The translations under genes and the position numbers were made by a program. Shown piece by piece: positions 1-64,000 of a stretch of DNA of 64,000 nt. How positions within the stretch are numbered: the stretch's first letter is position 1; every line of letters starts with the position of its first letter. A model generated the notes under the pieces. The model was not told the DNA's origin. It ran no database searches and saw nothing but the letters and a program-made list of their open reading frames with translations. The DNA lies in contig JAXDQS010000002.1 in assembly GCA_034667725.1 (NCBI GenBank), positions 1-64,000 of the forward strand. The letters are read 5' to 3'. This stretch comes from Thermoplasmata archaeon (lineage in GTDB: Archaea > Thermoplasmatota > E2 > JACPAO01 > JAHFTW01).

Positions 1-116
1 GCCTAGGGCAAGTTCTCCACGTGTTACTGAGCAGTCTGCCGAGGGCCGAACCCTCTCGACTCGCATGGCTTAAGCGAAACCCAATAGCGGTGGCCGCTGG
101 CAGGATCAACCAGAAT
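1..116 (-). rRNA. rrs: 16S rRNA, 5' end (runs off window edge)
   Basis: Reverse complement reads ATTCTGGTTGATCCTGCCAGCGGCCACCGCTATTGGG...TAAGCCATGCGAGTCG...GCTCAGTAACACGTGG, the canonical archaeal 16S 5' terminus. Confidence 0.97.
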
Positions 117-910
117 TGATCCTCCAATGACCTGATGGTCTCTAGAGGATGATACACACGTTGTGCACCATCCGTTCAGGAATCGGCGGACCGACCGGGG
201 TTCACTGAACCCGGATCGGCTCACCAATGGTCGCGTCTTGCATGAAGACGGACCTTGTGGTCTTGCTGTCTCGTGCATCAGGCGAGTGAGGTCACGTCAG
301 AGGTCGTGGCAGCCCGAGGCAGCACGACGTGTCGGGTTTCACCGCCATCATCGTATGTTGTGCCACGTCCTGGATGGGCGCACTCATGGTCGGCCGAGGC
401 CGTCTTGTGCGTCCAACGGGGACGTGGGGAATGTCCCGGACCAGGTGGCCCGGGGTGCGCAGGAACCGCTTGGTTCCCGTGCGTAGGCCGCGCCGAAGCA
501 CGGCCCCTATTTGAGCCCTTCCCTTGGGTCCGCGGAAGCGGACCTGGGCGGGCTGCGAAGCACCTGAGCGCCAAACCCCTTGCGGGGCGACTCGGTGCGC
601 ATCCAGGGCATATGGCCACTGGGCGCAAGGTCGCCGAGAAGCGACCCATATATGAGTGTTGCGCCGGGTCCGGCCGAAACCGGTCCTGAGCAACGCTCGA
701 AGGTGAAGTTCCGCGTCTGTGGCGGACGTTTCCCTTGCCCCTCGTTGGAGGGGGTCACCGGGTTTCCGGAGGCCTGGTGCGAGGCACCTGACCTGTCGGG
801 AGTTGCGGCCAAAGGGGACCCCTATTTGTAGGCTGCGGTCCCCCGGCCCCGCGAATCCGCGGAGCCCGGCACTTGCAACAGTAGGTTGGCCCGCCCCCTT
901 CTTAGAGCCT
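117..910 (-). promoter_or_regulatory. 16S rRNA 5' leader/ETS with tandem TATA-like promoter elements
   Basis: No credible CDS; minus-strand motifs CTCTAAGAA (899-907), CTACAAATA (823-831), CTCATATAT (648-656), CTCAAATA (508-515); many short hairpins. Confidence 0.6.
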
Positions 911-945
911 TCCGTGGGTTCTTCGGGCAAACCGCCTCTGGAGGC

Positions 946-1335
946 TCAGGAAGCCCGGCGCAGCGCCTCCAGCTCGGCGGGCACGTCCTCGAGGGCACGC
1001 GCCTGGCTCCAGGTGGCGATGCGCCGCCGGCAGCCGGTGTCCACCTGGACCCGCGCCCGCAACTGGTCCTCCAGGAGGCGCAGCAGCCGGCCGCCGGTGC
1101 GGTCCCAGTCCACCAGGAGGACCACGGGAGGCGGCATCCCCACCAGGTCCTCCACCAGCGCCGCCATCGGACGCCCCTGGTTCACGGCCACGTGCAGGCC
1201 GCCGATTCCCAGCCACTCCAAGGCGGCCAGGTCGCGCTGGCCCTCCACCACCACCGTGCCGGCCTCGGCCACCTCCCGCAGGCGGTCGATGGCGTCCTCG
1301 AGGCCGTCCAGGCGCTCCTGCAGGGTCTTGCGCAT
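946..1335 (-). CDS. Small Toprim-domain protein
   Basis: VVVEGQRD and LLVDWDRTGG Toprim motifs; ATG at 1335 overlaps the upstream stop. Confidence 0.85.
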   Translation of the reverse strand: MRKTLQERLDGLEDAIDRLREVAEAGTVVVEGQRDLAALEWLGIGGLHVAVNQGRPMAALVEDLVGMPPPVVLLVDWDRTGGRLLRLLEDQLRARVQVDTGCRRRIATWSQARALEDVPAELEALRRAS

Positions 1336-1661
1336 CAGGAGGGCTCCAGCAAAGGCGCCAGGCAGTCGAGGACGGCCTCGCGGGCGACGCCGCGCACCAG
1401 GAGGGCCTTCCTGGCGTCGGCGGCGCCGGCCTCCAGCTCGACGCGGCCCCCCGGGACGCCGAAGAACGCGGCCACGGTGGCGCACGCCTCGGCGTTGGCG
1501 CGACCCTCCTGGGCAGGGGCGCACACGCGAACCCCGATGCGGCCGTCGCGCCAAGGGTTGAAGTCGTCGGGGAACCGGCCCGCGCGGGCGTTGGCGGCCA
1601 CCTCCACCAGGAGCCGCACCCCGCCGGGGACCTCTTGCACGGCGTCCCTCCAGGAGGACAT
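1335..1661 (-). CDS. DUF167/YggU family protein
   Basis: RIGVRVCAPAQEGRANAEA...FFGVP...VELEAGAADARK pattern. Confidence 0.85.
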   Translation of the reverse strand: MSSWRDAVQEVPGGVRLLVEVAANARAGRFPDDFNPWRDGRIGVRVCAPAQEGRANAEACATVAAFFGVPGGRVELEAGAADARKALLVRGVAREAVLDCLAPLLEPS

Positions 1662-1930
1662 CAGCGCCACTCGAAAATCTCGGGGTGGGTGAACCAGAGG
1701 ACGGCGACCACGACGACGGCCACGACGGTGATGCAGAGGTCGAGGATGCCGAGGGCGCGGGCGGCGCGGGCGTCCCGAGGCTCCGGCTCCCCGTCCCGGG
1801 CAGCAAGGGCGCGGGCCTTCCTGGCGAACACCAGGGCCAACGTGCCGAGGACGGGCTGGGTCACGAAGATGCCCACGACGCCCAGGATGCGCGCCGTGCG
1901 GGCCTTGCGCTCGGCTTCCGTCTCCTGCAC
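1661..1930 (-). CDS. Small 2-TM membrane protein (DUF4190-like)
   Basis: Two hydrophobic segments; stop overlaps the DUF167 start; GTG start inferred. Confidence 0.65.
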   Translation of the reverse strand: MQETEAERKARTARILGVVGIFVTQPVLGTLALVFARKARALAARDGEPEPRDARAARALGILDLCITVVAVVVVAVLWFTHPEIFEWR

Positions 1931-1996
1931 GCCATGCCATCCGGCCGCGCCCCTTGAACATGCGCAAAAGGCATCTAGCAGGCCGGCGTAGGAGAA

Positions 1997-2348
1997 GCTG
2001 CCCGACCCGAAGGCCCCCCGAGACCGTGCTTGCACGGACTGTGAGAGGGGGCGCAATGGCCGGGCGACAGGGCCTCGTGCCCACCACCGGCAGCGATGCC
2101 GGGAACCTGGACCGATGCCCATCTTTTGGGCGGCCCTCTCCTGAGCGGCTGGCGCGTCGCCAGCGCCGTGATGGGGAGACAACCTCGGTGCGGACACGGC
2201 CGCGAACACGCTGTCGCCTCCCCGGCTGGGACACTGCTGACCGTCGCAAGACGGACCGTCCCTTCCGGTGGTTGCCAACGCGGGGTCAAGGTCCCGACTG
2301 GGCTGTCATCAGCCTTGGATGAAGGGACCTGTTACCGGGTTGGGCAGC
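1997..2348 (+). ncRNA. Candidate large structured non-coding RNA (unassigned family)
   Basis: 13-bp terminal helix 1997-2009/2336-2348 with a G-U pair on +; long helix 2058-2086/2187-2227; CUUG, GCGA and GCAA tetraloop hairpins; GA-rich internal loops; short pyrimidine run downstream. Confidence 0.7.
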
Positions 2349-2359
2349 GGCCACCCCTT

Positions 2360-2396
2360 TCGTCAGCGCTTCGCGCTTTCCTCGCAGATGCGCACG
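2360..2396. repeat. 37-bp direct repeat of the guaAA 3' end (other copy 3093-3129)
   Basis: tcgtcagcgcttcgcgctttcctcgcaRatgcgcacg, 36/37 identical, includes the stop codon. Confidence 0.85.
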
Positions 2397-2472
2397 CCCT
2401 TGCTCGGCTTCGCCATCACAAGGTCCGGCGTCGCCTCGCGTGCCCCGTGCGGATTTGCCGGAGGCCGGCTCG

Positions 2473-3054
2473 CTACCGCCTCGCCTGCTCTTCGCAAATC
2501 CGCACGAAGTTCCGGAACATCGTCACCCCGGCCTGGGTGTGCTCGACCTCCGGGTGGAACTGCATCCCGAACAGCGGCTTCGACGCGTGCCGCATCACTT
2601 GGACGGGGCACGCCTCCGACTTGGCCAGCACCCGGAACTCCTTGGGCACGATGGACACCTCGTCGTGGTGGCTGCCCCAGACGATGGTGCGGTGGGGCAC
2701 GTCGCGCAGGATGTCGCCCTCCTCGACCACGTCCATCTCGACCAGGCCGAACTCGGGGTTCTGGCCGGGGGCCGCCTCGCCGCCGAAGTGGCGCGCCATG
2801 AACTGGTGGCCGGCGCACACGCCCAGGATGGGGATGTCGAGGCGGTCCAGGTAGCTGCCGACCTCGCCGAGCTTGCCGTCCAGGCCGACGCGGGCGGCGC
2901 CGCCGGAGAGCAGCAGGCCGTCCAGCCCCGCCGCCTCCAGCTCCGCCACCGGGGTCGTGTTCTCGACGATTTGGGTGTCCTGCTTCAGGTAGCGCAGCAC
3001 CCGCCATTCGCGGTGCGTCCACTGGCTGCCGTTGTTGACGACCCAGATCTTCAC
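2473..3054 (-). CDS. guaAA: GMP synthase glutamine amidotransferase subunit A, copy 2
   Basis: KIWVVNNGSQWTHREWR, GVCAGHQ nucleophile, QFHPE; GTG start. Confidence 0.9.
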   Translation of the reverse strand: MKIWVVNNGSQWTHREWRVLRYLKQDTQIVENTTPVAELEAAGLDGLLLSGGAARVGLDGKLGEVGSYLDRLDIPILGVCAGHQFMARHFGGEAAPGQNPEFGLVEMDVVEEGDILRDVPHRTIVWGSHHDEVSIVPKEFRVLAKSEACPVQVMRHASKPLFGMQFHPEVEHTQAGVTMFRNFVRICEEQARR

Positions 3055-3095
3055 AGGCCGGCGACGCCAAGCCCCCACGAAAACCCGGCGGCTCG

Positions 3096-3677
3096 TCAGC
3101 GCTTCGCGCTTTCCTCGCAAATGCGCACGAAGTTCCTGAACATCCTCACTCCCGCCTCGGTGTGCTCGACCTCCGGGTGGAACTGCACCCCGAACAGCGG
3201 CTTCGACTGGTGCCGCATCGCCTGGACCTCGCAGCCCTCGCTGCGGGCCGTCACGCGGAAGCCAGGCGGCGGCGCCTCGACCTCGTCGTTGTGGTTGCCC
3301 CACACCACCGTCGGTGACGGGACGCCTTGGAACAGGTCGCCGTCGTCGAGCACCTCGATCTCGACGCGGCCGAACTCGGGGCTGGCGCCGGCCCGCACGC
3401 GGCCGCCGAAGTGCAGGCCCATGTATTGGTGGCCGGCGCACACGCCCAGGATCGGGACGTCCAGCCGGTCCAGGTAGTCCGCGATGGCGCCGAGGCGGCC
3501 GTCGACGGCAAGCTCGGCGGCGCCGCCGGACAGCACCAGGCCGTCGAGCCGGGCGTTGGCCAGCTCCTCGACCGGGGTGGCGTTGTCGATGATCTGGGTC
3601 TCCTGCTTGAGGTAGCGCAGCACCCGCCACTCGCGGTGCGTCCACTGGCTGCCGTTGTTGACGACCCAGATTCGCAT
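3096..3677 (-). CDS. guaAA: GMP synthase glutamine amidotransferase subunit A, copy 1
   Basis: Same class I GATase Cys-His-Glu motifs (GVCAGHQ, QFHPE). Confidence 0.9.
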   Translation of the reverse strand: MRIWVVNNGSQWTHREWRVLRYLKQETQIIDNATPVEELANARLDGLVLSGGAAELAVDGRLGAIADYLDRLDVPILGVCAGHQYMGLHFGGRVRAGASPEFGRVEIEVLDDGDLFQGVPSPTVVWGNHNDEVEAPPPGFRVTARSEGCEVQAMRHQSKPLFGVQFHPEVEHTEAGVRMFRNFVRICEESAKR

Positions 3678-3758
3678 GGCCCGGCGAGGCGGCGGCCGCT
3701 CATCATCCTGCGCATCGGCATGAACAAGGCTTCAAACCTGGACCCTCGTCCGCGCCTC

Positions 3759-4976
3759 GTGGCGGACGAGCAGAAGACTGCAGCCGTGGACAGGGCGTAC
3801 ACGGCGAAGCGCCACCGCCGGCCGCTGCCGAAGCAGAGCCAGACGTTCTTCTTCCTCGTCCTTGCCGTCCTGTTGTGGCTGACCTGGCTGATCTTCGAGG
3901 ACTTCGTCATCTACATCATCACGGGCGTGTTCGTGGCGGTGCTCGCGCTGCCGTTGGACAAGTTCTGGGAGCGCTTCTTCTCGAACCGGATGGCGGCGGG
4001 CGTCACGATGTTCAGCCTCGCGCTCATCATCGGCGTGCCCTTGCTGCTCATCGGGATGGCGATGGCCAACGACGTCCAGGAACTGGCCGGCGCCGTGCAG
4101 AACGGCGAGGTGGCGCAGTTCGTGGAGAACTCCGCGGACAAGCCGTGGGTGGACCGCCTGGTGCACTACGTCCAGCCGGGGCTTGCCAACGAGACCGACC
4201 GCCAGGCCTACCTTCATAGCCAGATTCAGGCAGGTCAAGACTACCTTACGGCAGAGCTGCAAGGCATCGGGTCCGACCTGATCGCGGCGCTGCCGGACTT
4301 CTTCGTCGGCATCTCGGTCGTGCTGTTCGTGGTGTACTACGTGCTCACCGACGGCGAGACCTTCGTCGCCTACCTCCGCCGCGCCGCGCCCATCCCCGGC
4401 CGCCAAGTGGACTTCCTGCTCCGGGAGGCCCGCGCCGGCCTGTCGGCGGTGTTCGTGGGCCAGATCCTGATTTGCGCCTTACAGGGCTTCTTCGGCGGCC
4501 TGGGCTTCTGGCTGGGCGGCGTGCTGTTCGAGGGCGGCGGCATCCCGAACCCCGTGCTGTGGGGCTTCATCATGGCCCTGTTCGCGCTGCTGCCGGTGGT
4601 AGGCACGTTCACGGTCTGGGTGCCGGCGGGCCTCTACCTGCTCTTGCAAGGGAGCGTCGCGGGCGGCGTGTTCCAGCTGGTCTGGGGCTTCCTCGTCGTG
4701 ATGGTGTTCATGGACAACGTCGTCAAGCCGAAGCTCATCGGCAAGCGCGCGGACATCCACCCCATGTTCGTGCTGGTGGGCGTGCTGGGCGGCGCCGTGG
4801 CCTTCGGGTTCATCGGCCTGTTCCTCGGCCCGCTCCTGGTCGGCGTGCTGATCGCCGTCCTCAAGGTGTACGAGGCGGACTACCTCGACCCCGAGATCAA
4901 CCTCGTCGACGAGTACGAGGGCGACCCTCTCCACGCCGAGGAGGAAGGCGAAGCGGCAGGGACGGGCGCGACGTGA
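3759..4976 (+). CDS. AI-2E (PerM/UPF0118) family transporter
   Basis: Multi-TM; DNVVKPKLIG...HP...GVLGG...FGFIGLFLGP signature; start 3720 or 3759. Confidence 0.9.
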   Translation: MADEQKTAAVDRAYTAKRHRRPLPKQSQTFFFLVLAVLLWLTWLIFEDFVIYIITGVFVAVLALPLDKFWERFFSNRMAAGVTMFSLALIIGVPLLLIGMAMANDVQELAGAVQNGEVAQFVENSADKPWVDRLVHYVQPGLANETDRQAYLHSQIQAGQDYLTAELQGIGSDLIAALPDFFVGISVVLFVVYYVLTDGETFVAYLRRAAPIPGRQVDFLLREARAGLSAVFVGQILICALQGFFGGLGFWLGGVLFEGGGIPNPVLWGFIMALFALLPVVGTFTVWVPAGLYLLLQGSVAGGVFQLVWGFLVVMVFMDNVVKPKLIGKRADIHPMFVLVGVLGGAVAFGFIGLFLGPLLVGVLIAVLKVYEADYLDPEINLVDEYEGDPLHAEEEGEAAGTGAT

Positions 4977-5710
4977 TGGAGGCCCCCAAACCCGGCTTCG
5001 GGCGCGCGTTCATGGCCCGCTGGCGGGGCACCGACGAGTGGAGCGTGTTCGTCGTCGGCTGGGTGCTGCTTGCGCTCCTGGTGGGCCAAGTGGTCGCCGT
5101 CTACCTCGTCGACCCCTTCGTCGGCCGGGCCCTGCTGCAAGGCATGGCGGTCGACATGTTCGCGGGCCGCGAGGGCGCCGCCGGGGTCGCGATCCACGGC
5201 CACGCGCCGCCGCTGCTGGTCGCCGAGACCAGCGCGCTGCAGCACCTCTCGACGGGCGCCATCATGTTCCCGCTGTTCCTGTCGATGCTGACGCACTACC
5301 ACGACCGCGACAACTTCTTCATGCGCCGCCTGCGCCGCCTCGAGGCCGCCGCCGGCCGCCACCAAGCCTTCGTCACCCGCTGGGGCCCGGTCGGCGTGTT
5401 CCTGTTCATGCTGGTGCCGTTCCTGGTCAACGGCCCCTTGGTGGGCGCCATCGTCGGGCGGCTGTGCGGCATCCGCACCCGGCTGCTGATCATGCCCGTC
5501 GTGCTGGCCACCGTGGCGTCGGCCCTCATCTGGACCTACGCCAACGAGCGCCTCCAGCACTACGCGGCCCGCCTCGGCGACGACTTCCCGCTCTACATGG
5601 TGGTCGCCGTCATCGCGCTGGCGCTGCTGATCGGCGTCATCGACGAGGTGCGGGAGCGCCGCGAGAAGCGGTCGCACGAGCCGCCGCAGCGGCCGCCGGG
5701 GCAGGGCTAG
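4976..5710 (+). CDS. Small multidrug-export-like membrane protein
   Basis: RWGPVGVFLFMLVPFLVNGPLVGAIVGRLCG motif; TGATG coupling to upstream gene. Confidence 0.7.
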   Translation: MEAPKPGFGRAFMARWRGTDEWSVFVVGWVLLALLVGQVVAVYLVDPFVGRALLQGMAVDMFAGREGAAGVAIHGHAPPLLVAETSALQHLSTGAIMFPLFLSMLTHYHDRDNFFMRRLRRLEAAAGRHQAFVTRWGPVGVFLFMLVPFLVNGPLVGAIVGRLCGIRTRLLIMPVVLATVASALIWTYANERLQHYAARLGDDFPLYMVVAVIALALLIGVIDEVRERREKRSHEPPQRPPGQG

Positions 5711-5716
5711 CCAAGC

Positions 5717-6178
5717 CTAGCGGCTGGACCTTAGGAACCACGCCATCTTCTCGTGGGCGGCCACCCGGCCGGTGAGGAAGTCCTGCGTGCCCGGGTCGTC
5801 GGCGACCTCCGGGATGCTCTCCCGAAGCCCCTGGATGACGGCCTCGTGGTCGGCCAGGAGGTCGGCCAGCATCCGGTCGGCGGACGGCGGCTTGCCGGCC
5901 TGGAACCGGATGGTCTTGGAGGCAAGGGCCTGGAAGTCGCCCGGCGCGTAGGCCCCGATGGCGCGCAGCCGCTCGGCGTAGGCGTCGAGGCTGTTCCACA
6001 TCTCGATGTAGTGCTCCTCGAACAGCTTGTGCAGCGTCATGAAGCCCGGGCCGGTGACGTTCCAGTGGTAGCCGTGGGTCTTGAGGTAGAGCGCGAAGGT
6101 GTCGGCCATGTGCGTCGTCAGGCTCCTGACCGAGGCGTTCTGGGGGCTCGCGACCGTCGAGGCGGTGGTGCGGGGCAT
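5717..6178 (-). CDS. dps: Dps DNA-protecting ferritin-like protein
   Basis: LKTHGYHWNVTGPGF, LHKLFEEHY, DAYAERLR, HEKMAWFL. Confidence 0.95.
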   Translation of the reverse strand: MPRTTASTVASPQNASVRSLTTHMADTFALYLKTHGYHWNVTGPGFMTLHKLFEEHYIEMWNSLDAYAERLRAIGAYAPGDFQALASKTIRFQAGKPPSADRMLADLLADHEAVIQGLRESIPEVADDPGTQDFLTGRVAAHEKMAWFLRSSR

Positions 6179-6262
6179 CGACGCCAAAGCCCGGTGAAGG
6201 GCCATAGGGCTTCGGGCGGCGGCAGGGGCGCGGTTTTGAGCAAGGACGGGCATCTGCGCCCC

Positions 6263-7111
6263 ATGGTCTCCCCAGCCCCCACCGCCCTCGTGACCGGCGG
6301 CACCTCCGGCATCGGCAAGGCGGTCGCCGCCGGCCTTGCGAACGAGGGCTACCACGTCGTCTTGCTGGTGCGCGACATGGGCCGCGGCCAAGCCGCCGTC
6401 TCCGACCTGCAGCGCGCGAACCCGAAGGCCCGGCTGGAGCTGCTGCCCGGCGACCTTTCCTCGCAGGAGTCGGTGCGCAAGGCCGCCAAGGCGTTCACCC
6501 GCGGCCATGACCGGCTCGACGCCCTCGTCCACTGCGCCGGCGTGTTCCTGCCCGACCGCAAGGTCACCGCCGACGGCGTCGAGGCGACCCTGGCCACCAA
6601 CTACCTCGGCCCCTTCCTGCTCACCAACCTGCTGCTGCCGACGCTGCGCAAGAGCGCGCCGGCCCGCGTCGTGTCGGTGGCGTCGCGCTACGGCGGCGCC
6701 AAGCTCGACTTCGAGGACCTCAACCTGGAGAAGCGCAAATACAGCTACCTCAAGGCCGTGCCCGCGAGCAAGCTGGCCCAGGTGCTGTTCACGCAGGAGC
6801 TGGCCGAACGCCTCGCCGGCACCGGCGTCACCGTCAACGCCGCGCACCCGGGCCTCGTCGGCCACACCCGCCTCCTGGAGCAGACGGGCGGCTTCTTCCG
6901 CTGGATGACCAACGCCATCGGCGGCACGCCGGCCCAAGGCGCCGACACGCCGCTCTGGCTGGCCACCGCGCCGGAGGCCGCCCACGAGACCGGCGGGCTG
7001 TGGGCCAAGCGCAAGCGCATGAAGACGCCCGGGCAGGGCTCGGACCCGGCGGCCCGGAAGCGGCTGTGGGACGAGTCGGAGAAGATGGTGGGGCTGGCCC
7101 CGAAGGCTTGA
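6263..7111 (+). CDS. SDR family oxidoreductase (retinol dehydrogenase-like)
   Basis: TGGTSGIG, TNYLGPFLLT, AAHPG; YxxxK Tyr position appears replaced (VPASK). Confidence 0.88.
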   Translation: MVSPAPTALVTGGTSGIGKAVAAGLANEGYHVVLLVRDMGRGQAAVSDLQRANPKARLELLPGDLSSQESVRKAAKAFTRGHDRLDALVHCAGVFLPDRKVTADGVEATLATNYLGPFLLTNLLLPTLRKSAPARVVSVASRYGGAKLDFEDLNLEKRKYSYLKAVPASKLAQVLFTQELAERLAGTGVTVNAAHPGLVGHTRLLEQTGGFFRWMTNAIGGTPAQGADTPLWLATAPEAAHETGGLWAKRKRMKTPGQGSDPAARKRLWDESEKMVGLAPKA

Positions 7112-7233
7112 TGTAGGCCCGGACCTGAGCCCGTCCTGACCTCCATCCCTGGCGCCCGCCCTCCCGAGGGCCGGACGCCTACCAAGGGACGCCAGCGCAC
7201 CCGCGCGGCGGATACGGGTCGGAGCAAACACCA

Positions 7234-7707
7234 ATGGCACAAACCATCGAGACCGTCGTCGACGGCGGCAAGGCGAACGCGGGCCCCCTCGGCCCTGTCC
7301 TGGGCCCCGCCGGCGTCAACATGGGCAAGGTCGTCGCGGAGATCAACCTCAAGACGAAGGACTACGCCGGGATGAAGGTCCCGGTCAAGATCGTCATCGA
7401 CGACAAGAAGAACTTCGTCGTCGAGGTCGGCACGCCCCCGGTCAGCCAGCTGGTGCTGTCGAAGGCGAAGATCGAGAAGGGCGCCGGCACGCCGAACAAG
7501 GCGACGGTCGGCAACCTGACGATCAAGCAGTGCATCGAGATCACCCGCATGAAGGGCGACACGATGCTCGGGGCCAACCTCAAGAAGCGCGTCAAGGAGG
7601 TCGTGGGCACCTGCGTCAGCATGGGTGTGACCATCGAGGGCCGCTCCGCCAAGGAGATGTCGAAGGCCATCGAAGCCGGCGAGTTCGACGGCCAGCTCAA
7701 GGAGTAG
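7234..7707 (+). CDS. rpl11: 50S ribosomal protein uL11 (archaeal type)
   Basis: GGKA...GP.LGP.G, GMKVPVKI, GTPP, KEVVGTCVSMGVTIEG. Confidence 0.95.
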   Translation: MAQTIETVVDGGKANAGPLGPVLGPAGVNMGKVVAEINLKTKDYAGMKVPVKIVIDDKKNFVVEVGTPPVSQLVLSKAKIEKGAGTPNKATVGNLTIKQCIEITRMKGDTMLGANLKKRVKEVVGTCVSMGVTIEGRSAKEMSKAIEAGEFDGQLKE

Positions 7708-7738
7708 GGCCCCCACGTCCGGCGTCGAGCCCGGCACC

Positions 7739-7972
7739 GTGCGCGCCGAGCGGGTCATCCTCTGGATGTTCGTGCTGCTGTCCATCGCGACGGCGGCGGC
7801 GCTGTGGTGGTTCATCCGGATTTCCGAGCAGCGGCTGAGTCCCGACGACTTCGCGCGCGTCCGGCCGCGGCTCTACAGCGCGCTCGCCGGCGACCTGGCG
7901 GCGCCCGTCGTGGCCTGGTTCGTGCTGCGGGCGATCGGGCGGCGGCGCGCGGCGCGCTCGCAAGGTCCATGA
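7739..7972 (+). CDS. Small 2-TM hypothetical protein
   Basis: Two hydrophobic segments, high-GC3 codon use. Confidence 0.55.
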   Translation: MRAERVILWMFVLLSIATAAALWWFIRISEQRLSPDDFARVRPRLYSALAGDLAAPVVAWFVLRAIGRRRAARSQGP

Positions 7973-7995
7973 AGCCGCCAGCGGCATCCCGGGCC

Positions 7996-8355
7996 ATGCG
8001 TGTCCCGTTCGCCCTTGGCGCCGTCGTCCTGCTGTTGGCCGGCTGCGCCAGCGGCCCCAACCTCGACCTGTCGGGCGCGAAGCCGCTGGCTGCGGGCGGC
8101 TTCCTGGAGCTCAACCTCCGCATGGAGGCGGGCGACCGCATCAGCTACGACTGGTCGAGCGACGCGCCGGTGGAGTTCAACATCCACACCCACGGCGCGG
8201 GCGGCGTGCAGGACTTTGTGCAGGAGCAGGCGACGGCAAAGAGCAACCACTTCGAGGCGCCCGCGGACGGCGTCTATTCCCTGATGTGGGAGAACAAGGC
8301 CACGCGCTCCGTGACGGTGAGCTACGCGGTCAGCGGCCAGGCGACGCAGGCGTAG
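7996..8355 (+). CDS. Lipoprotein with GOLD-like beta-sandwich
   Basis: LLLAGC lipobox; VEFNIHTH...DGVYSLMWEN. Confidence 0.75.
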   Translation: MRVPFALGAVVLLLAGCASGPNLDLSGAKPLAAGGFLELNLRMEAGDRISYDWSSDAPVEFNIHTHGAGGVQDFVQEQATAKSNHFEAPADGVYSLMWENKATRSVTVSYAVSGQATQA

Positions 8356-8809
8356 CGGGCACGGGCGCGGACGAGGTCTTGCGGATCCAGGCCACCGCGA
8401 CGGCCGGGGCCACGATGCACCACAGCAGGCCGACGATGCCGATCTCCAGCACCACGCGCAGGCTGTCGCGGGCGCCCCCCCGCATGTCGTTCGACAGCAG
8501 CAGGAAGCTCATCTCGTAGACCAGGAGGTGCAGCATGAAGCCCGCCAGGCCGATGCCGAACGCCGCGAACACCTGGTTCTGGCTGCGCTGCTGGCGGACG
8601 AACCAGAACGCGGCCAAAAACAGCAGGATGGAGCCGCCGGCGAACATCGCGTCGGCGGCCAAGGAGTCGCCCCACACCGCGCCGAAGAACCGGAAGGACT
8701 CCTCGGTCGGCAGGGCGCCGTTCAGGCGGCCAGTGAGCCCGAGCCAGCTCGACACGCCCATGCAGGCGACGGCCCCGACGAAGTCCAAGGGGTGCAGCGG
8801 CCTTGCCAT
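8330..8809 (-). CDS. Hypothetical 4-TM membrane protein
   Basis: Four hydrophobic stretches; directly follows the DHH gene. Confidence 0.65.
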   Translation of the reverse strand: MARPLHPLDFVGAVACMGVSSWLGLTGRLNGALPTEESFRFFGAVWGDSLAADAMFAGGSILLFLAAFWFVRQQRSQNQVFAAFGIGLAGFMLHLLVYEMSFLLLSNDMRGGARDSLRVVLEIGIVGLLWCIVAPAVAVAWIRKTSSAPVPATPASPGR

Positions 8810-8824
8810 CGGGGCCTCCGTGAG

Positions 8825-9817
8825 CTATGCGAAGCAATAGACTTCGCGCAGGAACTCGGGGACGGCCCGGGTCGGGATCTTTGCGCCGGCGGAGTGGGGG
8901 TGCCCGCCGCCGACGATGCCGTGCTCCTGGGTGAAACCGGAGACGAAGGCGCCGAGGTTCATCGCCTCGCCGTCGGGCTCCAGGCCGGTGCGGCGCAGGC
9001 TGAGGCTCGAGAGGTTGTTGCGGCGGTTCAGCAGGACCGCGACGTGCGCGCCGGCCTCCTTGGCGACGTGCGACAGGGCGCGCGAGCCGAAGCCGAACAG
9101 GCTGGGCTTGCGGCGGCCGAACCGCAAAAGCGCGACGTTGTGCTTGAGCTCCATGCGCTCGCGGACGCGCTCCAGGGCGCGGTCCCAGCGGGCCTCGTTG
9201 ACCATCTGCAGGTAGCGGGAGCGGATTTCGGGCACCTCGCTGGGCCATCGGCCGGTGGCGAGGCGGCGGGCGGCCTGGGCGCGGAAGCGGTCGTCGTCGA
9301 CGCGGAAGCGCCACGCGAAGTCCAGCATCCGGGCCTCCTCCTCCATGCGGGCGGTCCCGACGGCGGCCTCGAAGTGGGCCAAGAGCGGGCTGGGGCAGTA
9401 TTCGATCAGGTCGGCAAGCGCGACGAGGTGGCGGTGGTCCTCGCCCAGGCCCAGGTGCTCGTAGGCGACTCCAGCGGCCGAAACACCTTGCTGCACGATG
9501 CCGTCCAGGTCGTCGTCCAAGGCGTCGAGCTGGAGCTCCGACTGCTCGTGGTGGTCGAGGTACGTCACGCGCTGGCGGGTCTTCGACTTGTCATTCAAGG
9601 TCTTGATGAGGCGCGGCGTGAGGCCGAGGTCCACCAGGAAGAACTCGTGGCTGCTGATGTCCTTGCGGAGCACGTCCACGGCCAGGTCGCCGCTTGCGAC
9701 GAACGAGACCTTCGTGGTGGGGTCCTTGGCGAGGAACAGGGCGGCAGACACGATGCCGTCCACGTTGCCGCGCGTCAGGAGGTGGGCTTTCCTGTCGTCC
9801 CGCTCGCGCAAGTCCAT
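8825..9817 (-). CDS. DHH/DHHA1 family phosphoesterase-like protein
   Basis: NVDG, VDLG, LDHH and GGGH..SAG motifs. Confidence 0.85.
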   Translation of the reverse strand: MDLRERDDRKAHLLTRGNVDGIVSAALFLAKDPTTKVSFVASGDLAVDVLRKDISSHEFFLVDLGLTPRLIKTLNDKSKTRQRVTYLDHHEQSELQLDALDDDLDGIVQQGVSAAGVAYEHLGLGEDHRHLVALADLIEYCPSPLLAHFEAAVGTARMEEEARMLDFAWRFRVDDDRFRAQAARRLATGRWPSEVPEIRSRYLQMVNEARWDRALERVRERMELKHNVALLRFGRRKPSLFGFGSRALSHVAKEAGAHVAVLLNRRNNLSSLSLRRTGLEPDGEAMNLGAFVSGFTQEHGIVGGGHPHSAGAKIPTRAVPEFLREVYCFA

Positions 9818-9866
9818 CGCGGTGCAGTCCTGCCCCGAAATCGACCGCGCCCTAGATGAACTTCGC

Positions 9867-10202
9867 CTATTGGTTCTTGGGGCGCAGCCTGGCCGCGGCC
9901 CGGCGCGACCGGCGACGGTCGCGCGCCGCCGCCACGCCGCAGCGGGGGCAGGCGCGGCCGCGCGGCGCGGGGCGGCCGCAGCGCGCGCACCACCGCTCGG
10001 CCGGGCCCGGCCGCTGGAACAGCGCCGGCAGGGCGGGCAGCGGCGGGAACCAGCGGCGCCACGGCAGCGTGCTTGCGCCGACCGCGACGGCGGCCGCGAG
10101 CAGCAGGCCGGCGGCGACGCGGGCCGGCTGGGCGTCCACCACCGAAGCGGCGACGGCGGCGGCCAGCAGGAGCACGGCGGCGGTCAGGCGAGGATGCGCC
10201 AT
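9867..10202 (-). CDS. Small membrane protein with C-terminal Zn ribbon
   Basis: 2 TM then CARC...CPRC; overlaps dph5 stop. Confidence 0.55.
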   Translation of the reverse strand: MAHPRLTAAVLLLAAAVAASVVDAQPARVAAGLLLAAAVAVGASTLPWRRWFPPLPALPALFQRPGPAERWCARCGRPAPRGRACPRCGVAAARDRRRSRRAAARLRPKNQ

Positions 10203-10948
10203 GCCTCCTCCTCGACCACCTGGAGGTCGCCCGGGATGACGATGCAGTGGAGCGGCGGGCCGAACTCCTCGCCGAGAAGGGCGGCGATGGGGCCGGTGCG
10301 GCGGACGCAGGCGCGGCTGCCGGCGCGGGCGACGACCCCGGCCTGGGTCGTCGGCGTGAACCAGGCGGCGCCGGTGCGCTGGGCAAGCTCCAACAGGAGG
10401 CGCAAGCCGTCGTTGGCCGTCATGAAGTAGTCCTCGTCGGCCTTGATGTCCAACAGCACCAAGGTGTGCAGGCCGCGGGCGTGGTTCTCGGCGACGGCGT
10501 CGAACGGCGACGTCGGGAACCAGTTGGGCTCGGGGCGGACCAGGGTCGTGGTGCGGCCGAACTTGTAGTGCTGCAGGCCGAGCAGGCCGGGCGCGGCGGA
10601 GTAGATGCTGGCGCCGTGGACGACGTGGACCGCAACACCGGCGGCGTGGGCGCGCACGACCAGGTCGGTGTGGGTGGTGGCCGTCAGCGGGTCGCCAGCG
10701 GTGAGGAGGACGACCTCGTTGGCGCGGGCCTGCTCGACCAGGTCCTTGCCGCCTTTCTCGACGCCAAGCCGGTCCAGCCGCTTGACGGGGCGGCCGAGGA
10801 ACCGCTCCAGTTCTGCGTGCGGCGTCCCGCCCAGGATGGCCGTGTAGAACTCGGCATAGACCGCGTCGGCGCCGCGCACCCGCTCCAGCCCCTTGACGCT
10901 GATGTCGGAGGCGTCGTGCAGCCCGAGTCCGACGAGGTGCAGGGCCAC
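10184..10948 (-). CDS. dph5: Diphthine synthase
   Basis: LHLVGLGL, AEFYT, GDPLTATTH, GLQHYKFGRTTT, GLHTLVLLDI, PPLHCIVIPG. Confidence 0.96.
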   Translation of the reverse strand: MALHLVGLGLHDASDISVKGLERVRGADAVYAEFYTAILGGTPHAELERFLGRPVKRLDRLGVEKGGKDLVEQARANEVVLLTAGDPLTATTHTDLVVRAHAAGVAVHVVHGASIYSAAPGLLGLQHYKFGRTTTLVRPEPNWFPTSPFDAVAENHARGLHTLVLLDIKADEDYFMTANDGLRLLLELAQRTGAAWFTPTTQAGVVARAGSRACVRRTGPIAALLGEEFGPPLHCIVIPGDLQVVEEEAWRILA

Positions 10949-11007
10949 GGGCGCGGGAAGGCGTCGGGCCTTCAAGGTTCTTGGAGGAGGGGCGCCCTGC
11001 CCGCCGC

Positions 11008-12000
11008 GTGAAGTCCGCCGCCGTCCGCGCCCCTCGCAGCGAGGCGGAGGCCACGCGGCGGCGCCTGCTGGACCTCGGGGTCCTGCGGATCGACCTGGAG
11101 GTGGCGCGCGACGGCGACGACGTGCTGTTCCCGGTGGCGGAGTCGTGCGGGCCGCGGCTGCCGACCGAGCCGTTCGAGTTCCGCGAGCGCCAGGTCCGGG
11201 TCGCGGACTACGCCGAGCTGCTGCCCGCAGACCTCCGTCCAATGGCCCCCCGCGCCTTCGACACCATCGGCGACGTCGTGGTCGTCAAGGTCCCGGCCGA
11301 CCTGGCCGCCCATGAGGCCGCCATCGGCGACGCGCTGCTGCGCTTCGTCGGCGCCCGCGCCGTGTTCGCCGACCTCGGCGTCAAGGACCCCTACCGCGTC
11401 CGGTCGCTGCGCCGCATCGCCGGCACGGGCGAGGCGCTCACCCAGGTCGCGGAGAACGGCCTCAAGCTCTGGGTGGACGCCAGCAAGGCCTACTTCAGTC
11501 CCCGGCTGGCCCACGAGCGCGCCCGGGTCGCCGCCCTGGTGCGGCCCGGCGAGCACGCGGTGGACCTGTTCGCCGGCGTCGGGCCGTGGGCCATCCAGGC
11601 CGCGCGCAAGGGGGCGGTGGTGGACGCCATCGACCTCAACCCGGACGCCGTGGCGCTCGCCCGCCGCAACGTCGCGGCCGCGGGGGTGTCCGACCAAGTG
11701 CGGCTCTGGGAGGGCGACGCGCGCGCCGTGGCGGCCGGCCTGGCCCCGGCCGACCGCATTCACATGAACCTCCCGCACGGCGCGCGGCAATTCCTCGACG
11801 TGGCGGCGCGGCTGGCGGCGCCCGGCTGCATGGTGCACCACCACGAGATCCTCCCGCCTGGCGACGTGCCGGCGCGTGCCGAACAACTGGTGGCGGAGTT
11901 CGCGCGCCTCGGCCGCGCCGCCACGGTGGCCGCAACACGGACAGTGCGCAACTACTCGCCGCAGGAGGCCCACGTGGCCTTCGACGTGCGGCTGGCCTAG
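11008..12000 (+). CDS. trm5: tRNA m1G37 methyltransferase Trm5/Tyw2 family
   Basis: FDTIGD, ENG, YFSPRLAHER, DLFAGVGP, DLNP, MNLP. Confidence 0.88.
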   Translation: MKSAAVRAPRSEAEATRRRLLDLGVLRIDLEVARDGDDVLFPVAESCGPRLPTEPFEFRERQVRVADYAELLPADLRPMAPRAFDTIGDVVVVKVPADLAAHEAAIGDALLRFVGARAVFADLGVKDPYRVRSLRRIAGTGEALTQVAENGLKLWVDASKAYFSPRLAHERARVAALVRPGEHAVDLFAGVGPWAIQAARKGAVVDAIDLNPDAVALARRNVAAAGVSDQVRLWEGDARAVAAGLAPADRIHMNLPHGARQFLDVAARLAAPGCMVHHHEILPPGDVPARAEQLVAEFARLGRAATVAATRTVRNYSPQEAHVAFDVRLA

Positions 12001-12015
12001 CGGGCGCGGGCGCGG

Positions 12016-12654
12016 CTACTGGACGGCGCGCAGCTCGCGGTACACGATCGGCCGGGCCTGCTTCAGGCCGATGCCGGCCTTGTCCACGACCCACTTGACG
12101 TAGTGCGAGGCTTCCTTGACCTGGCCGGAGTCGCGGTCCTTGACCAGCTTCTCCCGCAGGGCGACGGTGGCCGGGTGGGGCGCGCGGCCGCGCTTGCCGC
12201 CGGCGTCCGCGCCGCCCTTGCGGCGGCGGGCGCGCGGGGCGCCGCCGACGGCGCGCAGCTCGCGGTACACGGTCTGCGCCAGCGTGGTGCGCTTGGACTT
12301 GGGCTCCTTGCCGACGAGCCATTCGAGGTAATGGGAGGCGGGGTGGAGCTTGTGGCTGGCGGCGTCCTTGGCCAGCACTTCGCGCAGCTCGAGGGTGCTG
12401 GGGCGGGGCGGCCGGCCAGCCTTGCCGGTGCCGGCGCCTTCGCGGCGGGCGCGGCCGGCGACCCGGGGGCGGACGGGCACGATGGAGACGCCCTTGCCAT
12501 AGGGGCCCGCCTGGACGAGGACGCTGGTGCCGTCTTTCAGAACCAGTTCGAGTACCCCTTGCAGTTCCATGCGTTGCGTCGGCTTCGCCACGGTGTCCGA
12601 CAAACCCAGGATGACTAAAACCTGCCTCATTGATTCCGCCGGTTTCTTACCCAT
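12016..12654 (-). CDS. Basic hypothetical protein with two internal ~55-aa repeats
   Basis: GR.P.P.T..LRE.L.KD.......ASHY..W.V...........VYRELRAV occurs twice. Confidence 0.8.
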   Translation of the reverse strand: MGKKPAESMRQVLVILGLSDTVAKPTQRMELQGVLELVLKDGTSVLVQAGPYGKGVSIVPVRPRVAGRARREGAGTGKAGRPPRPSTLELREVLAKDAASHKLHPASHYLEWLVGKEPKSKRTTLAQTVYRELRAVGGAPRARRRKGGADAGGKRGRAPHPATVALREKLVKDRDSGQVKEASHYVKWVVDKAGIGLKQARPIVYRELRAVQ

Positions 12655-12685
12655 TTCGGCAGATGTGCCGCGCTTGCTGTTGCTC

Positions 12686-15586
12686 TTAGGCTCGCCAGTA
12701 AGCGTTCGTGCGCGCGAACGTCAGCTCGGCTTGCAGGATTTCGCGCCAGAACGCAGGGTTGGCGGGGTCGGCGACCTTCTGGAGGATGCGGACGGCGGTG
12801 TCGGGGCCGACGCCGCGGGCGACCAAGGCGCGGCACGCGACGGGGCCGAACGAGGCCACGAGGGCGCCGTTGCGCTGCATCCGCGCGCGCTCGGCGGCCT
12901 GGCCGGGGTCGAGCGCGGCCTTGGAGCGCAGCAGGGGGACCTGGTCGAGGTGCCACGGGCGCAGGCAGGCGACCTGGTTGCTGCCGCAGCGTCGGCACCG
13001 GATGGCCTTCGGCAGCAGGTGGACCGCCGACTGCCAGGAGGTGGCGCAGGCGCAGCACGCCAGCAGGGCGTCGGACTCCTCGATGCGCTTGCGGACGGCG
13101 GCCAAGAGGGCGTCGTCGCTGCGGGCGGGCAGCATGAGCCGCATCGACTCTTCGCGGCCGAGGTGGGTGAGCGGGCCGGTGCCTTGGACGACGACGGTGG
13201 TGCGGCCGGCGGCGAGGTCGCCGAGGAGCTTGGCGACGGCGGCGACGTCCATGCGGTCGTGGATGAGCCGGGACAAGGTCTCCTCCTGCAACGCCAGGTG
13301 GCCGAGCAGCGCGTCGAGCTTGCCGCGCGTCGTGGTGTTCGGGTCCAGTTCCTTGGGCAGCGCGCCGAAGTGCTTGGCGACGTGGACGAGGTGGTGGCGC
13401 AGCACCGGTGACTCGCGCAGGACGATCGAGAGCAGGATGTCGAGGCCGCGCGGCTCCAGGCTGGCCCACACCTCCTGCACGACGGTGGCGGGGACCGTGG
13501 CGGGGAGGGCGAGGTGGATGCGGTAGGCGTCCGACTCCATGCCGACGTGGCCGCCCAGCTTCTGGGCCAGGAGCGCCTGGGTGATGCGGCCCAGCGCCTC
13601 GTTGCCGCGCGTCCCGAGGCTCACCCCGACCACGGCGACCCGCTGCGCGACCTCGATGGTGACGACGCGGTCGCTCGGCACCGCGAGCCCCTTCGCCTTG
13701 TGCGCCAGGATGGGGCGCGCCGCCTCCTCCAGCGCGACCTCGCCCAGCAAGCCGGCCAAGGCGCCGACCTCGCCGTCGGCGACCTGGCGGCGCAGCACGG
13801 CGACCTCCTGCGCGACCTCGAAGCTGACGGGCAGCTGGGCGCCGCTCCACTGCGGCACGGGCCCAAGCTCGGGCACGGGCGCCACCCGGACCCGGTGCGC
13901 CTCCGGCTCGACCTCCAGCACGCGCCAGCTGCGGCCGGCCATCACCACGAGCGCGCCGGGCGCCATGGCGGCGGCGACGAAGGCGTCGTCCACGGTGCCG
14001 ATGGCGCGCTTGGTGGCTTCGTCCACGACGCGGTAGGTGGTCTCGTCCGGGATGAGGCTGATGTGGTCGAGGAAGTGCCTGCGGGCGCGGCCCCCGCGGG
14101 CGATGCGGTCAGCTTTCTTCTCCTCCAGAAACAGTGTCTTGACCTCCAGCAGGCAGGACCAGACGGCGTCGAACAGCGCGTCGTCGAGGTCCCGGAACGG
14201 GGCGGCGCGGGCCACGACGGCGCGGGCCCACTCCTTGCGGAGGCCTTGGTACTCGTTGGCGAGCGCCACCAGTTGGTTCGCGAGGACGACCAAGGGCAGC
14301 TCGCGGATCGCCAGCGGCTCCAGCCGGCCGGCCTTGGCGCGCAGGGCGACCGCGGCGCACTCCAGGATGTCCTCCGGCCCCGTGGCCAGCAGCGTGCCGC
14401 TTGCGACGCCGGTCACGGTGTGGCCGCTGCGCCCGAGCCGCTGCACCAGCCGGGCAACACTGCGCGGGCTCTGCACCTGCACGACGTGGTCGATGGCGCC
14501 GACGTCGATGCCCAGCTCCAGGCTGGAGGTGGCGACCAGGGCCTTGACCTCGCCGCGCTTGAAGGCGTCCTCGACGTCCATGCGGTGCTCGGCGGACAGC
14601 GAGCCGTGGTGCAGCGCCAGCCGCGCTGGCGGGCCGTCGCCTTCCGCGTCCAGGATGGCGCTGCGGCTCACCAGCAGCTCGGCGCCGTCGCGGGTGTTCT
14701 GGAACACCAGCACCCGCTCGTGCGCGGCGACGAGGGCGCGGACGGCGCGCACCTGGGCCACGATGGGCGGCGTCAGGCTGAGGCGGGTCGCCGTCACGTC
14801 GTCGTCCTTGGCAGGCTTGGGCGTCTGCACGGAGAGGCGCAGCTCCTTGCGGGCCGCGACCTGCACGGTGCGGACGGCGCGGCCGGGGCCGCCGAGGAAC
14901 GCCGCGACCTGGCCGGGGTCCGCGATGGTGGCGGACAGGCCGATGCGCTGGAACTGGCCGTCCGGGCGGGCCGACGGCGCGGCGGGGCACGGCCGCTCCG
15001 GCGCCTTCGCCTCCCGCAGCGCCGCGGGCTGGGCGATGGCCTCCTCGATGCGCTCCAGCGCGACGGCGAGCTGCGCGCCGCGCTCGCTGGCGGCGAGGTC
15101 GTGGATTTCGTCCAGCACGACGAAGCGCACGGTGCCGAGGTGGCGGCGCAGCGTGTCGCCGTACAGCAGGAGCTGGACCGTCTCCGGCGTCGTGAGCAGC
15201 AGGTCCGGCGGGTCGCGCGCCTGCCGGCTGCGCTCCGCCGTCGTGGTGTCGCCGTGCCTCACGCCGAGGCGGAGGCCAAGCTCCGCGCACCAGCCGACGA
15301 GGCGGCCGTGCAGGTCGCGGTTGAGCGCCCGCAGCGGCGTCACGTAGAGCGCCTTGAAGCCGCGCGGCCACGGCTTGCCCTTCTTCTCGAGGGCGTCGCG
15401 CTCCGCGAGCAGGCGGCTCAGGACGGGCAGCAGGGCGGCCTCGGTCTTGCCGTGGCCGGTGGGCGCCACCAAGAGGACGTGCTCGCCCTTGCCGAGGGGG
15501 CCTTGGGCTGCCTGCTGGGCCTCGGTGAGGCCGGTCCAGCCCTGCGCGCGCAGCAGGCTGGCAAGGCGCGGGTGCAACCCTTCCAT
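12686..15586 (-). CDS. lhr: Lhr-family SF2 helicase with C-terminal Cys-rich motif
   Basis: APTGHGKT, PLRALNRD, DEIH, SAT, HHGS, ELGID, QRLGRSGH; CCAC/CRRC. Confidence 0.93.
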   Translation of the reverse strand: MEGLHPRLASLLRAQGWTGLTEAQQAAQGPLGKGEHVLLVAPTGHGKTEAALLPVLSRLLAERDALEKKGKPWPRGFKALYVTPLRALNRDLHGRLVGWCAELGLRLGVRHGDTTTAERSRQARDPPDLLLTTPETVQLLLYGDTLRRHLGTVRFVVLDEIHDLAASERGAQLAVALERIEEAIAQPAALREAKAPERPCPAAPSARPDGQFQRIGLSATIADPGQVAAFLGGPGRAVRTVQVAARKELRLSVQTPKPAKDDDVTATRLSLTPPIVAQVRAVRALVAAHERVLVFQNTRDGAELLVSRSAILDAEGDGPPARLALHHGSLSAEHRMDVEDAFKRGEVKALVATSSLELGIDVGAIDHVVQVQSPRSVARLVQRLGRSGHTVTGVASGTLLATGPEDILECAAVALRAKAGRLEPLAIRELPLVVLANQLVALANEYQGLRKEWARAVVARAAPFRDLDDALFDAVWSCLLEVKTLFLEEKKADRIARGGRARRHFLDHISLIPDETTYRVVDEATKRAIGTVDDAFVAAAMAPGALVVMAGRSWRVLEVEPEAHRVRVAPVPELGPVPQWSGAQLPVSFEVAQEVAVLRRQVADGEVGALAGLLGEVALEEAARPILAHKAKGLAVPSDRVVTIEVAQRVAVVGVSLGTRGNEALGRITQALLAQKLGGHVGMESDAYRIHLALPATVPATVVQEVWASLEPRGLDILLSIVLRESPVLRHHLVHVAKHFGALPKELDPNTTTRGKLDALLGHLALQEETLSRLIHDRMDVAAVAKLLGDLAAGRTTVVVQGTGPLTHLGREESMRLMLPARSDDALLAAVRKRIEESDALLACCACATSWQSAVHLLPKAIRCRRCGSNQVACLRPWHLDQVPLLRSKAALDPGQAAERARMQRNGALVASFGPVACRALVARGVGPDTAVRILQKVADPANPAFWREILQAELTFARTNAYWRA

Positions 15587-17070
15587 CAGGCTCCGCCGAC
15601 GCCCTTGAGCACGAGGTCGAGGTAGCTCAGGAGCAGGCCGCCGCCCAGCACGATGCCGGCCAGCAGGGCGAACGGCCCGGCGAGGCCCATGAAGGTGCCT
15701 TGCTTGGCGAGGCGGAGGCCGTTGGCGGCCAGGATGCGGATGGGCAGCACGACGGCGAGCACCACGAGAAGCAGGGTCCCGAACTCGACCAGCATCACGG
15801 GCAGGAGGGTCTCGCCGCTAGCGCCGTCGAGGACGCTGACGCCGAAGACGTCGTTGAAGCGGCGGTCCCAGAGCCAGGACAGGAGCATCCCCAGGACGCC
15901 GCCGGCGACCCAGCCGACCCAGCGCAGCTTGTCCCACTTCGGGTGCCGCTTCGGGCTCTTGCGGACCAGGCGGGTGACGAACGCCGCGATGGCCAGCACC
16001 CAGAGGAGCCAGCTCCACCACGGCATCTGGGCGTAGCCGAAGCCGACCATCTCGTCGGCGCTCTGGACGCGGCCGCCTTGGATCGCGAGCGGGGCCTCGC
16101 CGGTCATGCGCAGGCTGCCGTCGTCGGCGCGGCCGGCCAGCGACTCGAACCGGACCAGCTCCATCTCCTGGAGGACTTCGCCGGGCTCGGCCGCCTGGGT
16201 CGGCATGTCCACGAAGGCGCCGTTGAGGACGCGGCTCGCCACCGGGTTCAGCACGCCCAGGTCGATCTCGACCGGCTCGGCGTCCTCGCCCATGAGCGCG
16301 CTTTGCATCCGCTCGATGCTGGCCCCCAAGGCCGCGATGTCGAGGCCGCGGGCGGCGGCGTCCGCGTCGGCGCGCGCCATGGTGAGCCCGCCCGACTGGA
16401 ACGGCAGCAGCAGGCCGTCCGCCGCGATGGGGCCGATGGCCGGCTTGCCTTGGAACGCGAGGGAACCTTTGCCGCTGAGGGTCTGGTAGACCTGCGTGCC
16501 TTGGTAGATGGTGACGGTGGTCGTGTCGCTGAGGCTTGCGAGGCCGGCGGCGGTGGAGGAGTCGGCGGCCGTGGTGAGGAGGGTCTCCTCGATGGCGGGG
16601 ATGGGGCCGAAGGAGAAGGCGCCCTCGACGGTGAGCGCCACCAGGCTGGGGCCGAGGCGGTAGTCGGAGAGGTCGGACAGCTCGCCGCGCTCGACCGTGG
16701 ACAGGTCGGCGGTGAAGGCGATGGCGTGCGCCGCGGCGGCCTGGCCGGAGGTCGGGTCGGGGAAGTGCAGGCCGACGGAGCCGCCGGGGGCGACGACGAT
16801 CTTGTAGGCGCCGTTGGTGGCCGAGCAGACGACCTGCTCGCCGCACACGCGGGTGACGCCCGTGATGGTCAGCTCGTCGCGCAGCTCCAGGAAGCCGTAG
16901 GCGCCGGTCTCGGCCGTCACGGCGGCGGCCATCGAGCCGGAGAGGAACGACAGCGTCTCCTCCGGCGGGAACGGCGCGAACGCGGCCTCGGCCGCGAAGC
17001 CGGCGGCGGCCGCCGAGGGGGCAAGGAAGATGCCCAAGGCCAGCATGACGAGGGCCGGGGTGGCCTGCAC
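15586..17070 (-). CDS. Secreted/membrane hypothetical protein
   Basis: Signal peptide, beta-rich ectodomain, 4 C-terminal TM. Confidence 0.75.
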   Translation of the reverse strand: MQATPALVMLALGIFLAPSAAAAGFAAEAAFAPFPPEETLSFLSGSMAAAVTAETGAYGFLELRDELTITGVTRVCGEQVVCSATNGAYKIVVAPGGSVGLHFPDPTSGQAAAAHAIAFTADLSTVERGELSDLSDYRLGPSLVALTVEGAFSFGPIPAIEETLLTTAADSSTAAGLASLSDTTTVTIYQGTQVYQTLSGKGSLAFQGKPAIGPIAADGLLLPFQSGGLTMARADADAAARGLDIAALGASIERMQSALMGEDAEPVEIDLGVLNPVASRVLNGAFVDMPTQAAEPGEVLQEMELVRFESLAGRADDGSLRMTGEAPLAIQGGRVQSADEMVGFGYAQMPWWSWLLWVLAIAAFVTRLVRKSPKRHPKWDKLRWVGWVAGGVLGMLLSWLWDRRFNDVFGVSVLDGASGETLLPVMLVEFGTLLLVVLAVVLPIRILAANGLRLAKQGTFMGLAGPFALLAGIVLGGGLLLSYLDLVLKGVGGA

Positions 17071-17115
17071 GCCGATGCCACTGCCGGGGTCCCTTATGGC
17101 TTCAATCCTCCGGGC

Positions 17116-18486
17116 CTAGGAGCGCGGCATCAGGGCCTCGACGCCGTCGCGCTCGACCGGGAGCCGTTTGGTGAGGTTGCGGTGGCCCGTCGCGGTCACG
17201 ACCACGTCGTCCTCGATGCGGATGCCGATGCCTGCCGTCCCCTTCGGGCAGGGCGCGAAGTCCGGGTTGAAGTAGAGGCCGGGCTCGACGGTGAGGACCA
17301 TGCCTTCGCGCAGGACGCGGCTGGAGCCGTCGGGTTCCCGCAGGGCGCCGGCGTCGTGGACGTCGAGGCCGAGGAAGTGGCTGGTGCCGTGCATGAAGTA
17401 GCGGCGGTAGGTCTGCTCCCGCAGCACGGTGTCGATGTCGCCGTCCAGGTAGCCTAGGCCGAGGAGCCCCTCCGCCAGCACGCGCACGGCGGCGTCGTGG
17501 GGGTCGCGGAACCGGTTGCCCGGCTTGACCTTCCGCAGGGCGGCGCGGTGGGCCGCAAGCACCAGGTCGTAGAGCGTCCCCTCCAGCTTGCCGAAACGGC
17601 CGCCGACGGGGTAGGTGCGTGTGATGTCCGAGGTGTAGTAGCCCCACTCGCAGCCGGCGTCCACCAGGAGCAGCTTGCCCTCGGCCAACGGGTCCAGGTT
17701 GCGGATGTAGTGCAGCACCGCCGCGTTCGGGCCGCACCCGCAGATCGCCGGATAGCCCGGCCCCGTCGAGCCTGCGTGCCGGTACACGTGCAGCAGGTCG
17801 GCCTCGGTCTGGTACTCCTGCATCCCCGGGCGGATGCCTTCGGCCGCCAAGAGGTGCGCGTCCACGCCGAGGTCGCACGCCTTCCGGAGCATCCGCAGCT
17901 CGGCGGCGTCCTTGATGGAGCGCATCGCGTGCACCAAGGTCCGCGCGTGCACGGGGCCCCGGCGGACGGCGGGCTTCGGGCCCGGCCCGCCCGCCCGCAC
18001 GTCCTTCGGCGCGGGCCGCAGGCGGCGGCCCGCGGCCGTGGCGATGCGGCGGCGGACGGCCGGGTCGTGGTCGGCCAAGGCGTGGACGCCTTTGGCGCCG
18101 CGCAGCGCCTCGGGGAGGCGGCGGCCGATCTCGTCGAGCGCGAAGGCGCGGTCCACCAGCAGGGCGTCGGGGGCGGCCTGGGCGCCGAGGCGGCGGCCGG
18201 TCCAGATTTCGGCCTCAGGGAGGCGCTCGCGCAGGAACAGGGTGGAGCGGCCGGTGCCGCCTTCGAGCGCCAGGACGGCGCCGGGCTCGGCGAAGCCGGT
18301 GAGGTACCAGAAGTCGCTGTGGGGGCGGAAGATGTGGTCGACGTCGTTGCTGAACTGCTTGACGGGGTGGGTGGCGACGACGGCGACCTGGCCGGCGCCC
18401 AGGGAGCGGGCGAGGGCCTTGCGGCGGGCCGCGAACAGCTCGACCGGCAGTTGGGGTGGGGGTCCGACCCGCAGGCCACGGCGCAC
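17116..18486 (-). CDS. pepP: Xaa-Pro aminopeptidase (M24B)
   Basis: FWYLTGF, LHY, DAG...SDITRT, HGTSHFLGLDVHD, TVEPG, GIRIEDD. Confidence 0.95.
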   Translation of the reverse strand: MRRGLRVGPPPQLPVELFAARRKALARSLGAGQVAVVATHPVKQFSNDVDHIFRPHSDFWYLTGFAEPGAVLALEGGTGRSTLFLRERLPEAEIWTGRRLGAQAAPDALLVDRAFALDEIGRRLPEALRGAKGVHALADHDPAVRRRIATAAGRRLRPAPKDVRAGGPGPKPAVRRGPVHARTLVHAMRSIKDAAELRMLRKACDLGVDAHLLAAEGIRPGMQEYQTEADLLHVYRHAGSTGPGYPAICGCGPNAAVLHYIRNLDPLAEGKLLLVDAGCEWGYYTSDITRTYPVGGRFGKLEGTLYDLVLAAHRAALRKVKPGNRFRDPHDAAVRVLAEGLLGLGYLDGDIDTVLREQTYRRYFMHGTSHFLGLDVHDAGALREPDGSSRVLREGMVLTVEPGLYFNPDFAPCPKGTAGIGIRIEDDVVVTATGHRNLTKRLPVERDGVEALMPRS

Positions 18487-18590
18487 GCCGGCCCCAAGGC
18501 CCCGGCCTTCAAGGTGTTGGCGGCCTTCTTGAGGAGATGCAAAGGACCGTGCTACTATCCTTTAGTAGGGGGAGCGGGTCGAACAGACTG

Positions 18591-20051
18591 TTGGTCCGGT
18601 CTAGGCTTTGGATCGCGTTCGCCGTCGCGGCCCTTGCGGCGCTCCCGGCGGCCGCCGCCGACACCACCTTCGACGGCCAAGTCCAGGCCGGCGGCCTGGT
18701 GGACCTGGCCGGGACCTTGGCGGGCACGGCCAGCCTGCGCCACCTCCTCTTGGCCGAGGGCGTCGGCGAGGTCCTGTCCTTGGAGGGCGACCTGAGCGTG
18801 GAGTTCGTGGAGGAGCGCACCGTCCTGGACCTCGCCCCCGCCGACCAGCGGCTGCCCTCCGAGCCGGTCGCCGCCCACTCCGTCCAGGTCGTGGCCGGCC
18901 CCGAGACGACCTTGCTGCTGACCTCCGACGACCTGGCCGGGACCCTCGACCCCGCGACCTCCTCCTTGCGCCTCAAGCCGTACGCCGACGGCGCCCTCGC
19001 CACCCGCTTCGTGCCCACGCCCGATCCGTGGGCCGTCATGCCGAACGGCGGCTGCGGCGTCTCTGAAGGCGCCCCCGCCGCCTTGGCCGGCCCCCTCCGG
19101 ATGCTGGTGCACGCCGCCAGCCTCACGGTCGACGGCCAGCCGCGCGCGACCGGGACCGCCGGCAACGCCGCCACCCGCACCGTCACCTTCGCCGTCGTCA
19201 CCGCCAGCCACGCCAACGTGGCGCTCGCCCCCGCCGCCTGGCGCTCGTGCACGCACGCCTGGGACCTCCAGGTCCACGGCACGCTCCTGGTGCAGGACGT
19301 CCGCTACGCCGCCGACCTTGGGCCGGGCTACGTCGCCGGCGACGAGGCCCGCTTCGCCGCCGAGGGCGACCTCCGGCTGCAAGGCCGCCACGAGGGCTCC
19401 AGCTCGCTCTGGCGCATCCAGGGCACGGTCGCGTCCGTCACCGCCGGCGACGCGAAGGTGTGGGCCGCCACGGCCGCCGTCGCCACGGCCGCCGCAGGCG
19501 CCGGCGCGCTCGGCGTGCTGGCCTGGCTGCTGGCGGCGCTGCGCGCCCAGCCGTTCGACAACGGCAACCGCGTCCGCATCCTGGAGCGCATCCGCGAGGC
19601 GCCCGGCATCACCATCCAAGCCTTGCACGAGGCCAGCGGGGTGGGCACGACGACGGTGCGGTTCCACTTGCGCGTCCTGAGCCGCGAAGGCCTCGTGCAA
19701 AGCTACCGCCAAGGCATCCGCGAGCACTACGTCGCCTCCGGCGCGGCCGGCTCCCGCCTGCACCGCGTCCGCGCGGCCCTGCTTCAGCACCCGGCCCGGG
19801 CCCGCATCCACGCCGTCCTGGCCGCCTCGCACGGCCCGCTCGACTACGCCGCCTTCGCGCGCCACTGGGCGCAGCGCGGCGAGGAAGCCCTGTCCCGGCC
19901 GCTCACGGAATACCATCTCAAGCTGCTGGCGCAGCAGGGCCTCGTCGAGCGGGTCATGCCCGGCGCCCGCTGGCGGCTGGCGCCCGAGCAGCCCGGCCCG
20001 CCGCACCTGGCCACCGTCCCCGCCCCGGCGGCCGCGGGGGTGCCGGCGTGA
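18591..20051 (+). CDS. Membrane-anchored winged-helix regulator (ectodomain + TM + tandem wHTH)
   Basis: Signal peptide, TM near aa 300-320, NRVRILERIREAPG...RFHLRVL and second YHLKLL wHTH; TATA-like CTTTAGTA ~25 nt upstream of TTG start. Confidence 0.75.
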   Translation: MVRSRLWIAFAVAALAALPAAAADTTFDGQVQAGGLVDLAGTLAGTASLRHLLLAEGVGEVLSLEGDLSVEFVEERTVLDLAPADQRLPSEPVAAHSVQVVAGPETTLLLTSDDLAGTLDPATSSLRLKPYADGALATRFVPTPDPWAVMPNGGCGVSEGAPAALAGPLRMLVHAASLTVDGQPRATGTAGNAATRTVTFAVVTASHANVALAPAAWRSCTHAWDLQVHGTLLVQDVRYAADLGPGYVAGDEARFAAEGDLRLQGRHEGSSSLWRIQGTVASVTAGDAKVWAATAAVATAAAGAGALGVLAWLLAALRAQPFDNGNRVRILERIREAPGITIQALHEASGVGTTTVRFHLRVLSREGLVQSYRQGIREHYVASGAAGSRLHRVRAALLQHPARARIHAVLAASHGPLDYAAFARHWAQRGEEALSRPLTEYHLKLLAQQGLVERVMPGARWRLAPEQPGPPHLATVPAPAAAGVPA

Positions 20052-20770
20052 AGCTGCCCCTCCTGCTGGCGCTGCTGGCGCTGGCCGGCTGCACCACGCC
20101 CGCGCCGCCGCCCGGGCCGATCGAGGACCCGTTCCCCGCCGCCGCCATCGCGCCGCTCTTGTCGCTCGAAGGCTGCGAGGTCGTGCAGGTCACCCATTAC
20201 GTGCCCGCCGCCACGGTCCAGGACCGCCTGCCCGCCGGCTACGTCCTCACCCAGGAGCTGGCTGGCGTCGCCACCCGCCTCACCGTGTGCGCGCGCGGCA
20301 GCCTCGAGGACAGGACCCTCGCGGCGCCGTCGATGGTGCTCAGCTTCGTCGACGTCCAGCCGCCAGCCGGCGCCAACGCCACGTCCGAGCATCGCTTCGC
20401 GCTCGACCTGGCCGTCGACCCGCCGGCGCTGGCGGACTGGTTCGCCGCCCGGGGCGCAAGCGCCCGGCCCGGCCTCGTGCTGCGCACGGCCGGCCCGCCG
20501 GAGCGCTTCGTCCACGAGTCGGCGGCGGCCGCCTACGGCGCCACCGTGCTGCCGGGCGTCGCCGACGCCGCCGAGCCTCGCCACTTCCTCCTGCATCTCC
20601 CCGGCCCAGGCAACCCCGTCGCGCTGGACGTCCGCATGGACGACCAGGGCGAGCTCGCCGCCGCCCTGTTCGAGGCCGAGCGCGGTCCATTGGCCGACCT
20701 CGGGACCCTCCCCCTCTCTGCCGCCCCTGCCAGCCGCTTCGCCTCGGCGGAAAGCTGGACCCCGACGTGA
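20048..20770 (+). CDS. Hypothetical lipoprotein
   Basis: LALAGC lipobox; GTGA overlap with upstream stop. Confidence 0.75.
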   Translation: MKLPLLLALLALAGCTTPAPPPGPIEDPFPAAAIAPLLSLEGCEVVQVTHYVPAATVQDRLPAGYVLTQELAGVATRLTVCARGSLEDRTLAAPSMVLSFVDVQPPAGANATSEHRFALDLAVDPPALADWFAARGASARPGLVLRTAGPPERFVHESAAAAYGATVLPGVADAAEPRHFLLHLPGPGNPVALDVRMDDQGELAAALFEAERGPLADLGTLPLSAAPASRFASAESWTPT

Positions 20771-20775
20771 GACCC

Positions 20776-21435
20776 ATGCGCACCACAACCCTTGCCCTTG
20801 CCCTGCTCCTCGCACTGCCCGCCGTCGCCGCCGACCCCTTGCCCGTGTCCGTGGCGACGCCCGCCCCGCAGGACTGCGTCTCGAACCAGCCGATCCAGGC
20901 CGGCGACGAGCCGCTCTGGCGCTACGAGGACAACGGCGGCTCGTTCGTCGCCGGCGTCCGCGACGACGTCCAGCAGCAGTGGGACCTGGTCACCAACGAC
21001 TGCGCCCTCCTCGGCTTCGTGTTCGCCTGCAACGCCATCGCGGACGTGGACCCGAGGTTCTCGATGCCGGCGTGCTACACGGTGGCCGACCTCGCGGACC
21101 GGATGGTCTACGACGGCGCCATGCAGGTGTTCGGGGCGGCGAACAACACCCTGCTGATGGGCCGGCCGGTGTGCGACTTCACCGCCGCCTACTACGGCGC
21201 CGGGCCGTGGTCATGCCTCAACGGCACCGAGCGCGTCGTGGACGACGTCCCGCTGCCGCCGGTTCGCGGTCCCCCCTTGCCCGTCCGCGCCGGCGTCGGT
21301 TCCGACGGCGTCTGGGCGCGGGCGCAGGTCGGCGACAGCGAGTTCAGCCTGGCCGTCCCGTTCCCGTTGGATGGACCCGGCTCGCCGGTCCCGGTGGTGC
21401 GCGGGCCGCTCGGGCTGCCGATCCTTCGGGCTTGA
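20776..21435 (+). CDS. Hypothetical secreted protein, Cys-containing
   Basis: Signal peptide MRTTTLALALLLALPAVAA. Confidence 0.7.
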   Translation: MRTTTLALALLLALPAVAADPLPVSVATPAPQDCVSNQPIQAGDEPLWRYEDNGGSFVAGVRDDVQQQWDLVTNDCALLGFVFACNAIADVDPRFSMPACYTVADLADRMVYDGAMQVFGAANNTLLMGRPVCDFTAAYYGAGPWSCLNGTERVVDDVPLPPVRGPPLPVRAGVGSDGVWARAQVGDSEFSLAVPFPLDGPGSPVPVVRGPLGLPILRA

Positions 21436-23391
21436 TCAGCCGCGGAAGATGGGCCGCTGCGACAGCAGGACCGGCAGCGGCAGCGGCGCGCGCGGCTCGT
21501 CGCCGGTGTTCATGTTGCACACCTCGACGATGCGCTCGATGCTGATCGCCATGTCCGGGGCCGCGCCGCCCGCCATGAGGTAGTCCGCGCGGCGGCTGCG
21601 GGGCACGAACTTCTGCGACTCGGCCTCCTTCTGGCCGACCACGACGATGAGCGGCACCCAGTCCTGCTCGGCGAGCGCGATCTTCTTGCCGACGCCGTTG
21701 GAGGAGTCGTCCACGTCGGCGCGGAAGCCGGCCTTGTTGACCTCGCCGGCGAGGCGGAGGCACTCGTCCAGGAACGAGTCGTTGAGGGGCAGGAAGCGGA
21801 CCTGGGTGGGCGCCAGCCAGAACGGCAGGCAGGGCTTCTTGCCGGCCTTGGCCTCCATCGCCTGGTGCTCCAGGATGGCGCACAGGTTGCGGTCGATGGC
21901 GCCGGACAGGCTGGCGTGCAGCAGGAACGGGGTCTTGCGCGATCCGTCCTGGGCCGTGTACTGGATGCCGAAGTTCTCCGGGTTCTGGGTGTCGATCTGG
22001 ACCGTGCTCAGGGCGAACGCCTTGTTGACGGTGTCGTTGAAGTTGAACTCGAACTTCATGACGAAGTAGAACGACTGAGACTCCCACATCTCCACCAGGA
22101 CGGGCTGGTTGACGGTCTTGGCGAGGCTGGTGGCGAACTCCTTGTTCTGCTCGTAGAAGCCCTTGACGAAGCGGACGGCGGTCTCGTAGGGGACCTCAAG
22201 GGCGTCCATCCAGGCCTTGCTGCGGTCGAACTGGCGCTTGAACTCCTCGCGCGCCTGCTCCAGGTCCGCGACCAGGGTGTGCATGTCGGGCATGGTGAAG
22301 CACCGCAGCCGCTTGATGCCGGCCGTCTCGCCCGACTGCTCGCGGCGGAACGAGTAGTGCGTCAGCTCGTAGATCCGCGCCGGCAGGTGGCGGTAGCTGA
22401 GGCTGGCGCGGCCCATCGTGAGGTACATGCCGAAGCAGGCGGCGAAGCGCAGGAACAATTCCTTGTCGTCCGACTGGATGCGGTACTGCCGGGCGGGGAA
22501 CTTGTTGAGGTACTTGTTCAGGGCCGGGTGGTGGACGTCGTACATGATCGGCGTCTCGATCTGCAGGCCGCCGGCGTCGCGGCAGATGCGGTTGATCTTC
22601 TCCTCCAGCAGGCGCTTGATGAGCTGGCCCTTGGGGAACCAGCGCATGTTGCCCGAGTCGGAGCCGGGCTCGTAGTCCACCAGCTCCATGCCCTGCATCA
22701 GCGGGATGTGCGCGGGCTCGGAGTCCGCCTTGCGGCTGCCGCCGTGCTCGTAGGCGTAGAACTTGGCCAGGCCGGGCCAGGGCGTGAAGTCGAACTGGGC
22801 CGCCGGCACCAGCGACCCGTCCGGCGACAGCACGAACCACTGCGACTTGAGGCTCTTCTCCGCCTTGAGGGCCTGGTTCTGCGACTCGTCGTCGATGGGG
22901 CCGGTGGCCTTGGCGCTGGTCTTGGCCTGCTCCTGGGCCGCCGACACGGTGGCGCTGACGGCGACCCCGTCGGGCAGGACATGACGGGACAGCTCGGAGA
23001 GCGGGTGGCCCTTGCACTTGATGCTGAAGGCCTTGTACCAGCCGAAGGGGCTCCTCGCGACCGTGAAGGTGGCCGGCAGCGCCGCGGCCAGGCGGGGCAG
23101 GGCCTCCAGCGCGACGGCGGGCGACGCCAGGTCGTTGGACAGGTGGGCGTACGGGTAGAGCATGACCTTCTGGGTCTTGACCTGGTCCGCCACCTTGACG
23201 ATCTCCGCCGCCGCCTTCTGCACCGAGGACGCCAGGTTGGCCTCGTCGGCCTTCTCCACCGACACGAAGACGCACAGGCACTCCTCCATGCGGCCGGCCT
23301 TCTCGGCGTCCGCCAGCTCGGGCGCCGACTTCAGGGCCTTCTTGGTGGCCGTGTACTCGATGAAGTCGGAATGAACGAGGAGGAGCTTCAC
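21436..23391 (-). CDS. thrS: Threonyl-tRNA synthetase, archaeal type
   Basis: KLLLVHSD, YPYAHLS, PFGWYKAF..KCKGHPLSELSR editing domain; LRFAACFG; PDMH. Confidence 0.97.
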   Translation of the reverse strand: MKLLLVHSDFIEYTATKKALKSAPELADAEKAGRMEECLCVFVSVEKADEANLASSVQKAAAEIVKVADQVKTQKVMLYPYAHLSNDLASPAVALEALPRLAAALPATFTVARSPFGWYKAFSIKCKGHPLSELSRHVLPDGVAVSATVSAAQEQAKTSAKATGPIDDESQNQALKAEKSLKSQWFVLSPDGSLVPAAQFDFTPWPGLAKFYAYEHGGSRKADSEPAHIPLMQGMELVDYEPGSDSGNMRWFPKGQLIKRLLEEKINRICRDAGGLQIETPIMYDVHHPALNKYLNKFPARQYRIQSDDKELFLRFAACFGMYLTMGRASLSYRHLPARIYELTHYSFRREQSGETAGIKRLRCFTMPDMHTLVADLEQAREEFKRQFDRSKAWMDALEVPYETAVRFVKGFYEQNKEFATSLAKTVNQPVLVEMWESQSFYFVMKFEFNFNDTVNKAFALSTVQIDTQNPENFGIQYTAQDGSRKTPFLLHASLSGAIDRNLCAILEHQAMEAKAGKKPCLPFWLAPTQVRFLPLNDSFLDECLRLAGEVNKAGFRADVDDSSNGVGKKIALAEQDWVPLIVVVGQKEAESQKFVPRSRRADYLMAGGAAPDMAISIERIVEVCNMNTGDEPRAPLPLPVLLSQRPIFRG

Positions 23392-23487
23392 GCTGGCGCG
23401 AGCCGGCCACGACTCAAAGGAGTGCCGGCGCCGTTTCGGGAGGAGGCCACCGCAAACCTGAATCGCCGAGGCCCGGCTGGAGCGGCC

Positions 23488-24360
23488 ATGCGCGCCCTGG
23501 CCCTCCTGGCCGTCGCCCTCCTCCTGGCCGGCTGCACCGGCGGCCTGCTGCGGGAGGCGGGCACCCCCACCAAGCCGGAGCCCGTCGCCTACGTCCCCAC
23601 CGGCTGGGCGGACATCGAGACGGCGCGCATCCGGCCCGGCGTCCAGGTCATCACCCCGGGCGTCGGCGTCTGCACCTCCAACTTCCTGTACCGCGGCCCG
23701 GACAACGCCACCCTCTACCTCGGGGTCGCGGCGCACTGCTTCGGCAACGAGACCCAGACCCCCTTGGGCTCGCCCGTCACCATCAACGGCATCGCCAGCG
23801 CCGGGACCATCGCCTACTCAGGGTGGAAGGACGGCATCGTCGCCAACCAGGACCTCGGCCTGGTCGCCATCGCCAACCGCGCCGGCGCCCGCGGCCAAGT
23901 CCACCCGGCGGTGCTGGAGTTCGGCGGCCCCACCAGCCTTGGCGACCTGGCGGCGCAACTGCCTGGCACCCAGGTCATCACCTACGGCAACTCGCCCCAG
24001 CGCGCCAAAGGCCACCCCGACAACCCGCGCGAGGGCCACATCTACACCATCACCGAGGACCGCCAAGCCATGGTCCTCACCGACAGCCCGGGCATCCACG
24101 GCGACTCCGGCTCCGGCCTCATGGACGCGACGGGGGTCGCCCTCGGCGTGCTCTCCACCGCCATGTTCCTGCCGCTCGACATGTACGAGGAGGCCGAGAA
24201 GCCGGCCGTGAACTACTACGTCTCCGTGATGGACAACCTGCAGCTCGCCGGCGAGCGCGACCCGGCGCTGGCAGGGCTGGAGGTCGTGACCTGGCCGCTC
24301 GTGCACGGGCCGAACGGGCCGGTGTCGCTGCCGGGGCCGGTGCCCCCCCTCCCTCCGTAG
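23488..24360 (+). CDS. Trypsin-like (PA clan) serine protease lipoprotein
   Basis: LLAGC lipobox; AAHC, DLGLV, GDSGS triad motifs. Confidence 0.85.
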   Translation: MRALALLAVALLLAGCTGGLLREAGTPTKPEPVAYVPTGWADIETARIRPGVQVITPGVGVCTSNFLYRGPDNATLYLGVAAHCFGNETQTPLGSPVTINGIASAGTIAYSGWKDGIVANQDLGLVAIANRAGARGQVHPAVLEFGGPTSLGDLAAQLPGTQVITYGNSPQRAKGHPDNPREGHIYTITEDRQAMVLTDSPGIHGDSGSGLMDATGVALGVLSTAMFLPLDMYEEAEKPAVNYYVSVMDNLQLAGERDPALAGLEVVTWPLVHGPNGPVSLPGPVPPLPP

Positions 24361-24419
24361 CGGCCGGCCGCTTCGCCGCTTCGCCCGCTGCTTTCATATC
24401 GAGCCCCCTTGCGGCGACC

Positions 24420-25076
24420 GTGAAGGTGGCCTTGGTCCTCAACGGCGACGAGCCGGGGCCGGACGAGGTCAAGCTGCTGCGTGCCTGCGACGCCATCGTG
24501 TGCGCGGACGGGGCGGCCCAAGCCCTCCTGAAGACCGACCGGCCGCCCACCGTCATCGTCGGCGACCTCGACTCCCTCAAGCCGGACGCCTACAAGTGGG
24601 CCGACGCGCTCGACATCCCGATCGAGCGGCACGCCGCCGAGAAGGACCAGATCGACGGGGAACTGGCGCTGGAGAAGGCGGTCTCGCTGGGCGCCACCTC
24701 GATCCTCGTCATGGGGGCGCACGGGGGCCGGAGCGCGATGTTCCTGGCCAACCTCAAGATCCTGCGCCGCGCCCACGACCTCGGGCTGGAGGCCAGCATG
24801 GTCGGCAAGGGCGAGTCGATCCGCTACATCACGGCCGGCGGCGAGTGGGCCTTGGCGGGCCGGGCCGGCGCCACCCTGAACCTGCTGTCGGTGGACGGCG
24901 ACGCGGTCGTGAGCCTGGAGGGCACCAGCTGGGACGGCAAGGACATCACGCTCCCCCGCAAGGAGGCCAAGGGCCTCAGCAACAAGGTGCAGTCCGACGG
25001 CGCCCGCATCCGGGTCCACTCGGGCACCGTGCTTGCCGTCGTCGAGCGCAAGCGCCAGGAATACCATATCCTCTAA
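24420..25076 (+). CDS. thiN: Thiamine pyrophosphokinase
   Basis: CADGA, IVGDLDS, EKDQIDGELAL, GGR, GLSN. Confidence 0.9.
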   Translation: MKVALVLNGDEPGPDEVKLLRACDAIVCADGAAQALLKTDRPPTVIVGDLDSLKPDAYKWADALDIPIERHAAEKDQIDGELALEKAVSLGATSILVMGAHGGRSAMFLANLKILRRAHDLGLEASMVGKGESIRYITAGGEWALAGRAGATLNLLSVDGDAVVSLEGTSWDGKDITLPRKEAKGLSNKVQSDGARIRVHSGTVLAVVERKRQEYHIL

Positions 25077-25100
25077 AACCGCCCTTCACTGGCCGCCGCC

Positions 25101-25475
25101 ATGGTGACCGTGGGCAGGGGCGTCCTGGACCCCGCCGTGCACGAGTTCTTCGACGGCGTGCGAAGCTACGACGCCAAGCGCGCCGCCGTCCCGCTGGCCG
25201 AGGACGTCGACTTCGAGTCGCCGTGGAGCGGGCGCCTCACGGGCCGCGCCGCGGTCGAGGCGTTCCTCAAGGCGTGGCTGGCGGACGCGCAGAAGCGCCC
25301 GACCTTCAGCATCATCGACGTGGCCGGCGACGGCGCCGTCACCCGCATGAAGGTGTCCGTCTCCGGCCGCTTCGGCAAGGCGCCGGAGCACTACACGCTG
25401 GAGGCGCTCTGCCTCAAGCACGTCCTGCACCACGTGGCGTTCCGGCCGGTGGGCGGGCCGGCTCCCGGCCACTAG
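25101..25475 (+). CDS. NTF2/SnoaL-like protein
   Basis: LAEDVDFESP...GRAAV pattern. Confidence 0.75.
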   Translation: MVTVGRGVLDPAVHEFFDGVRSYDAKRAAVPLAEDVDFESPWSGRLTGRAAVEAFLKAWLADAQKRPTFSIIDVAGDGAVTRMKVSVSGRFGKAPEHYTLEALCLKHVLHHVAFRPVGGPAPGH

Positions 25476-25531
25476 GACAGGCAAGCGCAACCTCCGACAC
25501 GGATTTGAACGGCCGTCGGGATGGCGCGGCC

Positions 25532-26734
25532 GTGCGCCGCATCGCTTCCGTCCTCCTCCTGGTCGTCCTGGCTTGCCTTCCCGCCGTCCAGGCCGGCTCC
25601 GCGACCGACCCCGAGATCACCGACCCCGCCGGGGACGGCGATTCCTCCTACTCAGGAGCCGCCGGCCAGCGCGACCTGGTGGCCGTCTGGATCGACGACG
25701 CCTTGGTGGACGTCGAGGGCGGCAAGGCGTTCCGGCTGCACGCCCTCAACAGCGAGGACATCGACCACTGGGGCTCGCTCCTGGCCGTCCACGAGCGCAT
25801 CCGCGTCGGCTTCGTCCCGACCGCCGGCCTGGCCGACGGGGCCGTCGAGGCCTACGTCTACATCCGCCCGAGCGTTGCCACCAGCAGCGGCGGCACGCCC
25901 GGCACGGAGTTCGTGACCTGCCGCGGCGGCTTCGCGACGGCGGCGGGCGGCTCCGAGAACATCAACACCGAGGCGACCTTCACGGCGTCGTTCGCGGGCG
26001 CCGAGTTCGTCTGCGACGTCCCGCTCAGCTTCCTGCCCGGCTTCGACCCGGCCGCCGGCGGCCGCCTCAACGGCCTGTACGCCACCTTCGAGGTCGTCAG
26101 CCGCGGCCCCGTGTCGGGCAACCCGCCGGGCTCCGAGGTCAACCCCCCGCGCGTCCTGGAGACCGCCGACCGTGCGCCCGACGACGGCGTTGGCCGCCCC
26201 TGGCCCGCCCCTGGCAGCCTGCCGGCCGGGGACGCAGGCCTCAATCTCACCCTGAAGGGCGCCGCCGTCGAGTTCGGCGGCTCGTTCCCGAACGCCACCA
26301 CCCGCGTCGACCGCTACTCCTGGCCGGACGCCGGCGCCACCATCCGCCTGGCCTACAACGCCACCGTCGAGGCCGGCACGCTCCGCCTCGTCGCGATGAA
26401 GGCCGACGGCACCGAGCTCCTGAACCGGAGCGTCTCGGCCACCGGCTCCAGCAACGCCACCCTTTCCGGCACGGGCGGGAACCTCACCTTCGAGGTCCGC
26501 TACGAGGGCTTCAAGGGGATGTTGAGCGCCTCGGCGGGCCCCGTCTCGGGCACGACCACCACGCCCACGACGGGGAGCGGCACGACGCCGACCGGCACGG
26601 GCGGCAGCAGCACGGGCACCGGCGGCAGCCAAGGCAGCGGCAGCGCCTCGGGCACGGACACCGAGGGCGCGCCCCACCTTGGGGTGGCGGCGCTGGCCTT
26701 GGTGCTGGCCTTCGCGGCGCGCCGGAAGCGCTGA
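25532..26734 (+). CDS. Cell-surface protein with Thr/Gly/Ser linker and C-terminal anchor
   Basis: Signal peptide, PEITDPAGD, several NxT/S sequons, TG-rich linker, AP + hydrophobic helix + RRKR. Confidence 0.8.
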   Translation: MRRIASVLLLVVLACLPAVQAGSATDPEITDPAGDGDSSYSGAAGQRDLVAVWIDDALVDVEGGKAFRLHALNSEDIDHWGSLLAVHERIRVGFVPTAGLADGAVEAYVYIRPSVATSSGGTPGTEFVTCRGGFATAAGGSENINTEATFTASFAGAEFVCDVPLSFLPGFDPAAGGRLNGLYATFEVVSRGPVSGNPPGSEVNPPRVLETADRAPDDGVGRPWPAPGSLPAGDAGLNLTLKGAAVEFGGSFPNATTRVDRYSWPDAGATIRLAYNATVEAGTLRLVAMKADGTELLNRSVSATGSSNATLSGTGGNLTFEVRYEGFKGMLSASAGPVSGTTTTPTTGSGTTPTGTGGSSTGTGGSQGSGSASGTDTEGAPHLGVAALALVLAFAARRKR

Positions 26735-26743
26735 ACCGAAAGG

Positions 26744-26786
26744 CCCCCGCCCGCGCGTTGGGTGGGCAAGAGTCACGGGCGGGGGT
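26744..26786. terminator. Inverted repeat between convergent genes
   Basis: cccccgcccg ... cgggcggggg. Confidence 0.4.
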
Positions 26787-26848
26787 TGGGGAAAGACCGC
26801 CCGCCAACGAATATCAACTTCGTGGGGGCGTTGTCGATCCTCGACGGG

Positions 26849-27052
26849 TCAACGGGACGCGCGGGCCTTCGCCAGCGCGCGGCGGGCACGGGCCTCGAGC
26901 CGGTGCTCGACCTGGACGACCTTGGGCTTGAAGCGGACGAACCAGCCGTGCAGCGACTCGCCCATGCGATGCTCGGCGGCGACGGCCTGCTTGCGGAGTC
27001 GGTCGGCATCGTGGCGGAGCGCCTTCGAGAGGCTGGCAATGCGGCGGGCCAT
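26849..27052 (-). CDS. Small basic helical hypothetical protein
   Basis: ATG downstream of dnaK; plausible codon use. Confidence 0.45.
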   Translation of the reverse strand: MARRIASLSKALRHDADRLRKQAVAAEHRMGESLHGWFVRFKPKVVQVEHRLEARARRALAKARASR

Positions 27053-27099
27053 GCCGTCGGATTGGCAGGCCGGGGCTATTTCAGCGCGGCCGCAAACCT

Positions 27100-28977
<1,878 letters not shown>

Positions 28978-29275
28978 GGTCTTTCCTCACCTGCTGGCAA
29001 ATGGTGAGTCAGGACTTCTATAAGAGCATGATGCTGGCGGTCTGAGGTGTCCAGTTCCGCGGCTTCTGGCTGGCCTGGGCCTATGGCCCAGTAAGGCGTC
29101 AATGCATTGAACCAATCTATCGGCCCACGACGCCCTGGTCCCGGCCCCCTCCTTTTCAAGTCCAACCACCCAGTGAAACACCCCTCCACTCCTGGTGAAC
29201 TCAGCACAGCCGACAACAACGACTTCCGCGAACGCCGTCCAACGGGCTGTAACCCACCCCCGCCTGGACCTCGCC

Positions 29276-30079
29276 ATGAAGCGCTTCGTCGCCCTGCGCA
29301 TCCGCAGCCCTGATGCGTGCTACTCCCACCCGCAGTTGAGCATCCGGGCGTGCCGCTTCGACCTGGCCCCCTTCCGGGTCCGAGAGCAGCGGAAACTTGC
29401 CATCTGGAAGGCTCGGCCGGAGGCGCGGGCGGCCTGGGACTTCGACGCCGATTTCATGGAGGGCGCGGTCTTGGTGACGTACGGTCAATCCACGGACCAG
29501 TTGCACGCCGAGCTTCGACGGTACGGGTTGGGTTTGGCGGTCGACCAGGTCGTCGTGGACGCGCAGGAGTTCTTCCACCTCGACCCCAGCCTCACCAAAG
29601 CCGCCCTCAAAGCCGGATTCAAGGCGCCCCGCAGCGAAGCGGAGGCCGCCCGTGCCACAGCGAGGCTGTTCAGCAAGCACTGGAACCCGATCGTGGAGTT
29701 CAAGCTCGACTCCCACCCCGCCCACCGCTCCTCTTGGCCCGCCGATTATGGGGACGTCTTCGTGCGGGATGCCCAGAACCAGGTCCGTCTCACCAAGGGC
29801 GAGTATGCCGGGTGGACGGTCGTGGACGCGTACCTGGAAGGATACGAGTTCCAGGATTTGACCCACGACGCCCGCACCTTGGCAATGATCCTGGCTGAGG
29901 CGCCGAAGGCGCCGTGGCCGCCGCGCCCCGCCGCCCCCCTCTACCGGCGGTTGGACGCCTTCGATAAGTGGTTCACGGACGCCGAAGCCTGGCTCACCAC
30001 CGCCCAAGGCAAGCACGACCAAGTGCCCATCCTGCGAGACCAATTGTTGCGACTGCGCCGCGACCTGGAGGGCATCTAG
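29276..30079 (+). CDS. Inactive DEDDh exonuclease-like paralogue 1
   Basis: Aligns by eye with 30881-31648; Exo I DxE replaced by RxR (ALRIRSPD); retains DQVVVD and KGEYAGW. Confidence 0.7.
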   Translation: MKRFVALRIRSPDACYSHPQLSIRACRFDLAPFRVREQRKLAIWKARPEARAAWDFDADFMEGAVLVTYGQSTDQLHAELRRYGLGLAVDQVVVDAQEFFHLDPSLTKAALKAGFKAPRSEAEAARATARLFSKHWNPIVEFKLDSHPAHRSSWPADYGDVFVRDAQNQVRLTKGEYAGWTVVDAYLEGYEFQDLTHDARTLAMILAEAPKAPWPPRPAAPLYRRLDAFDKWFTDAEAWLTTAQGKHDQVPILRDQLLRLRRDLEGI

Positions 30080-30080
30080 C

Positions 30081-30881
30081 ATGCAAGCCCCACCCCCGAA
30101 GCGCTTCGTCGCAGTGCGCACCCGCAGTCCGGATGCCTGCTACACCCACCCGCGCTTGAACATCCAGGTCTGCCACTTCGACTTGGACCCCTTCCGCGTC
30201 GTTGCTGAACGCCGCCTCTCCTTGACGCCGACGGGGGCGTGGGGCATCAACGCCGACTTCCTGGAAGACTCGGTCCTCGTGACGTACGGCCAGGACCTGG
30301 CGTGGCTCAACACGCGCATGCGCGTCGGCGGCATGGACCTCCGCCCGGACCAGGTCGTCGTCGACGTCCAGAAGTTCTGGCACCTCGACCCGTCCCTCCT
30401 CATGGCGGCCAAGAAGGCCGGAATCAAGACGCCTAAGAGCGAGGTGGACGCGGCCCGCGTCATCGCGGAATTGTTCGCCAAGAAGCACGACCCACGCTTG
30501 CAGGCTCACCTTGCCCAGCACCCCGGCATGCGGGAAACCGACTACGAGGGCGCCTTCAGGCGGGACCGCCGCAACCTGATTCGCCTCCAGAAAGGCAAGT
30601 ACAAGGGCTGGAGCGTCCCGGACGCCTACCTGGACGGCTACGACTTCCAGGACCTCAACCAGGACGCCCGCAGCCTGGCCGCCGTCCTCGTCGAGGATCC
30701 GGCCTCCTATGCGGTGCCTGCCATGACGGCGCACCTGCAAGAGGTCGCCAAGGAGCTCGACGAGTGGATGGAGATGGCCACGGCTTGGATCCAGAGTCCC
30801 GCTGCCTTGCGCAAGCCGCTGCTCTACAGCGCCTTGCGGGGCCAGCTTATCCTGATCCGCCACACCCTGGGGGAATTCTGA
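30081..30881 (+). CDS. Inactive DEDDh exonuclease-like paralogue 2
   Basis: Closely similar to paralogue 1 (AVRTRSPD, DQVVVD, KGKYKGW, DAYLDGYDFQDL). Confidence 0.7.
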   Translation: MQAPPPKRFVAVRTRSPDACYTHPRLNIQVCHFDLDPFRVVAERRLSLTPTGAWGINADFLEDSVLVTYGQDLAWLNTRMRVGGMDLRPDQVVVDVQKFWHLDPSLLMAAKKAGIKTPKSEVDAARVIAELFAKKHDPRLQAHLAQHPGMRETDYEGAFRRDRRNLIRLQKGKYKGWSVPDAYLDGYDFQDLNQDARSLAAVLVEDPASYAVPAMTAHLQEVAKELDEWMEMATAWIQSPAALRKPLLYSALRGQLILIRHTLGEF

Positions 30882-31648
30882 TGGAGCTCCCCAAGGGCTA
30901 CCCGACGCGCTTCATCGCGTTGGACTGCGAGACCACCAGCATGGACCCCGCCACGGCGCGCATCGTGGAGATCTGCCTCGTCGAAGTCACCTACCCCCAC
31001 CTGGAGGAACGCAGCCGCTGGACTACGCTCATCAAGCCCGACGTCGAGTTCCCCAAGGAGGCGCAGGCGTACTGCGGCATCACCGAAGACCTGCTCCGCG
31101 AGGCGCCTTCGTTCCGGGACGTGGCGCGCCGCATCCAATGCATCCTGGAAGGTGCCGCCATCATCGCGTACAACGGCCGCCGCTTCGACGTGCCGCTCCT
31201 GCACCAGGAGCTCGTGCGCGCCGGATTCACGGGCCTGCCGGGCAACCAGGTCGTCATCGACCCCTACGAGCTCTTCCTCCAAGACTCCCCCCGCAACCTG
31301 ACCGCCGCCTTGCAGCACTACACCGGCTACACGCACCCCAAGGCGCACCGTGCTGAACCCGACGTCAACGCCATGCTCCTCGTCCTGGAGGAGCAATTGA
31401 AGAAGCGGAACCCCGCCGACGCCCTGCGCCGCGAAGTCCAACGACAACGCGTGCACCACTTCACTCAGGATCCGAACGGCACGGTGCGGTTCGCCTTCGG
31501 CAAACACCGCGGCCAACCCGCCCTCCACCACCCCGACTACCTCCGCTGGATGCTCAAGGAGCCGACCTTCGCCAACAGCCACCCCAAAGTCGTCGAACTA
31601 CTCGACGAATGGAAGGACACCGCCGATAGGCCCCCCGCAGCAGCATGA
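30881..31648 (+). CDS. DEDDh 3'-5' exonuclease (DnaQ/ExoX-like) with C-terminal FGKHRG domain
   Basis: DCETT, YNGRRFD, HRAEPD; FGKHRGQ...PDYLRW; TGATG coupling. Confidence 0.92.
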   Translation: MELPKGYPTRFIALDCETTSMDPATARIVEICLVEVTYPHLEERSRWTTLIKPDVEFPKEAQAYCGITEDLLREAPSFRDVARRIQCILEGAAIIAYNGRRFDVPLLHQELVRAGFTGLPGNQVVIDPYELFLQDSPRNLTAALQHYTGYTHPKAHRAEPDVNAMLLVLEEQLKKRNPADALRREVQRQRVHHFTQDPNGTVRFAFGKHRGQPALHHPDYLRWMLKEPTFANSHPKVVELLDEWKDTADRPPAAA

Positions 31649-31654
31649 GAAAAA

Positions 31655-32467
31655 CTAACGCGGAAGCGGGGTCGACTCCACCGCCGCCCTTAATTGCTCG
31701 TCCGTCAGGAAAACGGTGTCCCATAGAGTTCCCGCAGCAAACTGCCGTCCCACCCCACCTAAAAGACCCGCATGAAATAGACGAGCAAGTGCCCGATGGT
31801 ACCGTCGAGCTAGCGCTGTGATCTCCGTCCCCACTTGGTGGTAATAGGGATCGAGGCTTGCCCGGAAATCTTCCGGCGGTCTGATGCCCCGTTTGGAAGC
31901 CAAGTGATTCTCCAATTTGGTCATGATGTCTTCCGCTCCTTTGCCATCACTGGGAAGGCTCAGGACCCGGTTCAAATGGTAGTACCGACCCTCCCCCGCA
32001 AAAGAAGCCAACGCTTGAACGAAGAGGCGGCAATCTTCGTCCTGATGCATCCAGTCCAAGTCCTCACGAACGAGTCCTTGCCAATGGTGATTGAGGTCAG
32101 TTTGTGGGCCTGCTTTGCACTCCTCCACGAGCTTATCGTGGAGCTTAACAAGTTCGTGGTTGAACGACCGGATCTTGCCGCCACTTGGACGCCGTCCGTC
32201 CACATGCCAACGACGCAAAACTAACGCAATCTTGAGCATGCGTTCGAATCCGTAGGTGTAGAAGAGTAGCGGAGCTGTGTAGAAGTTGTTGGAGCCGGAG
32301 ATCTCTGCGGTTGCTCGATGTCCCTGATGGATTGCTCGCGAAACCGCTTCCAGTTCCAGAAGGATGCCGCCCCTCTCGGTGACGTCCGGCGTCCCCTTGG
32401 AGGGCCAACGTTCCTTCGTAGACGGCGGTGGAATTGGGGGCGACTGATGAAACGAGTCTGGGTGCAC
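31655..32467 (-). CDS. Hypothetical helical protein, possibly HEPN-like
   Basis: GFERMLK, NHELVKL, GRYY motifs; start uncertain. Confidence 0.6.
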   Translation of the reverse strand: MHPDSFHQSPPIPPPSTKERWPSKGTPDVTERGGILLELEAVSRAIHQGHRATAEISGSNNFYTAPLLFYTYGFERMLKIALVLRRWHVDGRRPSGGKIRSFNHELVKLHDKLVEECKAGPQTDLNHHWQGLVREDLDWMHQDEDCRLFVQALASFAGEGRYYHLNRVLSLPSDGKGAEDIMTKLENHLASKRGIRPPEDFRASLDPYYHQVGTEITALARRYHRALARLFHAGLLGGVGRQFAAGTLWDTVFLTDEQLRAAVESTPLPR

Positions 32468-32572
32468 AGCGGGTAGAGACCATTAGCCCTTCATGAGGAT
32501 GGAACAACGACTCGCCAGGCCGAACGCTCAACGAAGCCTGGGAATTTGGGCCGCACAGAACAGTTGCCCAGC

Positions 32573-33580
32573 CTAGGCCGCCTCAACCTGCATGCGTTTT
32601 CGCCACCATGCTCGAAGGTCACGGCTGAGAGCGAGACCGAACATCACAACCAGGAACACCGCTACGGCAATCAAGGCGCTGAGCGTCTGAAGTTCCGATT
32701 GCAGGGAAGGGGATGACTCCTGCGACCTCAGCCATGTCCATCCACTGCCAAGAGTCGAGGGCAGGTACAAAGCGCATAGAAGTGACCAAGCCAGGAAAGC
32801 CGCGATGCAGAATCCGACCCTAAGACTGCGGCGCGGAATCAGCTTGGCGAGAAGCGGGCGCCGCCTCAGGAAACCCGTGGGCAACACGATTACCACCACC
32901 GTGCCTGCGACCATCGCCCACTCTCGCACATCGTTCAACTTGATTTGGCGAGTCCGGACCTGGCCTTCCAGCCACCAAGCTGAAACAAGTGTGAAGGCGA
33001 CGAGAACTGCGAACATGAGGATGGTGTTGCGCTGCCGCTGAAACGCTTTCTTGACGTTTGCCCGCGCTTCTTTCAGCACCTCGTCATACGACTGCACCGG
33101 AGTCGTATCCTTCTTGCGAGTGTCAATGAACTTCTGCTTATGGACAATCATGGTCGCTTCAAGGGTCTCGGACATGTCGCGCTGTAGCGTTCTGGAAGAA
33201 TACATCCAGCGCGAGAAGGCGCGACCCGCAAGGAAGACCGACCCCACAAAGATCGCGAAGGCCACAAGTTGTGGGGTCGACTCGGCGTCACGGGCCATAA
33301 TCATGAAAATGAACGAGAGGAGCGCCATTCCAGCCCACCAGAGCGCGTTTGGCCCAGCATTGGAGTACGCGGCCTCATGGGCTTGAAGGCGGCGCAGGGT
33401 TTGCGCTCGATATGCATGGCTCACAGGGTCGTTCCGTGCTTCAGCTGACGCAGTCGCCTGCTCCAGCTGGAGGAGCTCGCCCGCGCGCCGATGCTCCTTC
33501 AGGCCCGCAAATTGCCACAGCGCGGCCCCCGCGGTCACAACAGCCGCAATGGTCTGCCAATGCCCGGTCGTCAACTCCAC
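32573..33580 (-). CDS. Multi-TM hypothetical membrane protein
   Basis: About 7 hydrophobic segments; GTG 33580 supported by TTTTATT ~25 nt upstream and by the start of the paralogous pseudogene. Confidence 0.75.
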   Translation of the reverse strand: MELTTGHWQTIAAVVTAGAALWQFAGLKEHRRAGELLQLEQATASAEARNDPVSHAYRAQTLRRLQAHEAAYSNAGPNALWWAGMALLSFIFMIMARDAESTPQLVAFAIFVGSVFLAGRAFSRWMYSSRTLQRDMSETLEATMIVHKQKFIDTRKKDTTPVQSYDEVLKEARANVKKAFQRQRNTILMFAVLVAFTLVSAWWLEGQVRTRQIKLNDVREWAMVAGTVVVIVLPTGFLRRRPLLAKLIPRRSLRVGFCIAAFLAWSLLCALYLPSTLGSGWTWLRSQESSPSLQSELQTLSALIAVAVFLVVMFGLALSRDLRAWWRKRMQVEAA

Positions 33581-34151
33581 GGAGGCCAGCACCCCTACAT
33601 CCAATAAAAGGGCAAACGCGGTGGAATGCACACCGCCCAGCCGGCTTAGGTCAAATGGTCCGCAATCCAACCTTAAAGTCTTGCCGAAACGGAGTAGACC
33701 GTTGGAGTAAAAAGAGGCCTAAGAACATGGAGGGGCCAGTTCGACTGACCGCAACCCTCGCCCCGAGCCTAGGAAACTTTGAGGCGGGGGTTGCGGCCGT
33801 GTATGCTCTGGCGGATTCCGCCCCCAAGCTACTTGGAGGCGGGCCGCCAGACGGTATCCCCATCGGGCGGTCCTAACTGGGACCGAGGATGTAGGATGCC
33901 CAAGAAATCCCTTCCGAAACGATTCAAGGTCAGAGAGCCTGCTCGCTCCTGTGGAACTCTTGGCCACTCACAAGCCCCCCCGAAAACATGGGGTGAGGGG
34001 GCTTCAATCCCACAATGTTTGTGGATTAGGGCTATTAACCCTTCCGATTTGGCCCGCAAGCCGCGTGGGTCGCTGAAAAGCATCTCACCGCAGCCGGAGC
34101 CTACCCTGCATGGTCCCCCAAGTTCTTGCATTCCGGGAGGAGGGGGCACAA

Positions 34152-34694
34152 GTGAATAGCGGGCCAAGGACCCTTTCGGAGCAAGAGCGCAAGGACTTGG
34201 TGCTGTTCCTGCTCAGCAAACGGTCCATCAAGCCGGTCGATGCAAAAGCAGAGGCCTCCGATGGAGGGCACAGCCTTCTCCATACGGCAATGTCCATTCT
34301 GGATGCCAAACTAGAGAAGAAAGGGCTTGATCTGGGGTACGACTTCAACCAGTATCTCTTGTACCCAAGTGACTCTAGGCTGAACCGTGATGTGTTCCAA
34401 CTTTACCACAGCGAACTAATCGAGAACGAAGACGGTGAACCGGAACGGCAGTTGCCAATTCGGCACATTGAAGTCACGCCAGCAGGTAAGAATCATATCC
34501 GATTTTTTGGCGTGGAGTCAAGTCTGGCTCGTGCCCTAGCAGGAAAGGAGATTCGGCTTAGCGAAGTTACAGCCATTTGGCAAGACTTGCTTAGCAAGCC
34601 GATGGCAGAACTCCTTAACCTAGAAATCAAGGCCCGCAATCGCGAGGCCTCCATGAAAGAATTTGAAGATGCCGTCAGCACTCTTATAGACTAG
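34152..34694 (+). CDS. YwgA/SocA(Panacea)-like winged-helix protein
   Basis: LGYDF..Y..YP.DSRL..DV..L...ELI and VTPAGK; GGAGG upstream of GTG. Confidence 0.55.
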   Translation: MNSGPRTLSEQERKDLVLFLLSKRSIKPVDAKAEASDGGHSLLHTAMSILDAKLEKKGLDLGYDFNQYLLYPSDSRLNRDVFQLYHSELIENEDGEPERQLPIRHIEVTPAGKNHIRFFGVESSLARALAGKEIRLSEVTAIWQDLLSKPMAELLNLEIKARNREASMKEFEDAVSTLID

Positions 34695-34713
34695 ACAAAT
34701 TGGGGGGGAGTAG

Positions 34714-35835
34714 ATGCTAGTCGGTCGTGGAGCAGGCATTGTCCTCGCCCTTAGCCAGTACGATCGCGATGGGACACTCCTCAACCGAGCTGCTTCCGAC
34801 CTTCGGAAAAAGGACGGCAAGAGCCGCTATGACATCATTGAATCAAGTGCGTCTGGATTATCCATGAGGTTTTCGGAGACTTACCTCTCTAAATTCTCCA
34901 CGGTGCAATGGGGTGCAAGGCTGGGCTCGGCCCAAGGCGCGGAGAGCCGTCTAAAGGCCTTGAAAGCCGTAATGCGTAGCATCACAATGAAGATTCACAT
35001 CTTAGACGGAGTTCTCGCCGTTGAATTTCACGTGGATTCTACGGTAGCCCCTCTAGTGACAATCATCGACCGAACACCCATAGTTGGCCCTGGGCTCCGC
35101 GGGGAAATGGAAACACACTTCCTCGATTATGTGATGGACGTGACAGCGCTCGTACATGAAACAAGTGACAAGAAGTTCGTGTCGTTGAACGTTTTTAGCA
35201 TCGTCTCCGCATTCTCGTTTTCTGGAACTGGCGCCGTAGCAAGTGAGAATGCTCTCTTTCAAGAGATTCGGCAGAAGTTGCGGGACCAACACCACGACAA
35301 CATCGACAAGGTCGAGCGCTTTGAAAGCGAGGTGCGTACCCGCAAGCGGCGCTATCTTATCCGCAGGAAGTCCAAGTATCGCATAGAATGGCAGTTCCCG
35401 AGCACTTTGCAAAAATGGATTACCGAAGAAATCGAGCGGCAAAGAAGTCACCACTGGCAGGCCATTTACCTTGCGGGATGCATGAGAAATTGCCGACAAC
35501 GGAAACACAGCACGCTGCGTCGGCTGGCAGATGACATGGATCACTATGCCCCCCTCTATGAGGTGAGGCGGGAAATGCTGGGATCTCTCCGAGACCAAAT
35601 CGGCTTTCAACTGGCCACCAAGGGCCTTCTCGCGGGCTTCGTCCTTTTCGCGGTTGCTTTCCTTCTTGCCATCAAAGCCGCTCCGTTTGACAACTGGTCC
35701 GCACGCTATGCAACGATTGGCTTCATTCCTTTAGTTGGATGGGTTGGTTACTGGTATGTGATGCATGGCATTACTAGGAGCTTGGAGTTGGAAATTGGGA
35801 AAACATCCATGCTTCACAGTCGGGCAAAACAGTAG
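34714..35835 (+). CDS. Hypothetical protein with long helices and 2 C-terminal TM (CorA-like topology)
   Basis: 373-aa ORF with GGAG SD-like element; two C-terminal hydrophobic segments. Confidence 0.7.
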   Translation: MLVGRGAGIVLALSQYDRDGTLLNRAASDLRKKDGKSRYDIIESSASGLSMRFSETYLSKFSTVQWGARLGSAQGAESRLKALKAVMRSITMKIHILDGVLAVEFHVDSTVAPLVTIIDRTPIVGPGLRGEMETHFLDYVMDVTALVHETSDKKFVSLNVFSIVSAFSFSGTGAVASENALFQEIRQKLRDQHHDNIDKVERFESEVRTRKRRYLIRRKSKYRIEWQFPSTLQKWITEEIERQRSHHWQAIYLAGCMRNCRQRKHSTLRRLADDMDHYAPLYEVRREMLGSLRDQIGFQLATKGLLAGFVLFAVAFLLAIKAAPFDNWSARYATIGFIPLVGWVGYWYVMHGITRSLELEIGKTSMLHSRAKQ

Positions 35836-36019
35836 TCCCTAGCCTATTCAGTGGGGAGCCGCATGGATGACTGGCGACAGCGCTGAACCACGGCGCAGGG
35901 CGAAGCAAAACGCTACAGAGATTACCGGCGCGGCACCAAGGCGCCGACTGCTACACTCCGCTGCGCTGTCGAGTGATGTGCCCCAAAGGCGCGTATGGCT
36001 CGTTCATGCCCTTGCTTGT

Positions 36020-36132
36020 TCCGGTTCAGGAGTTAGCCCGCACGGCGGTGCTCCTTCAACCTGCGAATTGCCACAGCGCGGCGACGGCCACCACAGCCGC
36101 GATGACTTGCCAATGCCCGTAGTGAGTTTCAT
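36020..36132 (-). pseudogene. Degraded paralogue of the 5' end of 32573-33580
   Basis: MKLTT/HWQVIAAVVAVAALWQFA/LKEHRRAG* versus VELTTGHWQTIAAVVTAGAALWQFAGLKEHRRAGE; two frameshifts and a stop. Confidence 0.8.
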
Positions 36133-36185
36133 GCTGAGTTACCTCCATGCTGACAATGCAATGACTTAGGCGGACAGGAACTATT

Positions 36186-37802
36186 CTACGGGGCAATGAC
36201 CGGCTTACTTGGTAGGCTCCAGTACCCGCGGTACCACTGCTGAATCACAGGATTCTGGCAAAGACATCCTTCAGCGGGCTCGCCAATCGGGATCTCAGCG
36301 CTCGTCGACTTCCAGCGCAGACTATCTCCTTGCACCCGATTAGGGACCTGCTGGTAGCCAATCGCTCGCAGGATGATTGCCGACGTGGCATGGATTCCCA
36401 CGATTACCGGCACGTGCGGAACGGGCGGAGCTGCAATCCGGTCGTTGCCAACTTGGGCGCCTTGTCCGCAGATTCCCTCGATGAGTTTCTTCAACGGTTG
36501 CCCGAGGAATTGGGATATGTACGTGTCCGAGAATCCTTTGGCGCGTTGCAAGTCGTCCAAGTCAGCTTTGGTCAATGTCTTGGATGGGTCTTCGAGGTAG
36601 GCTCGAACGCGCGCCAAGGGCCAGCCTACCTGACGTGCCTTGAACTCCATGGCAGTTCCAGGATCATCAGTCTTCGAGTGGTACTGGCAAGCCATGCATG
36701 CTTGGTCGCCAATGCGGTGAATAGAGTAGCCCCATGAGTTGAGCGCGTCTCCGCTGTCGGTCCATACATTCATGACCTGCTCGTGGAGCCCGAACTGGAT
36801 GTCACGGCGGGTTACCGCTGAGTCGACCGCCGCCACCACTAGGCGACGGGGGCGAGCGCCATCCAAGTCGGTCCAGCCGAGGTAGGTGAGCGGTGGCGCC
36901 AGGTATTCGATTTGGAGTAGTGGCAGGATGGCCCAGCCTGGTGAACCGGCACTTAGCCCCAGTGCGTGTCGCGGCTCGAAGCGGGTCGGCATCGCGGCTG
37001 GATAGACGGGGGCCGGAGCCGGGAATTGAACTTGGAGTAAGGGATGGTGCGAAGCAAGGACGTGACGTGCAACCTGCGGTTTGTATTGCCCGACTGCCTT
37101 CTGGGTAGCCAGCAAGTAGCGCTCCATGTTGCCTTGGTCGATGAACTCGTGATCGACCAGGTCGATTCGCCCAGCTAGATTTGGCAGGGTGGTAAGAGCG
37201 TGACAGATTGCTTGGCCGACGGCGCCCACGCCGACCAACGTGACGTCGATGATGGGGGTAGCCGCGTCTAAGGCGGGAGCATCGGGTGGGCTGGAGCCTC
37301 CGCGTCCAGTGATAAGGTCCCAGGTGGCTTGCCCATCCAAGAGGCGAATGCCTTCGATTGTGTCCTTGAACGCGACGTTGAACACGTGTTGAGCGGCCAG
37401 GCTTGCGGCGTAGAGAGCTGCCAGTACGTTGTTGCCTTGGCAGCCGGGTGGCTGGGTTGTTGAGATGGCTGCGGCCCAAGACTGGAAATCTGCGTGTATG
37501 TGGGGCACGGCTACTGTGGAGTCTTGCAGCACGACAGTCATGTCTGGAGTGACGCCCGGCTGGAATTGGACTTGATTCACCAGACTTCCTACGTGAGCTT
37601 GGCGAGCGGGATCTTGAACGCCTTCGACGGTCAAGTTGCGGAAGGTTCGGCCAAGGATGCCGATGGCAAGGCGGGCTTGTTCCAAGCGGATTGGGTTGTT
37701 CTCGTCGACCACCACGTGGACCTTGAAGTTCTGGCAAATGGCTTCGACGTTGGCACGGGGAGCGCGCGTCATTGCTAGCGTGCCTGCGGTTACGCGGTTC
37801 AT
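36186..37802 (-). CDS. E1-like ThiF/UBA enzyme with N-terminal inactive adenylation-like region (BilD-like)
   Basis: GVGAVG, DHEFIDQGNMERY, AVDS...R, CMAC, ICG (candidate catalytic Cys), CLC; ATGA overlap with JAB stop. Confidence 0.9.
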   Translation of the reverse strand: MNRVTAGTLAMTRAPRANVEAICQNFKVHVVVDENNPIRLEQARLAIGILGRTFRNLTVEGVQDPARQAHVGSLVNQVQFQPGVTPDMTVVLQDSTVAVPHIHADFQSWAAAISTTQPPGCQGNNVLAALYAASLAAQHVFNVAFKDTIEGIRLLDGQATWDLITGRGGSSPPDAPALDAATPIIDVTLVGVGAVGQAICHALTTLPNLAGRIDLVDHEFIDQGNMERYLLATQKAVGQYKPQVARHVLASHHPLLQVQFPAPAPVYPAAMPTRFEPRHALGLSAGSPGWAILPLLQIEYLAPPLTYLGWTDLDGARPRRLVVAAVDSAVTRRDIQFGLHEQVMNVWTDSGDALNSWGYSIHRIGDQACMACQYHSKTDDPGTAMEFKARQVGWPLARVRAYLEDPSKTLTKADLDDLQRAKGFSDTYISQFLGQPLKKLIEGICGQGAQVGNDRIAAPPVPHVPVIVGIHATSAIILRAIGYQQVPNRVQGDSLRWKSTSAEIPIGEPAEGCLCQNPVIQQWYRGYWSLPSKPVIAP

Positions 37803-38287
37803 GGGTGGACCTTGACTAGTGCGCTCAATTCTTCTGATTCGAGTGTTCGCCCCCAGCCGGAACGGTCTCGGATGTAGCCCACGCAGTGCGGCCAATTCTT
37901 GAGTCCGAACCGTCCGAAGCAAGGCACAACGATGGAGATGCTGCCTTCTTGCGTGACTGTATCGTCAGCGTCGTCGGTGTCACTGTGAAAGGCATGGCCA
38001 GGATGCGTGTGAATCTGGATTGCGATTAGTCTCCCCGTGTCGGCTAAGTCTTGGTGGATTGGAATCAGGCTCCCAGGAGAGAGACGGACGCTAAGTGCTG
38101 TGGCGTGCTGCTCGGGCACGTACACCATGTCCAAGAGCAGAGTCTTGGAGTCTATGGGTTTTCCAGCGAGCAGTACCAGGCACTCGACGCCTTGGCTTCC
38201 GGCTTGCTGCAAAACGTTTTGGGCCGCTTGGAGGGCGTCAGATCCGACTCGGAATTCCATTATTGACTTCAAGTCGACTGGTTTCAT
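37799..38287 (-). CDS. JAB/JAMM metalloprotease (BilC-like)
   Basis: N-terminal E (GVEC) and QIHTHPGHAFHSDTDD = HxH-x5-SxxD. Confidence 0.92.
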   Translation of the reverse strand: MKPVDLKSIMEFRVGSDALQAAQNVLQQAGSQGVECLVLLAGKPIDSKTLLLDMVYVPEQHATALSVRLSPGSLIPIHQDLADTGRLIAIQIHTHPGHAFHSDTDDADDTVTQEGSISIVVPCFGRFGLKNWPHCVGYIRDRSGWGRTLESEELSALVKVHP

Positions 38288-38752
38288 CTAGTCCCTCTTG
38301 AGAAGTGAGACAACGTTGTTCACGATTCCGACTGGACCAAAGTTCGGGAGATGCCTTACGGACTCCCATGACAGTGCATCACCATAATCCTCATGGAATT
38401 CCCTTGTCCCTTCGACGCAGAAATATGCGCCTTGCCCAGGTCGTTTCGCATCATCCCAAACGTGGTTCTCCCCTCCTTCCCTGAGCAGGAAAGGAGCGAC
38501 CTCTTTCGAGGCCAGTCGCTTTGTGAAATCTGGTGTGCATGGGATTGCGCGAGGCGGCCGGTGCGGCCAATCCGTGGCGTCGAAGAGGATTCCCAGCTTG
38601 GCGTTCCGCTCCGAGTTGAGGACATGGACGGCCAAGTACGGGTACGCCACGTACACAACCTGCCAGTTGTGCTGGCTTGCAGAAGCACTTTGAATGGGGT
38701 CTGCGAACGAGGGGAAGAAGACGCGCCCCAGTTCGCCTGGGAAGACGGGCAC
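38288..38752 (-). CDS. E2-like CEHH-type protein (BilB-like)
   Basis: DWPHRPP (E2 YPxxPP-like) and CVEGTREFH = CxxxxxE[YF]H signature. Confidence 0.8.
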   Translation of the reverse strand: MPVFPGELGRVFFPSFADPIQSASASQHNWQVVYVAYPYLAVHVLNSERNAKLGILFDATDWPHRPPRAIPCTPDFTKRLASKEVAPFLLREGGENHVWDDAKRPGQGAYFCVEGTREFHEDYGDALSWESVRHLPNFGPVGIVNNVVSLLKRD

Positions 38753-38754
38753 GA

Positions 38755-39015
38755 CTAGGCCTTCTTGCCTGGCTTGTTGGACAAGATGATGGTCGCCTTT
38801 TCCGGGATGCCGGAATCCTTCCAGGACTTGCTCACGTCCACCGGCTTCCCATTGAAGGTAACATCGTACAAGGACAAGTCGTCCTTGTTTCCAGTGTCAC
38901 TCAAGGCCTTCTTGACAGCTACCTGGATTTTCTGGTTCTCGGGGTAGGAATCCTTGACGGCTTGGCCGTTGACGCTGATAGTGGCTTCGAATTTCTTGTC
39001 TGGTTTCTCGGGCAC
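38755..39015 (-). CDS. Ubiquitin-like beta-grasp protein (DUF2604/BilA-like)
   Basis: ISVNGQ...ENQKI..AVKKAL.DTGN...NGK.VD...W...GI...TIILS; first gene of the E2-JAB-E1 operon. Confidence 0.8.
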   Translation of the reverse strand: MPEKPDKKFEATISVNGQAVKDSYPENQKIQVAVKKALSDTGNKDDLSLYDVTFNGKPVDVSKSWKDSGIPEKATIILSNKPGKKA

Positions 39016-39234
39016 GGTCCCATCCGCTCCGTTGCCACGTTGCCAAGCAGCAACGGGCGCAATTTGGCACCGCCAGCGGTTCTACATGAACGCTTCTCGC
39101 CCGTTCCGCTTCCCCTTGTAATAACCTGATGGAGCGCCCCCATTTCTTGCAAGGCAGTAGGCGATGTGCGCGGAAGCTGCTTGGACTGCTTGCGTGTTCA
39201 GCATGGATATATCCGGCCCATACCTTGGAGCGCT

Positions 39235-41001
39235 GTGATTCGCAGGCTTGCTTCAATCGCGCTCGTAGTCACGCTCACCGCAGCTGCCTTCCCCGTCGAC
39301 GCTGGCTTGCGTGAAGGCACCTTCGGCGCGAACGAACCCGCCCGCGAGTCCTTCGGCTTCGGACCCGACGGCGAAATCATTGGCAGCCCAGGCGACTTCG
39401 AGCTCTTCGCCGCCGCCAACGCAATCTCTGCGGGGCTCCAATGGGATCCAGCCTTCGACCCCTGCATCAGCTGCCTCTACCCACCCGCCTCCCTTCTGGC
39501 CCACTACCCGAACCCCGTCCAGCCTGCCCCGACGGCGTTTGACCAGGCGCGCATGATCCACCGCGACGTGCCCACGTGCAGCGGCATTGCGAGTGGACCC
39601 GGTGGCGGCGCCGCATGCAATCCCACCGTCGAGTCCTGCGACCCGTCAGACCCGCACAGCGTCGATGTGCGCGACTACAGCATCGACCAAATGTGGGACG
39701 GCAACCCCGACATCAACGTCAGCGACGAGAGTTGCCCCACGCCGTGCGACGAGGACTGGTCCGGCCCCCCACTCGCCTCCTCCGAAACCTGCGAATGCAT
39801 CCCACCCGATTCCTGCGCGCCTGACGAATGCGATGAGCCTGGCCTGTTCTTCGAGAACGACCCCGGCGAACTATGCACTCCGGATTGCACACCAGCCCAA
39901 GAATGCCTGCCTTTCCCGGTGCCATGCAGTCCCGTGACGTCGTGCCTCCCACCAGAATGTGGCAGCCCAGGAATCCTAGAAGCCATCCTGCTGCTCGTCG
40001 TCAATGGACCCTGCACGCCCGACTGCTCGCCAACCTCCGAATGCGTTCCGAATCCATGCGACTCTTCCGGGTGCCTTCCGCCACCGTGCGACGAGGAAGG
40101 AATCCAGTTGAGCGACACCGACGACCCGTGCACGCCCCACTGCGCTCCAGCACAAGACTGCCCCAGCAAGTGCGCCCCGCCGCTCTGTGGAGAGGCCGAC
40201 ACGCCCGTGTTCTGGCCGGACGAGAACCACGACTGCGTCCCTGAGTGCAGTCCCGTCCAAGACTGCACGCCACCTTCTTGCGAAGAGCCGGGAATCGGAT
40301 TCAGCACGCAGGACGACGAGCCTTGCACGCCCAACTGCTCTCCCATCCAGAGCTGCGTGCCTCTACCACCGCCTTGTGAGGAGGGCATCAACACCAACCC
40401 AGTCACGGACGAAGACCCGTGCATCCCACAATGCAACATCCAGGGCTGCTTGCCGGTCCCGGTTCCTCCGCAATGCGAAAACGACGGCCTTGCGGGACTC
40501 GATAGCGACGTCTGCATCCCGAACTGCACGCCAGCCGCCGCATGTGTTCCCCCAACCTGTGGTCCGCCCACTCCAGTCGCCTGCGATCCTTGCGCCAACA
40601 ACTCGTGTCCCGAACCTGTGTGCCTCGCCGCGCCTCAACTCTGCGAGGGCAGCGACCCCAGCCCTTCTTCGCCCACCTCACCGAGCTACTGCGGCATCTC
40701 CCGCTGCATGACCGTCTCCGGCACCCTCCGCCTGCCCTTCCAAGACCCCACAGCCCCAAGCAGCCCGACAGCTTGGTACGACTGCCGCGTCTGCTGGTAT
40801 GACATCCACGACGACGACAGCGGCCAAGACGACGAATGGCTCGGCCACGGCTACACCACCAATGAAGGCTACTTCGAGATCGAGGTCAACAACGACGACC
40901 TCTGCGCCACAAGGGACCCGTTTTACTCGTGCAGCGACCAAGACATCTACCTGGTCGTCTGGGCCTGCTGCAACTTCGCCAGATTCTGCCCACGGTCTTG
41001 A
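39235..41001 (+). CDS. Secreted Cys/Pro-rich repeat protein, possibly C-terminally truncated
   Basis: Signal peptide, seven P-x-x-C...CxPxCxPxxxC repeats, then a beta-rich segment (YDIHDDD...TTNEGYFEI); GATATAT upstream. Confidence 0.75.
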   Translation: MIRRLASIALVVTLTAAAFPVDAGLREGTFGANEPARESFGFGPDGEIIGSPGDFELFAAANAISAGLQWDPAFDPCISCLYPPASLLAHYPNPVQPAPTAFDQARMIHRDVPTCSGIASGPGGGAACNPTVESCDPSDPHSVDVRDYSIDQMWDGNPDINVSDESCPTPCDEDWSGPPLASSETCECIPPDSCAPDECDEPGLFFENDPGELCTPDCTPAQECLPFPVPCSPVTSCLPPECGSPGILEAILLLVVNGPCTPDCSPTSECVPNPCDSSGCLPPPCDEEGIQLSDTDDPCTPHCAPAQDCPSKCAPPLCGEADTPVFWPDENHDCVPECSPVQDCTPPSCEEPGIGFSTQDDEPCTPNCSPIQSCVPLPPPCEEGINTNPVTDEDPCIPQCNIQGCLPVPVPPQCENDGLAGLDSDVCIPNCTPAAACVPPTCGPPTPVACDPCANNSCPEPVCLAAPQLCEGSDPSPSSPTSPSYCGISRCMTVSGTLRLPFQDPTAPSSPTAWYDCRVCWYDIHDDDSGQDDEWLGHGYTTNEGYFEIEVNNDDLCATRDPFYSCSDQDIYLVVWACCNFARFCPRS

Positions 41002-41026
41002 TTGTTTGCCGAGGTCGGGAGAACCC

Positions 41027-41452
41027 TCACACGAGCTGGTACAACCGTCTCGCGAACGCCGACTCCAGCACCAGCAGGTCCGGCGGCGGCCGTCCCAGCG
41101 CCGCTTCCGACAAGGCGGCCGCGACCAGCTTGGTGCCGTCGGGCCGCCGGAACACGCGGATCGTCAGGTCCAGCTCCTTCTCGCTGCCGTCCTTGCGCTG
41201 GGCGGGGACGCGGACGGTGTGGCCCATGAGCCGCGACTCGCCGGTCTTCGAGTACCGGCCGAACCCTTCCGAATGGCGGGCCTGCAGCCGTCCTGGGATG
41301 ATGGAAAGCAGCGGCTGGCCCATCAGTTCCGGCCCCCATCCGAGCAGGCGTTGGGCCGTGGTGCTGGCGAACGTGATGCGGCCGTGGTCGTCCACGGCCA
41401 CGATCGCCCCGGAGAGGCCGCGCAGGATGTCCAGCTCGGCGTCGTCGCTCAC
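41027..41452 (-). CDS. Stand-alone PAS domain protein
   Basis: AIVAVDDHGRI...LLGW...ELMGQ...IIP...RKDGSE. Confidence 0.85.
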   Translation of the reverse strand: MSDDAELDILRGLSGAIVAVDDHGRITFASTTAQRLLGWGPELMGQPLLSIIPGRLQARHSEGFGRYSKTGESRLMGHTVRVPAQRKDGSEKELDLTIRVFRRPDGTKLVAAALSEAALGRPPPDLLVLESAFARRLYQLV

Positions 41453-41520
41453 GCGTCCTGCACGAGCCGGGCGCTACATGAAGGGTCGGAGTCTGGGCCG
41501 ATGGACGTTTTTGTCCATTC

Positions 41521-41973
41521 CTATGGGTGCAGCATGGCGACGAACCGCCACGCCGAGCCTTCGACGTTCATGCGGGCGACGGCGCCTTTCGGGAACGCGA
41601 ACTCTTCGGGCGCGTCGGCGCTCTCCAGCACGCGCTCCTCGATGCCCGGGTTGTGGCCCGCGATCAGGATCCGCTCGCCCGGGTGGTCGAGCACGACGGC
41701 GGCGTAGGCGCGGGCGTCGGCCTGGTAGAGGCGGGGGTCGCGGTGGATGTCGCGCTCGGGCAGGTGCCAGGCCCGGGCGGCGAGGCGGGCGGTCTCGAGG
41801 GCGCGGGCGGCGGGACTGGAGACGACGCGGGTCGGCCGGAGGCCTTCGGCGACCAGGCGCAGCCCGACGCGCTCGGCGTCGTGGCGGCCCTCCGCCGTCA
41901 GGGTGCGCTCGAAGTCCGGCGTGGCGCCTCCTGGCACCGCCTCGGCGTGCCGCAGCAGCAGGACCTCACGCAC
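41521..41973 (-). CDS. sixA: SixA-like histidine phosphatase
   Basis: LLRHAEA, R.LT..G, SSPA.RA..TA, GHNPG. Confidence 0.88.
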   Translation of the reverse strand: MREVLLLRHAEAVPGGATPDFERTLTAEGRHDAERVGLRLVAEGLRPTRVVSSPAARALETARLAARAWHLPERDIHRDPRLYQADARAYAAVVLDHPGERILIAGHNPGIEERVLESADAPEEFAFPKGAVARMNVEGSAWRFVAMLHP

Positions 41974-42027
41974 GCCCCTCGGCAAGGCGTCGGCATGGAC
42001 GGCGTTTGTGGCGTCGGCAAGCGGCCG

Positions 42028-42504
42028 CTACGGCGCCGCGCACACCTTGGCGAAGCGCAGCACCCGTTCGCCGAGCAGGTAGCCGGGCTGGACGACGCGC
42101 GACACGTGGCCGGGCGGCACGCCGTGGGCCGGCTCCTGCGCCAGCACCTCGTGGCGGGCGGGGTCCACCTTCTCGCCGACCGTCCCGAGGCGCACCAGGC
42201 CCTCGCGTTCGGCGAGGCGGTCGAACTCGCGGGCCAGCATCACGACGCCCTCCGACACCGGGCCCGGGTGGGCCTCGGCCTGGTGGGCGGCCATGTGCGC
42301 CAGCTCCAAAAGCGGCAGGAAGGACTCCAGGACGCGGGCCTTGTTGCGCTCGCGCTCCAGCTGCGCGTCGCGGTGGACGCGGCGTTGCAGGTTGTCGTAG
42401 TCGGCCCGGCAGCGGGCCAGGCGGTCGCGCAGGTCCGCCACCTCCGGCGCCATCTCCGGCGCCGCATCTGCCGCCTCTGCCGCCTCCTCCCCCTGCTCCT
42501 CCAT
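42028..42504 (-). CDS. grpE: Nucleotide exchange factor GrpE
   Basis: RADYDNLQRR, DPARHE, QPGY.LGERVLR.AKV. Confidence 0.92.
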   Translation of the reverse strand: MEEQGEEAAEAADAAPEMAPEVADLRDRLARCRADYDNLQRRVHRDAQLERERNKARVLESFLPLLELAHMAAHQAEAHPGPVSEGVVMLAREFDRLAEREGLVRLGTVGEKVDPARHEVLAQEPAHGVPPGHVSRVVQPGYLLGERVLRFAKVCAAP

Positions 42505-42582
42505 GGCAGCCGGCAGCGGGGCCTGCGAAAAAGCCTGATGGGAAAGCGCGGGGCCCAAATAGCGGGGCGGGGGTCGGCGCGC

Positions 42583-43299
42583 ATGCGCCTGGCCGCTGTC
42601 CTGCTCGTGGCCTGGAGCCTCCTTCCGCTCGCGTGGGCGTTGCCGGCGGCCGGCGACTGCCACCTGCCGCCCGCCGGCCACTGCGACGGCGTCGGCCAGC
42701 CGCGGATGCCGTCCTGCACCAACACCATGGCGCCGCCGGCGTCGTGCACCACCTCCACGGACAACAAGGACGACGAGGTGCGCATCGCGCTGCCCGACCT
42801 GGACGTGGAAGGCATGGCGACCCCGCGCGGGCTGCCGGCGCACCCGTCCGCCTACGAGACCGGCACCCTGGTGGACCTGACCCTCACGTTCGACTGGAGC
42901 GGCGAGGCGGCGGCCGACGTTGAGGTCTACTTCGCGGCCCGCCCCGGCCTCGACTGGGTCTCGGCGGGCGGCGCCACCGTCGGCTCGCCCCGGTTCTTCC
43001 GCTACACCCTCAACCTGACCCCGGACGAGCCCGCCACCGTGGCCTGGACGGCGCGGATCTGGGACAACGCCACCGGCCCCGCCCTGCTGGACTTGGCGGT
43101 GGCCTACCACGACGCGCGCGGCGTCGAGCAGCACGGCGAGGCGACCGTCCTGCTGGAGGTCGTCGACCGGCTGCCCGGGCCGCCGGCGGTGCCGTTCTGG
43201 CAGGACCCGGCCTTCATCCTGATGCTCGGCATGGTGATCGGGCTGTCCGTGGGCTACGTCCTGTTCGGCAAGCCGCGGCAGGGTCCGAAGCGGTCTTGA
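42583..43299 (+). CDS. Secreted Ig-like protein with C-terminal TM anchor
   Basis: Signal peptide; C-terminal hydrophobic helix and basic tail. Confidence 0.7.
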
Positions 43300-43321
43300 T
43301 TGGGTCGCCGATCGCCTCGCC

Positions 43322-43759
43322 ATGCGCATCCTGGGGGAGTTCCGCGAGTTCGCGGTCAAGGGCAGCGTCATGGACCTCGCGGTGGGCGTCATCATCGGCG
43401 CGGCGTTCGGCAAGATCGTGGCCAGCCTGGTCGCGGACCTCCTGATGCCGCCCATCTCGATGCTGCTGGGCGGCATCGACTTCAGCAACCGGTTCTGGGT
43501 GCTGCGCGGCGGCTCGTACCCGACCCTGGAGGAGGCGCAGGCGGCGGGCGCGGTGACGCTGAACTATGGGCGGTTCGTGAACGCGGTGCTGGAGTTCCTC
43601 ATCGTCGCGTTCGCGGTGTTCCTGCTGGTGCGCCAGCTCAACCGGATGCGCCGCAAGGGCGCCCCGCCGGCCCCCGACACGCGGCCGTGCCCGGAGTGCC
43701 TGTCCACGATCCCCAAGCGGGCGACCCGCTGCGCCCATTGCGCGGTGGCCGTCACCTGA
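43322..43759 (+). CDS. mscL: Large-conductance mechanosensitive channel with C-terminal Zn ribbon
   Basis: [28 protein letters not shown]; CPEC...CAHC. Confidence 0.95.
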
Positions 43760-44105
43760 GCTTGTCGAGGAAGAACACGACCTCGACGTAGGCGCCGGCC
43801 GAGACCAGGAAGGTCTCCGGCTCGCCCTCGTAGCCGTCCTTGTAGGCGACGGCGGTGAAGTTGCCGGGCTCCAGGCCGCGGAACACCACCTTGCCTTGGC
43901 TGTCGGTGGTGGCCACGAGGTTGGCGGCCTTGACCATGATGGTGACGCCCTCGATCGGGGCCTGGTCGCCGTTGCCTTGCACGACGTTCACGAGGACGCC
44001 GCCGGTGCCGCTCGGCAGCGGGACGTTGCCTGGGTCTCGGTCCTCAGAGGAGGCGCATCCGGCCAGCGCGGCCAGGACGAGGAGGGCTGCCACCAGGAGC
44101 CGCAT
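43752..44105 (-). CDS. Short lipoprotein, carboxypeptidase-regulatory-like domain only
   Basis: LAGC; PIEGVTI...TDSQG...FRGLEPG. Confidence 0.8.
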
Positions 44106-44158
44106 AGGACGGCAGAGAAAACGGGGGTCTTGGCCTTGATGGGCGGCTTGCGGAAACC

Positions 44159-45121
44159 TCAGGCCAGCACGCCGTAGCTCTCGATGTCAAGCTGGGGCTC
44201 GCCGATGAACAGCGTCAGCACGATGTTGCCTTCGACGGCGAAGCGGTGGCCGGCGCCGTAGAACTCGCGGCACAGCGCGGGCTTGCCGTTGAGCGGGTTC
44301 GTCGGCTGGACGGGCGAGGCGCAGCCCACGGGCTGGAGGACGTCCGTGGTCTCGTGGCGGCCGGTGCCGTAGAAGAACACCAGCACCTCCATCGGGTCCT
44401 CGACGGTGTAGTTGATGGAGTCGGGCGTCATCTGGTGGTTGGTGCCGTTGCGGATGATGGCCTTGGCGTAGGCGGCGCCGTTGGTGTCGGAGCGGACGTA
44501 CTCGCCGCAGCCGAAGGAGGAGCCGTCGTCGCAGCGCATCACCAGCACGTAGTCGTCGGGCTGGTTGACGGTCATCTCGGCCACGACGAAGGTGAGGTTG
44601 GCGCCGTAGCCGGAGAAGTCAAGCCCTTCCAGGCCGGGGCGGTAGGAGTCGCCGGACTCGTCGAGGAAGCAGTAGCCGTGGATGGTCGAGACCAGGACGG
44701 CGGACTCGGCGCACGGCTGGAAGAACGAGTACTGCAAGGTCACGATGCGGCCGTCGTCGGAGAACACGCGGCGGGCCTGCACCTCGACCTCGCTGTATTC
44801 CCCCTCCTTGACGTCCACCGGCGCCGGGCTGGCCTCGTGGGCCTTGGCCTGGACCTGCAGCTCGTAGGGGCCCGGCTCAAGGTCGGTGAACCCGAACTGG
44901 CCGGACTGGTCGGCCGTGGCCAGGAGGCCGAGCGGGAACAGCACGACCTGGGCGCCCGGGATGGGCCGGTACACGTCGTCGATCACGATGCCTGTCACGG
45001 CGCCCTTGCCGGCCTCCAGGACCGGCTGGGACGTGCCCGTCTCCACGGTGGCGGCCGGGCTGGAGCAGCCGGCCAGCAGCAGCACGGCAAGCGCGCAAGC
45101 GGCAAGGAAGGAACGGGGCAT
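44159..45121 (-). CDS. Array lipoprotein 7 (carboxypeptidase-regulatory-like N-domain)
   Basis: LAGC; GIVIDDVYRPIPGA; LFIGEPQLDIESYGVL. Confidence 0.85.
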   Translation of the reverse strand: MPRSFLAACALAVLLLAGCSSPAATVETGTSQPVLEAGKGAVTGIVIDDVYRPIPGAQVVLFPLGLLATADQSGQFGFTDLEPGPYELQVQAKAHEASPAPVDVKEGEYSEVEVQARRVFSDDGRIVTLQYSFFQPCAESAVLVSTIHGYCFLDESGDSYRPGLEGLDFSGYGANLTFVVAEMTVNQPDDYVLVMRCDDGSSFGCGEYVRSDTNGAAYAKAIIRNGTNHQMTPDSINYTVEDPMEVLVFFYGTGRHETTDVLQPVGCASPVQPTNPLNGKPALCREFYGAGHRFAVEGNIVLTLFIGEPQLDIESYGVLA

Positions 45122-45151
45122 GGCGAACCCGCCCATCCCCTCCTGGGGACT

Positions 45152-46018
45152 TCAGGCTTGCCCCTTCGGCCGCAGCACCGCATGGGCGACGGGGTCCACT
45201 TCCGGCGGGCCCAGGAACACGGTGTTGAGGAAGGTGCCCTTGACCGCGAAGCGAGCGCCGGCGCCCCACGAGAAGCCGGCCTCCTTGGTGGTGGCGCTGC
45301 CGGCGCCGACGTAGAACAGGGTCGCGCCGAGCACGCAGTCGTTCTGCCACTCGATGGTGCCGTTGCGGCTGCCGCCGACCTCCAGCACCAGGCGGGTGTA
45401 CACGCCCTCGAAGGTGTGGTCGGCGAGGCCGCCGTCGCAGCCCCAGGTGACCAGGTAGCCGTCCGGCTGGCTGGCCAGGAACTCGGAGACGACGAACGTG
45501 GTGTCGTTGTAGGCGGTGTAGTCGGAGGAGAAGCCCCAGTCGTAGCTGTCGTCGCCGTCCAGGACGCACTTCATGATGACTGCGACCAGGACCGCGGACG
45601 CCGCGCACGGCACGAACACCGAATACTGCTCGGTCACCGTGTCGGAGACGTCGCTGAAGGTGCGGCGCGCCTCGACCTCGGCCTCGGTGTAGACGCCCTC
45701 CTCGACGTCCACCGGCGCCGGCGCCGCCTCATGGCCCTCGGCCTGGACGTGCAGCTCGTAGGCGCCGGGCTCCAGGTCGAAGAACGCGAACTGGCCGGAG
45801 GCATCGCTGGCGGCCTGCAGGCCGACCGGGAACAGGACGACCTCGGCGCCGCCGATGGGACGGTAGCGGTCGTCCACCAGCAGGCCGGCGATGGCGCCGC
45901 GGCCCGCCTGGATGGGCGGCAGCTCCGCGGCCGGGCCGGCGACAGGCTGCGCCTCGGGCCCGGCGCAGCCGGCCAAGGGCAGCAGCAAGAGGAAAGCGGC
46001 GAAGACGGCGGCGCGCAT
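45152..46018 (-). CDS. Array lipoprotein 6
   Basis: LAGC; GLLVDDRYRPIGGA; VFLGPPEVD. Confidence 0.85.
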   Translation of the reverse strand: MRAAVFAAFLLLLPLAGCAGPEAQPVAGPAAELPPIQAGRGAIAGLLVDDRYRPIGGAEVVLFPVGLQAASDASGQFAFFDLEPGAYELHVQAEGHEAAPAPVDVEEGVYTEAEVEARRTFSDVSDTVTEQYSVFVPCAASAVLVAVIMKCVLDGDDSYDWGFSSDYTAYNDTTFVVSEFLASQPDGYLVTWGCDGGLADHTFEGVYTRLVLEVGGSRNGTIEWQNDCVLGATLFYVGAGSATTKEAGFSWGAGARFAVKGTFLNTVFLGPPEVDPVAHAVLRPKGQA

Positions 46019-46020
46019 GC

Positions 46021-46992
46021 TCACACGCTCGGGCCAAGGGTGTGGTAGCCGGCGAGGTCCACTTCGGGCGGGCCGACGAACAGGCTCTGGATGAAGGTCG
46101 CCTTGATGCCGAAGGTGGCGCCGACGCCGCGCCAGTTGCAGGTGCGCGCGGGCGAGCCGACGGCGCGGTTCAGGTCGTCCACGTCCTTGTTGCAGGTCGT
46201 GCCCGACAGCTCGTTCAACGCCTCGCGCTGCTCGCCGCTCATGAAGACCAGGATGTCGAACGGCGCGGTGTTGTTCCAGGGGACGTTGTTGTCCTGCTCG
46301 TTGTGCTCCTCGTTCTTGACGCCGTGCTGGTTCGTCATCTTGAGGTAGTCCGTGTCGCGCATGAAGCCCACGGCGTAGCGCTCGCCGCCCGAGGAGCTGC
46401 CGTCGCTGGCGCGCACCTGGAGGTCGTAGTCGCCCACCTGGTTCATCTTGGCCTCGTGCACCATGTAGGTCAGGTTCGCGCCCATCTTCGTGACGTCGGT
46501 GGTGAAGCCGGGGCGCCACGAGTCGCCGGAGGAGTCGGCCAGGCAGCCCACGATGATGCCGTTCACGACGTAGTCGGCCGCGCACGGGATGAACACCGAA
46601 TACTGGGTGGTGATGATGCGGCCGTTCTCGGAGAACACGCGCCGGGCCTCCAGCTCGACCTCCGTGTACTCGCCCTCGACGACGTCCACCGGCAGCGGCG
46701 CCGCCTCGTGGTTGGCGGCCTGGACGACGGCCTCGTAGGCCCCGGGCTCCAGGTCGAAGAACGCAAACTGGCCAAGGCTGTCGCTCGTGGCCTGCAGGCC
46801 AAGCGGGAACAGCGACACGACGGCGCCCGGGATGGGCCGGTAGCGGTCGTCGATCACCAGGCCCGAGATGGCGCCCTTGCCGGCCGCGATCGGGGCGTCC
46901 GGCGTCGGAAGGGACGGGTCGGAATCCGTGCCGCCGGAGCAGCCGGCAAGCCCGGCCGCGGCGAGCACGGCCACCAGGAGGATCGCGCGCAT
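46021..46992 (-). CDS. Array lipoprotein 5
   Basis: LAGC; GLVIDDRYRPIPGA; QSLFVGPPEVD. Confidence 0.87.
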   Translation of the reverse strand: MRAILLVAVLAAAGLAGCSGGTDSDPSLPTPDAPIAAGKGAISGLVIDDRYRPIPGAVVSLFPLGLQATSDSLGQFAFFDLEPGAYEAVVQAANHEAAPLPVDVVEGEYTEVELEARRVFSENGRIITTQYSVFIPCAADYVVNGIIVGCLADSSGDSWRPGFTTDVTKMGANLTYMVHEAKMNQVGDYDLQVRASDGSSSGGERYAVGFMRDTDYLKMTNQHGVKNEEHNEQDNNVPWNNTAPFDILVFMSGEQREALNELSGTTCNKDVDDLNRAVGSPARTCNWRGVGATFGIKATFIQSLFVGPPEVDLAGYHTLGPSV

Positions 46993-47047
46993 GGGTTGGC
47001 GAGCCTTTCCACGGTTCTTGGGCCTTGTGGTGGCGGTTCCGAATCGC

Positions 47048-47989
47048 CTACTCCTTCGGCTTCATGGTGAAATAGCCGTCGAGGTCGACCTCGGGCTCGC
47101 CGATGAAGATGGACTGCACGAAGCGGGCCTCCAGGCCGAAGGCGGCGCCGGCGCCGGTCGCGGTGCGGCAGGTCTGGGGCAGGTCGGGCTGGCACACCAG
47201 GTCGTAGGCGTCCTGCGCCTCCTGCGCGTAGTCGCCCTCGAAGAACAGCGCCGTGGCGAACGGCTTCTCCCCCGTCCAGTTGACGTTGTTGCGCTGCGTG
47301 TTGTGCTCCGTGTTGGTCTCGTTGCGGTGGTTGGTCATCTTGATGTAGACGCCATCGGTGATGCGGCCGACCGCGTAACGCTCGCCGCCGGAAGGGCTGC
47401 CGTTGTCCTCGCGCACCTGCACCGAATAGGTCCCCGCCTGGTTGGCCAGCATCTCCGTGACCAAATAAGTGAAGCCCAAGGTCGCGTTCAACTGGGTGGT
47501 GAAGCTGGAGCGGTACGTGTCCCCCGACAGGTCCAGCAGGCAGTTGGCGGTGACGCCGTTGGCGACGAAGCCCGCCGCGCACGGAATGAACACCGAATAC
47601 TCGTTGGTGATGATCTGGCCGCTCTTGCTGAAGACCCGGCGGGCCTCGACCTCGACCTCCGAGAACTCCCCGTCGGCCACGTCCACGGGCGTCGGCGCGC
47701 CCTCGTGCCCTTCCGCCTGCACCCGCAGCTCATAGGCGCCCGGCTCCAGGTCGAGGAACGTGAACTGGCCCAGCGCGTCCGCCACCGTCTCCAAGCCCAA
47801 CGGGAACAGGATGACCTGGGCCGCAGGGATGGGCCGGTAACGGTCGTCGATGACGAGGCCCGCCACCCCGCCCTTGCCGGAGGCAAGGTCGCGCGGCTGG
47901 TCGGGGCCGGCGGTCGGGTCGAGGGCGGTCTCGCCGGAGCAGCCCGCAAGCAGCAGGGCGGCGACGGCCAAAAGGGGAAGGACGCGCAT
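47048..47989 (-). CDS. Array lipoprotein 4
   Basis: LAGC; GLVIDDRYRPIPAA; QSIFIGEPEVD. Confidence 0.87.
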   Translation of the reverse strand: MRVLPLLAVAALLLAGCSGETALDPTAGPDQPRDLASGKGGVAGLVIDDRYRPIPAAQVILFPLGLETVADALGQFTFLDLEPGAYELRVQAEGHEGAPTPVDVADGEFSEVEVEARRVFSKSGQIITNEYSVFIPCAAGFVANGVTANCLLDLSGDTYRSSFTTQLNATLGFTYLVTEMLANQAGTYSVQVREDNGSPSGGERYAVGRITDGVYIKMTNHRNETNTEHNTQRNNVNWTGEKPFATALFFEGDYAQEAQDAYDLVCQPDLPQTCRTATGAGAAFGLEARFVQSIFIGEPEVDLDGYFTMKPKE

Positions 47990-48069
47990 GGACGCGCAGC
48001 AGAGGACGGGGTCTTGAGGCTTGTTCCGCGGGGCTGCGCTGACGGATGCAGCGTAGGAATGGTCGCCCC

Positions 48070-48921
48070 TCACGACCGCGGCACGAACTCGACTTTGAGG
48101 TCCGTTGCGTACTTGGCGCGGTCCGGAGGCTGCATCCCGAAGGCCTGGAAGTCGGCGCCGTCCCAAATGACCGTTGGAATGGTCCAGTTGGCGCCGCAGC
48201 AGACGGTGGAGACGCGAACGGTCAACTCCGGCGGGAAGGGGGCATCAGGATAGCCTTCCATGGTGTCCCATTGGCCGTTCACGCTTTCGACGTAGGCATA
48301 TCGGGATCCGTCCGGCCGCAGCAGCTCGATGGAGCCTTGGAACGGCGGCTCCAGGATGCAGCAGTAGCCACCCAAATAGTTCAAAGGAACCCGCCAAATG
48401 CTCTGGAACCCACCGGCATAAGGTTCCCATCCGAGGACATCGTCGGGCCACGCGAACCGGTAGGTGACATCCACCAAATCGTCGGGGTGGATGTTGCTCT
48501 GGATCAGTTCCTCGACGCCTTCGACGAGCACTCCGGCAGTGGCAGGCATCACTTGCCCGAACACGCACTTCGTCAGCAGAAGATGGACCCCGTCCTGAGG
48601 GAGGTCGACCACCAAAGTGCCCAGTGTTTCCTTGCGGGCTCCACGCCAGTCATGGACGCTGCCGTCCGCCGCATACTGCCGGATTTCCAGTTCGTCGGTC
48701 GCGTCGCAGCCGCCCAAATCGTAGTCGTCCAGGTGGAACGCCAGCTTGCCGGCCCCTTCGGCACGGAAGGCATGCCTCACGAACGCTTCGACCGGCGGCG
48801 GCGTGGAGGAGGTTGATGTGCTGGAGTCCCCGCCCGGGTTCGGCGTGCCGCAGCCAGCTAGCAGCACTAGCCCAACCAGCAGGCTAGACCACGTAGACGA
48901 TGAAGTAGAGCGGGATGTCAT
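48070..48921 (-). CDS. Unrelated hypothetical lipoprotein (lower GC)
   Basis: LLAGC lipobox; overlaps upstream gene; start uncertain. Confidence 0.65.
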   Translation of the reverse strand: MTSRSTSSSTWSSLLVGLVLLAGCGTPNPGGDSSTSTSSTPPPVEAFVRHAFRAEGAGKLAFHLDDYDLGGCDATDELEIRQYAADGSVHDWRGARKETLGTLVVDLPQDGVHLLLTKCVFGQVMPATAGVLVEGVEELIQSNIHPDDLVDVTYRFAWPDDVLGWEPYAGGFQSIWRVPLNYLGGYCCILEPPFQGSIELLRPDGSRYAYVESVNGQWDTMEGYPDAPFPPELTVRVSTVCCGANWTIPTVIWDGADFQAFGMQPPDRAKYATDLKVEFVPRS

Positions 48922-50647
48922 AGTCTGGGAACGCCTCCTCGTCCTCCGTCATGGTCTGGAACCCAAGCGGCGCCAGCAGGCTGGTGGAGCTTGACCAGGG
49001 CTCAAGGTAATAGCCGCTCAGGTCGAGGTCTTGGCCAAACCGGGCGCGGTCGAGGGCGTTGACGCCCATCGTCATGTAGTAGGCCTCCGGAAGGCTTGCC
49101 TCGGCGCGATAGGCATCGATGGCCGCGACCAGCGCCTCCTTCTCCAGGGGTGAGCCTGCCGTGTAGACCACGGGCTCGCCGCCGCTGGCCGTGCAGATGG
49201 AGAGGCAGAACAGGTCGACCGGGAACGGGTCGAAGTCGATCAGGTAGACTTGGCGCTGCTCGTTCCAGGCATCGCCCACGATTCCCTTCGCGGTGGCATT
49301 GTGCCGGAGCTCGGACGGCAGCGCCGCCAAGCCCGCCGGCACCACGACCGGCCCTTGGGCCGGGCCCAGTTGCCCGGAGGGCATGAACATCGCCTGCACG
49401 CCCTCGTAGTCCACTTGCCAGTCGAACGCCCGACTTGAGGGTGCGAGGCCTGTCTGCCCGAAATCGACCAGGTCATCGACCGTTTCCTCGTTCGGGAACT
49501 CGTAGTCCCAGAAGGAATAGACGTTGTAACTCCATTCGGTGCCTCCACCGGAACCAGCCCGCAATGTGCCAAGGTATGGAATGGCGTGGCGAACAATCTT
49601 GCCGAAATCGCCGTCGGAGGTGCTCCCGCCTTCAAACCGTGCCCGCTTCTCTGGCAATGCTTGCCACACCTTGGAGTTCAAATCCTCCAGCCTTCCAACC
49701 ACGCCAAACGAGTCCGACACCCACGCTCCCGCTCCCGTTGAGAACCCGCCGCCATACGGTCCGTCCTTAGCGAACGGGATGGGGCTGTCGGGGTGGTAGA
49801 ACAGGTACTCGATGACGTCGAAGGTGTCGTGGCCGTCGGGGATGCTGGCCAGCGTGGCCTGGATGGTGGGCACGCCCGTGATGGTGAGGTTGGTCGCCAG
49901 CATGGTCTGCTGGTGGAGGAAAACGTCCTCGTCCTCGTTCGCGGCGTCGACCTGCTCGTAGTGGCTGACGAGGCCGATGAGGGAACCCAAGGCAAGCTCC
50001 AAGGCGATCGGGCAAGCAGAACCGAACGCGCCGCCGCTCGCGACGGTGGGGGCGGCGCACACCATCACGATGAGCAGGCCGTCCCGCAGGTTGTTGAAGA
50101 ACGACATCAGCACGCTGGGGTCGGGGTCGTCTTCGTGGGACACGCCGACGATGCCGGCGTAGAGTTCCCAGCGCAGCTCGCCGATGGGGCTGCCGACGCG
50201 GTAATGGAGCGTCGGGGCTCCGCAGACCTGCTCGCCGTCGTCCTCGTGGCATTCCCTCGTCTTGCAGGTCCCCATCGTGACGGGGTCGACCTGGGCGTTG
50301 CGGACGCCGATGGCGGTCTCGGCGGGGCGGGCGGTGCCGTCCATGTTGGTATAGCAGGCGTACAGGCCGGCGTCGTCGCGGAGCACGGACTGGAACAGGT
50401 AGTACACGCCTTGGGGGGTCCCCCGTTCGTGGTAGAGGTTCTCCTGCTCGGGCTCCAGCAGGTAGGTCAGCTTGTACGTATGGAAATCAGGATCGTAGTA
50501 CAGGGTCGCGGAGCTTTCCAAGCCGGCCGACGTGGTCGTGCGCACGCTGGCCAATGGAACGGCGGCATTGGGCTGCTCCGCCGACCCGGTGGCGGGCAGC
50601 AACGGCAAGAGCAGGACGGCGGCGCAGGCGAAGGGACGCAGGTCCAC
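48884..50647 (-). CDS. Secreted hypothetical protein, compositionally chimeric
   Basis: Signal peptide, central hydrophobic hairpin; 3' half visibly lower GC. Confidence 0.7.
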   Translation of the reverse strand: MDLRPFACAAVLLLPLLPATGSAEQPNAAVPLASVRTTTSAGLESSATLYYDPDFHTYKLTYLLEPEQENLYHERGTPQGVYYLFQSVLRDDAGLYACYTNMDGTARPAETAIGVRNAQVDPVTMGTCKTRECHEDDGEQVCGAPTLHYRVGSPIGELRWELYAGIVGVSHEDDPDPSVLMSFFNNLRDGLLIVMVCAAPTVASGGAFGSACPIALELALGSLIGLVSHYEQVDAANEDEDVFLHQQTMLATNLTITGVPTIQATLASIPDGHDTFDVIEYLFYHPDSPIPFAKDGPYGGGFSTGAGAWVSDSFGVVGRLEDLNSKVWQALPEKRARFEGGSTSDGDFGKIVRHAIPYLGTLRAGSGGGTEWSYNVYSFWDYEFPNEETVDDLVDFGQTGLAPSSRAFDWQVDYEGVQAMFMPSGQLGPAQGPVVVPAGLAALPSELRHNATAKGIVGDAWNEQRQVYLIDFDPFPVDLFCLSICTASGGEPVVYTAGSPLEKEALVAAIDAYRAEASLPEAYYMTMGVNALDRARFGQDLDLSGYYLEPWSSSTSLLAPLGFQTMTEDEEAFPDYDIPLYFIVYVV

Positions 50648-50680
50648 GGTTCACACATGTCTGCCGCTATTTCAACAAAA

Positions 50681-51595
50681 TCATGCGTCGGATGGGCGCA
50701 GCACGCCGTAGCTGGCGATGTCGAGGTTCGGCGGCCCCAAGAACAGGCTCTGGACGAACTTGGCCTTGATGCCGAAGTGGGCGCCGGCGCCGCAGCAGAT
50801 GAACCCGGTCGGGTCGACGGACTGGATCTCCTCGCGGCCGGCCGAGTCGGAGAACAGGATGGTCTGCAGGTCGGAGCAGTCGTTCTCCCATGCGCGCGGC
50901 TCGTCGTACTCGGGCGGCACCGGCGCGTCCGGCGTGACGTTGCCGTAGGGCATCGTCATCTTGGCGTACTCGCCGTTGATGCGCGCGACGGCGTAGTAGC
51001 CGCCGGAGGAGCAACGCACCTGGACCTCGTAGCGGTCCTTCTGGTTGGCCAGCATCTCGGTGACCAGGTAGGTGGCGTTGGCGCCGTGAGGGGTGTAGTC
51101 GGAGAAGAAGTCGGCGCGGTCGGAGTCGCCGGACTGGTCGCCGGTGCAGTCGAGGACGATGCCGTTGGCGACGAAGTCGACGGCGCAGCTGATGAACACG
51201 GAGTACTCGGTCGTGATGATGGCGCCGTCGTTGCTGAAGACCCGGCGGGCCTCGATCTCGACCTCGGTGTACTCGTCGGCGGCGACGTCGACGGGATGGG
51301 GCGCGGCCTCGTGGTTGTCGGCTTGGACGCGCAGCTCGTAGGCGCCGGGCTCAAGGTCGTTGAACATGACTTGCCCCGTCTGGTCGGCCACGGCCTTGAG
51401 GCCGAGCGGGAACACCACGACGGTGGCCGCCGGCACGGGGCGGTAGCGGTCGTCCAGCACGAGCGCAGAGATGCCGCCTTTGCCGTTGGCGAGCTCTTGG
51501 GTGGTTTGTTGCGAGCCGACGGGGGCGTCGTCGCTGGAGCAGCCCGCGAGGGACGCCGCCAGCAGGAGGGTCGCGAGGATGGCTGCCGTTCCCAT
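50681..51595 (-). CDS. Array lipoprotein 3
   Basis: LAGC; LDDRYRPVPAA; QSLFLGPP. Confidence 0.87.
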   Translation of the reverse strand: MGTAAILATLLLAASLAGCSSDDAPVGSQQTTQELANGKGGISALVLDDRYRPVPAATVVVFPLGLKAVADQTGQVMFNDLEPGAYELRVQADNHEAAPHPVDVAADEYTEVEIEARRVFSNDGAIITTEYSVFISCAVDFVANGIVLDCTGDQSGDSDRADFFSDYTPHGANATYLVTEMLANQKDRYEVQVRCSSGGYYAVARINGEYAKMTMPYGNVTPDAPVPPEYDEPRAWENDCSDLQTILFSDSAGREEIQSVDPTGFICCGAGAHFGIKAKFVQSLFLGPPNLDIASYGVLRPSDA

Positions 51596-51632
51596 GGCTT
51601 GGGGAAGGGCCGGGCCTTACAAGCGCTTTTTC

Positions 51633-52547
51633 CTAGGCGTCGGGGCGCAGCACGGCGTAGCTGTCCAGGTCGACCTCAGGGGGGCCCAGGAACAGGCTCT
51701 GGACGAACTTGGCCTTGATGCCGAAGTGGGCGCCGGCGCCGCAGCAGATGATGCCGATGGGGTCGACGGACTGGATCTCCTCGCGGCCGGCCGAGTCGGA
51801 GAACAGGATGGTGTTCAGGTCGGCGCAGTCGTTGGTCCAGTCGTTGGTGGCGCCGTACTCGGGGGGCACCGGGGCGTCGGGCGTCTGGTTGCCGTACTGG
51901 AGGGTGAAGCGGGCGTAGCGGCCGTTGATGCGGGCGACCCCCATGTAGTCGGCGGCGGCCTCGCAGCGGACCTGGACCTCGTAGCGGTCGTCCTTGTTGG
52001 CCAGCATCTCGGTGACGAGGTAGGTGACGTTGTCGCCGTACGGGGTGTAGTCGGAGACGAAGCCGGCGCGGAACGAGTCGCCGGACTGGTCGAGGGTGCA
52101 GTCGATGACGTTGCCGTTGGCGACGTAGTCGACGGCGCACGGGATGAAGACCGAAAATTCGGTGGTGACGATGCGGCCGTCCTGGCTGAAGATGCGCCGG
52201 GCCTCCAGCTCGACCTCGGTGTACTCGCCGGCCGCGACGTCCGCCGCCCTCGGGGCGGCCTCGTGGTTGGGCGCCTGCACCAGGAGTTCGTAGGGGCCGG
52301 GCTCGAGGTCGTTGAACGCGACCTGGCCGATCTGGTCGGCGGTGGCTTGCAGGCCCAGGGGCATGAGGACCACGACGGCGCCGGGGATGGGGCGGTAGCG
52401 GTCGTCGATCACCAGGCCGCTGATGCCGCCTTTGCCGCTGGCGAGCTCCTGGGTGGTGCTGGAATCGGCGGAGGTGCCGCTGTCGCCGCAGCCGGCCAAG
52501 GCGGTGGCGGACAGCAGGAGGGCGGCCAGGAACGGCAGCGTGCGCAT
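51633..52547 (-). CDS. Array lipoprotein 2
   Basis: LAGC; GLVIDDRYRPIPGA; QSLFLGPPEVD. Confidence 0.87.
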   Translation of the reverse strand: MRTLPFLAALLLSATALAGCGDSGTSADSSTTQELASGKGGISGLVIDDRYRPIPGAVVVLMPLGLQATADQIGQVAFNDLEPGPYELLVQAPNHEAAPRAADVAAGEYTEVELEARRIFSQDGRIVTTEFSVFIPCAVDYVANGNVIDCTLDQSGDSFRAGFVSDYTPYGDNVTYLVTEMLANKDDRYEVQVRCEAAADYMGVARINGRYARFTLQYGNQTPDAPVPPEYGATNDWTNDCADLNTILFSDSAGREEIQSVDPIGIICCGAGAHFGIKAKFVQSLFLGPPEVDLDSYAVLRPDA

Positions 52548-52626
52548 GCTGGTTTTCCACGAGGGCAACCGGTCTATCAGCATTGTGTTGGGGGGCTCCC
52601 CGCCCGCCCTCGGCCGCGGTGCCGTC

Positions 52627-53589
52627 TTAGGCGTCCGCCGGCTTCAGCACGGCGTAGGAGTCGATGTCCACTTCGGGCGGGCCGAGGAAGACCGACTGGA
52701 CGATCTGGGCCTTGACGCCGAGGTCGGCGCCGAGGCCGAACAGGCAGGTGAACGACACGACGCCGGGGACGCCGGGCGGGCAGACGGTGCTGTGGATCTC
52801 GCCGTAGAACTCGCCGTGCGGGAACACGATGGTCTGGTAGGGCAGCGCCGGGTCCCACGGGATGTTGCGGCCTTGGTTCTGCGACGGCGCGTCGTTGGTG
52901 ACGTTGTCCTGGTTGACGATGCGGAGGTAGTTGCCCTTCAGCAGGTCCGCCTCGGAGAAGTAGTCGTCAAAGGTGTTGCCGTCGCGGATGGCCACGGTGT
53001 AGTCGCCCTTCTGGTTGAACAGCACCTCGGTGACCATGTAGGTCGTGAGGTTGGCGTCGTTCTCGGAGAGCTGGCTGATGAAGTAGGCGCGGGTCGAGTC
53101 GCCGGTGGTGTCGCCCATGCAGCCGGTGATGGGGATGGCGGCCAGGGCGAGGACCGGGGTCTCGGCGGAGCAGTCGATGAAGACCGAGTACTGGGTCGTG
53201 ATGATGGTGCCGTCCTGGTTGAAGATGCGGCGGGCGGGCGCCTCCACCTCGGTGAACTCGCCGGCGGTGACGTCGATCGGGACGGGCGCGCCCTCGTGGT
53301 CCTTGGCCTCGATGCGCAGCTGGTAGGTGCCGGGGTCGAGGTCGCGGAACTCGAACTGGCCCAGCGCGTCGCCGGTGGCGCTGAGGCCCAGGGGCATCAG
53401 GAACAGCTTGGCGCCGCCGATGGGGCGGTAGCGGTCGTCGATGACGACGCCGGCGATGCCGCCCTTGCCGTCGGCGAGGTCGCCCTTGCCGATGTCCTGG
53501 GTGGTCGTGACCTGGTCGTCGGTGCCGCCGGAGCAGCCGGAGAGGAGGGCCGCCAACAGGAGGCCGACCATCATGGCGGACTTGCGCAT
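52627..53589 (-). CDS. Array lipoprotein 1
   Basis: LSGC; GVVIDDRYRPIGGA; QSVFLGPPEVD. Confidence 0.87.
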   Translation of the reverse strand: MRKSAMMVGLLLAALLSGCSGGTDDQVTTTQDIGKGDLADGKGGIAGVVIDDRYRPIGGAKLFLMPLGLSATGDALGQFEFRDLDPGTYQLRIEAKDHEGAPVPIDVTAGEFTEVEAPARRIFNQDGTIITTQYSVFIDCSAETPVLALAAIPITGCMGDTTGDSTRAYFISQLSENDANLTTYMVTEVLFNQKGDYTVAIRDGNTFDDYFSEADLLKGNYLRIVNQDNVTNDAPSQNQGRNIPWDPALPYQTIVFPHGEFYGEIHSTVCPPGVPGVVSFTCLFGLGADLGVKAQIVQSVFLGPPEVDIDSYAVLKPADA

Positions 53590-53776
53590 GCAGTCCCAGG
53601 GGGGCTCGGGGCTTTTCAATCATGTGGTCAGAGCCGCGAAACCCGGCGCACCGCGGTTTTCGGACTCGGTTTGCCAAAAGCGCGGAAAAGCGGAAATGGG
53701 TTTCCTGAAGCGTCCTTTTTCCAGCCAGAACAGGAGGGGGAGGGGAAGAAGGAGGGGGAGGAGCGGGAGTTTGCGC

Positions 53777-55069
53777 TCAGTCCTTGCGGCGGCGGACCAG
53801 CACGGCGCCGGCCAGGAGCACGGCGACGATCAAGAGCGAGGGGCCCGGGGAGGACTCGGTGTCCTCGGGGACGATGACCTTGACCTCGTTGCCCTTCTCG
53901 TCGATGCCGTAGGCGCGCTTGGCCTCGACCACGAAGCTGGCCTCTTGGCTGGCGACGGCGGAGTGGGCCTGGTTCTGCACTTCCAAGTGGATCTTGTAGG
54001 TGCCCTCCTCGGCGCCTTCGTCGCGGAAGCGCCAGAGGTAGGTGACCTCGGCCGACTTGTCGTGCAGGTTGTGGACGTGCTGGTTCTGCGACACCACGAC
54101 GGGCAGGTCGAGCGGGGTGCTCGGGCCGGTGACCTCGATGGTGATGTTCTCGACGTCGATGTCGTAGGTGCCCCAGGGCGAGTTCTCCGCCGTGTGGATC
54201 AGCAGGATGCCGGCGGCGACCTCGGGGTGGATGTAGTCGATGTACACCGGGTTGGTGATGGCGAGCTCCATGCGGGGGTGGTGCTTGGCGTCGGAGACGA
54301 GGCGCATGTAGCCTTCGGCGGCCTTGTCGTCGTTGGCGGCGTCGCTGGTGGGGTTCTGGAACCAGTCGAGGCGCAGGTTGTAGGCGTTGGCCTTGTTGAT
54401 GGCGGTCTGCTCGAGGTTCATCTTGATGGCGAACTCGACGATGCCGTCGGCGTCGGGGGTCAAGGTGGTCAGGCTGTCGGCGGAGGGCGGGGCCGGGATG
54501 CCGGTGCCCTTGTCGTCCCAGACGTGGGCGGTGAGCTGGCCTTCCATGATCTTGGCGCCAGCGTCCAATTCGGCATCGGGGCCGATGACGTTGCCCTCAC
54601 GCATGGTGAGGCGGAAGGTGAAGGACGGCAGGTAGTTGGGCGCGCCGTCCGAGTTGCCCAAGAAGTCGCGGACATTGAGGTAGAGGTAGGACATGACGTC
54701 GGTGCCGTCGTCGATCTTGACGTCGCGGGCAATGCCGCGCTCCGGGTGGAAGCGGGGCTGGCCGTTTTCGATGAAGTTGTACTCCACCGGACCAGACGTC
54801 GCGAAGCCGTAGACGGTATTGAAGTCGTAGTTGGTCTGGCTGTTGCCTTCGACGATGGTGGGGAAGTTGGTGCCGCCGACCCGGAAGAACTCGGTGTTGG
54901 GCGCCTGGGTGTTGATCGGGAACGCGTTGAAGGTGTCGAAGATGTGGAAGTACAACGTCGTCGGGGTAGGCTTCTTCGGCTCCGGATCCACGTGGGCGTC
55001 CGCCATCGGGACCGAGGCCACCACGAAGACCGCAACCGCCACGAGAGCCAGGATGCTCTTGCCGCGCAT
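53777..55069 (-). CDS. Surface protein with archaeosortase-like (PGF-CTERM-like) tail
   Basis: Signal peptide; C-terminal SPGP + hydrophobic helix + RRRK; strongly biased codons. Confidence 0.8.
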   Translation of the reverse strand: MRGKSILALVAVAVFVVASVPMADAHVDPEPKKPTPTTLYFHIFDTFNAFPINTQAPNTEFFRVGGTNFPTIVEGNSQTNYDFNTVYGFATSGPVEYNFIENGQPRFHPERGIARDVKIDDGTDVMSYLYLNVRDFLGNSDGAPNYLPSFTFRLTMREGNVIGPDAELDAGAKIMEGQLTAHVWDDKGTGIPAPPSADSLTTLTPDADGIVEFAIKMNLEQTAINKANAYNLRLDWFQNPTSDAANDDKAAEGYMRLVSDAKHHPRMELAITNPVYIDYIHPEVAAGILLIHTAENSPWGTYDIDVENITIEVTGPSTPLDLPVVVSQNQHVHNLHDKSAEVTYLWRFRDEGAEEGTYKIHLEVQNQAHSAVASQEASFVVEAKRAYGIDEKGNEVKVIVPEDTESSPGPSLLIVAVLLAGAVLVRRRKD

Positions 55070-55172
55070 GGATGGCCCAGTCCATCGTTTCGAATTTAAG
55101 GGCTGCGGTCGTTTGGCTGAAGCGCGCGCCTCCCGTTGACAATGCGCGCCCGGGATTTTTTCGGTCGGGGCT

Positions 55173-55643
55173 TCAACCCACCTCGCATTTGATCTTCAAG
55201 CCGACGGCGACGGTGGGCACCGGGTCGACGGCTTCGAGCTGGTCCAGGTCGCCGTTGGAGCCCTCGCAGTAGAACGTGAGGCTGGTGAAGGACACCGTCG
55301 CGGTGTCGGTGCAGACGTTCACGTTGGCGCAGGCCACCAGCTCGTCGCCGCCGGGGCCGGTTGCCAGCATCTGGCCGCTCACCAGCCCGACACCTTCCAC
55401 GGTGATCTTGGCCGACATGCTGGTGCAGCCCGTGCACGAAGCGGAGGAAGTGCAGGTGGGCATGTTGACCAGCGTGTGGACGGTGAGCGGCACCATGGCG
55501 ACGGGGACCGGGAGGGCCTCGGCTTCGCAGGAGCCCGACGCCGCCTGGACGGAAGGGGCGGTGCCGGGGCCAAGGGCCAGCAGGATGGCGGCGAAGCAGG
55601 AAAGGTTGCAGGGCACCCCTTCCTCAATCCTGGCGGCCGGCAT
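55173..55643 (-). CDS. Small Cys-containing secreted hypothetical protein
   Basis: Hydrophobic N-terminus, multiple Cys; start uncertain. Confidence 0.55.
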   Translation of the reverse strand: MPAARIEEGVPCNLSCFAAILLALGPGTAPSVQAASGSCEAEALPVPVAMVPLTVHTLVNMPTCTSSASCTGCTSMSAKITVEGVGLVSGQMLATGPGGDELVACANVNVCTDTATVSFTSLTFYCEGSNGDLDQLEAVDPVPTVAVGLKIKCEVG

Positions 55644-55676
55644 ACGCCTATTGGCTAAGGCAGGCGGCGACGCAGC

Positions 55677-57899
55677 CTACCCCGACCAGCCGCCGCCCCC
55701 GCCCGCGTCGCTTGCCGCGGCGACGACGGGCGTCGGCGGGGCCGGCGGCGTCCAGTCGAGGTGGTCGAGGACGATCTCCGCCAGGTCGCGGGCCTCCATC
55801 TTGCCTTCCTGGCCGGTGAGCGACAGGCCGTCGGTCATCATGGTGAGGCAGAACGGGCAGGCGGTGGCGACGGTGTCGGCGCCGGTGTTGGCGGCCTGCT
55901 TGGCGCGGATGACGTTGATGCGGGTCTTCTCGTCCTTGACCTCGTACCACATGTTGGCGCCACCAGCTCCACAGCACAGGCCCTGCGCCCGGTTCTGCAC
56001 CATCTCCAGCACTGGCAGGCCGTTGTTGGCCTTCTGCAGCACTGCGCGGGGCGCGTCGGCGATGTTGTTGTGCCGCATCAGGTAGCACGAGTCGTGGTAG
56101 GTGACCTTGAGCGGCTTGCCTTGCTTGAGCGGGATGCGGCCCTCGCCCAGCAGCTTCTCCAGGAGCTGGGTGTGGTGGATGACCTCGAAGGTGGCGCCGA
56201 ACTCGGGGTACTCGTTGCCCAGGGCGTTGAGGCAGTGCGGGCATTGCGCGATGACCTTGGTGGCGCCGTATTGCTGAAGGGTGACGAGGTTCTCCATGGC
56301 GCTTTGCTGGAAGCGGCCCTCCTCGCCGAGGCGGCGGGCGGGGTCGCCGTTGCAGCGCTCCTCGGCGCCGAGGATGGCGAAGTCCACCTTGGCGGCGTTC
56401 AGCAGCGTGGCGACCGCGCGCGTGACCATCTGGTTGCGGGGGTCGAACGAGCCGGAGCAGCCGATCCACCACAGGTACTCGAAGCCCTCGCCCTTGGCCT
56501 TCTTGTCGGCGGCGAGCGGCACCACGACGCCGGGCGGGAGCTGCGCCGTCCAGTTGGGGCGGTCGGAGGCGGGGAAGCCGTAGGGGTTGCCGGCGTTGGT
56601 GATGTTGACCAGGAGCTTCTGCTGGTGCTCGTCCAGCTTGGAGTCCATGACGAGGGCCCGCCGCATCTCGGCGATGAGGTCCACGTGCTCGATGTCCACG
56701 GGGCAGGCGGTGACGCAGGCGCGGCAGGTGGTGCAGCTCCAGAGGGTCGCCTCCTGGATGGCGGCGCCGACGCCGTCGGACTCGGTGAGCTTGCGGGGCT
56801 TGTGCCCGGCGTTGCCCTTGCCGGCGCGCCAGTCGTCCCACATCTCGACCTTGAGGTCCTGGATCAGCTTGCGCGGCGACAGCGGCCGGCCGGCGGCGGT
56901 GGCGGGGCATTGCGCCTCGCACCGGCCGCAGTTGGTGCAGGCGTCGAGGCTGAGGCGATCCTTCCAAGTGAAGTCCCGGATGGTGGCGTAGCCCACCGGC
57001 GGGATGTCGGTGCTGCCCGACTCCATGACCTTCTGCAGGTTGAACGGCGTCGGCAGCTTGGGCAGGCTCTGGCGCTTGGGGTCGTGGAAGTAGAGGTTCA
57101 GGCTGGAGGTGAAGATGTGCCGCAGCTTGGTCCACGGCAGCACGGCCATGGCGGCGTTCCACAGCATGAAATGGAGCGCCCACACGAACGGGTAGGCGGC
57201 CGCGACCTGCGCGCTGCTGACCGACGACATGAGGTTGGCGATGCCGTAGCCGACGAACGACCAGCCGGCGTAGTTGATGCCCTCGTCCACGATCTGGTGG
57301 CGCAGCCGCATCCCCTCCAGCACGAAGCCCGAGACGCCGATCAGCAGCAGGAACCACAGCGCCGCCTGGTCGCCGTCGACGCCGCGGAACCAGCGGGGCG
57401 CCTCGGCCAGGCGGGTGCGGTGCAGTTGCGGCGGCCGCTGCACAATGCGGCGGTGGATGGCGTAGCCGACGCCCGCGACGAACAGCAGGCCGAAGACGTC
57501 CAGCACCACCTCGAACAGCAGGTACTGGTTGCCGAACAGCAGCTTGCCGCCCATGGCCTCGAACAGGTCGGCGTCGATGGCCACGATGGTGGTGCCGATG
57601 AACAGCATCACGAAGCCGAAGAAGATCCAGGCGTGCATCGTGCCCGGCTTGCGGTCCTGCTGGAACTTGCGGTGCGTCGCCATCGCCCGGACCAGCCGCG
57701 ACAGCCCCGTCCGCCAGTCGCCCGGCTGCCACGGCTTGCCGGCGCGCCAGACCCGCACCATCGTCCAGAAGCCCCACAGCATCACCAGGACGGCGAGGCC
57801 GGAGAGCGCGTACATCCAGGCCGCGGTGCCCGGCGGCATCAGGTCCAGGTTCGCCCGGCACGGCAGGTCCGGGGACGGGATGCACTGGCTCGCGGCCAC
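55677..57899 (-). CDS. Membrane Fe-S oxidoreductase, HdrDE/FadF-like (probable ETF:quinone oxidoreductase)
   Basis: NarI-like TMs; CTNCGRC...CP and CTTCRAC...CP; YHDSC, CCGAGG, TACPFC; near etfAB. Confidence 0.9.
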   Translation of the reverse strand: MAASQCIPSPDLPCRANLDLMPPGTAAWMYALSGLAVLVMLWGFWTMVRVWRAGKPWQPGDWRTGLSRLVRAMATHRKFQQDRKPGTMHAWIFFGFVMLFIGTTIVAIDADLFEAMGGKLLFGNQYLLFEVVLDVFGLLFVAGVGYAIHRRIVQRPPQLHRTRLAEAPRWFRGVDGDQAALWFLLLIGVSGFVLEGMRLRHQIVDEGINYAGWSFVGYGIANLMSSVSSAQVAAAYPFVWALHFMLWNAAMAVLPWTKLRHIFTSSLNLYFHDPKRQSLPKLPTPFNLQKVMESGSTDIPPVGYATIRDFTWKDRLSLDACTNCGRCEAQCPATAAGRPLSPRKLIQDLKVEMWDDWRAGKGNAGHKPRKLTESDGVGAAIQEATLWSCTTCRACVTACPVDIEHVDLIAEMRRALVMDSKLDEHQQKLLVNITNAGNPYGFPASDRPNWTAQLPPGVVVPLAADKKAKGEGFEYLWWIGCSGSFDPRNQMVTRAVATLLNAAKVDFAILGAEERCNGDPARRLGEEGRFQQSAMENLVTLQQYGATKVIAQCPHCLNALGNEYPEFGATFEVIHHTQLLEKLLGEGRIPLKQGKPLKVTYHDSCYLMRHNNIADAPRAVLQKANNGLPVLEMVQNRAQGLCCGAGGANMWYEVKDEKTRINVIRAKQAANTGADTVATACPFCLTMMTDGLSLTGQEGKMEARDLAEIVLDHLDWTPPAPPTPVVAAASDAGGGGGWSG

Positions 57900-58043
57900 G
57901 GCCGAGGGACCGGCGGGACACGCTTAGGGATGCCGGGTCGAAGCCGGCTGGCTGCAGACGCTTGCAGAATTTGGGCAAGGGATCGCGGAGCACGAGGGGC
58001 GAGGCGGATTCTAGGAGGCCCGCACCAGGTTCGGAGAGCGGCC

Positions 58044-58766
58044 TTAGCGCCCGCCCGCCGCCCGCAGGTCCGCCTTGTCCTGGGCGTCGAAGCTTTTCGG
58101 CGGCCCGTCGCCCAGGATGGACAGGATGCTCACGGTCTCGACCTGGCAGTACATGACCGAGCGGGTGTTGGTGGAGTGCCCCTGGTCGGGCTGGTCCTGG
58201 CAGCTGTCCGCCTCGTGGTCCTGGACCATCGGGACGCCGTTGTTCACCAGGCCAAGGATGTGGCCCAGCTCGTGGGTGGTGACGGCCTCCAGGATGTCGT
58301 TGACGCTGCTGCACAGCAACGGGTTGGAGCAGGCGTCGTGGACCGATTGCGAGAAGATGGCGACGAGGTCATGGTCGAAGGCGACGCCGAGGACGCCGTC
58401 GACCTCGTAGTGGCCGTCCAGGAACAGCAGGTGGGTCACGACCCTGCTGCCGCCGGTCTTGAGGCCTTGGTGGGCGCGCGACAGGGACAGGAGGGCGTCG
58501 TTGGTCCACTCGCTGTCGTCGGGGCGCATGGTCTCGTCGACCTGGAACCGGACGTCGTCCTTGTGCACGAGCGGGGTCAGCTTGTTGGCAAGCGCCGTCA
58601 GCAGCGAGGTGGGCGGCTGGTGGCCCGAGACCGCGTCCACCTCCAGCACCCACTCCTTGTAGGTGCCGTCGGTGAGGAAGTCCTTGGGCTCGAGGCCGCC
58701 GCCCGTGTTGAACAGGCAGCCCGACAGCAGGGGCAGGAGGGCCAGGACGGCGACCGTGACGCGCAT
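58044..58766 (-). CDS. Zn-dependent metalloprotease lipoprotein
   Basis: LSGC; HELGHILGL; GHS...SVM Met-turn. Confidence 0.85.
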   Translation of the reverse strand: MRVTVAVLALLPLLSGCLFNTGGGLEPKDFLTDGTYKEWVLEVDAVSGHQPPTSLLTALANKLTPLVHKDDVRFQVDETMRPDDSEWTNDALLSLSRAHQGLKTGGSRVVTHLLFLDGHYEVDGVLGVAFDHDLVAIFSQSVHDACSNPLLCSSVNDILEAVTTHELGHILGLVNNGVPMVQDHEADSCQDQPDQGHSTNTRSVMYCQVETVSILSILGDGPPKSFDAQDKADLRAAGGR

Positions 58767-58839
58767 CGGAGGTTGGGACGCGGAGGCTCCGGCTTAGGGT
58801 TTCTGTCCCGAGCCTTCTCTGCCCGCCGAGAGCCCACCG

Positions 58840-58890
58840 AGACACAGATTCCACAGAACTGCTTCAGAGGATTCTGTGGAATCTGTGTCT
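58840..58890. repeat. Perfect 19-bp inverted repeat, 13-nt loop
   Basis: AGACACAGATTCCACAGAA ... TTCTGTGGAATCTGTGTCT. Confidence 0.85.
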
Positions 58891-58912
58891 AGTGGGAGGC
58901 GTCTAGGCCCCG

Positions 58913-59761
58913 CTACTTCTTCAGCAGCTGCGTCAGCTTCGGCACGACTTGGTAGATGTCCCCCACGATGCCGTAGTCGGCCACCTGGAAGATGGGCGCG
59001 TCCTTGTTGGTGTTGATGGCGACGATGAGCTTCGAGCCGCGGATGCCGGCGATGTGCTGGATCTGGCCGGACACGCCGCACGCGATGTACGCCTTGGGCT
59101 TGATCTGGTGGCCGGACAGGCCGATCCAGTGCTCCTCGCCGAGCCACTTCAGGTCGGCCGCGATGGGGCGGCTGCACCCGACGGCGCCGCCGGGGAAGCA
59201 CTTGGCCAGTTCTTCGGCCATCTTGAGATCCCCCTGCGCCTTGAAGCCGCGGCCGACGCCGACGACGACGGGCGCGGAGCCGAGGTCGAAGCCGCCGGTG
59301 CGCTCGGGCTTGCGGCTCACGACCTTGACGCGGGAGCCCTTGAGCCCCTCGGCCTTGTGGCCGGTGGCCGCCGCGGCGCCGCCCTCGAAGGTCTTGGGGG
59401 TCACGGTGACGACGGCGGTCGGCCCCATGGTGTAGGTGGCCTTCGAGTTGCCCGACAGCACCATGCGCTCGACGGTCCAGTTGCCGGGCCCGCCGACGGA
59501 CTGGGCCTCGCCGGCGAACGGCCAGTCGAGGTGGGCGGCGGCGCGCGGGCCGACGTCCTTGCCCTTCTTGGTGGCGCCCACCAGGACGAGGTCGGCCTTG
59601 TGGTTGGTCGCGACGGTGGCCAGGGCGACGGCGATGGTGGCGGAGTCGTAGTCGGGGAGGGAGCCGATGTCGAGGGCGACGGCGGTGCCCAAGGTGTGGG
59701 CCTTGCCCAGGAGCTCGCCTTGGAGCTTGGGGTCGTCGGACCACACGAGGACGGTCGGCAT
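58913..59761 (-). CDS. etfA: Electron transfer flavoprotein alpha subunit
   Basis: GVGRG, GCSRP, IGLSG, GVSGQIQH..G, AIN...DAPIF..ADYGIVGD. Confidence 0.95.
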   Translation of the reverse strand: MPTVLVWSDDPKLQGELLGKAHTLGTAVALDIGSLPDYDSATIAVALATVATNHKADLVLVGATKKGKDVGPRAAAHLDWPFAGEAQSVGGPGNWTVERMVLSGNSKATYTMGPTAVVTVTPKTFEGGAAAATGHKAEGLKGSRVKVVSRKPERTGGFDLGSAPVVVGVGRGFKAQGDLKMAEELAKCFPGGAVGCSRPIAADLKWLGEEHWIGLSGHQIKPKAYIACGVSGQIQHIAGIRGSKLIVAINTNKDAPIFQVADYGIVGDIYQVVPKLTQLLKK

Positions 59762-60525
59762 CACGCCACCCCCTCTTTCCGCAGGGCGGCAAGCAGTTGC
59801 TCCGGGGCGTCGGCGCCGTTGAACACGACGTTCTTGCGGTCCTGCTTGGGCGCCTTGTTGCTGGTCATGGCCATGCGGCGGGCCAAGGCGGCGTCCTCGA
59901 CGCCCAGCTCGGCGCTCTTGACCTGGCGGATCGGCTTCTTGCCGGCCTGCAGGATCTGCATGAGGGCTGGTAGGCGGGGGCGGTTGGCCTCGTCGTTGAA
60001 GGTGGCGGCGCACGGCAGCGGCACCTCGACGGTCTCGGCCGGGTCGCCGTCGCGGGTGGCCGTGAGCATGCCGCCGGCGACGCCTTGGACCTCCTGGCAG
60101 TTGACCAGGCTCGGCATGTCAAGGAGCACGGCGACGCGCGGGCCGACCTCGCCGGCCACGCGGTCGATGCTGACCTCGCCGGCGAACACCAGGTCGGCGC
60201 CGTCCTTGCGGATGGCGGCGGCCAGCACCTTGGCGATGCCGGCGCCGTCCGTGTCCGGGCCCGTGATGACGACGGCCTCGTCGCAGCCCATCGCAAGCGG
60301 CTCCTTGATCAGGTTCAGGGCGTTGGGCCCCCCGTTGTATGTGTAGGCCGTGACCTTGGTGGCCTGGCCCTTCTCCTTCAGCTTGACCGCCGCCTCGATG
60401 GCGTTCTTGTCGAAGTCGGACACCTTCCACGGCAGGCCCTCCATCTTCGGGGACTGGGTGGCAGGGTCGATCTTGAGCTGCGTCACGTCGGGGGCCATCT
60501 TCACGAGGACGGCGACCTTGGTCAT
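59761..60525 (-). CDS. etfB: Electron transfer flavoprotein beta subunit
   Basis: VLVKMAPD, DKNAIEAAVKLKE, AMGCD, GEVSID, NRPRLP. Confidence 0.95.
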   Translation of the reverse strand: MTKVAVLVKMAPDVTQLKIDPATQSPKMEGLPWKVSDFDKNAIEAAVKLKEKGQATKVTAYTYNGGPNALNLIKEPLAMGCDEAVVITGPDTDGAGIAKVLAAAIRKDGADLVFAGEVSIDRVAGEVGPRVAVLLDMPSLVNCQEVQGVAGGMLTATRDGDPAETVEVPLPCAATFNDEANRPRLPALMQILQAGKKPIRQVKSAELGVEDAALARRMAMTSNKAPKQDRKNVVFNGADAPEQLLAALRKEGVA

Positions 60526-60559
60526 CGCCGTTTCTCAGGGGCCTGGGGTTGAAAACGGT

Positions 60560-62176
60560 TCAGCCTGGAAGCAGCGGGCGCGACCACGGGCTGGCCAGCG
60601 TTTCCGCGGACTTGCCCAAGAGGAGGCTGGCGGCGTCGGCCGGGATGCCCTGATCGGGCTGGCCGTAGTCCAGGACGACGTGGTAGTCGACGTCCTCCAT
60701 GACGCCGGCCGTCGGCGCGTACCAGGCCTGCCAGTCGGAGAAGAACATCTCCTCCTCGAACGCATCGATGCGGATGGTGGCCTCGTTGCCTTGCATGGGG
60801 GCGTCGACGGTGTTCTGGGGGCCTGAGACGTACAGGTTGCCCACGCCCTCCTCGACGGCCAGGGGCTGGCGCACGGCGGAGACCTCGAGGCTCAGGATGC
60901 CGGGGCGGACGGGCAGCAGCAGCTGGTCGCAGCCCAGGAAGTAGGTCGAGACCGTGGCGCAGCCGGCGGACACGGTGAGCTCGTAGCCGGCGACGACCTC
61001 GGTCTCCGCCTGCACCTCGTAGCCGTCGGCGGCGCGGGCGGTGGCCTCGACGAGGTAGCGGCCCGGCTGGTCGAGGGTCCACTCGGTGCTGGTGCCGGCG
61101 TCCTGCTGGACGATGTTGCCCGTCGAGTCGATGAGGCGCAGCACGACGCTGGAGACGCCCACGGCGTCGGCGGTGATGCGGACGGTGGGGGCTTCGGCGG
61201 CGTTGACCCAGGCCTCGCTGGCCTTGACGTCGAGCGAGACCGCGGGCTGGCCCTCGGAGGTCACGACCTGCGGCGTGCGGGGGGTCTTGACGGTCTCCAG
61301 CTTGTCCAGCGGCGTGGCGGCCTTCTCCTCCAAGGTGGCGCGGGTGAGGCGCACGGTGGCCGTCATGTCGGCCTCCATGTCGGCCTTGATGTCCTTGCCT
61401 TCCTGGGTGAAGCGGGCGAAGAGGCTCTGGGAGACCTCGGTGTCGTCGCGCACGATGTTGTGCAGCGAGGGGGCGTAGTAGACGGTGCGGGAGGCGGAGA
61501 TGTCGACCGAGAGGGAGCGCACCTCGATGCCTTCCTTGTCGGCGCTGGCGAGCATCATGTCCTTGATCTTGTCCTCGTCGAACGCGAAGTCGTGCTCGAT
61601 GCGCACGGCGTCGACGGGGCCGTTCGGGCCCTCGACGCTCTCCATGCCGTAGACGGTGGACTCGACGGTGACGCCCATGTCGAAGCCGATGGGGGAGTCG
61701 AAGTCGCGCAGCTCGCCGCGCCAGGTGTCGCCGCGCTCGAGGGGGAAGCGGAGCCAGGAATGGTCGTCGTGGCTGGCCTGGACCGACACGGTCGAGACCT
61801 CGGTGCCGGCGCTGTACACGGCGGCGGCCAGGGGCTGCAGGTCGGCCTGGCGGAAGGCGCGCACGTTGCGGTGGTTGTCCAGGGCGAGGTAGACCGGGAT
61901 GCCATCGACGGTGGTGGCGTCGAGCACGCGGTAGGCCGTCATGGGACGCTGGCCGACGGGCATGCCCTTGAACGGCTCCTCCTGGTGCTGGACCTCGCCG
62001 TCGACCTCGATGCGCGCGCTGCCGGAGCCCGTGAGCTCGACGGTGTAGTCGAAGGAGTAGCCCGGCTTCCAGCCCGCGTTGGGGATCGGGTCGAACGGGG
62101 CGCCGGAGGCGGTGCAGCCAGCGAAGGCGGCGGCCACGGCGAGGCAGGCGGCAAGGACGCAGAGGGACCGGTCCAT
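60560..62176 (-). CDS. Hypothetical lipoprotein with PKD-like segment
   Basis: FAGC lipobox; WKPGYSFDY; YYAPSLHNIV; PGRYLV. Confidence 0.75.
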   Translation of the reverse strand: MDRSLCVLAACLAVAAAFAGCTASGAPFDPIPNAGWKPGYSFDYTVELTGSGSARIEVDGEVQHQEEPFKGMPVGQRPMTAYRVLDATTVDGIPVYLALDNHRNVRAFRQADLQPLAAAVYSAGTEVSTVSVQASHDDHSWLRFPLERGDTWRGELRDFDSPIGFDMGVTVESTVYGMESVEGPNGPVDAVRIEHDFAFDEDKIKDMMLASADKEGIEVRSLSVDISASRTVYYAPSLHNIVRDDTEVSQSLFARFTQEGKDIKADMEADMTATVRLTRATLEEKAATPLDKLETVKTPRTPQVVTSEGQPAVSLDVKASEAWVNAAEAPTVRITADAVGVSSVVLRLIDSTGNIVQQDAGTSTEWTLDQPGRYLVEATARAADGYEVQAETEVVAGYELTVSAGCATVSTYFLGCDQLLLPVRPGILSLEVSAVRQPLAVEEGVGNLYVSGPQNTVDAPMQGNEATIRIDAFEEEMFFSDWQAWYAPTAGVMEDVDYHVVLDYGQPDQGIPADAASLLLGKSAETLASPWSRPLLPG

Positions 62177-62292
62177 CGGAGGGCGAGGTGCCGTGGCCCC
62201 GGAAAAACCTTGGCAGGCCGGCGCCGGCGCGGCGGCGGCATCCGCCACGGGGTTGCGAAGGGTTGTTGACGGCGCCCCGGTTGGGCCGGCCC

Positions 62293-62775
62293 ATGTCCCA
62301 GGTCCAAGCCGTGTCCCAGGTCGAAGCCCGCCTCCAGGCCGCCGGCCACCAGGTGCCGCCGCCGCACAAGCCGGCCGCCACCTACGTGCCCTGGACCCGG
62401 CAGGGCAACGTGATCTGGGTGTCCGGGCAGGTCCCGATGCGCGACGGCAAGGCCATCCTGGCCGGCAAGGTCGGCGCCGGCGTCACGGTCGCGCAAGGGC
62501 AGGAGATGGCGCGCGCCTGCGCCCTCAACGCCATCGCGGTGCTGAAGGAGGCCTCCGGCGGGCAGCTTGACAAGGTGCGCATCCTCAAGACCGTCAACTT
62601 CACGGCGGCGGCCCCCGGCTTCACCGACGTCCACGTGGTGGCCAACGGCGCCTCCGAGCTGTTCATCCTGGCGTTCGGGGAGGCCAAGGGCAAGCACGCG
62701 CGCTCCTCCGTCGGGGTCGCCGAGCTGCCGTTCAACGTGCCGTTCGAGTGCGAGGTCGTCGCGGTCGTCGAGTAG
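62293..62775 (+). CDS. RidA/YjgF family protein
   Basis: VSGQVP, VANGASEL...FGE..GKHARSSVGV..LP. Confidence 0.92.
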   Translation: MSQVQAVSQVEARLQAAGHQVPPPHKPAATYVPWTRQGNVIWVSGQVPMRDGKAILAGKVGAGVTVAQGQEMARACALNAIAVLKEASGGQLDKVRILKTVNFTAAAPGFTDVHVVANGASELFILAFGEAKGKHARSSVGVAELPFNVPFECEVVAVVE

Positions 62776-62921
62776 GCCGCGCCCAAACGTTCTCCGCCCG
62801 GCGAAAAAACCCGCCCCCTGGAGCCGGCGTGGGTTCGCCCCTTCGGATGACCCCCGGCGAAGCGTTTATGCCGGTGGCTTCGTGGACCGGTTCGCCCCTT
62901 TGGGGCAAGGACTGACGCACG

Positions 62922-63836
62922 ATGACCGAGACGCCGGCCACGACGCCCGAGACCATGACCGCCCCGACCGAGCCCGCCGGCGAAGTCGACGTGCGCAACC
63001 TCCAGAACAAGTTCAACGCCTTGCTGGACACGCGCAACCAGATGAACGACCTGGCCAAGGCCGCGCGCACCGACCGCGACATGCTCAACGAGCAGCGCCG
63101 CGTCAAGTCCCAGGAGATCGAGGAGCACAAGGTCAAGCGCGACGCCGCCAACGAGGTCATGCGCACCCACAAGGAGCTCCGCAACGCCTACCAGGACCAG
63201 GCCAAGGCGATGATCGCCGAGAAGAAGGGCAAGACCGGCAACATCGACCGCAGCCTCGCGTTGCAGGTCCGCAAGCTCCGCAACGACATCCAGGCGATGG
63301 TCGAGCAGCAGCAGACCACCATCCTGTCCCCGTCCAAGGAGAAGGTCCTGGTCGAGAAGATCCGCGACCTCTGGCTCGAGCTCAAGTCCAAGGAGGAGGA
63401 GCTCAAGAAGCAGAAGACGGTCGAGGTGGACCTCGGCGACGCCGACGCCTCCATCGACGCGCTGTTCGCCAAGGCGGACGAGGAGCACGCCAAGGTGTCC
63501 GCGGCCATGAAGGAGGCCACCGAGCACCACCAGAAGTTCGTGGCCGGCGTCAAGGAGGTTCGCGTCCTGGTCTCCGAGGCCAACAAGAAGCACGCCGAGT
63601 TCGTCGCCGCCAAGGAGAAGGCGGACGAGTCGCACAACAAGGCGATGGAGCTGCGGGAGAAGGTCATGGCGATCCGTGGCGAGCGCAAGGCCGCCTTCGA
63701 CGCCGAGCGCAAGGAGATCCAGCAGGTCAACCAGGTCGCGCGCCAGAACGTCGCCGACCCCCGCGCCCTCGACCGGCTCAAGGACCAGGCCCTGGAGCAG
63801 CTGAAGAAGGGCGGCAAGATTTCCCTCGGCTTCTGA
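62922..63836 (+). CDS. Archaeal coiled-coil protein (COG1340-like)
   Basis: RDxxN heptad repeats, QQTTILSPSKEK.LVEKI, KKGGKISL; TTTATG upstream. Confidence 0.85.
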   Translation: MTETPATTPETMTAPTEPAGEVDVRNLQNKFNALLDTRNQMNDLAKAARTDRDMLNEQRRVKSQEIEEHKVKRDAANEVMRTHKELRNAYQDQAKAMIAEKKGKTGNIDRSLALQVRKLRNDIQAMVEQQQTTILSPSKEKVLVEKIRDLWLELKSKEEELKKQKTVEVDLGDADASIDALFAKADEEHAKVSAAMKEATEHHQKFVAGVKEVRVLVSEANKKHAEFVAAKEKADESHNKAMELREKVMAIRGERKAAFDAERKEIQQVNQVARQNVADPRALDRLKDQALEQLKKGGKISLGF

Positions 63837-64000
63837 GGCCCACGCGAAGCGTGGCCGAGAGAAGCCGCAGCGGAAAGCTTGCCGCCTCGGCCCACTGTCC
63901 TCCGATGCGGCAGCGAGGAGGACAGGCGCGCCGGGCGGGAAAATCTCGCTTGGTTTCTGAGGGGCCGCGAAGCGCCCCGTGGAAACCACAGCCGGGATGT

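Follow-up and report, generated by a model that had tools for sequence, protein, structure and literature searches.

In RNPs of the box H/ACA class, L7Ae binds the K-turn of the guide RNA, and Cbf5-Nop10, together with Gar1, binds the lower stem and the box. The two strands of the pocket hybridise with rRNA so as to flank an unpaired U-N dinucleotide, whose U Cbf5 isomerises to pseudouridine. Eukaryotic H/ACA snoRNAs have a hairpin-hinge-hairpin-tail layout and no K-turns; in yeast, snR46 guides position 2865 of 25S rRNA and snR191 guides helix 69. Among euryarchaea, the two-hairpin H/ACA sRNA sR-h45 of Haloferax volcanii is a guide for 23S rRNA pseudouridines in helix 69 and in domain V. The dimensions of archaeal guides follow published rules, with a lower stem of 7-9 bp, an ANA box, in most cases ACA, 14-16 nt downstream of the pocket-closing pair, and the second G.A pair of the K-turn or K-loop 8-11 layers above the pocket (PMC4652768). 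Archaeal guides also tolerate non-canonical forms, as in the H/ACA-like sRNAs of Pyrobaculum that lack the lower stem and the ACA box (PMC4652768).

Pab40 and its counterparts Pf7, Pho40 and Afu4 are three-motif H/ACA sRNAs (Muller et al., PMC2377435). Motif 1 of Pab40 guides position 2588 of 23S rRNA and motif 3 guides position 2016 in stem-loop 69, and motif 2 is a weak guide with an experimentally active target at 23S position 1932 (PMC2377435). For motif 2 of Afu4 the proposed target is the equivalent of Pab 2647, an assignment that Muller et al. judged to lie outside their rules (PMC2377435). Using the Pab35/Rlu text of the same paper, in which Pab 2549, 2672 and 2697 equal E. coli 2457, 2580 and 2605, we derived an offset of 92 between the two numbering systems in domain V (PMC2377435), so that Pab 2588 corresponds to E. 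coli 2496 and Pab 2647 to E. coli 2555.

The RNA gene described here is about 360 nt long and occupies approximately 1997-2357 on the + strand of a 64,000-nt window, the whole stretch of DNA that was analysed, from a MAG of an uncultured Thermoplasmatota lineage. We read it, with a probability of roughly 0.88, as a three-motif archaeal box H/ACA guide for three functional centres of 23S rRNA. Its ends are approximate and were drawn from the limits of conservation: alignments with relatives place the onset at about 1995-2000 and the end past 2352-2356, and a short T run at 2358-2360 lies just beyond the conserved 3' end, where relatives have T runs too. An A/T-richer element on the + strand (1966-1977), some 22-30 nt before the conserved part of the RNA begins, is predicted to be promoter-like, of the archaeal BRE/TATA type; relatives carry an AAAGG-N-TATA-like block at equal upstream distance, and the element is a putative promoter of the gene.

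The first-pass annotation had placed the RNA in an intergenic block, and this is borne out by the flanking genes. Both of these lie on the minus strand: a DUF167 (YggU-family) gene (1338-1937) faces the RNA with its start, and a class-I glutamine amidotransferase gene (2476-3645) faces it with its end. Spanning the stop codon of the amidotransferase gene is a 12-bp inverted repeat (GTGCGGATTTGC and its complement, at 2447-2458 and 2494-2505), which could form a terminator-like hairpin. The 5' end of a 16S rRNA gene, identified by its Rfam match, lies at the contig edge (1-116, minus strand), so that the 16S start is about 1.9 kb from the RNA gene and divergent in orientation. Four genomes of the same genus (loci L032-L035) share this arrangement, with the RNA gene 2-6 kb upstream of a divergent 16S-tRNA-23S-5S operon, so that guide RNA gene and rRNA operon show conserved linkage. 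The fold of 1990-2355 is more stable than that of shuffled sequences on both strands (z -3.3 on the plus strand and z -3.1 on the minus strand), so folding energy alone neither proves an RNA nor picks its strand.

Comparison with Rfam, which had been proposed together with the first-pass annotation, gave no strong match to a known family in the RNA region. At gathering thresholds the 16S fragment was the only match in the whole window, and no family was returned for the RNA. The earlier view that the RNA is neither SRP RNA nor RNase P RNA holds, as both were located elsewhere in the genome: RNase P RNA (108 bits) and SRP RNA (138 bits) were each found on another contig, and neither was detected in the region at E values up to 10. 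The weak sub-threshold matches were mostly to H/ACA families, the best-scoring among them included: HgcG hairpin 3, HgcE, PyrR209, TB11Cs5H3 and Pab91. Positions 2275-2343 (motif 3 below) aligned to the third hairpin of HgcG/Pab40 (model positions 201-267) with 17.5 bits, the gathering score of that family being 77, and positions 2000-2065 (motif 1) weakly matched HgcE/Pab105, PyrR209 and TB11Cs5H3. Motif 2 alone matched nothing in Rfam even at E 10, and HgcG (RF00064), which stayed below its 77-bit threshold, gave no match for motif 1 or motif 2. Since 17.5 bits stands against a required 77, we file the RNA as a divergent Pab40/Afu4-like guide and not as a demonstrated member of RF00064. The earlier suggestion that the RNA may be undescribed is right in that this lineage's version is divergent and beyond Rfam recognition, but the class, box H/ACA guides, is known, and the first-pass annotation had itself put H/ACA models among those to be compared.

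Homologues were found by three routes. A blastn search returned them from 15 of 24 genomes of the same family at 67-76% identity. A pattern taken from the last hairpin occurred on 23 contigs, nearly all labelled as Thermoplasmatota or Thermoplasmata MAGs; the three labelled otherwise were two uncultured Halobacteriales and one 'bacterium'. A covariance model built from the 3' 163 positions detected full-length copies in 24 of 31 genomes within the family and in five of six genomes from two sister families of the order; the same model, run with stricter filters on 68 genomes of other families of the class, yielded one weak match and otherwise found no copy. Helix support was then judged in alignments of 15, 23 and 24 sequences with RNAalifold and pair counting, and by duplex energies, in which cognate strand pairs were compared with non-cognate pairs taken from other relatives. 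The first-pass annotation had asked for homologues and covariation; relatives exist, and their hairpins covary.

Three K-turn hairpins of one design covary across 23-24 relatives, and in each of them a lower stem, a pocket and an upper stem are found, the hairpin arrangement by which an archaeal H/ACA guide is recognised. All lie on the + strand. Motif 1 (2000-2065) is supported by covariation of its lower and upper stems and by cognate duplexes that are stronger than non-cognate ones. Its lower stem (2000-2007/2058-2065) and upper stem (2013-2018/2047-2052), both covarying, enclose the pocket strands 2008-2012 and 2053-2057. The K-turn has tandem G.A pairs of G2020 and A2021 with G2043 and A2044, and a tip at 2022-2039. 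The ACA box (2067-2069) follows the upper stem after 14 nt; both of its A residues are invariant, and the C is present in 23 of 24 sequences, the remaining one having ATA.

Motif 2 (2107-2193), for which both covariation and the comparison of cognate with non-cognate duplexes speak, has a lower stem at 2107-2115/2185-2193 and an upper stem at 2136-2141/2173-2178, and its pocket is branched by a small hairpin (2117-2131) within the 5' guide strand, ahead of the 5' guide proper (2132-2135). Its K-turn joins G2143 and A2144 with G2170 and A2171 below a tip at 2145-2168. The 3' guide ACAAC (2179-2183) is invariant, as is, in 24 sequences, the ACA box (2194-2196), which lies 15 nt past the upper stem. 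The alignment supports two small spacer hairpins separating motif 1 from motif 2, a variable one at 2070-2082 and another at 2087-2102.

Motif 3 (2275-2343) shows strong covariation and consists of a lower stem (2275-2283/2335-2343), a 5' guide (2284-2288), an upper stem (2290-2295/2324-2329), a K-turn (G2296 and A2297 with G2321 and A2322, tip 2301-2314) and a 3' guide (2331-2335). At the place of the ACA box stands GCA (2344-2346), 13-14 nt after the upper stem here and 15 nt after it in one relative (G004). GCA occurs in 21 of 23 family sequences, whereas ACA is found in L048, L050 and all five sister-family copies, and on this account we regard GCA as a variant of the ACA box; it is the single point at which the RNA deviates from the structural definition of an archaeal box H/ACA guide. 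In this genome the lower stems of all three motifs have 8-9 bp with one mismatch each. The tandem G.A positions are conserved in all three and lie, by our own count, 9-10 stacked layers above the pocket, and with box spacings of 14, 15 and 13-15 nt for motifs 1, 2 and 3, within or next to 14-16 nt, the dimensions of the motifs fit the published rules.

The arms that the first-pass annotation had listed are all present: GCCCCC/GGGGGC with a CUUG-capped tip (2013-2052), the CCGGCA-GCGA-UGCCGG hairpin (2087-2102), GGGAC/GUCCC with a GCAA loop (2228-2262) and GGUCCC/GGGACC (2290-2329). Its K-turn-like loops are borne out by three arms with K-turn-type tandem G.A loops, and covariation is seen both in these arms and in their lower stems. 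The proposal of a stand-alone, K-turn-bearing ncRNA on the + strand is supported as well, and with its K-turns the RNA probably binds L7Ae.

A 6-bp helix that the first-pass annotation had missed surfaced unprompted in RNAalifold. Its 5' strand (2198-2203, + strand) lies just past the ACA box of motif 2 and pairs with 2347-2352, just past the GCA of motif 3, thereby closing a 3' domain that holds an accessory hairpin and motif 3. Both sides have changed at four of its six pairs (G-C to C-G, A-U or U-A), G-C has become G-U at one more, and 97.8% of cells are paired; further compensations come from the sister families and from a copy in a genome of the same genus (G008). Across the 3' domain, 95.2% of cells are standard-paired, against 75.5% in shuffles (none of 500 shuffles was as high) and 27-52% in slid registers, with both-side changes at 15 of 21 pairs. 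For the motif helices and the long-range helix, cognate pairs are better than non-cognate ones by 2.4-5.0 kcal/mol. We take the long-range helix to be a putative structural clamp.

The 5' strand of this helix is followed by a conserved linker GA..ACGC (2204-2211, + strand) of near-invariant columns and then by the accessory hairpin (2222-2268, + strand), which has an asymmetric internal loop and no K-turn. The stem sequences of this hairpin are variable, and for its lower stem the crude comparison of cognate and non-cognate duplexes is too coarse to resolve covariation; its CUGCUG loop (2234-2239) is invariant in 23 of 23 aligned relatives and in the sister families. The loop can pair, through wobble pairs, with the CAGCGG of the 3' tail in every sequence. 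This pairing excludes the helix 2198-2203/2347-2352, which has true compensatory changes, and we leave it as unproven. CUGCUGC is also complementary to GCAGCAG, which occurs once in 16S rRNA (328) and once in 23S rRNA (2535, in helix 91; L032-L035), the latter some 20 nt to the 5' side of the motif 2 site in the A loop. A 7-mer is expected about 0.3 times by chance in roughly 4.4 kb, so these matches are not evidence.

Targets were sought in the rRNAs of the four same-genus genomes, as 23S rRNA is absent from this MAG. Numbering was checked by alignment to an E. coli 23S copy that runs one base ahead of the standard in domain V, and was corrected by the known positions of U2552/G2553 and A2503/U2504. 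Motif 1 pairs with UUGC and CUUCG on either side of an unpaired UA (4+5 bp), which places its target U at E. coli 2496. Two alternative CUUCGGG sites for this motif (16S 641 and 23S 1743) were rejected, the 3' guide being unpaired there. The ACAAC of motif 2 pairs with GUUGU of the A loop and its 5' strand with GCC(C), leaving U2555-C2556 unpaired (5+3, up to 9+4 bp). One or two guide bases remain unpaired beside the upper stem, and the 5' guide contributes 3-4 bp. A shift to U2554 would leave 1 bp on the 5' guide and is disfavoured. U2555 is the least secure of the target assignments. Motif 3 pairs in helix 69 with GUAAC and UGACCC around an unpaired UA (5+6 bp), with U1915 as the target.

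The target sites are identical in five genomes, with 8-11 bp per duplex, and in a genome of another genus whose own 23S rRNA is available (G042) the same site was top-scoring for every motif. The stems vary, but the guide bases that pair are invariant. Each duplex taken alone reaches about the 95th percentile of best hits in shuffled rRNA, and since this exceeds the shuffles only marginally, it is conservation, together with the agreement with known pseudouridine sites, that carries the case for the targets. In yeast 25S rRNA, the equivalents of 2496 and 1915 are likewise pseudouridines (2865 and one member of the helix 69 pair), and the pseudouridine of the A loop stands at the neighbouring 2554.

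Compared with Pab40, Pf7, Pho40 and Afu4 (HgcG, RF00064), the RNA has the same number of motifs and predicted targets in the same 5'-to-3' order. For motifs 1 and 3 these are the targets with experimental support in Pab40, and for motif 2 it is the one proposed for Afu4; the active target of Pab40 motif 2 is 23S 1932, whereas the A loop is predicted here. [quoted passage not shown] The RNA differs from HgcG in being about 85 nt longer than the 276-position model and in having extra non-guide hairpins, a long-range helix that closes the 3' domain, and GCA in place of ACA after motif 3. From sR-h45, judged by its description, it differs in having three motifs instead of two. Eukaryotic H/ACA snoRNAs such as snR46, snR191 and TB11Cs5H3 have their targets at the same conserved positions as are predicted here. 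The alignment of the trypanosomatid TB11Cs5H3 (RF01544) to motif 1 scores 19.8 bits, with the pocket bases CGAAGG and CAA in common; this resemblance is one of shared target rather than of demonstrated descent. PyrR209 of Pyrobaculum (RF02807) matches the K-turn upper hairpin of motif 1 at 20 bits, and unlike the Pyrobaculum RNAs, all three motifs here have a lower stem.

The first-pass annotation had built its global fold on three other pairings, namely a 13-bp helix joining the two ends, a long interrupted helix with the core GGCGACAG/CUGUCGCC, and a switch or pseudoknot between ACCACCGG and CCGGUGGU. With such a closed fold and a switch, the RNA might be a novel L7Ae-binding scaffold, chaperone or regulator whose main job is not guiding. 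The 13-bp helix does dominate the single-sequence fold, and the minimum-energy fold of this genome's sequence prefers it as an end-to-end helix, disrupting motifs 1 and 3. Relatives lend the three pairings no support. The 13-bp helix, at -27.4 kcal/mol in this genome, has family means of -14.2 for cognate and -13.9 for non-cognate strands; the corresponding values are -17.4, -7.3 and -6.7 kcal/mol for the GGCGACAG/CUGUCGCC helix, and -15.3, -6.6 and -6.7 kcal/mol for the ACCACCGG/CCGGUGGU switch. All three are thus peculiar to this genome, and with cognate and non-cognate energies about equal in relatives we do not count any of them as conserved features. The 13-bp helix moreover competes with two covarying lower stems. 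With these elements unconserved, ACA boxes at the canonical distance, and pockets that match known pseudouridine sites in Pab40/Afu4 order, a role mainly as scaffold or regulator appears very unlikely, even though the invariant accessory loop and the covarying long-range helix are left unexplained by the guide model.

A different doubt concerns the number of working modules. The GCA of motif 3 departs from ANA, motif 2 has a branched pocket with 3-4 bp on its 5' guide, and motif 2 of Pab40 is itself a weak guide (PMC2377435), so that one of these two motifs could be degenerate, retained for the folding of the RNA or the assembly of its RNP, while the others are active. Across the order, both motifs have variable stems and invariant guide bases, which argues for selection on pairing with an invariant target, and we consider such partial activity unlikely. 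The loops with CUGA and UGAUGA-like sequences, whose resemblance to C and D boxes the first-pass annotation had noted, might also suggest a box C/D RNA or a mixed C/D-H/ACA RNA such as Pab21, which joins both kinds of motif (PMC2377435). We give this almost no credence: no C/D family was matched in Rfam at E values as high as 10, the GA loops are placed within hairpins as in H/ACA RNAs, 8-10 layers above a pocket, and there is no arrangement of terminal C/D and internal C'/D' boxes with guides of 10-12 nt.

The guide reading is consistent with the protein genes of the genome, in which Cbf5 (410 bits), Nop10 (74 bits) and an L7Ae family member (102 bits) were found; Gar1 was not found in the MAG, which is 90% complete. 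In the mechanism we propose, each motif would be a K-turn hairpin in which an open pocket separates the lower from the upper stem, with an ACA-type box next to it, L7Ae sitting on the K-turn and Cbf5-Nop10, with Gar1, on the lower stem and box. Motif 1 would direct pseudouridine formation at 2496 in the peptidyl-transferase ring, motif 2 at U2555 in the A loop, and motif 3 at U1915 in helix 69, while the long-range helix would clamp the 3' domain, in which motif 3 and the accessory hairpin lie. The sequences show the conserved and covarying structure, the boxes with their spacing, the complementarity to rRNA and the protein genes; that the RNA is expressed, assembles into an RNP and brings about these modifications is inferred.

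On this reading, a function can be assigned to an RNA gene that is conspicuous but had no annotation, in an order of Thermoplasmatota about which little is known, and three pseudouridines (four in sister genera) are predicted in helix 69, the A loop and the peptidyl-transferase ring. The ancient Pab40/Afu4-type guide would be extended to another lineage, past the reach of the Rfam model, and the alignment and covariance model could seed a broader one. Three small departures, namely the GCA box, the closure of the 3' domain and the invariant loop of the accessory hairpin, bear on the flexibility of H/ACA RNP assembly; current understanding is not overturned.

The number of modules varies among relatives. 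In sister genera (L013, L014, L015, L017 and L036-L058; for example L056:4619-5025), a fourth canonical H/ACA motif with K-turn and ACA box follows motif 1 and precedes motif 2; in this genus no more than a short variable hairpin stands in its place, and the spacer hairpins at 2070-2102 occupy the site of this fourth motif and its accompanying small hairpin. In G042, whose fourth motif has a GCAAC-type guide, the best site in its own 23S rRNA is GGU and GUUGCU around an unpaired UU, corresponding to E. coli 2606 in helix 93. For the AAAAC-type guides of other fourth motifs, no convincing site was found on the rRNAs of this genus. The copies in sister families of the same order (L084-L088) are about 480-520 nt long and retain all three motifs of this RNA together with the fourth motif and the accessory hairpin; their motif 3 has an ACA box. 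Ahead of motif 2 there seems to be at least one further K-turn hairpin with an ACA after it, which would bring the modules to five, more than in the three-motif Pab40-type RNAs named in PMC2377435.

As a tentative and rather unlikely extension of the guide reading, these RNAs might form a modular multi-guide platform tied to the rRNA operon that has acquired roles additional to ordinary guiding, with three modules in this genus, four in sister genera and perhaps five in sister families, the 3' domain being clamped beside the box by the covarying long-range helix and the CUGCUGCC loop, invariant throughout the order, binding a further partner. Candidate partners of that loop would be helix 91 of 23S rRNA, or an extra protein that tethers or chaperones pre-rRNA. 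Variation is also seen within motif 3. The same-genus G008 copy (L035:3170-3330, minus strand) carries an insertion of about 56 nt, folding into two extra hairpins, past the K-turn and ahead of the upper stem's 3' strand; downstream, the motif is otherwise intact, as are its GCA and the compensated tail helix.

Follow-up and report, generated by a model that had tools for sequence, protein, structure and literature searches.

Among nucleases of the DEDDh fold, RNase T and TREX form homodimers in which the basic patch of one subunit presents the substrate to the active site of the other. Pseudonuclease-nuclease paralogue pairs (CPSF100-CPSF73; INTS9-INTS11; NYN-1 with RDE-8) are eukaryotic, have metallo-beta-lactamase or NYN folds, and have been demonstrated to form complexes, and Exu contains an inactive DnaQ-fold domain that serves as a binding module. 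A further such domain, of the DnaQ-H fold, is found in Maelstrom, where DEDHD has been lost, another conserved residue set has been gained, and RNA is thought to be bound or processed [PMC2628886, part available]. ISG20 homologues protect bacteria from RNA phages [according to the part available of PMC13344964]. In the partly available literature, no account was found of a prokaryotic operon in which an active DEDDh enzyme is encoded together with dead paralogues of its own.

The locus described here lies in a window of 64,000 nucleotides (the whole stretch of DNA analysed) from contig JAXDQS010000002.1 of a Thermoplasmata archaeon (assembly GCA_034667725.1); the host is an uncultured soil archaeon. 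Positions 29276-31648 (+) hold an operon of three genes; one nucleotide separates genes 1 and 2 (TAG-C-ATG), and genes 2 and 3 overlap by one (TGATG), both junctions having been read directly from the sequence (Table 1). Gene 3 encodes a predicted DEDDh exonuclease of a mobile element, of which genes 1 and 2 are old paralogues with the ExoX-like C-terminal part apparently kept. The first-pass annotation had described three tightly coupled homologous genes, and it was right as to coordinates and coupling, and on four counts as to homology. No RNA data containing the stretch are listed; it is present in two DNA sequencing runs, X1 (probably its source) and X2 (a separate study), the latter with 23% of the words of the stretch, in identical 151-nt pieces at a depth of about 2-5, and because of that identity X2 provides no variants for a population test.

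Table 1 Features of the operon and its surroundings (positions in the window).
Feature	Position	Strand	Remarks
dnaK start to gene 1, intergenic	28978..29275		contains left edge of insertion, ~28978-29035; presumably holds promoter of the trio
Insertion, ~13 kb	29036..42030		between dnaK and gene at 41527-43299; trio at left edge
Gene 1 (P0001)	29276..30079	+	267 aa; predicted catalytically dead DEDDh-fold paralogue: R8, R10, S72, Exo III His absent
Gene 1, codons R8-I9-R10	29297..29305	+	occupy place of Exo I D-x-E (sequence; MAFFT)
Gene 1, C-terminal helical hairpin	29909..30076	+	residues ~212-267; alignment A4, models
Gene 2 (P0002)	30081..30881	+	266 aa; second predicted dead paralogue: R13, R15, D72 kept, Exo III His absent
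Gene 2, codons R13-T14-R15	30117..30125	+	occupy place of Exo I D-x-E (MAFFT)
Gene 2, C-terminal helical hairpin	30705..30878	+	residues ~209-266; alignments, by homology with gene 1
Gene 3 (P0003)	30881..31648	+	255 aa; predicted intact DEDDh 3'-5' exonuclease, D15, E17, D103, H156, D161
Bil-like operon (ubiquitin-type defence)	36186-39081	-	BilD, BilC, BilB matches; Ubl match

By domain and catalytic residues, gene 3 is predicted to be an ordinary DnaQ-like DEDDh exonuclease. It belongs to the Pfam family RNase_T (PF00929; 78.9 bits, E 8.4e-22, gathering cut-off 24 bits) and has all five catalytic residues, in agreement with an earlier claim that all DEDDh motifs are present; these residues are kept in 37/37 full-length homologues (alignment A2, whose 38th row is truncated at the N terminus and was left out of the count). 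Homologues at E<=1e-10 number 54. The C-terminal part looks ExoX-like (FGKHRG / YLRWML); it scores 11 bits (E 0.29) with the ExoX-like C-terminal domain PF20600, for which the Pfam cut-off is 26.5 bits, and a PF20600 match is precomputed for many homologues of gene 3. NCBIfam gave 28 matches, all far under their cut-offs, so that no equivalog name is applicable. In PADLOC, gene 3 matches DEDDh (1.7e-25) and PDC-S48 (8.2e-25), the matches being confined to the generic exonuclease domain (positions 5-215 of 411 in the PDC-S48 model). The protein ends in -AAA, as do 10/13 of the closest members of its subfamily; we take this end to resemble an alanine-tail degron, a likeness that would point to a nuclease with a short lifetime.

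By sequence comparison, genes 1 and 2 come from the DEDDh exonuclease family and are genuinely, if very distantly, homologous to gene 3. They are identical to each other at 127/265 residues (48%, E 5e-80). Both fall outside the Pfam family RNase_T (cut-off 24 bits), with no match at E<=1, and match no Pfam, NCBIfam or PADLOC model (0 PADLOC families at E<=1). Their homology to gene 3, claimed in the first-pass annotation, was recovered by BLASTP of P0001 with P0003 (E 1e-6); by profile-profile comparison with hhalign (97.3%, E 2e-11, 163 columns, P0001 58-223 with P0003 86-255); by an HMM from the 13 closest active enzymes, which is matched by P0001 at 9e-9 and by P0002 at 1.4e-6; and by a profile of the two dead proteins, which finds the intact exonuclease of a congener (G012) at 3.6e-7. 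A C-terminal K-G-x-[YH]-x-G ... YL region is common to the pair and the family (hhalign, alignment). The best BLAST partners of the pair are in the gene-3 subfamily (P0008, 8e-10), and the two other DEDDh paralogues of the same genome match it at 0.48 or not at all. In the tree, the stem of the pair measures 3.5 + 1.4 changes per site (~4.9) and its tips 0.81 and 0.30, the median for active enzymes being 0.5; a long stem with tips like those of active enzymes points to a burst of change, then constraint. The tree does not place the pair within the family, since it leaves the basal fork unsettled and midpoint rooting puts the root on the stem of the pair; it accordingly singles out no donor paralogue.

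In the MAFFT alignment, KRFVALRIRS (gene 1) and KRFVAVRTRS (gene 2) lie on MRFIALDxETTG, which puts R8/R13 in the place of D15 and R10/R15 in the place of E17. The match of R-x-R with D-x-E is taken from MAFFT, from structural alignments beginning at residue 1 and from the models, since the significant stretch of hhalign stops short of the N-terminal part. At the position of the Exo II Asp, gene 1 has Ser72 and gene 2 still has Asp (Asp72). The Exo III His is replaced in both alignments (Pro118 in hhalign, Glu/Asp123 in MAFFT), which disagree on what has become of the Exo III Asp (Glu/Asp123 in hhalign, Thr/Ile128 in MAFFT). Some 28 residues of the beta2-beta3/alpha-A region are also missing from both proteins. 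Three earlier claims are upheld by these alignments, namely that the Exo I Asp and Glu are exchanged for two Arg, that the Exo III His is lost, and that some 30 amino acids are deleted, which we count as about 28, at the N-terminal side. The five-residue DEDDh set is complete in gene 3 and incomplete in genes 1 and 2, which are thus predicted to be pseudo-enzymes without metal-dependent catalysis. The dead-site segment is the best-conserved part between genes 1 and 2, with its net charge reversed: residues 1-57 carry +7 and +4, respectively, vs -4 for the equivalent residues 1-85 of gene 3. Genes 1 and 2 probably bind nucleic acid or the gene 3 enzyme without cutting.

The models predict that genes 1 and 2 keep the RNase H-like DnaQ fold; models without that fold were what the first-pass annotation had named as refuting its idea. 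The AF2 model of P0001 (pLDDT 77.9) matches PolC, DnaQ, ExoI, ExoX, TREX and RNase T with VIA Z 9.0-12.1 and rmsd 3.1-4.3 over 120-149 residues (PolC-type, 12.1; DnaQ, 11.2; ExoX, 10.2-10.5; RNase T/TREX, 9.0-9.8; matching residues, 1-149), and DEDD exonucleases with Foldseek E 3e-4 to 1e-2. This model is biased to that fold, as its alignment contained active exonucleases; the single-sequence ESM Atlas model, which is free of that bias but has a low pLDDT of 0.64, matches RNase_T + ExoX-like_C clusters with TM 0.50/0.54. The gained C-terminal extension of about 55 residues, announced earlier as helical, is modelled as two helices (220-242 and 250-266), and the active family has no counterpart of this hairpin in alignment A4. 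The C-terminal half modelled alone (pLDDT 80.5) found only generic helical hairpins among 48,161 chains (best Z 6.8, residues 67-118). Matches of the hairpin to proteins of ~600 aa in relatives (E 4e-3 to 0.2) were rejected; by sequence these are the helical linker of ABC-F-type ATPases, and the similarity is helical. Prediction of the trio complex (P0001 and P0002 with partner P0003) gave 0.00 in both runs, which speaks neither for nor against binding.

A word-indexed search of 5.8 billion proteins (2355 candidates) and a profile search run exhaustively over 1.84 billion representatives (2 matches) returned, as homologues, genes 1 and 2 themselves alone. In 61 related genomes, no homologue of the dead pair was found, the intact exonuclease of G012 being the sole match; a metagenome scan with A1 gave 105 pattern matches, and metagenome and viral scans with A3 gave 99 and 34, with 0 confirmed in each. 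A search of genome contigs with A3, which is narrower than A2, gave 2 loci. Beside relatives of gene 3, dead partners were found at 0/32 other loci (L010, L011, and 30 loci of the phylum). Genes 1 and 2 are lineage-unique, known from one strain in all collections searched, and the conservation of R-x-R is accordingly that between two paralogues. A dN/dS near 1, together with a lack of R-x-R homologues, had been named beforehand as another pattern that would refute that idea; the homologues are indeed lacking, whereas the signs of selection, given below, are of the opposite kind.

The inserted DNA that carries the trio is recent. Similarity to 12/12 same-genus genomes ends at positions 579-635 of a DNA query spanning 28400-29275; the flanks of the insertion are 490 bp apart in the closest congener (G009) vs 13.4 kb here; and GC drops from ~0.70 to 0.53-0.66 within the insertion. 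The adjacency to dnaK follows from insertion at a variable site; a reading of the trio as a J-domain module was rejected, with no DnaJ match at E<=1 and no HPD motif seen by eye. The closest relatives of gene 3 have as neighbours an integrase (at L011) or, at L010, transposases together with a restriction-modification pair; the exonucleases of G022 and G016, which adjoin Thioredox_DsbH and have host-like GC, are core paralogues, not island cargo. An insertion of ~13 kb with Bil-like genes fits a defence or mobile context. GC3 is 0.87-0.90 in the trio vs 0.59-0.75 in the remaining island, so that the linkage to the Bil-like genes may be accidental.

It is very unlikely that genes 1 and 2 have no function and are tandem duplicates in decay, still open by accident; this explanation is largely refuted. 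It would suit a pair known from one strain, in DNA of 66-70% GC that readily gives long open frames, and with NG86 pN/pS of 0.56-0.9 in several windows; but the two genes use the same codon at 55 of 109 identical-residue degenerate sites, vs 54.2 expected, and synonymous sites that are saturated while 48% of residues are kept do not belong to decaying copies. The same is argued by the GC of the three codon positions in stop-to-stop frames (0.63-0.67 / 0.47-0.51 / 0.85-0.86, a coding pattern), by a chance of 2.4e-3 per gene of meeting no stop over 267 random codons of this composition, by the preserved junctions and starts, and by tip branches no longer than those of active enzymes. With pN at 0.35, and at 0.18 in the first 45 codons, which contain R-x-R, both genes appear from their codons to be under purifying selection, and what had earlier been suggested from intact reading frames and shared substitutions is thereby strengthened. 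Less probable still, and to be given hardly any weight, is that both proteins are still catalytic at a new active site, gained by an 'active site switch' through Cys and His residues common to both (C15, H18, C26, H101, H147; gene 1 numbering). Maelstrom, with its change from DnaQ-H to an EHHCHC set, gives a precedent [PMC2628886, part available], and all five residues are identical in both paralogues; identity in two sequences that are 48% identical overall is, however, little proof, and no family or structural match points to another nuclease chemistry.

We tentatively favour, at somewhat less than an even chance, the reading that genes 1 and 2 serve the active nuclease as putative partners in binding or assembly, with no catalysis of their own. 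The two dead proteins would pair via their helical hairpins and would join the co-translated exonuclease as non-catalytic subunits; the former active site, now remodelled and lined with arginines, may accept the 3' end of a nucleic acid or a ligand that bears phosphate; and the pair could, by analogy with pseudonuclease partners elsewhere, hold, select or gate the substrate for the single live site. As cargo of an inserted island, the module would more likely be aimed at foreign or mobile-element nucleic acid than at chromosomal repair. Counting against partners are the hairpin, which matched generic helical hairpins only, and the relatives of gene 3, which stand alone at 32/32 other loci, so that the active enzyme needs none. 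The same solitude weakens an unlikely alternative, in which the dead paralogues act like antitoxins on a potentially self-damaging exonuclease, restraining it by heteromerisation or by occupation of its substrate until a trigger, for example infection, sets it free (the trio as a module of abortive infection or defence), since the enzyme is evidently tolerated alone. Such restraint would agree with dead genes that lie upstream and are translationally coupled, so that their products appear no later than the nuclease; with the -AAA end in most of the closest subfamily members and its presumed degron likeness; and with an inserted island shared with a Bil-like defence operon, a linkage that the GC3 difference makes possibly accidental. 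Stand-alone DEDDh exonucleases can act against phages [PMC13344964, part available], but PADLOC has no model for genes 1 and 2 and knows gene 3 by its generic exonuclease domain. We would give a similarly minor share to an independent function, with the dead paralogues as stand-alone nucleic-acid binders of the mobile element (end-binding, protecting or regulatory) and adjacency left from tandem duplication: inactive DnaQ-fold binding modules are known [e.g. Maelstrom, PMC2628886, part available], the pair has diverged far from gene 3 along its stem, and it has gained a hairpin of its own. The tight three-gene coupling has, however, outlasted a duplication old enough for synonymous saturation, which argues that the three act jointly and in fixed stoichiometry. 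We hold it to be quite improbable that the trio is an undescribed system of archaeal nucleic-acid surveillance, in which the arginine pairs, in place of the two-metal site, sense a 3' or phosphorylated end or a small oligonucleotide and license or aim the exonuclease against invading DNA or RNA; the first-pass annotation had likewise proposed phosphate-binding arginines, a sensor that regulates the active nuclease, and a defence or repair module, ideas that found no support in the present results.

Should genes 1 and 2 indeed act as partners of gene 3, the trio would be a compact prokaryotic example of a nuclease complex gaining regulatory subunits, by a route that began with tandem duplication and led through catalytic loss and a bout of rapid change to renewed constraint, and a natural case of arginines in place of catalytic metals in a DnaQ fold; if the surveillance reading were true, a sensor and its effector would have been made wholly from one enzyme fold by duplication. 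The weight of the finding is limited by its single strain and putative function; the trio, at 2.4 kb and with three soluble-looking proteins, is directly testable by expression.

Compared with ExoX-type DEDDh exonucleases (PF00929 + PF20600; E. coli ExoX, PDB 4FZX/4FZY), gene 3 is alike in domain and catalytic residues; genes 1 and 2 have the same predicted fold and differ by the lost Exo I D/E and Exo III His, the gap of ~28 residues and the extra hairpin. Stand-alone DEDDh defence exonucleases (bacterial ISG20-like, PDC-S48, Cas-associated DEDDh) resemble gene 3 through the generic exonuclease domain and, unlike the trio, have no dead paralogue partners. Maelstrom, a eukaryotic protein, has no active paralogue encoded next to it, carries EHHCHC instead of R-x-R, and shows no detectable sequence relation to genes 1 and 2. 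RNase T and TREX, with which the fold match is at Z 9.0-9.8, give a precedent for DEDDh protomers that share out binding and catalysis; in these homodimers both subunits are active, whereas the heteromer with dead subunits considered for the trio is hypothetical. From the pseudonuclease-nuclease pairs, the locus differs in its DEDDh fold, its archaeal host and its two dead copies, and in being known from genes alone; what it has in common with them is a dead paralogue kept beside an active one, under the proposed model as its partner.

The window is part of a metagenome-assembled archaeal genome (G000; 26 contigs, 2.32 Mb, 90% complete, ~70% GC). The trio comprises open frames of 267, 266 and 255 codons; one base separates the TAG of gene 1 from the ATG of gene 2, and the ATG of gene 3 shares its A with the TGA of gene 2. 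Upstream lies the divergent dnaK, and downstream a convergent orphan gene ends 7 nt past gene 3, which makes the trio a self-contained operon. A 95-nt tRNA-Leu(CAG) called by ARAGORN (27139-27233, +), which runs antisense across the 3' end of dnaK and has no Rfam tRNA match at the gathering threshold, is probably a false call.

Genes 1 and 2 share 48% identity (E 5e-80, 127 of 265 residues). Neither has a match among the Pfam, NCBIfam and PADLOC families; despite this, sequence comparison identifies them as homologues of gene 3. Their products (P0001, P0002) match gene 3 by BLASTP at 1e-6 and 1e-3, an HMM from the 13 closest active enzymes scores them at 9e-9 and 1.4e-6, and profile-profile comparison with the gene 3 family gives 97.3% and E 2e-11, its 163 columns spanning the Exo II region to the FGKHRG/YL motif of the C-terminal part; these results bear out the homology claimed in the first-pass annotation. 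Best pairwise partners lie in the gene 3 subfamily (P0008, 8e-10); the two other DEDDh paralogues of G000 match far worse. MAFFT places KRFVALRIRS (gene 1) and KRFVAVRTRS (gene 2) on MRFIALDxETTG of the active family, so the Exo I Asp and Glu are both Arg in both genes, as had been noticed earlier; gene 1 has Ser for the Exo II Asp, which gene 2 retains; the Exo III His, also reported lost, is absent from both genes in either alignment (profile-profile, MAFFT), and the Exo III Asp is kept or lost depending on the alignment. The deletion, first put at ~30 aa, amounts to ~28 residues of the N-terminal half, and the C-terminal helical gain to ~55 residues in two long helices. The N-terminal part with R-x-R carries a net charge of +7 (gene 1) and +4 (gene 2) versus -4 for the gene 3 equivalent. 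Two Cys and three His (C15, H18, C26, H101, H147 in gene 1 numbering; window ~29318-29716) are identical in genes 1 and 2 and missing from gene 3 at the aligned positions.

Between genes 1 and 2, NG86 gives pS 0.505 and pN 0.351 (ratio 0.56), and the same codon is used at 55 of 109 identical-residue degenerate positions, with 54.2 expected from codon usage alone. Synonymous sites are saturated, which puts the true ratio well under 0.56; the minimum of pN (0.18) falls in the R-x-R-bearing first 45 codons. The chance of a 267-codon open frame at this composition is 2.4e-3. In a 28-row maximum-likelihood tree, the stem joining the dead pair to the family measures 3.5 + 1.4 changes per site; its tips (0.81 and 0.30) lie within the active-enzyme range (median 0.5). 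This is read as loss of catalysis with a burst of change, followed by constraint; codon use, the 48% identity and tip lengths agree with the selection first suggested.

The AF2 model of P0001 (pLDDT 77.9, pTM 0.55; input alignment including active homologues) resembles DEDD exonuclease domains through its residues 1-149 (Z 9.0-12.1), with Foldseek matches to them at E 3e-4 to 1e-2. ESM Atlas's own model of the exact protein (pLDDT 0.64), independent of that alignment, matches RNase_T and ExoX-like_C clusters at TM 0.50/0.54 over 162 residues. The RNase H-like fold on which the earlier proposal depended is thus present in both models. A separate model of the C-terminal half (pLDDT 80.5) shows three short strands, two helices plus a hairpin of helices. 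For the hairpin, all matches are to generic hairpins (Z up to 6.8), some of them dimerisation modules, histidine-kinase DHp domains for example, and are uninformative.

Gene 3 is by sequence an ordinary-looking DEDDh exonuclease (Pfam RNase_T 8.4e-22; weak ExoX-like_C trace, E 0.29; PADLOC generic DEDDh model 1.7e-25 and candidate PDC-S48 8.2e-25, both via the exonuclease domain; every NCBIfam match under its model's cut-off). Its homologues at E<=1e-10 number 54, with 50-51% identity to the closest, and D-E-D-H-D is kept in all 37 full-length rows of a 38-row family alignment. Its two closest genomic relatives are in mobile contexts, one (L010) adjoining an Eco57I-type methylase, a XamI-type endonuclease and DDE transposases, the other (L011) with a tyrosine integrase immediately before and a serine recombinase after. 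More distant members are core genes, present in 17/18 genomes of the host's family and adjoining Thioredox_DsbH in two; G000 itself has two more intact paralogues, both off the island. Across gene 3 (window 31637-31645) and proteins P0004-P0017, ten of the 13 closest subfamily members, gene 3 included, end in -AAA, which we take to resemble alanine-tail degrons; of the other homologues listed, P0009 has -EAA and P0010 -GAA at its C-terminus, and the tail is not common to more distant homologues.

DNA similarity to 12/12 congeners ends at ~28978-29035 and resumes at ~42031-42044 in the three whose contig runs on (G009, G002, G004; the G001 contig, ending 2.2 kb in, is outside this count). Between the flanks lie 490 bp in G009, the closest congener, and 13.4 kb here; thus a ~13-kb insertion is present, with the trio at its left edge. 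G002 and G004 carry 2.7 and 4.7 kb of unrelated, mostly unannotatable genes, and the site upstream of dnaK (28978-42044, compared with loci L027, L028 and L030) is variable among congeners. GC3 is 0.87-0.90 in the trio, 0.93-0.97 in the host and 0.59-0.75 in the rest of the island, which may therefore be mosaic. The same insertion holds a Bil-like ubiquitin-type operon (E1 versus BilD 2.5e-15; JAB protease versus BilC 2.6e-8; E2 versus BilB 5.7e-6). Seven further frames (100-611 aa; 31655-36169 and 39166-41707) go unmatched in Pfam at E<=0.01; for one of them PADLOC gives a weak match (PDC-M01B, 0.0026).

Features of the window and of G000 contigs C2 and C4
Feature	Position	Strand	Remark
Archaeal SSU rRNA, 5' end	1-116	-	
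dnaK	27100-28977		HSP70, E 1e-226; upstream of trio, divergent
Trio (genes 1-3)	29276-31648	+	
Open frame	31655-32467	-	No Pfam match
Open frame	32573-33670	-	No Pfam match; hydrophobic by eye
Open frames	34110-34694; 34714-35835; 35867-36169; 39166-41001; 40799-41707		No Pfam match
Bil-like operon	36186-39081	-	BilD/BilC/BilB matches
Ubiquitin-like gene	38755-39081		DUF2604, TUG-UBL1
DEDDh + FGK[HY] C-domain paralogue	C2:67605-68393	-	
DEDDh + FGK[HY] C-domain paralogue	C4:24789-25517	+	

Other homologues of genes 1 and 2 were sought without success in 5.8 billion proteins (2355 candidates), by exhaustive profile search in 1.84 billion representatives, in 60 related genomes other than G000 and by a metagenome scan. 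Nor does a dead paralogue adjoin a related exonuclease at any of 32 loci (L010, L011 and 30 phylum loci drawn from 401 genomes, 38 with a family match at E<=1e-30). A second soil metagenome, belonging to a different study, contains identical fragments, and the sequence is therefore reproducible. The trio is a singleton, real and unusual, of putative function. Dead DnaQ-fold domains (Maelstrom, PMC2628886) and DEDDh enzymes in antiviral defence (PMC13344964) are already known; titles and abstracts of the literature yielded no prokaryotic operon in which an active DEDDh enzyme is accompanied by dead paralogues.

Genes 1 and 2 are established as descendants of the exonuclease family that have lost the catalytic set, reversed their local charge and come under constraint; their coupling and island location are established too, and in the models the fold is kept and a hairpin gained. 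We tentatively favour, at a little under an even chance, the reading that their products are non-catalytic partners of the gene 3 exonuclease; the arginine-lined former metal site of the two dead proteins would bind phosphate or the end of a nucleic acid, and their hairpins would mediate assembly. Restraint of a dangerous nuclease within a defence module is rather unlikely, and an independent binding function equally so. That genes 1 and 2 are functionless remnants seems highly improbable, and catalysis through a new site has the slimmest chance. The favoured partnership with gene 3 would follow the pattern of pseudonuclease-nuclease pairs, in which a dead paralogue partners a live enzyme.

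Follow-up and report, generated by a model that had tools for sequence, protein, structure and literature searches.

The closest described relatives of the operon reported here are the bacterial BilABCD operons, which encode a ubiquitin-like modifier (Ubl; BilA), an E2 (BilB), a JAB/JAMM peptidase (BilC), and an E1 (BilD) in that order. The type I system of Collimonas sp. OK412 has a Ubl of two tandem β-grasp domains resembling ISG15, and its antiphage role through Ubl conjugation has been shown experimentally (Millman et al. 2022). Type II Bil operons, described from bacteria and mostly from Rhizobiaceae, are represented by Ensifer aridi TW10 (PDB 8TYX-8TZ0; Chambers et al., 10.1101/2023.09.26.559546) and have a single β-grasp Ubl whose conserved Gly is followed by up to nine extra residues, together with an E2 of about 205 aa with a long disordered loop, which has been proposed to recognize targets, and a His (His151 in E. 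aridi, the fourth CEHH residue) to which a catalytic function next to the Cys has been ascribed.

Archaea are better known for other arrangements of a β-grasp modifier, a ThiF-type E1, and a JAMM protease: the SAMP/UbaA system, which lacks an E2 and an E1 Cys domain, and the systems of Caldiarchaeum and Asgard archaea, which use a canonical UBC E2 and a RING E3. Prokaryotic E1/E2/JAB conjugation machinery also occurs in conflict contexts in the Bub (6E/DUF6527) and type II CBASS Cap2/Cap3 systems. To our knowledge Bil systems have been studied in bacteria only, and the archaeal occurrences we know of are rare automated matches; the original prediction that such an operon would be uncharacterized in archaea is right in that none has been characterized, although rare "ISG15-like" matches had already been flagged by automated surveys.

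We analyzed a 64,000-nucleotide stretch of DNA (hereafter the window) from contig JAXDQS010000002.1 of a Thermoplasmata archaeon, which appears to encode a complete, E3-less Bil-type Ubl conjugation system; of the two Bil types, its nearer counterpart is type II (CEHH/6C). Such systems are known almost exclusively from bacteria, and the present one is a rare, compact variant that departs from the standard type II pattern. The best explanation of the locus, to which we assign a probability of roughly 0.7, is a complete Bil-type system carried on an acquired island and most likely serving an antiviral role.

Gene layout and protein identities

The open reading frame map and the gene junctions agree with the prediction of four abutting or overlapping genes. 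The four minus-strand genes between 36186 and 39015 (Table 1) are translationally coupled: the Ubl gene ends in TAG and is followed after 2 nt by the GTG start of the E2 gene, the TAG of the E2 gene directly abuts the ATG of the JAB gene, and the stop codon of the JAB gene shares an ATGA with the start codon of the E1 gene. The order Ubl-E2-JAB-E1, common to both Bil types, also holds in a second Thermoplasmatota metagenome-assembled genome (MAG; G025) and on plasmid p42a of Rhizobium etli, where an annotated type II operon matches all four proteins. Because all four proteins, each on its own, match the corresponding Bil component, and do so in Bil order, the operon is real far beyond chance; its catalytic residues are kept across homologs of only 45 to 61% identity. 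PADLOC models recovered BilB (5.7e-6 for the E2), BilC (2.6e-8 for the JAB protein), and BilD (2.9e-15 for the E1), but the PADLOC BilA model did not match the Ubl and none of the NCBIfam models recovered the Ubl or the E2; automated defense finders may therefore overlook the operon.

Table 1. Positions of the operon genes and associated features in the window
Feature	Coordinates	Strand	Remarks
Ubl (BilA-like)	38755..39015	-	86 aa, single β-grasp domain
E2 (BilB-like, short-loop CEHH/DUF7665-type)	38288..38752	-	154 aa, candidate catalytic Cys112
JAB/JAMM metallopeptidase (BilC-like)	37799..38287	-	162 aa, intact metal site
Multidomain E1 (BilD-like)	36186..37802	-	538 aa
TTATTA, candidate archaeal TATA-like box (weak)	39119..39124	-	Read directly from sequence
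Lower-GC variable island holding the operon, between dnaK and the grpE region	28990..41010		GC 53 to 66%

The TTATTA noted in the original prediction is present 104 nt upstream of the Ubl start on the coding strand (39124-39119), but such a box by itself is poor promoter evidence. At the G025 locus, TTTATATT lies about 75 to 80 nt upstream of the Ubl gene, and the locus also has a Shine-Dalgarno-like run (GGGGGAG). In the window, the sole nearby sigma-70-like match (38954-38982) is on the plus strand, opposite to the operon and overlapping the Ubl gene, and no terminator-like site was found in 35800-39400.

The identification of the small protein as a β-grasp modifier is borne out by matches to Pfam DUF2604 (3.7e-9) and TUG-UBL1, both exceeding their cut-offs, and by an AF2 model (pLDDT 85) with predicted β-grasp topology. 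The best Foldseek match of this model is E. aridi BilA (8tyx_A; TM 0.79, 31% identity), followed by ISG15, SUMO, and ubiquitin; Caldiarchaeum ubiquitin is among the structural neighbors, and ThiS/MoaD are absent from the top matches. The protein is 35% identical to the R. etli DUF2604 protein and, at 86 aa, has one β-grasp domain where the type I Ubl has two. It ends in SNKPG83-KKA, suggesting that it is made as a precursor with a KKA tail after Gly83, which fits the conserved Gly and short extension of type II Ubls. The SNKPGKKA ending is invariant in three Ubl homologs that are 47 to 65% identical overall, whereas the type II tails are described as nonconserved.

The JAB protein carries the intact metal site that had been predicted (E35, H93-x-H95, and S102-x-x-D105), with spacing identical to that of E. 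aridi BilC, and the G025 homolog has the site unchanged. In a phmmer search it matched the BilC DUB (8tyx_B; 3.6e-11), its Glu falling opposite the mutated position E33. Its Prok-JAB score is slightly below the cut-off. Membership in Bub was considered and rejected, as there is no DUF6527 match and Citrobacter BubCD is matched only weakly (0.013). There is likewise no DUF6527 gene, E1-E2 fusion, or CD-NTase to suggest a Bub or Cap2/Cap3 system, and the sole part that Cap2-like PADLOC models recognize is the ThiF core of the E1, at 1e-8 or weaker.

The E1 contains the expected G-x-G-x-x-G (191-196), an adenylation motif (D217...N225-x-x-R228, with D327 also present), zinc ligands (CxxC at 369/372 and CxC at 513/515) that align to those of E. 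aridi BilD, and the candidate catalytic cysteine, C445, aligned to E. aridi C417. The catalytic and zinc cysteines are invariant in four homologs, and the start at MNRV recurs in three homologs. The protein matches ThiF (4.5e-13), E. aridi BilD (8tyz_A; phmmer, 7e-21, in two stretches covering 103-525), and an R. etli "E2 ligase fold family C protein" (25% identity, E 1e-20). Its predicted layout is that of type II BilD, with an extra N-terminal region, an active ThiF domain, a Cys-bearing insertion (C445), and a Cys4 zinc site. Judging from its position and a partial alignment, which begins at residue 103, the N-terminal region may be inactive-adenylation-like.

A ThiF/MoeB-family adenylation core and the common use of SAMP/UbaA by archaea would also suit a sampylation module of the SAMP/UbaA type, or a ThiS/MoaD-type sulfur carrier, in place of Bil. 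We find this hardly credible: the NCBIfam MoeB/ThiF models reach only 17 to 29 bits against cut-offs of 159 to 647, and over residues 187-259 only; the operon has both a dedicated E2 and an E1 Cys insertion aligned to BilD C417, which SAMP/UbaA lacks; and BilA, ISG15, and SUMO are the closest matches of the Ubl. The genome also has a separate canonical full-length ThiF/MoeB gene (C12:57129-57818), so the operon's E1 is an additional one. The predicted difference from SAMP/UbaA thus holds, as does that from Caldiarchaeum and Asgard systems: the operon has a BilB-like E2 and no E3 gene, and no RING match was found among its neighbors.

A compact E2

The E2 shows the predicted CxxxxxEFH as C112-x5-E118-F-H120, the C-x5-E-x-H pattern of type II BilB, and C112, G115, and H120 are invariant in its family. 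The type I E2 shows the opposite: the Cys and a His at +13 are present, but neither the +6 Glu nor the +8 His. While the Ubl, JAB protein, and E1 each have the cognate E. aridi protein as best PDB sequence match, for the E2 this is so only by profile and fold. A phmmer search of PDB sequences with the E2 alone missed BilB; a profile of its family was required and matched 8tyz_C at 1.8e-12, as well as R. etli BilB (hhalign, 98.6%). Pfam Metal_CEHH is matched by 15 of the 36 family members and DUF7665 by 7 of the 36, with the window E2 itself scoring 16.9 bits against DUF7665, below the cut-off of 27. Of the four domain models named in the original prediction, DUF2604 and ThiF are therefore matched outright, Metal_CEHH through part of the E2 family, and Prok-JAB just under its cut-off. 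The AF2 model of the E2 (pLDDT 94) has E. aridi BilB chains as its top three Foldseek matches (TM 0.67 to 0.70), followed by eukaryotic E2s as weak matches (TM at most 0.5, E 0.14 or weaker).

Two features separate this protein from type II BilB. It is shorter, with an alignment gap of ~18 to 25 residues against the BilB proteins of R. etli and E. aridi and a PP-to-Cys spacing of 45 residues (39 to 50 in the short-loop family, against about 64 in type II Bil), and therefore lacks the long disordered loop; the predicted model, in which no region falls below pLDDT 50, agrees. In addition, two independent profile alignments place Asp125 at the position of E. aridi His151, and this column is never His in the 36 family members, which have D, E, A, R, S, or P instead. 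The resemblance to type II Bil proposed for this locus therefore stands for gene order and for the four cognate matches but not for the fourth CEHH His or the long loop, which makes the E2 a variant and not a canonical type II member; identity between type II and window proteins is only 19 to 35%.

The missing His next to the catalytic Cys could mean that the E2 is catalytically impaired and that the operon is a decaying, nonfunctional relic of horizontal acquisition, and a degraded copy of a neighboring membrane gene just downstream of the E1 does indicate local decay and rearrangement. We regard this as very unlikely, since the four reading frames are intact with all other catalytic residues kept, and the absence of the His is a trait of the whole family, which keeps His97, His120, Tyr123, and Arg133 instead. 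This pattern indicates a different but selected active-site arrangement.

The operon thus very probably encodes a functional Ubl conjugation cascade, judging from the residues retained. In the thioester chemistry and tail trimming that we infer for it, the JAMM peptidase would cut the precursor Ubl after Gly83, removing the KKA tail, and the active adenylation domain of the E1 would adenylate Gly83 before transfer of the Ubl to Cys445 in the cysteine-bearing insertion. From there the Ubl would be handed to Cys112 of the compact E2, which would itself join it to target lysines directly; reversal of conjugation may be a further task of the JAB protein.

Host, island, and distribution

The contig that carries the operon also bears an archaeal 16S fragment, and congeners have kept the flanking dnaK and grpE. 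The host is a high-GC Thermoplasmatota archaeon, as had been suspected, and the locus cannot be bacterial contamination. The island around the operon has a GC content of 53 to 66%, compared with about 70%, and GC3 is 0.63 to 0.78 in the Bil genes but 0.92 to 0.97 in dnaK, grpE, and the two host genes beside grpE. In the three congeners compared, none of the island genes was found between dnaK and grpE. The operon looks foreign, on a recently and horizontally acquired island, in line with the acquisition originally proposed.

A provirus or plasmid origin of the island was rejected for want of evidence: no integrase was found, and the sole PHROG hallmark is a neighboring DEDDh exonuclease, which matches PADLOC PDC-S48 and a Cas-associated DEDDh model. 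Most island neighbors have no defense annotation, and the gene pair at 34110-35835 went without a significant match to the Pfam, NCBIfam, and PHROGs models, with PADLOC PDC-M01B (0.0026) as a marginal match. The dnaK-grpE gap of one congener (G005) carries metabolic and membrane genes, and the site is therefore not a dedicated defense hotspot.

The E2 family occurs in 2 of 401 sampled Thermoplasmatota genomes. The same operon is present in one other MAG, G025, of the same family as the host, and a different Bil-like operon in a third MAG. The nearest ESM-Atlas clusters are short bacterial E2-like proteins (145 to 231 aa) with DUF7665 and/or Metal_CEHH; these clusters are 94 to 100% bacterial, in contrast to the archaeal host here, and the short-loop branch comprises 38 clusters among 1.84 billion representatives. 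Searches of genome contigs with the E1 alignment, of metagenome contigs with the E2 alignment and with P0017, and of a viral contig collection returned nothing; tblastn gave no match in phages and, in plasmids, only the Rhizobium type II Bil (26% identity), and P0017 had no match in plasmids.

In G025, the operon sits beside a divergently transcribed CARF-wHTH (Csa3-like) regulator. Two models found no Cas10 in genomes G025, G000, and G126, which leaves the CARF link without a visible signal source; a connection to cOA signaling via type III CRISPR is accordingly unsupported and speculative. The relative in R. etli adjoins TIR, caspase, and DUF3800 genes.

Probable role

The original prediction extended to this locus the conjugation of a Ubl to phage structural proteins, which is shown for a type I Bil only. 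Since even for bacterial type II Bil the targets have been called unknown (PMC11601603), an antiviral function is something that we infer for the present operon. We lean, cautiously, toward antiviral defense as its purpose, and the most likely role, modeled on type I Bil, would be the tagging of a virion or replication protein of archaeal viruses. Pointers in this direction are the low-GC, low-GC3 island in a variable gap, the patchy distribution, and the DEDDh neighbor and, by analogy, the CARF-wHTH gene in G025, the TIR, caspase, and DUF3800 genes in R. etli, and the antiphage activity of type I Bil. Against it count the E2 without His151 and the target loop, the few defense-annotated neighbors, and the weak promoter evidence.

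The same cascade might instead carry out stress-response or regulatory protein modification, or act on behalf of the island where mobile elements compete. The authors who defined type II Bil have likewise called its biological role and the consequences of conjugation unknown and considered a stress-response pathway possible (PMC11601603), and both the scarcity of defense annotation on the island and the metabolic and membrane genes in the corresponding G005 gap are compatible with such a role. We nevertheless consider a nonantiviral function unlikely, if a serious contender, because presence in so few genomes and foreign composition suit accessory conflict genes better than housekeeping ones, and the contexts of the G025 and R. 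etli relatives and the antiphage role of the sister type I system speak against it.

Beyond an antiviral role as such, a more specific scheme can be imagined in which the short-loop E2 branch is a third Bil subtype, with His97, Tyr123, and Arg133 replacing His151 and with targeting independent of the loop, that works as an antiviral system in Thermoplasmatota and is controlled by CARF-wHTH regulators in at least one lineage, such that a nucleotide second messenger would trigger Ubl tagging of archaeal virus proteins. Taken as a whole, we judge this scheme quite improbable.

Complete E1-E2-Ubl-DUB cascades outside the eukaryotes bear on the origin of ubiquitin signaling and on whether ISG15-like antiviral tagging is used across all domains of life. 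The compact E2, without the putative assisting His and target loop, offers a natural test of what is indispensable in the BilB mechanism. Work on Ubl-based defense in archaea can start concretely from this contamination-free locus, its counterpart in the related MAG G025, and the distinct Bil-like operon of a third MAG.

An operon on a foreign island in an archaeal genome

The four ORFs lie head to tail in the order Ubl, E2, JAB peptidase and E1, as the original prediction had read them, and their junctions are tight: the Ubl TAG is separated by 2 nt from the GTG of E2, the E2 TAG abuts the JAB ATG, and the JAB stop and E1 start overlap as ATGA. Judged by these junctions, the operon is translationally coupled. 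A longer, TTG-initiated E1 frame (578 aa) was rejected because all three homologs begin at the MNRV-type start. Expression signals are weak. The TTATTA that had been noted upstream is present, 104 nt before the Ubl start, and the related operon of another Thermoplasmatota MAG, G025, has TTTATATT about -75 to -80 from the Ubl gene plus a GGGGGAG run. The single nearby bacterial-type promoter match lies on the opposite strand, over the Ubl gene, and so cannot be the promoter of the operon; a search of positions 35800-39400 gave no intrinsic terminator.

Features of the island, its flanks and related loci (window positions unless a locus is named)
Feature	Coordinates	Strand	Length
Archaeal SSU rRNA gene, 5' end (contig edge)	1-116	minus	
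dnaK	27100-28977		
tRNA-Leu(CAG) call	27139-27233	opposite to dnaK	95 nt
Three tandem homologous genes	29276-31648	plus	
Membrane-protein gene	32573-33670		365 aa
Repeat copy, 5' part of membrane-protein gene	33471-33566		
Convergent gene pair	34110-35835	plus	194 and 373 aa
Repeat copy, downstream of E1 stop	36028-36119		~90 bp
E1	36186-37802	minus	538 aa
JAB peptidase	37799-38287	minus	162 aa
E2	38288-38752	minus	154 aa
Ubl	38755-39015	minus	86 aa
Bacterial-type promoter match	38954-38982	plus	
TTATTA (coding strand)	39124-39119	minus	
Cys- and Pro-rich protein gene	39166-41001	plus	611 aa
DNA repeat family D2	40002-40434		
grpE	42028-42600		
CARF-wHTH gene, L004 (G025:C149)	2804-3655	minus	283 aa
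Operon, L016 (G126:C17)	6152-9003	minus	

The host is archaeal, as had been proposed. The operon shares a 264-kb contig with an archaeal SSU rRNA gene (RF01959, 83.9 bits), inside which the window begins, and the MAG is 90% complete with 0.7% contamination. The flanking genes were recovered by genome search in all five congeners searched (dnaK at 82-88% protein identity, grpE at 63-70%). GC falls from about 70% to 53-60% in the island, and the Bil genes have GC3 values of 0.63-0.78, versus 0.92-0.97 for dnaK, grpE and the pair of genes adjoining grpE. These findings exclude bacterial contamination, which would have undercut the original prediction, and give good support to a recent horizontal acquisition of the operon.

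Within the genus, the stretch between dnaK and grpE is variable. It measures 2.75, 4.7 and 11.5 kb in three congeners and 13 kb here, its cargo is unrelated between species, none of the three fetched congener loci shares intervening genes with it, and dnaK and grpE are unlinked in two other species of the genus. It is not a defence-specific site, since in the congener G005 it holds methyltransferase, MFS and PAP2 genes. The island yielded neither an integrase nor a virus hallmark gene. The tRNA-Leu(CAG) call overlies the 3' end of dnaK and may be spurious.

A divergent variant of type II Bil

Three of the four proteins have their counterpart in the Ensifer aridi type II Bil system as the best solved-structure match by sequence. 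The small protein is a beta-grasp Ubl, as predicted: it matches Pfam DUF2604 (3.7e-9) and TUG-UBL1, each above cut-off, its AlphaFold model (pLDDT 85) has beta-grasp topology, and its top structural match is E. aridi BilA (8tyx_A; TM 0.79/0.82, 31% identity), followed by ISG15, SUMO, ubiquitin and Caldiarchaeum Ub. On Rhizobium etli plasmid p42a, a typical bacterial type II operon has its Ubl annotated as DUF2604 too, and that protein is 35% identical to ours. Type II Ubl tails are described as non-conserved (Chambers et al., 10.1101/2023.09.26.559546), with G-AAG in R. etli and G-A in E. aridi, whereas the SNKPG-KKA tail found here is identical across three homologs with an overall identity of 47-65%. 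The JAB peptidase matches E. aridi BilC at 3.6e-11, and its metal site is intact, with Glu35 at the position of the mutated catalytic E33 and the same H-x-H-x6-S-x-x-D spacing. E1 matches BilD at 7e-21 across residues 103-525; both zinc-binding cysteine pairs align, and the candidate catalytic residue, Cys445, falls on the catalytic Cys417 of E. aridi. The next-best structures, UBA5 and SUMO E1, match only in the nucleotide-binding core, and NCBIfam MoeB/ThiF models give the protein 17-29 bits, where the cut-offs are 159-647.

E2 is the most divergent of the four. A single-sequence search of the PDB missed BilB, and the only match of E2 alone was the PADLOC BilB model (5.7e-6). A profile built from 36 family representatives matches E. 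aridi BilB at 1.8e-12 and R. etli BilB with an hhalign probability of 98.6%; Metal_CEHH, which along with DUF2604 had been put forward as a profile to search, is matched by 15 of the 36 members and DUF7665 by 7. The AlphaFold model (pLDDT 94.3) has three E. aridi BilB chains as its top PDB fold matches (TM 0.67-0.70), then eukaryotic E2s. [quoted passage not shown] Our E2 keeps C112, E118 and H120 and has Asp125 at the His151 position (HMMER and hhalign agree), a column with His in none of the 36 members. Residues conserved in the family are His97 (31/36), Tyr123 (29/36), Arg133 (34/36) and Trp129. The protein is also shorter than type II E2s (about 205 aa), with 39-50 residues between the PP motif and the Cys across the family versus about 64, and it lacks the disordered BilB loop proposed as a target-recognition element (Chambers et al., 10.1101/2023.09.26.559546). 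The predicted likeness to BilABCD thus stands for gene order and for each protein's Bil match, but not for the complete CEHH motif or the E2 loop. Because the His151 equivalent, one defining motif residue, is absent, we file the operon as a variant of type II Bil rather than as a member in the strict sense.

The papers defining Bil treat it as bacterial (including 10.1101/2023.09.26.559546 and PMC11601603), and the main text of an archaeal defence survey of 7747 genomes does not mention it. A Bil-like system in an archaeon is nevertheless not unprecedented, given rare PADLOC 'ISG15-like' calls from two surveys (one Halococcus strain, one archaeal taxon). The CEHH-derived short-loop E2 without the second His, the invariant KKA tail, the residence in Thermoplasmatota and a CARF-wHTH neighbor appear undescribed.

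Neighboring genes and relatives

Just downstream of the E1 stop, a repeat copy reproduces the start of the membrane-protein gene (its 5' part, on the same strand) at 76-84% identity. The convergent gene pair lies between the two copies, which suggests that a rearrangement or insertion parted the membrane gene from the operon. That pair (GC 52%, GC3 about 0.58-0.59) converges on the E1 end and has no significant Pfam, NCBIfam or PHROGs match; its second gene matches PADLOC PDC-M01B marginally (0.0026). Direct repeats spaced about 805-820 bp occur within the tandem genes, of which the first two lack any family match and the third is an intact RNase_T/DEDDh exonuclease (PADLOC PDC-S48, 1.3e-24; Cas-associated DEDDh model, 2.4e-25; phrog_192, 4e-43). 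Directly upstream of the Ubl gene and divergent from it, the 611-aa protein, with repeated units carrying D-P-C-T-P-x-C and DNA repeat family D2 within its gene, has no family match.

The operon belongs to a rare family. Among 5.8 billion proteins, word-indexed searches returned five E2, three E1 and one Ubl relatives; 1.84 billion representatives, searched exhaustively with a profile, gave 38 E2 clusters; and only 2 of 401 sampled Thermoplasmatota genomes carry the E2 family, this MAG and G025. The latter, the one close relative placed (same GTDB family, different genus, deposited as 'MAG: Thermoplasmatota archaeon'), carries the same operon, also at lower GC, beside 2-oxoacid:ferredoxin oxidoreductase genes. 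Divergent from it across a common 94-bp intergenic region, which holds the TTTATATT box, is a Csa3-like CARF-wHTH protein with an HFX_2341-like CARF domain and winged helix (Pfam HFX_2341_N and DUF6293_C; PADLOC CARF3 at 2.4e-20, Csa3 weakly); a search of the window's genome returned no homolog of this protein. In the ESM-Atlas, the closest large clusters consist of DUF7665/Metal_CEHH proteins and are 94-100% bacterial, and the only plasmid matches are Rhizobium type II Bil operons, which suggests a bacterial source.

When the phylum was searched with the PADLOC BilD model, an unrelated operon (BilD match 1.1e-18) turned up in a third MAG, G126, from a different family: Ubl (91 aa), E2 (163), JAB (191) and E1 (541), adjoining a DUF3800/PDC-M04A-like gene. 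Because its Ubl ends in GGA, its E2 has His at +13 from the Cys and none at +8, the pattern described for type I Bil, and its E1 is 22% identical to ours, Bil-like systems probably entered the phylum more than once.

Proposed mechanism and role

On the model of the homologous E. aridi system, which is known from structures and biochemistry (Chambers et al., 10.1101/2023.09.26.559546), the conserved residues suggest that JAB would cut off KKA and expose Gly83, which E1 would adenylate and bind as a thioester at Cys445; the Ubl would then pass to E2 Cys112 and on to target lysines with no E3. Whether this chemistry would serve antiviral defence has points on both sides. Even for bacteria, the role of type II Bil is left undecided (PMC11601603), most island genes are without annotation on family searches, and no Cas10 able to feed the CARF protein was found in G025, all of which count against that role. 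Counting for it are the analogy with type I Bil, whose conjugation target is a phage tail-fibre protein (Chambers et al., 10.1101/2023.09.26.559546), the TIR and caspase genes flanking the R. etli relative, the neighboring DEDDh exonuclease, the CARF-wHTH protein beside the G025 operon, and the locus itself, which is accessory, patchily distributed and foreign.
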